From Amoebophrya sp. A120 (lineage: Eukaryota > Protista > Dinoflagellata), in the NCBI GenBank assembly GCA_905178155.1, contig CAJINV010000014.1, positions 359,181 through 423,180 of the forward strand: a DNA stretch of 64,000 nt, read 5' to 3'. Shown here piece by piece: positions 1 to 64,000 of this stretch (positions are counted from its first letter, which is position 1; each line of letters begins with the position of its first letter). Under the pieces are notes generated by a model. It was not told the origin of the DNA. It searched no databases and saw nothing but the letters and a program-made list of their open reading frames with translations. Position numbers and translations under genes: made by a program.

Positions 1-508
1 ACATCTCCACGAGACGAGCGCGTAGCTGAACTTCTTTTTCCATCTTCTTTCGAGTGTTGAACAGAACATTCGTAGTAAAGTTCCAAAAATCACACGAGTC
101 CATCCCTCCGACGCCTCAGTACTGGTTGCTTTTCGTACTTCTTTCGAGATTACTCAGCTTGCTCTTGTTTCCCTGCACGACGACTTTTGCAACTGATCAC
201 TGCTTCGAGGGTTCTTGTCGAGGAGGCCTCCCACATTTTCACTTTAAGAAGACTGCACTAGTTCTTCCTCGATCTTCATGTAAACGTCGGGTAGTAGTTA
301 TTTTTCTTTCTGGACACAATCAATGGTCGTGCAAGTTGCACACTGCTTTTCGCATAAATGATTTGATGTCTTTCACGTCGACGGCTGTGAGAAGTTGGTG
401 AAAGTAGCGCTGGCTCGCGTCCTACAGATAGACGTGGTTCTGGTAGTACCTCCAGGTTCTTGTTCCTGTCTTGTTACAAGTGGTTCCCGCGGCGGCCCCA
501 CCCGCTTT

Positions 509-1290
509 TCATTTGTCCTTCTTGGTTTCTTTCGCAGTGGCAAATTTCTGAACGGGCAGTCCGATTTCTTCGTCGGCGCTCCGCTTCCCACAACAGGTGG
601 AGATGCAAACCACACAGGACGGTATCACCTGCAAAAGCAAAAGCTATTCGTACGCTTTTGCACTTTTATGTATATGCAACCTTTCACAATACTTACTGCC
701 GCACTAATATTAATACAAGTCTCGCCTTTTTTATCCCTTTCGTCTCGGAATTGCGAAGCTGTACATAATGTGCTTTTGCAGTTGCAATTCATAAACAGGA
801 TACAAAATCCAAAAACCGCGGTCATGACAATGACCAGCACCACCACCGTCGCTGCCGCGTGCTCCTCGGTTGGCCGGGCGCCGAGGATGTCCCGCTGGGC
901 CTTCATCAGAACATCCTTCTATGGGGGTGTCAGGATCGAAATCGTCAAAATCGAAAAAGTTGTGATGCACAAAATCGATGCCAGTTAGACCCACAGTTTG
1001 TAGTCGGCGCATGACAAATTCTCCCCATCCTGGAGGCGAATCTGTCATGCGGGTTGGGGCAAAAGGGCTGCCTTCTGTCATGCTAGTCAGCAGCCCAACA
1101 CTTAACCCTTACCAGGACTACAATCCGCCTTCCTTGCATCCTCTGCAATAGGGTCGCTTTTTGCGTAGCATTTTATGCATTACAGATCATTTCAACTTTG
1201 ACGATTTCAATCCTGACGCTTCCATACCTTCGCGTATTCCTGTAACGGAAGCAAGTGGCTCGCCATTGTGGCGCTCGCAGAGGCAAACAT
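509..1290 (-). CDS. Hypothetical 97-aa single-pass membrane protein, 3 exons
   Basis: Removing TIR elements 920-1226 and 623-793 (each +5 nt) gives MFASASATMASHLLPLQEYAK|DVLMKAQRDILG...VVVLVIVMTAVFGFCIL|SCVVCISTCCGKRSADEE...KKDK*; hydrophobic segment followed by a Cys cluster. Confidence 0.7.
623..793. mobile_element. TIR introner element (non-canonical intron)
   Basis: Left tatcacctgcaaaagcaaaagc vs right revcomp tatgaattgcaactgcaaaagc; DR gacgg/aacag (3/5). Confidence 0.7.
920..1226. mobile_element. TIR introner element
   Basis: About 37-bp imperfect TIR tatgg...gtcaggat.gaaatcgtcaaa; perfect DR ccttc at 915-919 and 1227-1231. Confidence 0.9.
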
Positions 1291-2113
1291 GACTGCTTAT
1301 TCTTGTCCTTTTCTATTCCTTTAGACGATTGGTAGACACGAGAAAAACGACGAAAGCAAAAACTGTTGCCTGCCCCACTCTCGTATAAAATCTTTGTGGA
1401 TCTGCTGTTGCATGCAGTTTTTCTTTTTGAGCAATGAATACTTCTCTTTTTTTCATATACTCACTCAGCGTCAGCACTGCCGTGTTACTTTCCGTGCGCA
1501 CATTTCTTTGCGAAAAAAACTGAAGCATGAAAAAAATTCTTCACAAGAAAATGAAAAAAAGCATGGATCAAAAACTTATGCAGCACAAAGATGTGGCGTG
1601 CCAGTGAAACGGGTCGACGTAGTTAAGACTGTTGCAAATCAATGTTGAAGCCGAAAGAAGAAGCACCAGTACGACGACCGAATCGAATGATGTAATCCAG
1701 CACCAAAAAAAAAAACCAACATCAATGGCGATACCACGACGCTATTCGGTGCCCGCTTTTGCAGTCGAAGCCTTAGCGTTTGCTTGTTGTAAGTGTACGC
1801 CAAATATTAGAAAACTTCTTTTCTTGAGCAGCTGTGTTTAATCAATGAAATCCGCGGTGCTTCTCAAAAACACAGTCCTGAGCTGTGCGGTACAAAATGA
1901 TACATCCCGTAAAAATGCTGCTATGCTTCTTGTTGCAATGAGCAAGTCATTCCTCTTCTTGCAGTTGCGTGGCAAAGTGTAAATTTTGAGGAACAACCTC
2001 AAAACAGGGTACTTGGCGAACGTTAAAAACAGGGTATCATGCTGAGTCGCGCTCGCAGCCTTATTGCAAGGAACAGTGGAAATGCATTCTTTTCCGTTCT
2101 TTCCTTTTACTAT

Positions 2114-3073
2114 TTACAAAATAGTGCAACTTTCCAAGTCCTCGCTCGCTCGCTTTTCCATATCAAATGCAAATATGTCTGGGTCTGGAAGATTCTAAAC
2201 TTGTGATGCTGTCTCCGGATTCGAAAAAGATTTGTATTGCATGACCAGAAAGAGAACTCCAGTTTGTGCTCCGCGGAAAGGGCATTTCTCATGCGGAATA
2301 GGCATTACGAAGCCCTCTAAGAATCTGTGATGCTGGGGCATGCATTACAAACATCATGGGCTGTGCAAAATATGCATGACAAACCTGGCAATCTGCCAGA
2401 CCTAGACATATTTGCAGTTCATATTCCATCATGTGCACCATTTTCGCAAATCGCTCCTTTGCCTTCTCTATCCTGTGCAAAAAGTATCGTAGTAGTCGAA
2501 CTTGCACTACAAATGTTTCCAAGAGCGAAAATGGAGTTTGTAATGCTGATTTTGCTTAGGAGTGGGATTTGTCATGCATGATCGCAATTACCACCAGTAC
2601 GATACTTTTGCACAGGATATTCTCCTGGTCGTAGCTTTCCCCCTGTTTTTCCTTCTTCTCCACCTCGAGGTCGATGTACTCCGCGACGATTGCCCTCTGC
2701 TTCGCGTGGAGGCTTTCGTAGCGGTATGAGACTACACAACTGGTGCCTCTCTTCGCTCCTGACTTGAAAGGCGGGAACAGCAATAGAAACGCCTACAAAT
2801 AACATCAACATGGAGCCTCAGCATGACAAGTTCTTAATTATGCGACGCATGTATCAGTAATAGTTTGGCTGCTTCCGGAATTTGTCATGCAAACACAAAC
2901 AGCGCCACAAGGACGATTGGAGTTGGTGTTTTGCACGAGGGAATCGTGCATGAGAAGAACTATCTAGAGGAAGCTGTGCACTCTCATAAGCGTTGCTGGA
3001 AGTTCAGATTTGCCTCCTCATCCATCGCGGGAAGCGACGGGAGACGGCTACACAGCTCGGAGTAGGCCACCAT
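2114..3073 (-). CDS. Hypothetical 88-aa protein ending in a CaaX box (CTIL), 4 exons
   Basis: Removing three elements (+5 nt each) leaves 267 nt: MVAYSELCSRLPSLPAMDEEANLNFQQR|YESLHAKQRAIVAEYIDLEVEKKEKQGESYDQE|KAKERFAKMVHMME|KRASEDLESCTIL*. Confidence 0.8.
2161..2423. mobile_element. TIR introner element, main family (TATCAAATGCAAA.ATGTCTGGGTCTGGAAGA)
   Basis: 32-bp TIR with 4 mismatches; perfect DR ttcca. Confidence 0.92.
2469..2619. mobile_element. TIR introner element
   Basis: TIR tatcctgtgcaaaa(a)gtatcgta; perfect DR ttctc. Confidence 0.9.
2725..2988. mobile_element. TIR introner element
   Basis: TIR tatgaga.t.caca.ct; DR agcgg/agcgt. Confidence 0.8.
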
Positions 3074-3860
3074 TTCAAAAGTGTCTTGCAGCTGCGCTCA
3101 CGTAGAAAAACTATGGATCAAGCAGAACCGCCTGTTTCTTTTGTATAAAAGTACACAACTAAGACGGAGGTAAACTATTGTCGCTGACAACCAGCGCAAC
3201 TAGATCTAGATAGTGCTTCCGGAGGCGGGTTGTACTACTTTAGCGGTCTATCGAGGTGATGTAGGACCAACATTCACATTGATATATCTCATGTTGTCCC
3301 GCGCGCCGCAACAACAGTCTACTAGTGAGTACCCCTGCATCTACTTGTTCGTGCCTGCGCTCATGAAAATCTTGAGCAGCTGCTTTTCCAACGCTTTGCC
3401 AGAACGACGAGGTAAGTACTACTTCCTTACTCGTCAACCGAGGGAATTTAGGGAAGAACAAAGACAAAGAACCCCGACGAACACCATCTGTGAGAATGTT
3501 CATCCTTGTTTGAGCTATGCTGTTCAACAAACAAAGCATGCGGATTCTTGTTGATAAGCACCTCGATAGAGGACAGTGCTCGTTCTTGTTTTTCAACTCT
3601 ATGATCACGGTCAGTACTATGTTCATAAAATCTATTTTGTCCGACGTAGTTTCAACCTTGTCATCTTTCATGTCGCTGCTCTAAGTAGAGCGTGCACTCG
3701 AATTACTTACATCGGTAGGTGCGTTGAAATGTCGCTATATTGGGAACTTTTGCCTTTGCACTTTCCAACGAAAAGCAATGGGACTGGTTTTCTTGCATAT
3801 CGTATGTTTCATCCTCGCTCGTCCTTTTCGTTCGCACTCACTGGTTGACTCCTTCTTGAA

Positions 3861-6083
3861 TCAAAACAAATATCCCTCTTCGTTACCCGCCGAAAAATGT
3901 GCCTGCAGCTCCCGCAGCTCGTCCTGCTCCAGGATCTGCTCCGAAGCATTCGCAGCCCCGCCGAAACGGTGCATAATCTTTCCCAAACTTTCCTCCACGC
4001 TGCCGAATATGCTTCTTCTTGAGCTGTAACTGTTGCCTTGTGAAGATGATGAGCATGACTCTGGTCTCCGGAACAGAGTGACCCGGTTGTCGAGCTGCTT
4101 GTACTGCGTTCTCACTACATTAGGCTTCATCGGCCCACTGCTGACGACGCATTTACTTCGCCCTTGGATATCCTCGGTTTCGATCAAAATCCGTTTTGTC
4201 CTCGCGGTCTCGTCCGGAATTGGGTAAAATTTCGGCAACACCACTGCAGGCAAAGCCTCGCGGAGGAACGGGAATTTGTGCTGCTCGAAGGCGGAAGAAT
4301 TTCCCGTGTAGTTGTGAAAATGCTTGTTCGACGGCAAGAACGACGACGAAACTCCTTGCCACACAGCTGCCGACTGCGGTCGCACGAGGTTGAAAAGTCG
4401 GATACGCTCATCTCGGTCTGCGGGCAGCAAAAGGGGGCAAGTAGAACTGGCTCTGTTTCCACTTTGCGTTGTACTTCGAACAACACCAGTGCCGCTTTCT
4501 TGTCTTTGCCGCTGGTAGTCTCCGTACGTGCTGTAGCTACCGACGCTTCTCGCATACGCAAGCGATCTATTTACGTCCCACAATCCCATCGAGTCCGAGG
4601 GGCGGAAGTTCTTGTCCGAAATCGAATATTGTTCGGTCGCTAGTACATTGTCTACTCCAGCCGGCGGTTTCACACTTCCCGCGAACAGCTCCTTCGTCAC
4701 GAACTCGAAGGACCGCCAAAAGGTGCTGCTGCTTGGGAAAAACGGGGAAAAGGAAGTCAGCATTGAGTGTGCGGCCAGTGCGATGTCCGCCGTCGCGTGG
4801 AAGAGATGGGGGGTTCGTTGCTGGATTGTGGACCTACACGCGCTCCTCTTGTCCAGCTCGCAGGGAAAGAAGCAGTCCAGCAACCGTTCGTCGCTGCTGG
4901 ACATGACGCTCTTGAGAAACCGCGCCCGTGACAGGTCCTGGTAGCGGAAAACAGCCTCTTCGTGCATACTAGTACCGCTGGCTGTCGTCCCAGAACTGCT
5001 CTGCTGCGAAGGAGAAGTAGAGCCTCCTCGATCGAACAGCTCGACCCCCACTGTGCACAGCTTCGGCTGCTCCTCGCGCAGGTACTGCAGGATGTACACT
5101 GCCAAGTCCGAGTAGTCGAGGCGCGCCGTGTCGGCGAACAAGTGCGCGGTGTCCAGTCGGTCGCAGGACTCCAACGCTTTCCGCACGTATCGATCCTCGA
5201 TTGCATCCAGTTCCGCCCTCTCGAAGGTGGAGCTCGAACTAGTACTTGAAGAAGCGGCGCCAGCAGCCCCGCTGGTACAGCCTACCTGGTTTTGTCGCTC
5301 GTAGAAGGTGTATTTCGGTAGGTAGTCGAGCAGCAGGTAGTCCGACCAGTAGCGAAGCTCAGAATGCTCAGGCTGCGTCCGTCCAGAGGAAATACTGGAA
5401 TTTTTATGCGGAGTCATCCTCCGAACTTTCCGCGGGCTGGGATTTCCCTGATAGTTCGCACTGCGATAATTTTTTCCGATGTTGTGATGCTCCTCTCCGT
5501 CGGATATCTCAGATCCCGAGGACCACGCATCTTCCTCTTCGCCGATAGGAGCGAGCCCCAGCCGACTATACGGGTGTCGGTAGATCGCGTCCTGCTCCAC
5601 CCTCTTGCAGTGGAAGGACTTCTGCAAACGCTCGAAATAAGGCTCCTCGTCGTCGTGATTAGGAGCCAAGAAAGACTCGCCCTGCTCGACTTCCATCTGT
5701 GATGCAACATGAAGACCACTAGTCGTCCTACTATCCTCTTTCAACACGAAATTGGACGTGCCGTCTTCGCAATTCAGACCCCCCGAGGCGCCCTTGTCGT
5801 CTACGGCGATGACGCGGGGGTAGTACAGATCTGTCTTTTCGTCGAGGTCGTGATAAAGATTTGGTCCACTCTGGGTTGTCGTCCCATTGCTGGAGTTCTC
5901 AACCTTCCGCATCGCCTCCACATGGTACGTGGCAGCTTCCAGATTCCAGAAATGAACACCCGCGTGATTTGCCGCCGGACCGAGCTGGAGGGTAATGGTC
6001 TCGCCGCCGCGGCGGGATTGTTGGAACGCGGCGTCCATATAGCCGCTCCCGCCGCCGGAGAGCGCCATGTCGTGATGATACAC
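3861..6083 (-). CDS. MSTO1: Misato/DML1 tubulin-like protein
   Basis: Intronless 740-aa ORF with Misato motifs ETITLQLGPAANHAGVHFWN, YPRVIAVDDKG, RYWSDYL and IEDRYVRKALESCDRL. Confidence 0.85.
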   Translation of the reverse strand: MYHHDMALSGGGSGYMDAAFQQSRRGGETITLQLGPAANHAGVHFWNLEAATYHVEAMRKVENSSNGTTTQSGPNLYHDLDEKTDLYYPRVIAVDDKGASGGLNCEDGTSNFVLKEDSRTTSGLHVASQMEVEQGESFLAPNHDDEEPYFERLQKSFHCKRVEQDAIYRHPYSRLGLAPIGEEEDAWSSGSEISDGEEHHNIGKNYRSANYQGNPSPRKVRRMTPHKNSSISSGRTQPEHSELRYWSDYLLLDYLPKYTFYERQNQVGCTSGAAGAASSSTSSSSTFERAELDAIEDRYVRKALESCDRLDTAHLFADTARLDYSDLAVYILQYLREEQPKLCTVGVELFDRGGSTSPSQQSSSGTTASGTSMHEEAVFRYQDLSRARFLKSVMSSSDERLLDCFFPCELDKRSACRSTIQQRTPHLFHATADIALAAHSMLTSFSPFFPSSSTFWRSFEFVTKELFAGSVKPPAGVDNVLATEQYSISDKNFRPSDSMGLWDVNRSLAYARSVGSYSTYGDYQRQRQESGTGVVRSTTQSGNRASSTCPLLLPADRDERIRLFNLVRPQSAAVWQGVSSSFLPSNKHFHNYTGNSSAFEQHKFPFLREALPAVVLPKFYPIPDETARTKRILIETEDIQGRSKCVVSSGPMKPNVVRTQYKQLDNRVTLFRRPESCSSSSQGNSYSSRRSIFGSVEESLGKIMHRFGGAANASEQILEQDELRELQAHFSAGNEEGYLF

Positions 6084-7168
6084 CTCCGAAGTAGAGTGGT
6101 GAAAACTGTTGAAGGAAGATGACTAGAAGGAAGTAAACTACTTCAGAGAACACCGATTAAGTACTTTCGTGCTCGAAAAAGTCAGGACACGGTGGGGTCC
6201 AAACAGAATCACTGTGTAGAGCTGCACGGAAAGGATGAATATGATGACCACGCAACATAATTCTGCTAGCAACAGAAACTTAAAACATGCCATAAGAGTG
6301 AACCACCAAATTTCATTAACAACGAGAGCGATTTAGATCGGAGGATTTCATCACACAGACATGCTCTAAAAAACCGACTTCGAAAAGATGAGAGATGGAT
6401 CACCCTTGATTTCATCGACCTTGCATTGATTTAGATACTTTTAGTGATAGATTCTGGATCGATCTTGCGGCAATGATTCTGAGATTTTTGCCCCTACCGC
6501 GTCATGTGATCTTCGTTGCAAGTGCTCTGTTCAGCAGGAGTGCGCGTTTAGAATTTTAAAGTACTGACGGAGACGGAAGACTCAAAAAATTGACGACCTT
6601 TGAGGCAATGGAAAATGCACAGGCAGAGACGAGCTGTAAATTTGGCATGAGCAATAAATGATTTTCACAAGAAAGGGAGCGAGCCCGAATGTTTTCGTAG
6701 AACAACAAATCTTCAATCCGCGAAGCCCACGCTGCGGAGGCATGCTTCTCTGCACTACAGGGCTGCTCTGTCAGTATGTTCACTATCTCCTCATCTCATT
6801 TTTCAGTTTTCATCGTCATCTCTACAATAGTTTTCGTTTTCTCCGTGCACTGTCGTACTTCAACTTTCTGGCGACAATTCATCTCAGACACTTGAAGACA
6901 GCACAGAGCTTTTCATCACTTTACGCTCAATCTAACCGAATAATCTCCGAGTGGTCGTGAGTAAGCCTATTCCATCAAAACAGTTTTTCCACACGACATC
7001 ATCATAATCCCGCCTTGCGTCGCTACAAAGTCGACGCGTCGGCCAACTGCTAGAAACAGCCCGAGTCTCTCGTCGTATCGAAGAGTTATTGCGCCGTCAA
7101 AAGAAGTCGCACAACAGGCCGAAAGTGATGCTCCGCGGCCCGATAATTTTTGCTAAATCAGCAGTAAT

Positions 7169-7807
7169 TTAGTTTCCCGGCAGGGTGCGGATGATGTCAC
7201 TGTCACCCGGGTCGATGATGGACATAACACCGCAGCGGAAGTACTTACCGCAGGTGGTTCCGAGGTCGTTGTTGGTTCCTGTTGATGTAAAGTTTCGCAA
7301 AATTCTTGATAGCTTCCCCTTCCACCAATCACGTCATGAACATCAGATCTGCTCTTTTCACTCTGTACTTACAATTTGCCAGTAGAATCGGCGTAGTGGA
7401 TAAGAATCATGTCTCTACTCCTCGTCGTCGCACAGAGCTCAAGAAGTCATCCCTTCACTGACGCATGGATAGAATCGCATTCACTCAAGTTGTGAGAGGA
7501 CGACCGAAATCTTTAGATTTAGAATATGATGGCGGTACACTACATATGATAATATTGGCAAAAATTTAGAAAAATAAATTATTATACCCGGAAAGTGGTA
7601 GACGCCGGTCTTGCCCAACATGGCGTAGTACTCGATCTCGGACTTGGTCAGGGCCGGGCAGTTGGAGGCGATGATGACCAACTTGGATTTTCCCGACCGG
7701 AGGGTCTTCAGGGTGGACTTGTACCCCAAAGTGTACTTACCGGACTTGATGACCAGACCCAGGCGCTGGCCGATGGATTCCTGGCTGTTCTTAGCTTTCG
7801 GAGCCAT
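7169..7807 (-). CDS. RPL30: 60S ribosomal protein L30 (eL30), 2 exons
   Basis: [32 protein letters not shown]...[10 protein letters not shown]; GT-AG intron 7279-7587; exon 2 gives [36 protein letters not shown]. Confidence 0.97.
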
Positions 7808-9026
7808 TTTCGCGAGAGAGAAGGGTCTGCTGATGAGATGAGATCAGAGATAATGCTCTTACTACTTTTCTTACGAAAAGAGGTCCCTGTGTGCGTGGTT
7901 TTTCGATAAGAAGTGGTTGAGAAGTAGTGGAGGTTATCGCTTTCCTTTTCTCAACATCTAAAACGGAGATCACTTGAAGGGCCATCGCCATTCGGTTTTG
8001 AATTACATTTCGCTTCTTTCACAGGATCTGGCCGAGGAGGAGCTCGTCGGCTACGAAATAAGCCTTCTGATCTTTGAAAGTTCATCTGTGCCTTTTTCGT
8101 CCGCACCGGATAATATGAATTTGTGCTGATCTTTAAATTTTGAGGATCGAGCGCAGAGTCGGCAAAATCAAAATAAATCGACATTTGGATCTTTAGATCG
8201 AACTCAGGTTACCCTTCGCTCCTGAAAAAAGGAAGGATCTTGTCTGTGTTAACGTGGAGAACCTTAATATGTGTGATCTTGTCTTTTTTGAACTTCCCTT
8301 GACCTTTAGGTTTCGATAACGATCTTTATTTCCGTAGAGATCCTGTGCAAACCAACATCCAGTTCTACAATTTTCTCATGCTCGGGCTGCAGTGCTACCA
8401 TCGATCGAAGCGACAACTGCAAAATAAGTACCTGCCTGCGTCAGTACACAACGTCACTTCTAAGCTTGGATATAGGCACTACTTCAAAGTGAACAAGGAA
8501 GTAGCAGGTCGCCGAGTAATATTCCAACCTGGTGCGTCTTGTCTTTGACGACACGCGCACGAATGAAAAAACCGGATCTAAATCAATCACTCTCGTGATC
8601 GTGCACAACATTTTCAGCTCTCCTCTCCGTCGTGAAGATTGCAATCATACACATTCCAAAGCAGCCCTGTAATTCAAGAGGATTTTAAATTTGATTCGAA
8701 ATGCTCCTTGGAGACAATATCCTGAAACTCAAACATTTTCGATTAGTTGTCCATGTCTCGCACAGACTTACATGACATTACTGTCGCGACTAGAAACTCC
8801 CACAGTTGATGAAGTAGCTAAAATATAATCGCAATACTTGTTGTTCCGGGCGTTGCTGCATTTAGATTTACTGGAGATACACAACAAAGAGCTTCAGTTC
8901 GTGCTTCTTCGTCGTGCCTTACTTACGATAAAATGGCAGGCACACAGTGACCGTCCTGCGTGATAGCGCAACTATAAATCAGCGCCAGCCTCTAAGGTTC
9001 TATCAATTATACGCCCAAGATACTTA

Positions 9027-12000
9027 TCACTTCAAAATGGACGTCGCTCTATGTCCACCCCGCTGTTGTAATAGCCGCGGCAGTGGATTTAGATTTTGCT
9101 GACCGCTCCCCGGACGAGATCCCTTCTTCATCACGCGATCGCGCCGCAAGGCGCTCTTCTGGAGGTCCAACCGCGTCGCGAGAGAAGTGCCGTGAAAGTC
9201 CTGCATCAGATTCTCCTTGAGATACTGAAATTTGTGTTCGCGGTAGTCGTCATTCATTTTAGTCAGCGGCAAGTTCTCCTCAGAGCTGTTTTCTCCGTCT
9301 TGTGTCTTGCCACAACTCGGGACTACTTCAAAAGCACCAGGAGTTGAGCGCTCCGCTGCCTCTGCGGCCTCGATTTCTTCATCTTCATCGCCCTGTTGTC
9401 CTGCTTCTTGTTTCATGATCCCTTCCACTTGTTTTTCGGTGCCGTGGAGATTCTTCTTCGCGGCTACCACTTCACCGATAGGCTATGGAAAGGAAGAAAA
9501 AGCCAACTTGAAGAGTCACTTCTCAATCTTGTTGCGCGAGTTCTTGTGCGGTGTCCAGGAAGATTATGATCGTGGTTTCGTTGCATACTGATCCAATGAA
9601 GTCGGGACTCTCGGGCGGTCCTCTGAGCCTCTACAGCTACAACGTGAGTCCTCTGAGCCACTCCAGCCGCTTTATGTTTGTAGCAGCTACAGAAGAACAA
9701 GAATCGCAAAGAACTACATTTAGATAAAATAAGGTACGAGTCATGCAGCAAATGTATCACCGTTACATCATCTCTCAGCGTATACTTAAAAACGCTGGAG
9801 ATAGGAAGAGGCGAGTTTTTTTAGGGCGGCTAAACGGGTTGGCAATCTGCATTCTAGTCAACAGAATCCAAACGGAGGCCGCCCACATTCTCGTGTGGCA
9901 CGTTCTTGTATAGATAGTAGTTGATCTTTCCGCTACTTGAGCTTTCGCAATGTTCTTGCAATAATTTAGATTTAGAAAATTGAGGCTCCAGGATCTTCAT
10001 CTGCACTTGCGAACATACACGGAATTCAACAAAGTGATCTCTTCTTACCCCACAGGAATCAATTAACCACGCTTAAGTCAAAAAGCTGGCTTTTTCCTTT
10101 CCTACTTCAGAGACGTCATCAAAGAAATCAGATTCATACTCGTCGCTTATTTCTCCGGCGCCGTCGTAGTTAGTCGTTCCCAGATCTGCTGACTTCTGTA
10201 TCGATATCGCCCCGATAGTTACACTGGATGTTATGTCTGCAGAGGATGTGCCACTACTTTGTCGCGCTCCATCCCCGAGCTTTGCGGTTTGTTTCGACAG
10301 AGAACTAGGATACGTTGAAGAAGTCATCTTTATTGGCGGTGACCCTTCACCCAGAATTTCCGCATTCGGCAACACTGCAACTCTCGCTATAAATGAAGAT
10401 GCTGCAGGAGCTCCTGTCATGTAGTCTTCTTGCCGTGAAGAAGGTTTTTTTCCCGTTTTTCCCATGGTGTTGTCTTCGAATTTTCTCCCTCGGTCCAACT
10501 CCCGCTTGCTCTGGTGCTGCTTGATGTTCTCCAAAAAGTGAGCGCCAGGGGCAGCAGAGTCGACATTTTGAACCTTTTCTTTACGAGGAAGACCTGGAGT
10601 TTCCTCCTCCTCTACTAGACTCGGAGACGACGACGACGATGTATCAAATGTAAAAATGTCTGGGTCTGGAAGATTAGAACTTGTCATGCTAAATCTAAAT
10701 GATTCAAAAATCTGTGTTGCGTGAGTGCCAAAAGCTGTCCGGTTTTGACCAAGTTGTGAGGGAGTTTCTCATGCAGGAAAGGCATGATAGAGACCTCAGA
10801 GAATCTGTCATGCTGGGTCTCGTATTCCAGACCTCATGGGTCATGGAAAGCCTGCATCACAAATCTTGCATTCTTCCAGACCCAGACATTTTTGCATTTG
10901 ATACGATGTTGACCAGGCTGATTGTTCCCCGATGTCCTCCGAGCTGTAGATCGAAAGAGGGGAGGTAACTGCCGGCTCCGGGATGTGTAAAATGTCTTGC
11001 TCGAATTTTTCCTGCAAAAACGTCTCGTCTCCTCGACACAGAAGCATATTTCCTGCTCCCTCGGAAGCAGTGACAGTGGTTTTTGGTTTTGGAGATGTTG
11101 AAACTGAAGCTGAAACAAGAACGCCCGAAGTGGATGCGATTTCGATTTCTGGTGACGACGGTTGCTGCGGCGCGTGTCCCGCCACCTCGTCGGACCGATT
11201 GTCTTCGAAGTCGTCGATTTCCGAATAGTGGTATACTGAAGAGGTTTGTTGTTGTTCCTGCAGGTGGTCCTCACGAGGACCCAGGACGCGTTTTTGTCCC
11301 CCGTCGACTGCTTCGTCTCGTTCTTGGTCCATTTTTCCGGCTGCCATGTTCTTATCCGTCGTCTGCCCATTTGATGTTGTGCCTGCTAGAATTACTATCT
11401 CCGCCCCAGTTTGCAGATCATCAGTTTCTTGTATTTCCACATGACTTCTTTTGCTCGTCCTGCTGGTCGTCAGACAAAACTCATCCGACGCGGTGGGAAT
11501 ACCGGCCGTTGTTGCTACGTCGTCCGCGGCAGCAATGTCACTATGGCTGCTACCACCTTTTGGCGTGGTGACTTCTAACACGGCGGCCGACGCTGACAAC
11601 GTTTCGCTCTCAGGAGCCAGAGTTGCAAAACGGCCCGGCTCTTCTTCATGTTCTTCAGGAGAAGTGGTAGTGGTACAGATCTGTCCAGAAGCTATTCCTT
11701 GTCCGACTGCAGGATGAGGACCAGGACCTGCCGTTGCAGCTTCCGCGTCGGTGTAGAAGTTCTCCAGTGGTTTATTGTCTTTCTCAGCAAGAAGATCTCC
11801 TTCTTCACTCTCTGCCTTTCCTACAGCAACATCGTTTTCCGCAATCTGCCTCTTCAGCTCCGCGATGTTCTTTTCGATTTTTTCTATCTCCGCCTGCTCG
11901 ACCTCCCCTTGTTCTCCGCCCAAGAAGGATTTTTGGTCTCCCACCTCCAACACCTTTTCGCCTACAAGACCTCCAGACGAGGAACGGAGCATCAAGTCCG

Positions 12001-13939
12001 CGACGACTTCTCCCGCGATGTCGTGGTTCGTACTTTTCTGCTGTGATTTCACGGAGTAGGGGGAGGCTGGATCATCTGCGTCGAGGAAATCCAATTCCGG
12101 ATGTTGTTGAAACAGTCCTGTTTCCTTGTACAACTCAGCTGGGCCACAGCCGGAGCTGGTCGTTGCTCTCCTGGGCAGTTCGTTTGGCTCCTCGTCCACT
12201 GCGTCGAATGCAAGATCGTAGTCGTCCGCGCCTGCTGTAGCAGAAGAGGAAGTTCGGTTCTGCACCTGCGGTCGTTGTTGTACACTACGACCCGCATAAT
12301 TATGCAGATCTAGCTCCAAAGTTGCACCACTGTCACTGTGATGTGCAGACGATTGCACGTACTGTTTTCGGACTTGTTCTGCGGAGTTGTAGGGAGCCGC
12401 CCAATTTGAAGAAGGCACAGCTGAACACTGTTTGTCTTTCTCTCTGAGCGAAGAAGTACTACAACTACCGGGGTCTTCAAGAACTGCAGCAGGCGCGCCT
12501 TGGTGCTCAATCGGTGTTAGACTCGCACTCTGCGGTCTGCAGGAGCTCCGTTTGATGCGCGAAGAACTGCTGGGGCGTTGAAATGACTTGCCAGAATTCC
12601 CTGTAGAAATGTTGTTTGAAGACAGGAGCGTCGTTGCTGCCGTAGAAGCACCACTACCACCGGTTGTAACGATGAAATTGTAGTGCTCGTGGGTCATCAT
12701 CGTCGTCGCGTCTTGTCCGTGTGTAGTTGACCTTGCGTCGAATGTTGACTTTGATGCAGGAACTACATCCGCAGATGAAGCGTTCACAATTTTCTGTCGC
12801 GCATTAAACATCTTTTCCGGCGACTGTGAGACGGAGCGGGAGAAGGCGTTAGTGTTCCCTCCGTCCGGATCGTCATCTTCGAAAATCCCCAGATCCGCCT
12901 CGGACAAAACTTCCTCATCTTCATCAGCATAATTTGTCGAAGAAACATGAGGGACGTTCGTGTCATGCTGGTGTCCTGTACCCCTAAAACTCGGAAAAGT
13001 TGACGCAACGCCTCCTCGCGGGAGCGCACTGTTAGTACTCTGGAATCCTGTACTAGTTGCCCGTTTGTTAAAATTTCTCACGTCAAGAACCTGCTGGGTG
13101 AGCTGTTGCACTTCTTCGGAGGAGATTTTATTGTTTGTTTTAAGCTGCCGAGAAAGATGAATCTGGTCGCTCCTCGTTGATGCGTCGAAAAAGCGGAAAG
13201 CATCTTCTCTTTCCCGTCCAAGTCCAACACCCGATGAACCTTGCTTCATGATTTCATCCGCTTCCTCCAGATACTCCAGCATGTCGTCTCGTCCCGGCAA
13301 ATAAAACGCTGATGGATCGTAGAAAAACGCAGGAGGTGGTCTGGTTTCCATTTGTTCGAATCCATCCCCAGAAGCTGCTAGTTGGTGCGAGGATCCCCGC
13401 GTCCCAGCGACGGGCCGCGCTGATGCGGACTGCGGTCGTGGGCGCTGCGCTGAAGAGGTTCTGTGCAGAGCTGCAATTCCGCCAGATGTGGAAGTCGGTG
13501 TTCTAGTTTTGTCCTTGTTCGCTTCTTATCAAGTACACAAGTGTCTAGGTCTGGAAAAGTGGAACTTGTCATGGTAAATCAGAATCATGCAAAAATCTGT
13601 GTTGCATGATGACCAAACACTATCCACTTTCGACCAAGCTGAGAGTCCGCAGCTTCTGACGCAGGATAGGCATGATGGAGACCTCGCAGAATATGTCATG
13701 CTAGGACCTGCATTCCAAACCTCATTGGCCATTCAGAATGTGCATGACTATGACAAGTAGTCTTGCATTCTTCCAGATCCACCAGACATTTTTGCATTTG
13801 ATACTTCTTCCTCCTTTCGAATCGCTCCGGCGGACTGGGCGCGCTGCAAAGTGGTCCGGTTTGTTCTCCTGCCACCCGATAGGACACTTTTTCGCGATCG
13901 CTCGTCTATGACCATCACCGGGTAGGAGCTCTCGGACAC
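9027..13939 (-). CDS. Large low-complexity Ser/acidic hypothetical protein, at least 4 exons, 5' end unresolved
   Basis: ORFs 13748..13939, 10841..13351, 10073..10687 and 9027..9470 join in frame across elements 13527-13803 (KEEE|ANKDK...EQMETRPP), 10642-10903 (WSTS|SSSSPSLV) and intron 9483-10105; RPQSA-type motifs. Confidence 0.7.
9483..10105 (-). mobile_element. Degenerate TIR intron with GT...AG-compatible ends
   Basis: Minus-strand start gtaggaaaggaaaaagccagctt is the inverted partner of tatggaaaggaagaaaaagccaactt at 9484; ends ttccatag. Confidence 0.6.
10642..10903. mobile_element. TIR introner element, main family
   Basis: Near-perfect 32-bp TIR; perfect DR cgatg. Confidence 0.95.
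13527..13803. mobile_element. TIR introner element, main family
   Basis: TIR plus perfect DR cttct; interior similar to 10642-10903 and 45475-45747. Confidence 0.9.
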
Positions 13940-14186
13940 ACGGATGGCGAACCTGGTGTGGTTGCATTTGATGATAGTGGTCGCACATCACCAATTTTCA
14001 AAGTACTTGCCAGCTCATCTGAGGACACCACACACGATACTGCACATGGTCATGGTGGCATCCAACGCACTAGGTCGATGAAAAACGAACAAGATCGGTT
14101 TCCGGGTTTCTTAGTGAAATGATGAAGCCGGTACTAGTACAAATTTCGGTTTTACTTTTATGAATGTCGCGCCCGGAGGGCGATAT

Positions 14187-15465
14187 TGGTAACCAAATGC
14201 GTGCGCGAAAATCTAACCAGCGCGAAAGCCTAGCCAGCCGCGCTTTCGCCGCGCGGCTGCCACCACCATTTCTTTTTAATTAGAACCCCACTTCTATCCC
14301 GGGTCATCGGAGGCTTCCGGATTCGCATTCAAAGCTTATCGCAGGAGCCTGCGGGCCGCCGCGGGCTCCACCACTTCCCCGCGGCCCTAAAGGGCCGCGG
14401 ACAACTACTGTCGCCCGCGGCGGCCCACAGGCTCCTGCGATAAGCATTGAANNNNNNNNNNNNNNNNNNNNNNNNNNNNNNNNNNNNNNNNNNNNNNNNN
14501 NNNNNNNNNNNNNNNNNNNNNNNNNNNNNNNNNNNNNNNNNNNNNNNNNNNNNNNNNNNNNNNNNNNNNNNNNNNNNNNNNNNNNNNNNNNNNNNNNNNN
14601 NNNNNNNNNNNNNNNNNNNNNNNNNNNNNNNNNNNNNNNNNNNNNNNNNNNNNNNNNNNNNNNNNNNNNNNNNNNNNNNNNNNNNNNNNNNNNNNNNNNN
14701 NNNNNNNNNNNNNNNNNNNNNNNNNNNNNNNNNNNNNNNNNNNNNNNNNNNNNNNNNNNNNNNNNNNNNNNNNNNNNNNNNNNNNNNNNNNNNNNNNNNN
14801 NNNNNNNNNNNNNNNNNNNNNNNNNNNNNNNNNNNNNNNNNNNNNNNNNNNNNNNNNNNNNNNNNNNNNNNNNNNNNNNNNNNNNNNNNNNNNNNNNNNN
14901 NNNNNNNNNNNNNNNNNNNNNNNNNNNNNNNNNNNNNNNNNNNNNNNNNNNNNNNNNNNNNNNNNNNNNNNNNNNNNNNNNNNNNNNNNNNNNNNNNNNN
15001 NNNNNNNNNNNNNNNNNNNNNNNNNNNNNNNNNNNNNNNNNNNNNNNNNNNNNNNNNNNNNNNNNNNNNNNNNNNNNNNNNNNNNNNNNNNNNNNNNNNN
15101 NNNNNNNNNNNNNNNNNNNNNNNNNNNNNNNNNNNNNNNNNNNNNNNNNNNNNNNNNNNNNNNNNNNNNNNNNNNNNNNNNNNNNNNNNNNNNNNNNNNN
15201 NNNNNNNNNNNNNNNNNNNNNNNNNNNNNNNNNNNNNNNNNNNNNNNNNNNNNNNNNNNNNNNNNNNNNNNNNNNNNNNNNNNNNNNNNNNNNNNNNNCC
15301 CGCTTCATTTCTGGCCATTTCCCTGACCTTCACGCCTCGCGGCGGTTGCCCTATATGGTAACGGCAACTGCCTTCGCGCTGCGTTTGCTAAGCAATATCG
15401 CAAGCGCGCAGAGCGCGCGCGCCGGCTTCGTGGGCCGGCGCGCGCGCGCACGCATTTGGTTACCA
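14187..15465. mobile_element. GC-rich TIR element spanning the assembly gap
   Basis: Perfect 21-bp inverted repeat tggtaaccaaatgcgtgcgcg at 14187-14207 and 15445-15465; internal foldback 14328-14451. Confidence 0.55.
14452..15298. other. Assembly gap
   Basis: Run of N. Confidence 1.
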
Positions 15466-15470
15466 GACTA

Positions 15471-16337
15471 TCAGCAAACAAAGTTCTTGTACTCTTGCTG
15501 CAGCATCTGGCCTGACTCGCCGCTCCCTCCCCCGCAAGTAGAGGACAATGCTGCGCTTAATGGTCGCACCATGCCAGCCACTTTGGGTCGTCTTCCACTC
15601 CCTCCACCGCTTCCTCCAACAAAACTACACGCACTCTGCGGCCGGACGCGAGTTGGCGTAGGTCCAGCGCGCGGTTGGCTGTTATTCGCTTTCGCTTCTT
15701 TACTGCCGGCGCCAAATGTAGTAGGAATGAAACCTCCTCCAGGGTGGAAGTCGTGCACGAGAAAATGATCACTGGCATCACTAGCTGCAGGTTGTGTGCC
15801 CGATTTTTGATGATGTCCGACACCACTCTCGAAGGGGTAAAGCTGGCGTTGCCTCAGTCCTCCTCTTGTCGCTCCTGCTCCTGCACCATCAGTACCACAA
15901 GCTCCCGCTTGCGGCTGCCACACCCCGCCGCGTCTGTACAAAACAGGCGGGTGCTTGAGTCGCTCTTCGCGTAGCTGCTGCCGCTGCGTGTGAAGTGCTT
16001 GCACGTTCATGTTCTGTCGCCAGGGCTTTTGCTTCAACGCCGCAGCGGACATGTCCAGAGTTTTGCTGCTGCCTGAAGAGAAGATTGGGTAAAGGGCCGC
16101 GCCCGGAGCAGTGGCTTTCTTCGCACTTTCAAATTCGTTCAAAACGAAGTAGTTCAAATACGCGGTGGAGACTGACGGTGGCGACTGTGGCTGATGCTGC
16201 GCGCCGGCTGATGCAGCTTTCGTTCCTGCTGCGCCCGAATAGACGCCCTGCATGCGGCGCTTCTGCCGCGAGGAACTCTGCGGCCGCGCGAAACCGCAGC
16301 CGGGTGGTGCTCCAAAACCGCCGTGGGTAGTGTGCAT
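15471..16337 (-). CDS. Hypothetical low-complexity protein or exon (possibly the 5' part of the 9027-13939 gene)
   Basis: Open frame from MHTTHGG; repeated RPQS/RPLS motifs shared with the downstream gene. Confidence 0.5.
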   Translation of the reverse strand: MHTTHGGFGAPPGCGFARPQSSSRQKRRMQGVYSGAAGTKAASAGAQHQPQSPPSVSTAYLNYFVLNEFESAKKATAPGAALYPIFSSGSSKTLDMSAAALKQKPWRQNMNVQALHTQRQQLREERLKHPPVLYRRGGVWQPQAGACGTDGAGAGATRGGLRQRQLYPFESGVGHHQKSGTQPAASDASDHFLVHDFHPGGGFIPTTFGAGSKEAKANNSQPRAGPTPTRVRPQSACSFVGGSGGGSGRRPKVAGMVRPLSAALSSTCGGGSGESGQMLQQEYKNFVC

Positions 16338-17854
16338 GGTTTTGATGCACTTGTTGTCTGATGTGCTTGGTGTCGAAAACGAAACAAAGTGCCAAAGATC
16401 TACTTGAATTTTTCGCCAGGTACGACACTTAAGTGAAAAAGCGAAACGAAAAAAAGCGATAGGAAAAAAAGTCACTACTTCCTGTAGTTCCACACTACAG
16501 CTTGCGCTCCAGCAACCTGTCGTGAGTCATCTTCACTTCGGTGGAGTGCACACTCTTACCCCCGCACTTACTTTTTCGGTTGCCGCAACTCCCCTCATTC
16601 GACAACTGGTTGTAACATCTCGTCGACAAAATGTTACGCTCAAAATAAATGGCACAAACCTGCCTGATTTGACTCCTCAAATGCATGCACCTCTGTATCC
16701 ACCTCTCCGACAGTATCAAGAGTGACTGAGACTGTTCGGGAAAATGATGCAGAAAACAAAACGAGCAATATCCAAGAAAAAAATGCCGTGATGCATCAGA
16801 CCAATGGTAACTTCTGCACCTACACGTACACCTTCTCCATCTGTGCAAAGAAGGGAACTCAACTTTACGAACCGATAGAACAGAGTCGATTTTCATTTTA
16901 GCATCAACTACCAGTGAGTTGTTCATCCGGAAAGTACGTTCTCACCGGTCTGTTGTTTATATATTTTTGCGTGTTTTGAAAAGCGAAGAAATTCTGCGAA
17001 GATGTCGTACATTTGCGTCCTGTTGACCCGCTCGCAGGGGCGTGTTTTTATCACGTGTCACTGTTCATTTTTACCTTTACGCGCAGCTGTTGATGAATGA
17101 GATTTATAGTGCGCGACCAGCTCCTTATTCTTTTTCTGCGCTAGTATAAAGACAGAAGCAATGGGCGTAGCACCTCCCTAGTATCTTCCCCATACGAGCG
17201 GACCTCCCTAGCAAGAATTTCCCATCGACACTTTGAGACCGGTCGAATCTCCAGAGAGTAAGTGTAAATTGACATGGTAAAAAGGTTTCGAAGCATAGTA
17301 TATGCATTGTCTTCGTCGAGGAGACGTCGCTGATTATGGCTCCTCTGCTATATTCGTGTGTAAGATTGACTTCAGAATTATGCTACGTAGTTTGGTGTAC
17401 AGAAACTGAGAGGACAAGCATGTGCCTGCGCAGTGCTTGATACAGTTGTTGTTTCATTTGCTTGATATTTGACGGAGATGTTGATGTAGCTGTCGTGGTT
17501 CTTCATTTGGTGAAACTGGTGGTGGCGGTCTTGCATCTTTTTGTTTTCACCTCTGGTTTTCCTCTCCTTGGACTTGGCAGTCGTTGCTTCATCTATTTTC
17601 GTAGCGTGCGCTGAAGTTCCTATCATTCCAAACTTCATCACTCTGGAGGGGGGGGCGTTCGGCCTTGACCTTGCACAGAAAAAATCTTCTTGGAAAATAA
17701 ACATCTGCGCAGTTGCTTAAGTGTTGAGCAGGAGGTTCAGTTCTTCGCCTTAATTCGCTGTTGTTGCAAGATAATTCTTTTCACCACATCGGAGTGGGGC
17801 ACATATATTCCCGAGACCCCTTCTGTTTCTCCGTTTACCAAGTCTTCATCTGCT

Positions 17855-19838
17855 CTACATTTCCTGGTTGCCCGCACTCTGGGCCGCGAGCAGGTGCTGG
17901 ATCTTTTCAGCCAGCACGATCTGGGCTTTGCACAAACTGGATAGGTAGCGGCACATCAGTACGTCCTGGGTAGCGCCGTTGATCAACGCGTCGAGTTTGT
18001 CCTCGTCGCCGATAATGTCACCTTCCAGGGCACGGGAGAGGGCACGGCCGACCTGGGATAAACGTTTTTTGCATGATACAAATTTGCTCAGCCGGAATTC
18101 ACGATCATGCTGCTCTAGCGCAGGAAGAACCTAATTTGTCATGCATAACACTATAAGTACAGCAATACAATCAACACATCTATATTAAATCATACCTCCG
18201 GATTTGGCGTCTTCTTCTCTGTCAAAACGTCGGCGATGTATTCCCGTGCCAGGCCAAACAACTGCTTCAAGTCTTGCAGTTGTCGCAGGAAGTTATCCAA
18301 TGCAGTTGAGCCCTGAGTAGAGAGTTTTTGTGAAGATTTTGATCGATAATGAGGGAATATTATAGCCATAAGAACTTCCACGGCAAAAAACCAGCACCGA
18401 TCTCGGTTCTTCGTGTTCTTTGCCCGCTATTAAACAGGTTATTTGACTCGAGCCACAGTCTGATCCTTCTTTTGAGGTCTGCGTATAGAAATTAAGTAGC
18501 ATGTTCTGCATGCGCCGTAAAATAATATAGTACGAGCGCCTCTTCCGTTTCCAGCATGTTGTTCTTGCTGTTTACGTTTGACAGCATTTGGACAATGTTC
18601 ATTTCCGCGCCCGGAACGTTGGCGACGATGGGCAGCTCGTAAAACTGGATCAGGTTCTGATCCGTCCCCGCGACGAAATCCGAAGTAAAAATCTTGATCT
18701 CCATAGGCACGGCGCAGTCTCGGATCGTGGTGTCGACCTGGTTGCGTTCAATATTCGATACTGTTGAACTTGAAGGTAAATAAAGCTGTACGTAGCATCA
18801 AATTCAAATAAAGCAAGGATGGATAGATGTTGCGCGTGTGGTGCCCGAAGATGAAGGAATGCATCACAAGAAAAAGCGCACCAGCTGTGTGACACCACGA
18901 CACGAACTAGTGAATACAACATTTTTACCTGCAGGTAAACCGGGTCCCTCAAGTTTTGTGCGGGATTCGGCGTAAATTTTGACTCCTTTGTTCGGTAGAA
19001 CTGGTGGATGGCCAGCGTGTTTTCGTCAATCGCGTGGTCCTCCCCGACGGAAAACCAGCCGACTACTTGCTCCTTGTTGTTAACGTGCTGTCGCAGCTTC
19101 ACAAATCGCCCGTGGTAGTTCTGGTCCATAAGCACACCTGTTTTGATGGGGATGGTGTTGTGAGATTCTATCTCCATATTCTGATGCGGCTTTTTTTTTT
19201 TGATTTTGATATTTTTCTCAGGCCTAAAAAATGAGAGCCGATTTGCTCGTCGTGGTGATCCGATCGATGTATTGCAGCTCATGCGCAATGTGCAGGACCA
19301 ACACCCGTGTTTATCTTCGAACATACTTTTTGGGTAGAAATCCAGCAGCAACGAAAGTGTTTCATGTACCTCGCTCCGCCTGCTGCAAATCTGAATGCAC
19401 CACTTGGAAAGCGTCCACAATTTCGAGAATGTTCCCCTCCGATACCATGCCCATAAGAGTTCCTGTTGATGGTGATTTAGATTTTGGATTCCAATTCCTT
19501 TTAAGTAAATCGATGCGCAGCTTGACGGTAAGTAAGGTAGAAATAAAGAGATCTGGTGATGTCATACTCAACATACCAACCATGCAAACTGCCTCATTTT
19601 GATTTTCTTTCGGTAATTTTCACATGCCGATGAAAAAAGTATCGTCTTCTCTGTAGTAAGTACCGATTGCTCGGTGTTCCTTCTTTGGGATGCGTGCGTA
19701 GGCATCCAGAATCGTCATTAACGCGAGGGGTTGTATTCTGACAGACAGGGCCTGTTTCTGGATCACAAAGCAGTTCTTGCTCTGAACCCCCGTGCCGGTG
19801 GCCTTTCCGCCGCCGACGGTCATCGCGGTGGTAGTCAT
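17855..19838 (-). CDS. EIF3F: Translation initiation factor 3 subunit F (MPN domain), 331 aa, 6 exons
   Basis: VRIQPLALMTILDAYAR..RAIGTLMG, EQVVGWFS, VGRAL, QDVLMCRYLSSLCKAQIVLAEKI; five GT-AG introns 19463-19663, 19138-19369, 18738-18928, 18313-18533, 18053-18195. Confidence 0.88.
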
Positions 19839-20100
19839 GGTGTTGACGGTTTTTCTTTGATGTAGAAAAAAAAACGAAAAGTAGTAAATTCGATCTGTTG
19901 GAAATAAAGAATTATATCGTAAAAGTGTCGCGTTTGCACGTGCAGTTTGAAGTTAGTGCATTTCGATTTTTGCAGAGAGAAGGATTTTCACAGAAAAATC
20001 GCTAGTTGTGCTTAACTTCTCCGTAGTAAACAGGTCCGAAGTGAAGATCAGTGAAACTACAACTTCTGAATCGGCCGGAAGCTAAATCAAGATCAGCTAG

Positions 20101-21146
20101 CTGTTCCTACCGAGGACTTCGACTTACTTTGGCCTGAAGCAATTATAGAAAGACAAAGAGTGAGTACTTCGACTACCGGAATTTAAGCACGGGGTCACAA
20201 TGATCTTCTTTTTGGCCTTGATGCTCCTAGCCAGCGGCGCTTGCGTTTGTCCCTGTTTTTGTGCCTGTTTGCGCGCCTGCTTTTCTGCCTTTTTTTTTAC
20301 CTGTTTTCGTGCCTCTTTTTACGGCTGCGCCTGCTTTAGTGCCCGGGCCGCCACACTCATAGAAGATGGCACTGAGGCACATGCATAGCACAACGCCGGG
20401 CCTTCTAAAGAACACGCTCACACACGCAGCGCGCGCCTGCCTCAAAATGGCGCGCGGAAGGGCATCGCAAAAGATACAAAAGAAGAACATCCGAGCGCGC
20501 TGAGTGTGACCCAGAATAGGTGCCCGGCAGTCCACCTCTTCGGGCATGCCTCTACTCATCCGGCACGGGGCCTCCCAGGGATGAATTATAGCCAGCGGCG
20601 CCTTGGATTGCATGCCGGGGCCAACTGCTGGCCCTGGGTCAGCTTCTGCAACAGCTGCTCTGCCTCTGTCCTTGTGCTTGCACTAATCCTTCCATTGGAA
20701 GCGAAAGGCCACACTCGCACAGCCGAGGACCACCCAACCACCTACCTCCCTCGCTTTGATGCTAGAGGTCCTGCTGGGCCAATTTATTACCAAAAGCCGA
20801 GACGCCTGCTGAGAGGCGAGCACTCCATGGCGAGTAAAGTTCTACAACGGTATTTGTCCTTCAGAGGCATGATGCTCTTTCCCGATCAATTCCGCCGGGG
20901 CTGGCATCCCGGACGCTGAGTTCAGCGGGCTTCTTTCGCGAAGCGACTTCTGCTTCCTCTCACATGGACGAACAAGGGTGGGTTACATGTGCTTTTTTTC
21001 AAAAAGTCCTAACCCCCGCTAGTGGGTGCCCACTAGCGGGGGTTAGGTCCAGACGAATGTAACCCACCCTTGTTCATTTGTTCTAGGCTGTTCCTACCGA
21101 GGACTTCGACTTACTTTGGCCTGAAGCAATTATAGAAAGACAAAGA
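20101..21146. repeat. About 59-bp direct repeat flanking a 0.93-kb segment
   Basis: ctgttcctaccgaggacttcgacttactttggcctgaagcaattatagaaagacaaaga at 20101-20159 and 21088-21146. Confidence 0.9.
20970..21075. repeat. Nested perfect palindrome / foldback
   Basis: 19-bp arms 20970-20988 and 21057-21075; inner 19-bp arms within 21008-21047 with a 2-nt loop. Confidence 0.9.
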
Positions 21147-21803
21147 ATTAGTACAGCTAGACGCACATGCATGCAGGGTGCTCTTCCTACGTTGTCGGCC
21201 CTCTAAACGGCTTTGATGGGAAATCAATTCATCAAACAAAAAAAAAGATAGACGCGGTCGTCTTTGGGGAGCATACCATGACGCGATAATTATATTTTCA
21301 GGATCCGTAACGCATGTTTCTTCTGTAAAGGTTTGTGCTGACCAATGGAGCAACAACCAACAAGCTAGCGGGAACCAAAAAAAGTGATGAATACAAAGCA
21401 ATCATGGAAATTTGTGAAGATCTTGTCACCGGCAAAACTGCTTGTCTAGAGAGCTTTTACATTTTCCTACCGCTCCTGCAATGGATCATCCTGTATTATT
21501 TTTGGATCTAATGTCATCAGAGAGCTGCTCCTGCCCATACCATGAGCAGCACGCCAAGCATACAAGAACATTAGAAGAGTTGCTATCGTTTATCCCGGAA
21601 AGACATTGTAATTTGCAATTGATGAACCTCCAGGATCTTCGCGGATTGATGCTACATGCCTTCTTAGCTTTGGATCATCGCGTTTTGGTTTTTTTTGTAC
21701 ACTTGGGCTTCGGCTTGGGCATGCTCGAGATCAGGATTCTATTCAACATGCTACCATTTTTTTCCTATGTATCAAACAACTTTCTTCAAGATTATTAACA
21801 CTA

Positions 21804-24800
21804 TCATGATCCTAGCCTCGACAAGAGTGCAGTTTGCAAGTCGTTTTGTATACTGGAGTTTTTCCCGCTCCAATCAAAAGGTTCGCGGAAGTAGGCCCCA
21901 GGGGCCCGCCGGGGGACCACAAGAAACGCTTCATCTTGGAGTTGTGGTGTATCCGCATCAGAAGTTTTTGTGTATGCTCCATGCCCTCTTCTCTCCTGCT
22001 GCTGCTGAAAGTCATTTCGCCGACCCGCCACTTTTGCCGCCAGCTTCCTTTTGGCAAGTTCGAACTGCCTCTCCAGAAAGTCCACCACCTGCTGGCAAAC
22101 TCCGTCCGCGTCGTTATGCATTGCAAATATCCCTGGATGTCTGGAAGAGTGCAACTTGTGATGCTGCATCTGGATGCTCAAAAAATCTGCATTGCATAAG
22201 CAGCAAGGGGAGTCAAATTTGGCTACGTCGCGGAGAGGGCATTTGTCTTGCGGGATGCGCATCGATTTCGATAAGCGCTCAAAAAAATGTGTGAGGCTAC
22301 GGCATACATCACAGACATCACGAATCATCATCATGGAGAATGTGCATCGACAAACTTGTCCTCTTCCAGACCCAGACATATTTGCATTTGATAGTCGTGC
22401 ATCTGTTGCAACTTCACGGAGCTGGGGAACTCCCGAGCATACCGACACGCCGCGTTCCAATGTTTCAGGGCCTTTTCCTTCTGCTTTTGTAGGAAGAGTT
22501 GATAATCTTGATTTTCCCGCGGGTCTAACAGCATCTTCCTGTGGTTTCTACTACTGTTCGTGTTCCTCGTTGTATGGCAAGAAAAAATTGTTTCACTGTG
22601 AACTTGTGATGCAGAAAATGGAACACAGACCTATTTGTCTTTCTACACTTGCAAGACATTGCATTTTCAAGCGTGTTTTCCCTTGGGAAGCGCGCATGGC
22701 AAATTTTCTGTGTCATGAGTAAGGAACTTGTGATGCAGATTTTGCAAAATCACCACAGTGAAGCAGTTTTTTCGTGGGATATGTTGGAGATGATGCTGAC
22801 GCGTCGTCTTGTTGCTGTTGAAAAGAGTTGGACGACGCTGCTCCGAATCTTTGAAAGGCATTGTTCATCACAGGTGCATTCGTACTACTAGTACTACTAC
22901 CACTCGCCCCGCTGCTCAAGAAAAGCGCAGTCCCCGGACCACCAGCACCACCATGAGCGACATTATCCTGGTTGTAATTTGTGTCAAAATGGAAGGATTC
23001 AGCAACAATCTTTCCCTCGAACAGTGCCGGGTTGCCCTGGTTCACGATGAAAGTGGTTTTGAAGCGGGACCGCCAATTGACGGAAAAGTTTAAATTCTGC
23101 GAGTGCAGCGTGGACACGATGGTCAGGGTGATTTGGGCTTTCTCCATTTCGTCCGCGAAACACAGGAAAATGGTCTTGTTGTGGTATTTTTGTGCTGAGC
23201 TGGAGGATGAAGTGTTTTTTGTCACCATAGTACCGACGTTGTTCTTGTCGCCCGAACATAAATGCTGATCGTGAAGTTGTTCTCCAACATGCGATAAGCC
23301 GTCGTGGCTACTCCTGTAGTTAAATCGTTCGTCCAACTTCTTTTGCATCAGCTGCTGGAATTTCCTTGCCGCGCTCGCTGTTCGCAGGGGCGGCGAAATG
23401 TCTCCCGCGTCCTCCAAGACAGGGCGAATCAGTTCCTCTTGAAGCTCTATCAAGTGTAAAAATGTCTGGGTCTGGAAGATTCATGCTGTTTTTGCATGAC
23501 ACGCAAGGTCTGGCATTGAAGCTCTAGCATCACAGGTTTCGAGAAGCTTCCGCAATGCCGAATCCGCATGACAAATCCCCCACTTTGGTGACAGAAAGTG
23601 GGCAGCTTTTGCTACCTATGCATGAGAGATTTTTCTGTGTTCTGAAATGCGCATCACAAGTTGCATTCTTCCAGTCCCAGACATTTTTGCATTCCATAAG
23701 CTCCAAGTCCGTCGTCGTCCGGGGAGGCGTGAGGAAAAGCTCCTTATTGTGAGGAAAAATCCCCCCTCCCCATATCGAAAGCGGAATTTGTGTTGCTGTA
23801 TTTGAGTACACAAATCACATCTGTCTAGCTAGAGAGGACTGCAGACCCATATCAAGCCTGGGCAGAGATGCTTTGACTTAGGCGCTTAGCATGAGAAGCG
23901 TCCGTGATGTTGGCTCAACAACATGACAAACCGCCTCCATAATGGGACGGAAGCTGCTGCCCTTGTCTTCTTGCAGCACAAACGTGGTCTGTGACCTCAA
24001 ATCAGCAACACAAATTTTCGAAAGCCTACCTCTTCAATATGGGGAGGGGGGATTTTTTCTTGCGATACTCCTGTGTGGTCCTCGTTGCCGCGCCACCTTG
24101 TTCTTGCGCCGGCACATTACTGCTCAGCTCGGTGTTAATGTTATTGTCCTTTTATCCTGAGTAAAAACGTACCCACACCAGAGTCAGGATGAGGATTTTG
24201 CAACACAAACCTAGGAGCTCTGTGAGTCACGCATGACAAGTTGCACTATGCAGCGTAGTGCAGGTTAGCAAGTGTAGCCGCATCACAGATTCATCTGCTC
24301 ATCCTGTTCACAGCATCACAAATTCCAAAACACGATTGGAAATGGCTCTCATGCGGATGCGCATTACAAGTCTTCCTGTCTTTGCAAATCTGCATTACAA
24401 CTCTGGTGTGGGTACGTTTTTACTCAGGATACCTTTCGGTGGAAATTTATGTCGAATGTGGTGACCAACTTCGGGAACCACTGGACCACCTGGAAATATT
24501 TCCCAACCACGGGGTTCCAGTACAGTTGTCGCCGCTCATTCCAGGCCTCTTTGCACACGACGTTGATGCAACGCTGCAAGTTGTTTTTCACATTCTTAGA
24601 AGCAGCTCCGCTCTGCTCGTCCCTCTCGCTATAGCTGGTGACAGTGTGGTCGCAAAAGTGGTAGTGCTCCGCATGGCGTTTAAACAACTGGGTGCGGTAG
24701 TTCTTGCTGGTGTCCTCAAGAACGCCAGCAGTGGTTCTGGGGTCCCCTTGGTCCTCTTGGCCTCCAGCAGCGGCAGCGGCATTATTATTTCCACCGGTAT

Positions 24801-26710
24801 TCAATGTTCCTCGTGCTGGGCTAGTACTCACAGTGCTTTTCTCCGATAGAACTTTCTGCAGCAGCTTGTTCTGCATTTTCGCCAACAATTGCTCCAAGTA
24901 CCCGGGGGCGCATATGGCGTTCTCAAATGTTACATTCTCAACTGTTACATAAATTACTATCTAAACTGCAGCAGCTGGTCAAAAATGCATGCGAGGGGTA
25001 TGTTCGGGGGTATGTTCGGGGGTGTGTCAGGGGTATGCAAATGGAATTCAATCCCGACCTGAATACAAATTTTTGGCGAAAAAGCAGAAGGCGGGGTATA
25101 AACATACCCCGGACACACCCCAGACACACCCCAGACATACCCCAGACAGACCCCCGAACACACCCCAGGCAAAAAGTCCGAACATACCCCAGACACACCC
25201 CAGGCACACCCCGGGCAGACTTTCGGACACACCCCGGGCAGACTTTCGGACACACCCCGGACAGACTTTCGGACACACCCCGGCCAAGCTTTCGGACTTT
25301 GTCATGTGGGGTTTGGACCCGAAGCCCAGTCTGTCACGCGAGACCGTGCGGCCAAGGGGCGATCGAAAGCCCCTGGGTCATGGCGCGGAGACTATGTCCC
25401 CGCGCCATGACCCAGGGGCCAGCCCCAGCTGCGAGCGCTTCGTTCCCGGACACCGTGCGGCCAAGGCCAAGGGGCACAGAAACAGGTGCGCGCGCCCGGG
25501 TTTGGGAGAACAGGGGCAAGGAAGGACGCGTCCTCCCTTTGTCGTGACTAGTCCTTTGGGGGGGGCGCCCCGCCCAGGGGCGCAGAAACAGGTCCGCGCG
25601 CCCTGGTTCGGCGGAACAGGCGCAAGGAAGGCCACGCCCTCGGTTGGTCTTGGGTAGTCCTTTGGGGGGGCGCCCCGCCCAGGGGCGCAGAAACAGGTCC
25701 GCGCGCCCTGGTTCGGGAGAACAGCCCCCAGGAAGGCCGCGTCCTCCCTTGGTCGTGGGTAGTCCTTTGAGGGGGGGGCGCCCCGCCAAGGGGCGCAGAA
25801 ACAGGTCCGCGCGCCCGGGTTTGGGAGAACAGGGGCAAGGAAGGGCGCGTCCTCCCTTGGTCGTGACTAGTCCTTTGGGGGGGGCGCCCCGCCCAGGGGC
25901 GCAGAAACAGGTCCGCGCGCCCTGGTTCGGGCGAACAGCCTCCAGGAAGTCCGCGCCCTCGGTTGGTCGTGGGTAGTCCTTTGGGGGGGGCGCCCTGCCC
26001 AGGGGCGCAGGCAGAAACAGGTCGGTCCGCGCGCCCTGGTTCGGGAGGACAGCCTCCAGGAAGTCCGCGCCCTCGGTTGGTCGGCAATAGTCCTATGGGG
26101 GGGGCGCCCCGCCCAGGGGCGCAGGAACAGGTCCGCGCGCCTTGGTTCGGGAGAACAGCCCCCAGGAAGGCCGCGCCCTCGGTTGGCCGTGGGGAGTCCT
26201 TTGGGGGGGGGGGCGCCCCGCCGAGGGGGGCAGAAAAGGGCGCACTTTTCCAGGGGGGGCGCCGGCTCCACGGGCGGCAGGGCCATCCCGTTCTGTCGCA
26301 AAAAAAATAAAAATCCTGCCGCATCACGGGCAAGAAAAGCCACCGCGGGTGGCTCTTCTTCGCTGCAAGGTCGCAGCGCGGGGACTCTGTCCCCGCGCCA
26401 TGACCTTGTTTGTCATGCAAAATTGGCATCAGCCTCCACTTGGTCAAGGTGCTTAGCATGACACATTTTCAAAGGGCTAAACAGCAGGATAATCTGTGGG
26501 AAATCTGTGATGCGAAAGCTGCAATCTTGCCACTTTCACTGTTGCCATTCTTGCATCACAAACTCATTTAACAGTTGAGAATGTAACGTTTGAGAACGCC
26601 ATAGCGCACTTGGTCGCCCAGCGCTCCAGCGCTGCATGCTCGGAGAAGGCAGGAGGTGGAAAAACGTCGTCTGACAAAAAAGCACGGCGCGGTCCTTCTG
26701 CGTTTGCCAT
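21804..26710 (-). CDS. Hypothetical 614-aa protein, 7 exons, six TIR introns
   Basis: Exon sum 1845 nt; junctions TKCA|PGYLEQ, FHRK|DNNIN, TTQE|LFLT, DLEL|QEEL, SSPT|RNTN, QMHD|ADGV are all in frame. Confidence 0.8.
22115..22393. mobile_element. TIR introner element, main family
   Basis: TIR; perfect DR gtcgt. Confidence 0.9.
22573..22781. mobile_element. TIR introner element
   Basis: TIR tat..ca.gaaaaaa.tg.ttcactgtg; DR cgttg/tgttg. Confidence 0.85.
23448..23698. mobile_element. TIR introner element, main family
   Basis: TIR; perfect DR agctc. Confidence 0.92.
23745..24067. mobile_element. TIR introner element, second family (AAAAATCCCCCCTCCCCATAT)
   Basis: TIR; perfect DR ctcct; same end type recurs at 63726. 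Confidence 0.92.
24153..24431. mobile_element. TIR introner element
   Basis: Perfect 32-bp TIR tatcctgagtaaaaacgtacccacaccagagt; perfect DR ccttt. Confidence 0.95.
24913..26603. mobile_element. Giant (1691-bp) TIR introner element with GC-rich repeat cargo
   Basis: 35-bp TIR (1 mismatch) tatggcgttctcaaa.gttacattctcaactgtta; perfect DR gcgca. Confidence 0.92.
25100..26240. repeat. GC-rich tandem repeats: about 23-bp units, then about 7-8 units of 105-114 bp
   Basis: gactttcggacacaccccgg x3-4 (25218-25298); ggggcgcagaaacaggtccgcgcgccc recurring near 25470, 25577, 25682, 25790, 25896, 26002, 26116. Confidence 0.9.
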
Positions 26711-27773
26711 TCTTCTCGAGGAGATCTTCGAGTTCGTCGAAATGAAATCGAAATACGCTATAAAGAAGACGAGAACTTCTATAAAAACGCTGTCACCATA
26801 AAAGAGTAAAGAATCAAACACGATGAACCAACAGAGACATACTACAAAACAGCTTCTGTAAGAATGGCGAAGACTTGTGTAGTTGTAGAAGTTCACTTTT
26901 AATTTCAAGCATTGTCATAATGCATTCTTGCAGGCATAGAAGATCTTGCTGTCACAAAAAGAGAAAACACAGGCCAGAAACGAATAAGCAAGAAAAGCAG
27001 AAGGTCAACAGCTGGATGAACACGCCTGGATTTTACCTGGAAACTACGAAGAAGAAGTCATAATTCCTGATCGTACAGATTTCCGAACAGTCCGAATCCA
27101 TGAGCATTTCAATTTCTACTATGATGAAGATTGCTGCTTCTGTCTGCTATACTGCTTGATTATACACGGAATTATGTCGCCCCAGCTTCTTGATGTTGTT
27201 TTGAACTTTTCGTACACCACTGCGGGCGTTTGCAGAGTTTTCAGGCGATAAAGTTGTTTATGTTCTTGCTGGAGCTCGTACGACGGAACTGTCAACACTT
27301 TGACAAATTACCCCAAATTCAACTTTCCATGGATAGCTGAGGTGACGCCAATCTCTATAATTTTTCGGGTAGAAAAATTAAATTCAAGATATTTTTGACG
27401 GGGGTAATCTACTTTGTGCTGCTGGTGAGAATGATGAAAACAAAAGGCACAAAGTGGTCGAGGAAGCTCAAAGGTCGACAAAAAAAAAGGACTTGTCCAT
27501 TTTTTCACGAAACAAATATTGGGGGGTGGCAATGGGTACATATGAATCAATAAATGGTACACATGATATGTCGTTTTACTAGTGCTGGACGATGAAGTGC
27601 TAGGGTAATCATACATAATGTCTCGCTCCAAAATCCAACAAATAAATATGTCTGAACTTCGTCGAGAACCAAAAACATGTCTTCCACTGAAAAATGGAAC
27701 TAGCCGTACTTTCCGCCTTAGGCCGAGCTCTATAAGTAGGTCGTCCAGACCACCTTGTTTTCATTTAACAAAA

Positions 27774-29046
27774 GAGGAGGAGGAGGATCCTTCACACCTG
27801 TTTTTAGCTATACATATTGCTACTCAAGTGGAACATGATGTCGCAGACCACCCGGAGGAAACGAGCAGGGAGGCACCGCTCTCAGGGGAAACACCTACTC
27901 GGCCAGCATTTGCTCCTGTTCCTTGTACCAGACGCGCCATGTTGCAACTACCACTCTTCGAGTTGCGGGCACTGAGGTACACTGTTGCAGCTTCTTCTCT
28001 TCGAGCCGCGGCCGGGTGCGCTCCGTCTGCTCACAAGCTTACCCTCTGTGGTGCGGCTGTCTACTCTGGGACGGTCCGGGGCTTGGGCGAGTTTAGGGTC
28101 ATATCGGGCACCATATGTGTTAGGTGCTTGTCCCTTAACTCTGTAGACACTGCGCTGCCTCCGCCCTGGAGCAGCTTGAGGCAGAGCTCACCTCCCGATT
28201 TTGTCACGATCAGGCGCTTCAAGGTGGTAGCATATTTGTCATGCTGCCACCTTCTCTCGGGTGGTTCTGGCCGGACCTTCGTCTCGTTCTACAAAGTCCA
28301 CGTCTACGAATGCAAGACGCGAACTTTAGCTGCGCCCTAAAAATCTGAGATTCTTCCACTAGGCGGCTGCGCTGGATCGTGGGGAATTCTAATATGTATG
28401 GATCCGCACCTTGAATCGAGAAAAGATAGAGATACATCTGGAATCTCTATCAGAGAAAATCAATATCAGGATCTATCGACATCTCAGCAGCTCCTGGTCC
28501 AGATGTATATCTTTTCTTCATTCTCCAGGCTCCGCGCCCTCGTTTTCCGCTTTCTCGTCGTGGTCTAGTTTGCTTGTGCTTAGACTAGGCGTGACCTGCT
28601 AGCTTTCGTTCTTGCACCTTGTACGCTCGTGGCAGTGGAAGAGAAGATGTGAACCCGTCCAAAGAAGATGTTGAGAGCCAGAGCCTGCCACAAGAAGATG
28701 AAACTCTGCCGGCGCTGTGGAGAGGGAAATCGCCGACAGGGACCATATTTCTGGATGGAATGCGCACACAGACGCACGGGGCGCTGAGGCTCTACCTACT
28801 TTCTACTGTAAATGGGCACAGCTGACCCGCCACGTACGGGTGTCTAACTATTTTGCTTCGAAACTCCATCGCAAGGAGTCGGGGGAGATACCGACGTGGC
28901 GTCAGTGGTGGTAAATGTGTGTGTGCGATGGGTCTAACAACTACTCTACGGCATAGCTCCCCCTGTTCTAGATTTTTCGGATCTCAGGCAACAAGGAAAA
29001 GCCTTGAGCCAAAATGGCTACGGGCTTGAGCCAAAATGGCTACGGG
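27774..29046 (-). mobile_element. Spliced-leader-headed non-coding retroposon with 20-bp TSD
   Basis: TSD cttgttttcatttaacaaaa at 27754-27773 and 29047-29066; 5' end two SL copies; 3' end GGATCCTCCTCCTCCTC. Confidence 0.82.
29003..29046 (-). other. Two tandem full-length dinoflagellate spliced-leader sequences
   Basis: Revcomp reads (CCCGTAGCCATTTTGGCTCAAG)x2; the known DinoSL is DCCGTAGCCATTTTGGCTCAAG. Confidence 0.95.
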
Positions 29047-29330
29047 CTTGTTTTCATTTAACAAAACATGTACTTCTTGGGTGCAAAACAAAAAAACCCC
29101 CCGCTAGCCAAGGACTAAATGTAAATACGTATACTAAATTGCACACAATAAGCCTTGATGTGACCCAGTGCGGCAATATCAGTAAGCATTGCCCCATGAC
29201 GCAGTCGTGGGGAGTGGTTCTAAAGTATGACCTCACTACATACAAAAGGAATTTTTACATAGTATGAATATCGCCTACTACTTGTCGTTTGTTAAATACA
29301 GTACGACCTCCGTAGTTTTCTCTTTAGAAC

Positions 29331-32300
29331 TCAAACATTTCCCCAGGCCTGATCCGTGACCATCGCGTTGAAGCTGCCCACGCAATCCGCGAAGTGGGGC
29401 GACACGTTGGTGCCAACGTCCCGCAAATTGTCCATCATTGCGCGGAGCCCCAATTCCGTCTCCCCGGTTCCACTTACCGTTCCGTGGGCCTGGAAGATTT
29501 GCTGCAGCTGCGCTCGCAGGAGCATCCACTCAGTGACGCCGACGAGGCAGATGGTAGAGCGAATGCGGGTCACATCGTTAGGAATCAGGTTGTCGCCGGT
29601 GTTGCACGGAGTTCCGTCTCCGAGGACGCAGCCGCCCGGAATCTGGAGGTCCAACTCCGTCGCGACGATGGACCGTGGAGTGTTGCTATCCAAGAAAAAA
29701 AAAGCATTCAGTTCTGTAAATCATCCTCTATGGATATTAACATGAAATAAAGACAGCCACACTTGTCAGGGTGGACGTGCTGTCACAGCAGCTTTTCTTG
29801 TCATGCGAACAGAAACAGAATCTGTCCTGCGGTCAGCGTCAGCCGAAGGATTACATTATAAACTGCGCAGTCTTTTTCTTGGATAGGTATCTGGGCCATC
29901 TTCCGGTAAATTATTGGTATCCAATAAGTTCTGCAAATCGGGCTCGTTGCACGCGCATCCTGAATAAAATAACCTCACCCTCCATTTGCATCTTCAAATT
30001 TAACTGATGCAATTCGATATGTCTGTCATAATGCGTGATAGGATACCACAGAGCCATAGCGCGTGACAAGTTGAGACTGATGCGGGCGGGGTGATGGTAA
30101 AATTTTTATTCAGGATATAGGCCCAGACCACAATCCGTCGTGGGCGTGACTGCACTGGTGGCCGTAGTTAGCTTTGCGAGCTGACGCTTGGTTTGTGTTG
30201 GGCGGGGTGGCAGGAGCGGCCTCGCCCGGGCGTTTCGGCATGGGTCGGTCGGCCTTGACGACGCGGTAGCGGTGCCCCGCGCGCAAGCGGCTCTCCGGGG
30301 TGTGCCAAGCTCCACCTGGGCCCCTGTTTCCGGAATGGTAGCCGTCGGACTGCAGGGAATGATACTTGACGCACACTTTGTCATCATTGGCATTTGTAAA
30401 CGAGTCGCGGTCCGCCATTGGAAAAGGAAGCTGCGCGGTTAGCTGGGCGTCAAGCATCAGTTTACGGGGAACCTGCACGGTAAAGAAGTTCCACACCTCG
30501 CCCCTACGAACGTGAAAGACAAACTGGACCCCAGCGAGCGGCGCGGCGGGAGAAAAGTACGTCGCAAGAATGGGGGCGCGGAACGCAAACTCGTACCTGG
30601 CGCCCTCACCAGAGCCCTGTACCCACGGACGCCGGGGTAGCGACCCATCAGTTTGTGGGAACTCAACCGGCTGGCGCAGATTTGCGCTGCCATAAGTGTC
30701 GTCGCCGGAACCTGGTACCCGCTGCCCGACGTCCCGATTACTAAAATAGTCGGTGTCTACCACTTTGACAAGAGCCTCTGGCGCATAGGCGGGGTCAAAA
30801 TCAAACTCGAAGTGGGCTGCTGCGGCAAGCGCCTTCGGCGCAGGCGGTGCTCCAGGTGGCGCAGGCGGTGCTCCAGGTGGCGCAGGCGGTGCTCCAGGTG
30901 GCGCAGGCGGTGCTCCAGGTGGCGCAGGCGGTGCTCCAGGTGGCGCAGGCGGTGCTCCAGGTGGCGCAGGCGGTGCTCCAGGTGGCGCAGGCGGTGCTCC
31001 AGGTGGCGCAGGCGGTGCTCCAGGTGGCGCAGGCGGTGCTCCAGGTGGCGCAGGCGGTGCTCCAGGTGGCGCAGGCGGTGCTCCAGGTGGCGCAGGCGGT
31101 GCTGCGGGTGGCGCAGGCGGTGCTGCGGGTGGCGCAGGCGGTGCTGCGGGTGGCGCAGGCGGTGCTGCGGGTGGCGCAGGCGGTGCTGCGGGTGGCGCAG
31201 GCGGTGCTGCGGGTGGCGCAGGCGGTGCTGCGGGTGGCGCAGGCGGTGCTGCGGGTGGCGCAGGCGGTGCTGCGGGTGGCGCAGGCGGTGCTGCGGGTGG
31301 CGCAGGCGGTGCTGCGGGTGGCGCAGGCGGTGCTGCGGGTGGCGCAGGCGGTGCTGCGGGTGGCGCAGGCGGTGCTGCGGGTGGCGCAGGCGGTGCTGCG
31401 GGTGGCGCAGGCGGTGCTGCGGGTGGCACAGGCGGTGCTGCGGGTGGCGCAGGCGGCGCTGCGGGTGGCACAGGCGGTGCTGCCGGTGGCGGAGGCGGTC
31501 CTCCGGGTGGAGGAGGCGGTCCTCCGGGTGGAGGAGGCGGTCCTCCGGGTGGCGGAGGCGGTCCTCCGGGTGGCGGAGGCGGTCCTCCGGGTGGTGGGGG
31601 CGGTCCGGGTGGCGGAGGCGGTCCGTGCGGCGGATGCGGTCCGGGTGCAGGAGGCGGTCCGGGTGCAGGAGACGGTCCGGGTGCAGGAGACGGCGCAGGT
31701 TCCGGCGGGAGGTCATCTCCGGGATTCAACTGCTGCGGGATAGGCAAGCTGTGAAACGTCCCGTAGGCATTGGCCAACCGTTGCAACTTTTCGTTCTTGA
31801 AATAAGTCGCATGCCCATTCAACACCTCGTCTTCTGTCAAAACCCACACTTCCCGAATGTTCCAAGTCATTCCGTTTGTATCAGTGGCCGGGTAGTGACA
31901 CAGACCCTTGCTTTCCTCGTCCACAGCGCCCGTCTGATAGTCTTTCGTGTGGCACAGGAGCATCTCCGGAATTTCGTTTGGGTTTTTGAAGTAGGTACTA
32001 CTCGGATGGTTTTCCGCGTCGTTCCAAACGGTATAAAACTCCCGCAGTTGCTTATTGGGAAACATCTTCGGAAGGCGCTCCACCATTTTTTCTTGGTTGT
32101 CACCCGGCTCTACTTCGTCGCGACCATCGTCGCTTCTCTGTTGCTCCGCCTGCGCTTGCTGCAGTTGCAGGAACGAAGCCGAAGATCGAGCCGCCGCTGC
32201 ATTTTTTCGCTGAGGTAGGTTCGCTGGTAGTTCAGCCAACGGCCAATCGTCCGATAGCAGTACAGTCCTCTCGCCGCCCCGCTCGTCTGCTGCGATTCTG

Positions 32301-32815
32301 CAGGGCCGGTTCAGCTTTTCCAAGCTGAGGTCCTGACCATTCTCCTCGTACAGGCTCTGCACGGAAACGTTGCAAACCTTACTGGCAGCCAGATTTTCGT
32401 AAGTCTGCCCATCGGATAACACAACCGGGTCGTGGAAACGATTGCTCTCTTCCTGGAGAAACGCATTCAACGACCCAAGGTCCTCCCGGTTCTGCATCGC
32501 GGGAGGGTCGTGAGCTGGTGCCGGGTTGTGAGTCTCATTGCCGGGCGAGTTTTTGTTGTTGTTCGCCACAACAACCACAACCGCGACAACAGCACCAATA
32601 ACGAGGACTGCGGCAATCACGATCAGGGTGATGATAAGCGGTTTATTTTTGGAGCAGCAATTTCTATCATTGGCTTCCGTGGAGCTTCTATGTTCGGGGT
32701 GAAATTCGTGCTGCCCTGTCAAGGCTCTCTCGTGCTCACCCGCCGCAGCCGCATACCCGTTGCGTCCCTCCTGGTGACGGTACGGTGCGGGCACTGTGCG
32801 GTCTCTACGCGTCAT
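29331..32815 (-). CDS. Family member A: TM, 2 U-box-like domains, Pro/Ala stalk, C-terminal Cys-containing domain (1037 aa, 3 exons)
   Basis: First ATG at 32815; TM PLIITLIVIAAVLVIGAVVAVVVVVA; removing two elements makes the C-terminus colinear with the uninterrupted exon of paralogue C. Confidence 0.8.
29687..29885. mobile_element. TIR introner element (degenerate DR)
   Basis: TIR tatccaagaaaaa; removal gives GPDT|TPRSIVATEL vs paralogue GEDTSPKSIIATEL. Confidence 0.8.
29956..30117. mobile_element. TIR introner element (degenerate DR)
   Basis: TIR (c/t)atcctgaataaaa; removal gives WSGP|CNEPDLQN. Confidence 0.8.
30837..31700 (-). repeat. Coding minisatellite, mostly 21-bp units (PPAPPAA / PPAPPGA / PPPPPGG)
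   Basis: Tandem ggtggcgcaggcggtgct(cca/gcg). Confidence 0.97.
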
Positions 32816-34639
32816 AATTGTAGTTGCTCTCTGAAGATTCTGCTGGGTAGAAGTACCAATCACGTAGACACAAATTCAGTGCAAAATCTGTTTGACTCGA
32901 AGAAGCCTTGGGTTCTTTATTAGCTCTATTCCAAAACTAGACGTAGACTTACTTAAGTACACACTCAAAACAAAAATATGAAAAATCGGTTTATCGTAGT
33001 AGCTTCTTTGAATATTTCTTGACGCTGAGGAACAGGATTGCTTCTCTAATAACAGTTCAATATAGATAATTCTGTCGAAAGAGAAGAATATTGTACAAAA
33101 CTAGCAGCAACAGCACTTTTCCAAAAGTTTCTGTAAGATCACATTCACACCAGAAAAAAAATATAGTGCGTGAGATTGATTGCAGTGATTGTTTTTTACT
33201 CGTTTATTGCAGAGCGGTAGATCTTCATTTCGCAAGTGGAAGGATTGTGATCTCACGATCTTCGCTTTTGTTCTTGATCCATGCGTCGTGCACTTGTTCT
33301 TCATGATCATTCTCTATTTACTTCCCTCTCTCTTGATCTTGCAGCGTTTCGATCGACAAATGCTCACACCAGGAGAGGCAATACTTTCAGGCCCGCTTAT
33401 TTAGCGTTGTCTCTCCTGGTGCCGCGATCATTATTATATCTTGATCCGACCACTCTGTTTCTTGATCTCGACCAGCAATTTTATTTTATCGCGAAAACCC
33501 GAGCCCGAGCCTGTCTCGGTTTTGTTCTGTACTTCACCCTGGCCTGTGCTGATTTGGCCGGAGGGTCGTGTTCTTGGAGGAGCAGCCCCGGAGGGTCGTG
33601 TTCTACTTGGAGGAGATCTACTCTCCTGTTTAGTGTTGGCATTAAGACTGTTTTCGCATACAAATCGATAAGAGCTTGAACACGCTTGCCTCCAGCGTCG
33701 TTCCGGGCAGTGGATCGAAGTGTAACTAATAGGATGTGAGTACAAATTCTTTTCACGATGTTCTTTCCTCTTCGTCAAAACAATAGGGTCCTGCTGAACT
33801 GTCTATGCCATGTATACAACACTCCTTCGCATTCACCAAAATCAGACACATCGTACTATCTATAAGTAGGTCATCCAGACCACCTTGTGCTTCTTGGGTA
33901 CAAAACCCACCTCGTTTAGCAAAGCATGCTGTACTTCTTGGGTACAAAACCACACCCGCTGCGTCCCTCCTGGTGACGGTACGGCGCGGCTACTGTGAGG
34001 TCTCTACGTGTCGTAATTGTAATTGCTCTGTGAAATTAGCTTCTGCGGGGTAGTGCCAATCTATCACGTAGACACAAACTCAGTGTAAAATCTGTTCGAC
34101 TCGAAGCCTTGGATTCTTTCTTAGCTCTATTCCAAAACTAGAGCTTGTTTGTTTGTTTGTTCGTTTGTTAGTGCTGGAGTCGTGGTTTCCGTGTGAAGGT
34201 TTTACCTTCCTCTCACGATGCTACTGTTAGTTCAAGAAAAATACTAGGTGGCTACAGCTTTGGCCTCGTAAGCCTGAGAAAAAGATACAGGAGAGCTATT
34301 TTTCGTCACTAGAGAGAGGCTTTTCGAAAGTTACTAAAAACTCGAAGTTGTTGAAAAAGTAAAAGTTTCTTCAACGTAGGAGCTGTTGTTTCTGAAAAAG
34401 TGAAGTCTATATCTGCGAGAAAGGTTGATTTTGTTTCGTGAAAAGAGGTAAGCTACTAAGTTATTCCTGGTGGAACTTGTGTCGACCAGCTGCAAGTCAA
34501 AGCTAGACCTTCTTCTACACACACAAAGCATAAATATGAAATATCGGTTTATCGTAGCAGTTTCTGTAAATATTTTTCGACGCAAAGGAACAGGAGGGCT
34601 TCTCTAATAACAGACTCAAGTAGACGTAGAAACATAAAG

Positions 34640-34932
34640 AAAACCGCGACAACAGCACCGATAACGAGGCCTGCGGCAATCACGATCAGGCTGATGATAA
34701 GCGGTCTATTTTTGGACCAGCAATTTCCATTCTTGGCTTCCGTTGAGCTTCTATTTTCGGGTTCAAATTCCTGCTGCCCTGTCAAGGCCCTCTCGCCCTC
34801 TTCACCCGCCGCAGCCACACCATACCCGCTGCGTCCCTCCTGGAGACGGTGCGGCGCGGTGACTGTGAGGTCTCTACGCGTCATAATTGTACTTGCTCTG
34901 TGAAGTAGATTCTGCGTGGTAGTACCAATCAC
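34640..34932 (-). pseudogene. Truncated family copy (N-terminus and TM only)
   Basis: Matches the 5' end of genes A/B up to VIGAVVAV, then runs into duplicated upstream sequence; may encode a short protein. Confidence 0.65.
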
Positions 34933-36642
34933 GTAGACACAAACTCAGTGCAAAATCCATTCGACTCGAAGCCTTGGATTGTTCTTTATTAGCTCTAATA
35001 TTCCAATAAAACTAGACCTTCTACACACTCAAAACACAAATATGAAAAATCGGTTTATCGTAGCAGCTTCTTGTTTCTCGACGCAGAGGAACAGGATGGC
35101 TTCTCTAATACAGACTCACGTAGAAAGTAGATAAAGAAAAAAATCAATAAAACATATTGTACAACAAAACTAACTAGCAGCAACAGCACTTTTCCATCAA
35201 TTCCTGTAAAAACTAAAATCACATTCACACCGGTAGGAAAAAAAAACAGTGCGTGGAATTGCAGTGATCGTTGTTTTTCACTCGTTTATTCTTGCAAAGC
35301 GGTAGGTTTTGATCCCGGAAGCGGACCAATTGTGATCGGTCGTGTTCTTGGAGGACCTTGCGCAGCAAGATCAAGATCTATTCTCCTGTTTAGTGCTGGC
35401 ATTAAGACTGTTTCCGCATACAAACCGATAAGAACTTGAACACGCTTGCCTCCAGCGTCATTCCGGGCAGGGAAACTGCTAATTTGGATTCAAGTGCAAC
35501 TAATAGGATGTAGTGAGTACAAATTCTTTTCATGATGTTCTTTCCTCTTCTTCAAAACAATAGGGTCCTGCTGAACTGTCTATGCCATGTATACAACACT
35601 CCTTCGCATTCACCAAAATCAGAAACATCGTACTTCGAGATTGTTTTCTCGTAGACCACCACCACGAAATCCCTACTGCAGGGATGTTTGTTGTCCAAAG
35701 CTGAGAGCTTGCTCAAAACGTCTCACCGCAGGGTGCGACTTTGTAGCGAAGCATCACAATAATCATCGGCTGACTTAGTCTCCCCGGCCGATAGCGTTAC
35801 TTCTTGTCCAACACTTAGAAAAGATTTAAGTGCACAGCAATGTTTCAAATAAAATAAGATCATCCATACATCATACAGCTGCAATACATCCAAAACAGTT
35901 GCAACAATAAGATCATCATACATCCAAAACAGTTGTAAATAATCTCTCCTTTCAGAACGGTATACAGATACATAATCGGTGGCTGCGGTAGCTATGAGGC
36001 GCATTCAACCATGTTACATAACGCACAAACATGAAGAACGCGCTCTTCGCTGTCTTGGGCACAAACTACGTCTTTCCTTTCGATTGCGATTCTAGTACTT
36101 AAATCAAGTGCATCACAGTCCTCCTTTTCATCATGTTGGTTTTGTCCCGGCCTGGAGATATCACTTACTTAGCTGTACATGTACTGCTTCTGATTCATTG
36201 GAGCGGAACCGCCCGCGGCCCCTGTGATATCCTGATTTTCCTGCACCTATTAGAATGAAGAGGCACAGACAGGCATAGCACTGATTTGCTGCTGTCTAAA
36301 ATAAAATCATACACGTCGCAAGACACAACAGTACAACTTTTGAAAACACTCTCGAAAATCAAAATAGACCCTGAAAGAATTATTTAGATGCAGTACTTGA
36401 GTCTGGAGTTGGTTTCGTCTAAGCCAAAAAGTTCTGAAATCTTCTAACGATTTGCAAAGCATCCCACTCACGACGGCGTCGTCGTGTCGGGCCGATATAA
36501 AAATGTGGCAGTGAAATAGTAATAGCAGCAATCTTGGTAGAAGAAATGCTGCGATAGAAGCGCAAGCTGATCTAGTACTAGTTGTGGTTCCTATATCATC
36601 TTCTATGGGTTCATCTCTTCATCAACATGCGTGGTAAATTTC

Positions 36643-38597
36643 TTAACGAAAAGCACCTCCAAAAGCGCCTCCAATAGTGCCTCCATGAACAGGCGAAGGC
36701 ATATGTCCTCCGTTCCCAAAATGGATATTCCCAGGATTGACATGCACGGCACCAGCACCACCGTTAGCACCTCCGGGGGGAGGAGCGACGTGGACGCCAC
36801 CACTAGGAGTGATATTCACCACACCAGCACCACCGGTAGCACCTCCGGGGGCAGCGACGTGGACGCCACCACTAGGATTGATATTCACCACACCAGCACC
36901 ACCGGTAGCACCTCCGGGGGCAGCGACGTGGACGCCACCACTAGGAGTGATATTCGCCACACCACCAGTACCACCGTTAGCACCTCCGGGGGCAGCGGCG
37001 TGGACGCCACCACTAGGAGTGATATTCGCCACACCACCAGCAGCACCATTAGTGCCCCCATTGTTTCCATCGCCGCCCGGCCGGGGGAACGGGGAAGGAA
37101 CAAGAGGCAGCACAGGAATATCCTCTCTAGGGACAGGCTGCGTCGGGGGCACGGCCATGTTGTGGAAGGTCCTGTAGGCATTCGCCAACTGTTGCAGCGT
37201 TTCGTTCATGAAATAAACCGGACTAGTATTTTTAGCTAGCAGCTCCTGCTCCTCTTCCGTCAACAACCAGACTTCCGGCATGTTCCACGTCCTTCCCTCA
37301 GTGTCGATCGCCGGGTATCTGCACAAAGCCTTGCTGTTCGCGACCACAAAGCCGGTCTCGAGGTGCTTCGTCTCACACAGAAGCACCTCGGGAATGTTGT
37401 TTGAGTCTTGGAAGTGAGTACTGGGATGCCCCTCGGCGTCGTTCCAGGCAGTGTAAAAGGCTTGTAGGTTGTGATTGGGAAACATCTTCGGGACCCGTTT
37501 CACTACCGTTTTCTCTGTGCTAGCATCTTCGTCTTGATGTTGGTCCCGCGCCGCAGTCGGCTCGTGATCCTCTTTATGCTGGCGCACTCGGGGAAGAAAC
37601 GAAGCAGTGGCTCCTTCTACCTTCGTTTCCTGATGTTGCACCACCGCAGCTGCTGCACTTCTGTGCGGTATCTGGTCCATGTCCACCGGCCAAAGAGCAA
37701 TTCTCCCGTCTATCGAGAGGAAATAAAACTGTCTCAGGTTTTTTCAAACTTCTATATTTGCGCAGGAACTCGTCCTTCTATGGTGCAGCGGCTTTTCTTT
37801 TTTTCTAGTTATTATGTTGGAGATGCAACTAGAAGGCCTCGGGTGGTCGTAGTACTTACTCTTCATACGTCGTGCTCGTGCCTCTACCTGTTGCAGCTGT
37901 TTGAAAAATTCGAAATCGAAACACGACCCTTTCTTGTGTTGCTGAGTCGATTTCGATCTGTGAAAATAAGGCTGAGACAGTTAAATGCTTTCCCTGCCAT
38001 ACTTTCGGGGCCGTCAGGTTGACCTCCGTCATGATCATCCCCCCCAATCGTGCAGCGGTTGAGTTTCTCCAGATTCAGCTCGCCACTCTCATCGCGCAAA
38101 CTCTGCAGCTCGACGTCGCACAGCTTTTCCGCCTTCTTATTTTCGTACGTTTGCCCATCGGATAACACAACCGGTTCGTGGAAACGATTGCTCTCGTCCT
38201 GGAGAAACGCATTAAGCGACCCGAGGTCCTCCCGGTTCTGCATCGCGGGGGGATCATTTTCTGGTTGAACTTCGTCATTACTGTTGTTCACCATAACAAC
38301 CACAACCGCGATGACCACACCGATAATGACGACTGCGGCGAGCACGATCAGGGTGATCACCAGCGGTTTATTCATCGAGCAAGAAGATTTTTTCTTCGAG
38401 ACAGGAGCTTCCTCTTCTTGGACTTCGAGTTCAGGCTCGTTATCCAAAAAAGCATCTCCTTCGCCCCCAGCAGCAATTTTGTCAGCATGACGAAAATAGT
38501 ACGACCCTTGGTCGTGCTCCTGCAGCTGCCGGCTAGGCGGCGGAGGTGCAGCGATCCCCGCCGCACGACGGTCAATAGTGGTGTTGTGAGACGACAT
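36643..38597 (-). CDS. Family member D: TM, 2 U-box-like domains, Gly-rich 23-aa repeats, no C-terminal domain (552 aa)
   Basis: ORFs 37884..38597 and 36643..37686 join across element 37711-38001 (GPE|RRIALWPV). Confidence 0.75.
36745..37050 (-). repeat. Coding repeat, about 69-bp units (GGAGVVNITPSGGVHVAAPGGAT)
   Basis: About 4 tandem copies. Confidence 0.9.
37711..38001. mobile_element. TIR introner element (degenerate)
   Basis: tat...ggaaa...aactgtctcag at both ends; DR ccgtc/ctttc. Confidence 0.72.
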
Positions 38598-40373
38598 TCT
38601 TGATGATGATGATGTCGGTTTGTAGTTTTTTTTTTTGGAAATGGTGAAAAAAATTGATGAAGGTACTACAGTTCTAGAGAGTTGTACTTCTACAGAATGG
38701 CAAATACAACAAAGCGGTCAGGAGAAGGTAGGTGTACTTAGGAACAAGAACCCCTGCACACAAGATGAGATTTATCATGTAGTAGACACAGGCACAGCAA
38801 CGTCCTCGGCCGAAAAAATCAAGATTCAGTTTTTTTTTCCAAACGCACTCGGACCACGACGGGTGGACAATTTTCATAAATTTACAAACATATTAAATGC
38901 GTAAAAGCTTACTTTGATCATATCTATGGTTATGGGATCGTCATCGAAATCGCGGCACATCTACATTTTCGCTAGCCCAGTACTTCTTTATGCTCTACTT
39001 GTGCTTCGGTTTCTTTTTTGATATGTTATCATTTCAATAGATCTTCACGACGGCGCTGACCTCTCTTTATCCGCTTCAGATCGACGATCGCTGTTATGAT
39101 CTTGTGTTCTTCCTGCATCGTGGCTGCACTACGAGGAGGACTTCTGGACTTTTCGACAGTTGCACAACCCCTGGTCGTGTTGTGCTTTTTGCCTTTGTTG
39201 ATATGTAATCCGTTTTTTCATCTGGAGCTTCCAGCTCACTTTCAGTTTGACAGCGGATCTTGTCGTAGTTGTTCCGAACATCAAGCAACAAAAACAATTT
39301 TCGCCAACATAATGGACCCGAGCGGGGACGAGGAAAAGAAACCATAAAAATTTTACTTTTTTCAAAACAAGACTTTATTTCATTCCGGGTCAAATGCGGG
39401 AGGTCGAGACTTTATTTCATTCCGTGTCTATGTATAATGGTGCATACGCTCTCTCGATCATTCGGATTTCCGAACAATTGGTATGTTGTGCTTTACATCA
39501 TGAGTAGTTTTCTGATTGTGCGCCACTATGTATGTTTCATGTCTACTATGAAGATCAAGATGTATGTGTAGTACTGTCTGTCTACTATAATACTGCTCGA
39601 TTGTACACGACGTGACGCAGCTTTGCTCTCATCTTCTCACCACCCCTGTGATTGCGGTGGCATAGTATTTTTTTTTCAGATGATTATACAGTAGTTATGC
39701 TGGATGTAGTATGTTGTAGCGATTTTTTCCATTTTCCAAGCGTAGCGATTAAATTTTCCGCGATTAACTTTTCCATGCTATTAAAGTACATCCTTTCTAG
39801 TAAATTTTCCACGGGGACGGGCGGGCGCAAGAGTTCTCCAGGTGTTTGTGGTGTTGTTCTATCTTGACAACAATCAAATAACACAAGGGTTAGTAGTCCA
39901 GGGAGTTCAAAACTCGACTCAGAGAAGACGACGCGCTAGGGGTGCGTGGCAATGGGCAAACTTATGAATGTTGAATCGTTGAGTGCCTTACCCAACAACT
40001 GACTGGAGCAATTATAAATGAGTTGTAAAACTAAAGAATTATACACGAAGAACCTTGATAACTATACACGAAGAAACTTGATAGTAGAAAAGTACATGCT
40101 GTAGTGGAGTGACTCTGACCCAAAACTGTACCGCCCATTCTCACTTTCAAAACAAGTAAAACTCCTGCGCCGAAAAGAACTACTCGCCGCACTTCCCAAC
40201 TCTAGCTCAATCGAGTCGGAGGGCCCGCTATACAGGTAGGTCGTCCAGACCCCCTTTTCGTTTTTAGGAAAACAAAGCGATAGGAGTTGAAGTTGTTGTG
40301 CCCTGTGGATGTGCTACGTCTTGTTAAAAACATACCGCCAAGATATTTTTAGTTTTGCTTTTCAATATACTAC

Positions 40374-43978
<3,605 letters not shown>

Positions 43979-45342
43979 AATTGTAGTTGCTCTCTGAAGA
44001 TTCTGCTGGGTAGAAGTACCAATCACGTAGACACAAATTCAGTGCAAAATCTGTTTGACTCGAAGAAGCCTTGGGTTCTTTATTAGCTCTATTCCAAAAC
44101 TAGACGTAGACTTACTTAAGTACACACTCAAAACAAAAATATGAAAAATCGGTTTATCGTAGTAGCTTCTTTGAATATTTCTTGACGCTGAGGAACAGGA
44201 TTGCTTCTCTAATAACAGTTCAATATAGATAATTCTGTCGAAAGAGAAGAATATTGTACAAAACTAGCAGCAACAGCACTTTTCCAAAAGTTCCTGTAAG
44301 ATCACATTCACACCAGAAAAAAATATAGTGCGTGAGATTGCAGTGATTGTTTTTTACTCGTTTTTATTGCAGAGCGGTAGATCTTCATTTCGCAAGTGGA
44401 AGGATTGTGATCTCACGATCTTCGCTTTTGTTCTTGAACCATGCGTCGTGCACTTGTTCTTCATGAGCATCCACTATTTACTTCCCTCTCTCTTGATCTT
44501 GCAGCGTCTCGATCGACAAATGCTGATGCTCGCACCAGGAGAGGCAATACTTGGAGGCCCGCTTATTTAGCGTTGTCTCTCGTCCTGGTGCCGTGATCAT
44601 TATATCTCGATCCTACCACTCTGTTTCCTGATCTCGACCAGCAATTTTATTTTATCGTGAAAACCCGGCCCCGAGCCTGAGTCGGTTTTGTTCTGTACGT
44701 CACCCTGGCCTGTGCTGATTTGGCCGGCGGGTCGTGGTGTTCTTGGAGGAGCTTGCACAGCAAGATCAAGATCTATTCTCCTGTTCAGTGTTGACATTAA
44801 GACTGTTTTCGCATACAAATCAATAAGAGCTTGAACACGCTTGCCTCCAGCGTCGTTCCGGGCAGGGAAACTGCTAATTTGGATTCAAGTGCAACTAATA
44901 GGATGTGAGTACAAATTCTTTTCATGATGTTCTCTCCTCTACTAGGGTCCTGCTGGCGATGTATATAACACTCCTTCGCATTCACCAAAATGAAAATCAG
45001 ACACATCGTACTATCTATAAGTAGGTCATCCAGACCACCTTGTGTTTCTTGGGTACAAAACCCACCTCGTTTAGCAAAACATGTTGTACTTCTTGGGTAC
45101 AAAACAAAGAAATCCCTCGCTAAGCAAGCACTAAATACTTACTTTACTCCTGCGCTACACAATAAGTCTTGATTTGACCAAACAGCAACATCAATAAGCA
45201 TTGTGTCGTGGGGAGTGGTTCTAATTCTAAAATATGACCTCACTACATAAAAGAAATCGGAGCTGTTTTTGCGTGGTATGAATATCACCTACTACTTGTC
45301 GTTTGTGAAATACAGTACGACCTCCGTAGTTTTCTCTTTAGA

Positions 45343-46164
45343 ACTCAAACATTTCCCCAGGTCTGATCCCTGACCATCGCGTTGAAGCTGCCCACACAAT
45401 CCGCGAAGTGGGGCGACACGTTGTTGCGGACGTCCCACAGATTGTCCACCAGTGCGCGGAGCCCCAAGTCTGTCTATCAAGTGCAAAAGTGCTTGGGTCT
45501 GGAAAGGTGTAGACTTGTCACGCAGATTTTCCATGACCCATGAGGCCTGGAATGCGGGACTTAGCATGACAGAATCTGCGAGGTCTCTGCCATGCCTAGT
45601 ATCCTGCATGAGAAACTCCCTTCCACCTTGGTCAAAAGTGTGCCGCTTTTGGCACTCATGCAACACGGATTTTTGCATGCTTCAGATTTACAACCATGAC
45701 AAATTGCAATCTTCCAGACCCTGACCCAGAGATTTTTGCAATTCATACCGTCTCCCCGGTTCCAACATTCACCGCTCCGTGGGCCTGGAAGATATGGTGC
45801 AGCTGCGCTCGCAGCAGCATCCACTCGGTGACGCCGACGAGGCAGATGGTAGAGCGGATGCGGGTCACATCGTTAGGAATTAGGTTGTCACCGGTGTCGC
45901 ACGGAGTTCCTTCCCCGAGGACGCAGCCGCCCGGAATCTGGAGGTCCAACTGCGTCGCGACGAGTGACCGTGGAGGGTGATGATAAGCGGTTTATCTTTG
46001 GATTTTCTATTCTTGGCTTCCGTGGAGCTTCTATATTCGGGGTGAAATTCGTGCTGCCCTGTCAAGACCCTCTCGCCCTCACCCACCGCAGCCGCACCAT
46101 ACCCGCTGCGTCCCTCCTGGTGACGGTGCGGCGCGGTGACTGTGAGCAGGTCTCTACGCGTCAT
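45343..46164 (-). pseudogene. Internally deleted family copy
   Basis: N-terminal sequence (KPLIITL) fused out of frame near 45970 to the last-exon sequence. Confidence 0.7.
45475..45747. mobile_element. TIR introner element, main family, absent from three paralogous sites
   Basis: TIR; DR ctgtc/ccgtc; empty sites near 29456, 40499 and 48867. Confidence 0.93.
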
Positions 46165-46811
46165 AATTGTAATTTCTCTGTGAAGTGATTTCTGCGGGGT
46201 AGAAGTGCCAAGCTATCACGTAGACACAAACTCAGCGTAAATAAATCTGTTCGAGTTCGACTCGACGCCCTGGATTCTTTCTTAGCTCTATTCCAAAACT
46301 AGACCTTGTTTGTTTGTTAGTAATGGAGTCGTGGTTTTCGTGTGAAGGGTTCACCTTCGTCCTCGTACGATGCTACTGCTAGTTCAAGAAAAATACTAGG
46401 TGGCTACAGCAGCTTTGGCCTCGTAAGTAAGCCTGAGAAAAAGAAAAAGTAAAGATACAGGAGAGCTATTTTTCGTCACTAGAGAGAGGCTTTTCGAAAG
46501 TTACTAAAAAGTCGAAGTTATTTGTTTGTGAAAAAAGAAAAAGTTTTTCAACGTAGGAGCTGTTGTTTCTGAAAAAGTGAAGTCTATATCTGCGAGAAAG
46601 GTTGATTTTGTTTCGTGATGAAAAGAGGAAAGCTACTAAGTTATTCCTGGTTGAACTTGTGTTGACCAGCTGGAAGTCAAAACTAGACCTTCTTCTACAC
46701 ACTAAATATGAAATATCGGTTTATCGTAGCAGTTTCTGTAAATATTTTTCGACGCAAAGGAATAGGAGTGCTTCTCTAATAACAGACTCAAGTAGACGTA
46801 GAAACATAAAG

Positions 46812-47101
46812 AAAACCGCGACAACAGCACCGATAACGAGGCCTGCGGCAATCACGATCAGGGTGACGATAAGCGGTTTATTTTTGGACCAGCAATTTCC
46901 ATTCTTAGCTTCCGTGGAGCTTCTATTTTCGGGTTGAAATTCCTGCTGCCCTGTCAAGGCCCTCTCGCCCTCATTCGCCGCAGCCGCATACCCGCTGCGT
47001 CCCTCCTCTTGACGGTACGGCGCGGTGACTGTGCGGTCTTTACGCGTCATAATTGTAATTGCTCTGTGAAGTTGTAGAGTCTGCGGGGTAGTACCAATCA
47101 C
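46812..47101 (-). pseudogene. Truncated family copy (duplicate of 34640-34932)
   Basis: Same breakpoint and read-through peptide FFMFLRLLES. Confidence 0.65.
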
Positions 47102-48741
47102 GTAGACACAAACTCAGTGCAAAATCCATTCGACTCGAAGCCTGCTTAGATTGTTCTTTAGTAGCTCTATTCCAATAAAACTAGACCTTCTGCACACTCA
47201 AAACACAAATACCTATGAAAAATCGGTTTATCGTAGCAGCTTCTCTAAATGTTTCTCGACGCAGAGGAACAGGATGGCTTCTCTAATACAGACTCACGTA
47301 GAAAGTGGATAAAGAAAAAAATCAAAAAAATATTGTACAACAAAACTAGCAGCAACTTCCATCAATTCCTGTAAAACTAAAATCACATTCACACCGGTAG
47401 GAGAAAAAAAAAGTGCGTGGAATTGCAGTGATCATTGTTTTTCACTCGTTTATTCTTGCAGAGCGGTAGGTTTTGATCCCGGAAGCGGAACAATTGGGAC
47501 TTTTCGACAGTTGCACAACCCCTGGTCGTGTTGTGCTTTTTGCCTTTGTTGATCTGTGATCCGTTTTTTCATCTGGAGCTTCCAGCTCACTTTCAGTTTA
47601 AGAGCGGATCTTGTGGTAGTTGTTGCGAACATCAAGCAACAAAAACATTTTTCGCCAACATAATGGACCCCAACGGGGACGAGGAAAATAAATGGATGGA
47701 ATTCTTACTTTTTTCAAAACATCAAGACTTTATTTCATTTCGGGTCTCGCGGGAGGTCGAGCTCCCAAAATAACTGTCTATCTATGGTGCATGCGCTCTC
47801 TCGATCGTTCAGATTTCCGAACAATTGGTATGTTGTGCTCTACATCATGGATAGTTTTCTGATTGTGCGCCACTATGTATGTTTCATGTCTACTATGAAG
47901 ATCAAGATGTATGTCTATGTGTATCTTGCTACTATAATACTGCTCGATTGTACATGACGTGACACAGCTTTGCTTTCATCTTCTCACCACCCCTGTGATT
48001 GCTATGGCATTGTTTTTTTTTTTCAGATGATACAGTAGTTTGTTATGCTGGATGTAGTATGCTGTAGCGATTCCATTTTCCAAGCGTATCGATTAAATTT
48101 TCCACGATTAACTTTTCCATGCTATTAAAGTACATCCTTTCTAGTAAATTTTCCACGAGGACGGGCGGGCGCAAGAGTTCTCCAAGTGTTTGTGGTGTTG
48201 TTGACAACAATCAAACACAAGGGCTAGTAGTCCAGGGAGTTCAAAACTCGTAGAACTCGCCTAAGAAAAGAGGACGTGCTAGTGTTGCGTGGCAATGGGC
48301 AAACTTATGAATGTTGAATCGATGAAGGACTCACCCAACAACTGACTGGAGGAATATATGAGTAAAGCTGAAGAATTATACACGAATGATGATGATTAGT
48401 TCGAGCTGGGCTCGGCACACGCACAATCATACACGAATAAAGTTGATAATACATGAAAAATACGTGCTGCTGTAGTGGAGTGACTCTGACCCAAAACTGT
48501 ACCGCTCATTCTCACTTTCAAAACAAGTAAAACTCCTGCGCCGAAAAGAACTACTGGCCGCACTTCCTAACTCTAGCTCAATCGAGTCGGAGGGCCCGTT
48601 ATACAGGTAGGTCGTCCAGACCCGCTTTTCGTTTTAGCAAAACAAAGAAATAGGAGTAACTCCCTTGAAGTTTTTGTGCCCTGTTGATGTACTACGTCTT
48701 GTACTTAAAATACCGCCAAGATATTAGTTTTATACTACAAC

Positions 48742-51570
48742 TCAAACGTTCCCCCAGTCCTGATCCCTGACCATCGCGTTGAAACTGCCGACGCAATCCG
48801 CGAAGTGGGGCGACACGTTGGTGCCAACATCCCGTAAATTCTCCATCAGTGCGCGGAGCCCCAATTCCGTCTCCCAGGTTCCCATATTCACCAATCCGTG
48901 GGCAAGGAAAATTTGCTGCAGCTGCGCCCGCAGGCGCTTCCACTCGTTGACGCCGACGAGGCAGATGGTGGAGCGGATGCGGGTCACATCGTTAGGAATC
49001 AGGTTGTCGCCGGTGTTGCACGGAGTTCCGTCTCCGAGGACGCAGCCGCCCGGGGTGGTGATGTCAAGTTCCGTCGCGATGATGGACTTCGGCGACGTGT
49101 CCTCGCCGGTGGCCCGTAAATTGTCGAGGTCCCAGACGTTCTGCAGATCGGGCTCGTTGCAACCATGACCATTAGACCACTTGCCATCGTGGGCAAAGCT
49201 GCAGCGCTCACCATAGTCAGCGTCCCGCGCCTCCGCCCGGTTTGTGTCGGGCGGGGTGGGCGAGCGTGTCGGCATCGGGCGGTCGGCTTTGACAACGCGG
49301 TAGCGGTGTCCGGCACGCAGGCTGTTCGCGGGCGTGTGCCAGGCACGATTCGGGCCGTCGTTCCCGGAGTGGAGGCCGTCCGAATGCAGAGGCTGATACT
49401 TGACGCAAACGTTGTCGCCTTGAGCACCGGCTCTGAGCGGTTGCCGAGCCCGAGGATCATTTATCGCGGCCTCGTGAATTAAGCCAGCCGGAATCTGCAC
49501 GGTAAAAAAATTCCACACTGATCCGATGCGCAGATTGAAAACGAAGTGAGGCCCGGCGAACAATTGCATCGGGTCGTACGTCGAGACTATGGGGGCACGG
49601 AAGAAAAACTTGTACGGAAAGGGACTCAAATGGGGCTCTTTCTGAGTCCACGGAACCGGCTGCCCATCAACGGCAGTGACCTGCGTGAAGGAAGTCGACG
49701 ATTTTCATTTTCGTCTTCGTGGCAGAATTTGCATTTCGCAATTCGAGTTTCTTTGTCGGATACTCGTCAGACATAAATCGTTCCAAACAAAGGGCTGCAA
49801 GAGACGGTAGACACTCGACCGATGCGCTGGCAATTACTTAATGGCTGAAGAGTTACTATTGGTACATACTAGAAGCTATGTATCATGCATCTTTGGCCTT
49901 GTCGCCCAATCCGAATTTTCTGGGGGTTCACGCTGAGTGCAACAATACCCACTTTGCACGACTATGACTTCTGTACGCAAAAAGAATGAAAAGGGTACCG
50001 GCTGGCGCAAGCTCGTGCTTCCAAAAGTGGGCCCAGCAAGGGAAGCCAGACTGTCTTGCAGCACCTCTACAAGAATCTCCGGTTCGTGGTTGGCGTCAAA
50101 ACGAAACTCGAAGTGGGTTGCTGCAGCAAGTGCCTTTGGCGCAGGCGGTACGGATGACGCAGACGTTGCGGCTGGCGTAGCCGGTGCGGTAGGCGTAGCC
50201 GGTGCGGTTGGCGTAGCCGGTGCGGTTGGCGTAGCCGGTGCGGTTGGCGTAGCCGCTGCGGGTGGTGTAGACGGTGCGGTTGGCGTAGCCGGTGCGGTTG
50301 GCGTAGCCGGTGCGGTTGGAGTAGCCGGTGCCGTTGGCGTAGCCGGCGCGGTTGGCGTAGCCGGCGCGGTTGGCGTAGCCGGTGCGGTTGGCGTAGCCGG
50401 TGCCGTTGGCGTAGCCGGCGCGGTTGGCGCAGGGGGCCCCTGCGGGAGGTCATCTCCGGGATTCAATTGCGGCGGGATAGGCAAGCTGTGAAACGTCGCG
50501 TAGGCAATGGTCAACCGTTGCAACTTTTTGTTCTTGACAAAAGTCGCATGTCCATTCAACACCTCGCCTTCTGTCAAAACCCACACTCCCGGAATGTTCC
50601 AAGTAATTCCGTTTGTATCAGTGGCCGGGTAGTGGCACAGACCCTTGCTTTCCTCGTCCACAGCGCCCGTCTGATAGTCTTTCGTGTGGCACAGAAGCAT
50701 CTCCGGCATTTCGTTGGGGTTTTGGAAGTAGGAACTACTCGGGTGATGCTCCGCGTCGTTCCAGGCGGTGTAAAACTCCTGCAGTTGCTTATTGGGAAAC
50801 ATCTTCGGAAGACGCTCCACCGTTTGGTCGTCAACTTCTTCCGCTGGGCCGTCTCTCTTATCCTGTTGTTCCGCCAGCGCTTGCTGCGATTGCAGAAACG
50901 AAGACCGGGCCGCCGCTGCACCTTTTCGCTGCGCCAGGCTCGCCGGTAGTTCAGCCATCGGCCAATCGCCCGATAGCACCACAGTCCTCTCGCCACCCCG
51001 CTCGTCGGCCGCAATTCTGCAGGGCCGGTTCAGCTTTTCCAAGCTGAGGTCCTCACCATTCTCCTCGTACAGACTCTGCACGGAAACGTTGCAAACCTTC
51101 CGCGCAGCCTGCTTTTCGTAAGTCTGCCCATCGGATAACACAACCGGTTCGTGGAAGCGGTTTTTTTCGTCCTGGAGAAAGGCATTCAGCGACCCGAGGT
51201 CCTCCCGGTTCTGCATCGCGGGGGGATTATTTTCATGTTGAACTTCGTCATTCGTCTTACTGTTGTTCAGCATGACAACCACAACCGCGATGACCACACC
51301 GATAATGACGACTGCGGCGAGCACGATCAGGGTGATCACAAGCGGTTTATTCAGCGAGCAAGAAGATTTTTTCTTCGAGAAAGGAGCTTCCTCTTCTTGG
51401 ACGTCGCGTTCAGGCTCGTTATCAAAAAAAGCATCTCCTTCGCCCCCAGCTGCAATTTTGTCCGCATGACGAAAATAGTACGACCCTTGGTGCTGCTGCA
51501 GCTGCCGGCTAGGCGGCGGAGGTGCGACCCCCGCCGCACGACGGTCAATAGTGGCGTTGTGGGACGACAT
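48742..51570 (-). CDS. Family member C (836 aa, 2 exons) with short PATPTA stalk
   Basis: ATG at 51570; canonical intron 49681-49998 (CAGCCG|gtaccc...cacgcag|GTC). Confidence 0.8.
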
Positions 51571-51940
51571 TCTTTTGATGATGTCGGTTTGTGTAAGTAG
51601 TTTTTTTTTTGGAAGTGGTGAAAAAAATTGATGAAGATACAGTTTTAGAGAGAACTTTGTACTTCTGCAGAATAGCAAATCCAAAGCAGTCAGAAGCTAG
51701 TTGTACTTCGGCGCAAGAACCCCTGCACACAAGGTGATATTGATCATGTAGTAGACACAGCAACGCCCTCGGCCAAAAAAATCAAGATCTCATTTTTTTT
51801 CGAAACGCACTCGGACCACGAACAGTGGACACAATTTTTCATAAATTTACAAATATAAATGCGTCGTATGGTTGTGGGATCAGCCTCGTGAAAAAAATTT
51901 CGCTAGCCTATTTCTTTTGCTCCACTTCGTTTTCTTTGGT

Positions 51941-52965
51941 TACAGGATTTGGGTCGCCCTAAAGGGCGACCCCTTGGTGGCCGGTCCTAGGAGTCTGGAC
52001 CGGAACGAATGAAAGCAGGTAGGGCGATGCCGAAAATGTTGGGAGAAAGAGAGACCGCAAGAAGGGGGGCGCGCCTCAAAGTAATAGGCTAACCGATACC
52101 GCAAGGGGAGGGCGCGAAAAGATTCCAGGCGGGCCGCTTGCTTCCGAGCGGGCCGGCCGTCTTACTCACCTAGACGACCGCCCCATCCGGCGTTGGTAGC
52201 CGGCTTGTGCCCGGGCTTTGTTGGTTCCCAAGCCAACCCGTCGCCTGCGCCCAGGCTTTACTGTTTCGTTGCTATACCACGGGCCACGGGGTTCGTACCA
52301 ACCTCGGACGGGCGACAAAGGAGCGAACCATCGGCCGGCGGCCTTCGGCCGCCCAAAAGGGCAAAGAAAGGGGCGTGGCCGCAAACATGAAGCCGGGCGG
52401 AACAGAAGAGGCAGGGGCCTCTTGGATGTTTGCCGGCCGGCAAGTTCCTAGCGCAAGCGACCCTTCGGCCGGCGGCCTTTGGCCGCTCCACTTGGCAGGG
52501 GCAAGGCAACGCAATACATCAAGCCCAGGGCGGCAAGCTCCTGCTAGCGCACAGCAGCCCGCAGGCACCAGCAGCGGCCCCCTCCGCTAGAAGCAAACAG
52601 AGCGGAGGCACTTCCCCCAATGTGACGCGGGTGCGCGGATTGTTCCGCCCTTTCTCCCCCCTTAGTTGTTGGCCTGCCATAACGTCGTTGTTGGTTGTGG
52701 TGGGTCGTGGCCTTCGGGGACTCCGCCTCAAGTCCCAGGGGGGGGTCCAGGGGGGGGCAACCCCCCGGGGGTCCCCCCCCCTTTGGCCCCCCCCTGGGGG
52801 GGGGACCCCCCCCCCTGCCAGGAGCGGATTCCCTACTTTTTGTCCGGTCCAGATTTCCGGATTCCTTTTCGGCCATTATTGTACTTTTAATCATGTAATC
52901 GCGTTGATCTCGTCCATCATTTGATTTTTTGGCGTTCTGTTCTTTCTGTCCTTTCACAAGCGAGA
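51941..52965. mobile_element. GC-rich insertion of about 1 kb with hairpins and G/C runs (ends approximate)
   Basis: Flanks resemble the nearly contiguous paralogous sequence at about 38980-39100; hairpin gggtcgccct-aa-agggcgaccc at 51951. Confidence 0.55.
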
Positions 52966-54769
52966 TCACGTTAATGATTTCTTTTTATCCACCGCTTCAA
53001 ATTCACCTCGACGATCGCTGTTATGATCGCTTGTATTCTACTTCTTGCATCGTGGCTGCACGACGAGGACTTCTGGATTTTTCGACAGTTGCACAACCCC
53101 GGGTGTTGTGCTTTTTGCTTTTATTGATCTGTGATCTGTTTCATCTGGAGCTTGCAACTCACTTTGTTCAATTTCAGGAGCGGACCTAAGAACTACAAGC
53201 GTGTCCTCCCTGTTAGTTCGCTGTGTTGCTGCTGACAGACTGGTGCCTTAGAGTCTTCATTTTCTGGGAAACAGGACAAATATCATGTTGTGCCTGCTTT
53301 TATTCGCCAACACCATACGATACATAGATGATGCTTTATTCTTGCAAAACGACAAGTTATCATTTTCCGGGTTGCGGGTGGTCCAGAACTGTCTAGGTAG
53401 AAATAATTTGCTTCAGCACATGATTCACAATCACCTCCTCGCGACTAAACCTTGCCTCCCGGTTGGAAATAGTTCGAAAACATTTTCGAACTACTCGACC
53501 ATCATGTCCATCATGCTCTAACTAGCTGCACACCTGCCTAGAAAAAAGTGCAGTTAAAACAAGTGAAGCGTTCCATTTCTAGGTGCTTTTGATTTTTTTC
53601 ACATATTTTTTCTACACACATGTATAAGTAGTTTTTTGATCGAAATAAAACTTGGCGATCATCATCTTCTGGAATTCGACCGAGCCTCACGTGAGCAGCT
53701 CCTGAAGATAGCAGATGATATTCATCTCCTTGTTTAGTGCAAACGCAATACAACACCTTCTCTTCAGAGGACTTCGGTACTATTTCCAAGTTCGAAATGG
53801 AAAAGGTGGCCCACAACTAATTTCAAGTACTTCCGAAAGTAGGTACTTAGCGCTGCAGTGTTGCAGCCCCTCCTGTAATCGAACAAGAAATTTCTAACTA
53901 TCACTGCTCGCGCTTTTGCTTTTAGTTTTCGAGGTCGAAATAAATACATTGTACACGTAGGGCTTGGACGTTGTTCTTCTATCTTGATATAACAAATATA
54001 AAATTATCCACGTAGGGCTGAAAAAGAAAAACGCGAAAGTTGTTGTACAGCTTATGTTCAGTTAGGAGAAGGTGATGTCTCGCCAAAGCTTAAATTTCTG
54101 GCGGAAGTAGCGGTGAAGAGATAAAAAAATACACGACACAATCACAACAATCTGCTCCACTGGTGTAGGCTCATCACGACGGTCCTTCGCCTCTATCTTC
54201 CTCTCTTACATCAACAAGTTCCATAAGCTTCACTAGTTCTTGTGCTTTAATACGAGTTATGTTTACCGAAGTAGATGTCCGCATACTAGTTGGACCAAAT
54301 AAAACAAACTTCGATCGAGAGAGATAAAAGTGCTGCCGGCGATCTCTTCATGTTAGCACCCATACTTCTGCACCAACGATGGAGCTAGATTTCATACATA
54401 GTTGTGCCAACATTCTAGAACTGGTGATGATATTGGTACTACTAATACGGTGTATCAAGAGATAACTAACACTCGATATTTGCGTCCATTATCCACTGTG
54501 TCAAAACTATAGGAAAAACCAGATCAAAAGTAATAAACCCATTGAATCTCCTCGAGGGTCAGCGCGCGCCCTCCTGTCCAGCCGCCCAAGAACTTCTTTG
54601 GACGTGGTCGTTGAAAAGCTTCAAGAGTAGTTGTGCCGACTTGTTGTCAGCATATCTGTCGTCCTTTGCAGCCATTCTTGGAAATTCTTGCGCACAGAGG
54701 AATCTTCGTGCTACTGCTAGTTCCGGAGAGGTAATATCAACCTGAGATGATCCCCGCAAGCGCGGCATC

Positions 54770-64000: not shown

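Follow-up and report, generated by a model that had tools for sequence, protein, structure and literature searches.

A low-copy, spliced-leader-headed non-coding repeat in Amoebophrya sp. A120, probably a non-autonomous non-LTR retroposon

Results

Genomic setting and structure of the insert

The window, meaning the whole stretch of 64,000 nucleotides that was analysed, carries long, intron-poor ORFs and numerous short elements with terminal inverted repeats (TIRs). In its ORFs, TIR elements and DinoSL it resembles the compact syndinian genomes of PMC7789003; here and below, statements on published work refer to the sections consulted of each paper. Seven of the eight ORFs of 600 or more codons lie on the minus strand, which is also the strand of the element described here. 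The element stands in sense orientation and starts about 280 nt downstream of the stop codon of a host gene. A proline-rich family neighbours it. The features of the locus are the following, in the 5' to 3' order of the element, with the two paralogous sites at the end.

29331..29600, minus strand: 3' end of the coding sequence of the upstream host gene, which has the same orientation, with its stop codon at 29333-29331
29047..29066, minus strand: target-site duplication (TSD), 5' copy, 20 bp; its final 4 nt, CAAG, are also the final 4 nt of the spliced leader (SL)
29025..29046, minus strand: distal DinoSL copy, full 22 nt
29003..29024, minus strand: proximal DinoSL copy, full 22 nt, abutting the body
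27816..29002, minus strand: non-coding body, about 1190 nt, multi-copy
28407..28531, minus strand: long predicted hairpin within the body, -44.7 kcal/mol, weakly supported
27774..27815, minus strand: module of 42 nt at the 3' terminus, tail included, also present on contig L001
27774..27790, minus strand: tail GGA(TCC)4TC; other copies exit at 27774 or 27775
27754..27773, minus strand: TSD, 3' copy, 20 bp, starting with TTTT directly behind the tail
45014..45475, plus strand: paralogous segment without the insert, about 21 bases longer at the site and 78.7% identical with the flanks once these are joined
33859-33950: second paralogous segment without the insert, matching the joined flanks in two pieces

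The 1273-bp insert (27774-29046) is enclosed by an exact 20-bp direct repeat (27754-27773 and 29047-29066), as claimed in the original prediction. Both copies of the repeat are identical 20-mers, the adjoining outer bases differ on both sides, and the chance of such a repeat at a given site is about 8e-13. The insert has no LTR or TIR. Read on the minus strand, it ends in a simple-repeat tail, GGA(TCC)4TC at 27790-27774, without poly(A); this end and the two exact SL copies at the head were both recovered as described from the sequence earlier. At this one site the TSD starts with T, and the nearest upstream T-run lies at about -19 to -22, with none near -10.

When the flanks were joined across the insert, the alignment with 45014-45475 crossed the junction (78.7% identity, 478 columns, E 2e-115). 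In both paralogues, the stretch equivalent to the TSD contains about 21 additional bases, which makes them near, inexact empty sites. The earlier claim of uninserted paralogous sites thus stands in that the joined flanks match both of them, but neither is an exact empty site.

Copies in sequencing data

Fourteen sequencing runs matched words of the window, six of them with at least half of the words; eight runs (X1, X2, X5-X8, X12 and X13) were used. X5 comprises DNA-like contigs of up to 95 kb, of unrecorded kind, and X6 is a DNA-like set from the same sample. These two sets may be the source of the assembly of the window, so that they confirm the structure of the copies yet are not independent of the assembly. 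X1 and X2 are contig sets whose RNA nature was guessed; strand and transcript starts are unreadable in them, and they were read without a silent-stretch control.

The element is present in several copies, as had been predicted. Contigs leave it at 27774/27775 into other flanks in X5 (at least 7, among the 12 of 43 loose ends listed), in X6 (6, from a complete list of 7 loose ends) and in X2 (1). Sequencing depth in X5 is 272-479 at the listed mid-body places vs 45-47 on flank contigs. At 27952-27990 in X6, a near-identical contig has a depth of 136 and a diverged one of 96, vs 23-27 on flank-anchored contigs. The diverged subfamily is about 90% identical, with 12 differences in 123 nt on an X6 contig, and a decayed fragment shows 21 differences in 112 nt. 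Together, these data suggest two subfamilies, with some 6-10 long copies between them, and decayed fragments in addition, depth being a rough guide and not a copy number. Outside these sets, a metatranscriptome (X7) gave a single contig whose depth of 4.5 is too low to be of use, and no contig of a metagenome (X8) matched.

Every listed 3' exit falls at 27774 or 27775, one base apart, so the tail length looks fixed across copies, contrary to the variable (TCC)n tails that had been anticipated. The 3' junction is bridged by contigs of X1 and X2, while those of X5 and X6 extend only 29 nt into the element there, less than the 31 nt set by the bridging rule. At the other end, an X5 contig (28994-29323) whose depth is that of a single copy reads with 0 differences from the 5' flank through the TSD and both SLs, and an X1 contig spans the 5' junction and both SLs with one difference. 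Contigs thus cross both junctions, and none of the three cases named beforehand as contrary to the prediction (a single copy, a coding retrocopy or a cDNA chimera) was borne out.

Spliced-leader head

The insert opens on the minus strand with two exact 22-nt DinoSL copies (29046-29025 and 29024-29003), the only matches in the window to the full SL or its 15-nt core at up to 2 mismatches (chance expectation for one SL about 8e-9). Tandem Repeats Finder (TRF) reports them as a tandem of 2.2 copies at 29003-29050. The last 21 nt equal the DinoSL of PMC5585692, in which the first base is D (U, A or G); here it is C in both copies and at one other locus.

Two further X5 contigs depart from the element within its head. 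One does so behind 29024 and represents another locus with one whole SL and a different flank; the other departs behind 29013 and represents a locus with only the last 11 nt of the SL on the same body start. Since no X5 contig fits two places, both include the body, which makes three loci or more where an SL meets the body at the same joint. SL number differs among these three loci (two, one and partial), in line with the variation foreseen in the original prediction.

Repeated recycling of DinoSL retrogenes leaves a relict signature of 22+15 nt (37 nt; PMC12014239). The tandem found here is 22+22 nt and so lacks that signature. The TSD and the SL both end in CAAG, so that slippage, while the element inserted or later, may have duplicated the SL locally. 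Such slippage, or trans-splicing onto an upstream AG, can explain the double SL without two ordinary rounds of recycling.

Coding content, folding and known-RNA tests

The longest ORF on the sense strand has 72 aa from ATG, which bears out the limit given earlier, and 79 aa from stop to stop. Copies differ by 1-nt indels at 27804, 27823, 28198 and 28338. Neither the 8 sense frames nor the single antisense frame searched matched Pfam. Short sense ORFs, frame-breaking indels and the lack of a Pfam match indicate that the body is non-coding. No reverse transcriptase (RT), endonuclease or RT remnant was found in any frame of the element. An antisense stop-to-stop frame of 243 codons (27609-28340), which the original prediction did not mention, was rejected as a gene: it had no Pfam match, none of 1215 candidate homologues reached E ≤ 0.01, and other copies carry 1-nt insertions at 28198 and 28338.

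The head is not of tRNA, 7SL or 5S type, in agreement with the earlier reading. ARAGORN returned 0 matches, Rfam returned 0 at the gathering threshold and 4 chance-level matches at E ≤ 5, and no box A/B pair was found at the head with consensus motifs; a tRNA or known structured-RNA head was rejected. Folding z-scores of -2 or lower were obtained in 4 of 15 body windows vs 1 of 10 flank windows, and folding was otherwise unremarkable. The fold of the 3' module was not significant (z -1.55 and -0.40). A conserved 3' stem-loop was discarded, being neither significant nor common to L001, and doublet substitutions of the diverged subfamily, considered by eye as compensatory pairs, had no surrounding stem.

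A 3' module on an unrelated body

A scan of metagenome_contigs with 21 nt from the 3' end gave a single match, L001 (JACKZZ010006360.1). It aligns with the last 42 nt of the element only, with 39 of 42 columns identical, and 18 of 21 outside the search seed. The similarity ends at 27815, and upstream of that point L001 has an unrelated body of about 365 nt (41% A). Alignment of the two bodies is at shuffle level, as 149 of 200 shuffles score as high. An X6 contig independently departs from the body at 27815, the boundary of the module. An 8-bp repeat may bound the L001 element, with a chance of 4% within 400 nt and 18% within 2 kb. L001 also has TIR repeat families of the window (70-98% identity) and therefore comes from the same or a related lineage. 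The 3'-end pattern had 0 matches in viral_contigs and genome_contigs, and the 5' joint pattern had 0 in viral_contigs.

Elements that depend on a 3'-stringent LINE are recognisable by a short 3' end common to different bodies (PMC5786205, PMC6007223), and 3'-end sharing between SINEs and LINEs, as well as microsatellite tails, is established (same sources). The 42-nt module is inferred to be a candidate RT-recognition signal. As to the original prediction of a 3' tail shared with a LINE, the 42 nt recur on the unrelated L001 body, but no RT family was found among the 6 ORFs of L001 and 12 ORFs of the window that were checked, and no RT-encoding LINE could be linked to the tail.

Expression hints

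Contigs of X1 and X2 cover this copy and its flanks, and include none of the diverged subfamily. X1 holds the SL on unrelated bodies, as expected of a transcriptome. The coverage in both sets fits read-through from the host gene. The raw RNA runs X12 and X13 yielded 0 reads on the window, which carries no weight either way. As X1 and X2 show just 1-2 flanks, most copies may be silent.

Discussion

Comparison with known elements

The copies are interspersed and have the same 3' end, the insert has a TSD and a simple tail, and no RT or endonuclease is encoded, as in non-autonomous non-LTR elements. The element works like a SINE, to which it was first likened, but is not one under the definitions of SINEBase (PMC3531059): at 1273 bp it is longer than 1 kb, its roughly 6-10 long copies by rough depth are below the 100 required outside repeat-poor genomes, and it lacks a tRNA, 5S or 7SL Pol III head. 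With SINEs, and especially RTE-related ones (PMC3531059, PMC6007223), it has in common the head-body-tail build, a short shared 3' module, a simple-repeat tail and a TSD starting with T, but it differs from them in its length of 1273 nt, its approximately 10 copies and the lack of a tRNA/5S/7SL head. The RTE-related signature combines a microsatellite tail with a TSD whose first base is a T that follows a T-run at a distance of about 10 nt (PMC6007223); half of it is present here (the T start and the (TCC)n tail), whereas there is no T-run at -10.

DinoSL retrogenes (PMC5585692, PMC12014239) are likewise copies derived from RNA that carry an SL at their 5' end in the genome, and a minority of them have it in tandem. 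They are protein-coding, with relicts of 22+15 nt, whereas the element is non-coding, with 22+22 nt; it ends in a (TCC)n module and not in poly(A), and it forms a family with many flanks and with subfamilies. With sense ORFs of at most 79 codons and frame-breaking indels, it is not the copy of a protein-coding mRNA by which DinoSL retrogenes are defined.

RIME, NARTc, Bov-A and RTESINE (PMC5786205, PMC1874656) are alike in being non-coding, LINE-dependent and presumably transcribed by Pol II, with a TSD and a shared 3' end. In the present element, by contrast, no 5' part could be traced to a LINE. The trypanosomatid elements among them have an internal promoter and produce RNAs that stay unspliced, in the authors' view a means of preserving the 5' end (PMC1874656). 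They are thus reported to avoid trans-splicing in a host that also uses an SL, whereas the present element carries the SL inside its TSD. EhSINE1/2 of Entamoeba (PMC3716655) are also non-coding protist elements mobilised by a LINE, with TSDs of up to 16-20 bp and pyrimidine-rich targets, but they are 0.5-0.7 kb long, have far more copies and a known partner LINE, and no SL is mentioned in the sections consulted. TE transcripts of Hydra (PMC12220107) also use the host SL machinery, but there the SL is shown on TE RNA only, and the consulted sections describe no genomic family with an SL as its fixed head.

Interpretation and alternatives

The insert is one recent copy of the family. With a probability of roughly 0.55, this is a low-copy, SL-headed non-coding family of non-autonomous non-LTR retroposons, copied from an SL-trans-spliced RNA by a LINE RT that recognises the 42-nt module. 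An internally deleted, bipartite LINE derivative (5' UTR plus 3' UTR, of the RIME, NARTc or Bov-A type), which inherited its SL from a trans-spliced parent LINE RNA, is the strongest competitor, though an unlikely one. The RTE, Ingi, Vingi and R2 clades all have such derivatives, whose transcription is ascribed to Pol II (PMC5786205); a microsatellite tail and a long TSD are compatible with this origin, and LINE RNAs can be trans-spliced, given that in Hydra an SL is present on about 30% of the Iso-Seq reads from TEs (PMC12220107). Against it, there is no RT remnant in any frame, the alternative body of L001 has just 42 nt in common with the element, and the two X5 contigs listed as departing from the 5' part (before 28803 and 28875) run on, judged by eye, in a body-like and not an ORF-like manner; these exits were judged on 12 of 43 loose ends, and a LINE branch may be among the rest. 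Taking the SL-headed family and the LINE derivative together, a non-autonomous retroposon family of either origin is quite probable.

Alternatively, one or a few SL-capped cellular lncRNAs might have given rise to dead processed pseudogenes, every copy being made from the parent RNA. Dinoflagellates commonly have SL-tagged retrocopies (PMC5585692, PMC12014239), and some body windows fold better than shuffles. Telomerase RNA is one candidate parent: an Amoebophrya strain is reported to have the TTTAGGG repeat (PMC7789003), and the body has a 9-nt match, at 28099-28091, to a template for it (5 of 300 shuffles; five repeat types tried), but this motif is short and was picked post hoc. The lack of poly(A), the constant end in a microsatellite module found at the end of an unrelated body as well, the absence of any credible Rfam match at E ≤ 5, and collapsed subfamilies with several copies each, which suggest more than one source, render a pseudogene origin improbable. 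It is harder still to see the head as an SL RNA gene (exon plus start of the intron) comparable to the snRNA-headed SINEU and possibly carrying the promoter function of that gene. GC, a donor type that dinoflagellates accept, directly follows the SL, a hairpin comes at once after it, and the SL begins with C both times here as well as at one other locus. That hairpin, however, has a z-score of about 0 and so lacks significance, Rfam yielded no SL family, and there is no U-run terminator within the 50-60 nt typical of SL RNA (59 nt on average, PMC12584245), so that this origin has little probability. As for an assembly or cDNA artefact, X5/X6 are possibly the source of the assembly and overlap the 3' junction by just 29 nt, but the TSD is exact, a contig at single-copy depth runs across both SLs and the 5' flank with 0 differences, X1 and X2 bridge the 3' junction, and other flanks exist; the likelihood of an artefact is considered negligible.

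A possible cycle of propagation

For an SL-headed family mobilised through its 3' module, the cycle would start from the copies seen at several loci, of which this one follows the host stop at a distance of about 280 nt, in sense orientation, within a co-oriented gene block. A source copy would be transcribed by Pol II, either by read-through or from the TTTG motif of the SL, with no Pol III head; TTTG of the SL has been proposed as a basal promoter (PMC5585692). Trans-splicing would then fix the 5' end. The simplest acceptor would be the terminal AG of the genomic SL, in which case the same SL-body joint would be restored in each round. A 3'-stringent LINE protein would bind the 42-nt module and start reverse transcription from a nick, which would account for the 20-bp TSD, and 5'-truncated copies would come from incomplete copying. 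The second SL of the present copy would have arisen locally, through CAAG slippage or through trans-splicing onto the AG just upstream of the genomic SL. More tentatively, this may be a promoter-less class of SL-headed retroposons, in which the SL renews itself through its AG and unrelated bodies are mobilised by one 42-nt (TCC)n module.

Novelty and significance

Each part of the build of the element has a precedent, and an SL on TE RNA is not new. The suspicion that no such family had been described agrees with a literature search outside most subscription papers and Repbase, which returned no SL-headed non-coding retroposon family. SL heads on Penelope-like elements were considered and dropped, the consulted text of PMC8557442 containing 0 SL terms; likewise, the consulted sections of PMC5890265 report no SL on SymbioLINEs. 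Those of PMC7789003 give a single complete SL-like coding sequence per genome and do not mention full SLs at the heads of repeats.

The 5' end of a retroposon can be regenerated in known ways by Pol III heads, internal Pol II promoters or self-cleaving ribozymes. If the present reading is true, an SL head would be a fourth way to define it, and the family would show that trans-splicing can regenerate a retroposon 5' end in each round. Full 22-nt SLs at the heads of repeats would, in addition, affect SL-based counts of retrogenes and SL-primed libraries. The 42-nt module offers a direct probe for the partner LINE and its 3' stringency. SL-tagged retrocopies, in the words of PMC12014239, "may be mediated by retrotransposons", and the family offers a handle on which enzyme makes the many such copies of dinoflagellates.

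Sequence variation at the element

Contigs from three sequencing runs were compared with the window, one run being DNA-like (X6) and two taken by guess to be RNA (X1 and X2). At position 27887, within the body of the retroposon-like element, the window has G versus A in all X6 and X2 contigs listed there; the long X1 contig agrees with the window. This G is likely a variant private to the window's element copy. At window 29024, the outer end of the proximal spliced-leader (SL) copy, an X1 contig with a depth of about 1090 carries two SLs with the joint short of one base; this contig may stem from a different organism present in that sample.

The element body also contains a telomere-template-like motif, chosen post hoc and matched in 5 of 300 shuffles:

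28099-28091, minus strand: 9-nt stretch able to template the TTTAGGG telomere repeat

A second bearer of the 3' module

The 42-nt module forming the 3' end of the element was also found on an unrelated body in the metagenome contig JACKZZ010006360.1 (L001):

L001 4485-4865, minus strand: 365-nt A-rich element, its 3' end being the shared 42-nt module

This A-rich element, possibly flanked by an 8-bp repeat, is a candidate for either a 5'-truncated LINE 3' end or a second non-autonomous family.

Surrounding sequence

ORFs in the window are broken up by many short elements with terminal inverted repeats (TIRs) starting with TA, which resemble the introner elements described in PMC7789003. The same TIR element families are present in L001.

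2161-2424, 10641-10904, 22362-22394, 23447-23479, 24153-24431, 24913-26603, 55880, 59830: short TIR elements
25466-26236: tandem array of 7 GC-rich 106-bp units, lying within the TIR-bounded element 24913-26603
14328-14451: inverted repeat, 61-nt arms, 2-nt loop, adjoining an 847-N assembly gap
3861-6122, minus strand: Misato-like tubulin-family protein, long unbroken ORF (PF10644, E 2e-10)
29331-32875, 36643-38717, 40374-44038, 48742-51696, minus strand: proline-rich tandem family, predicted membrane-anchored proteins

The inverted repeat may be a fold-back made by assembly. In the proline-rich family, long repeats with periods of 21, 18 and 69 nt differ from copy to copy, and there is also a conserved stretch, which appears U-box-like when judged by eye. 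Three members searched against Pfam at E 0.1 gave no match. The family possibly represents surface proteins of the parasite.
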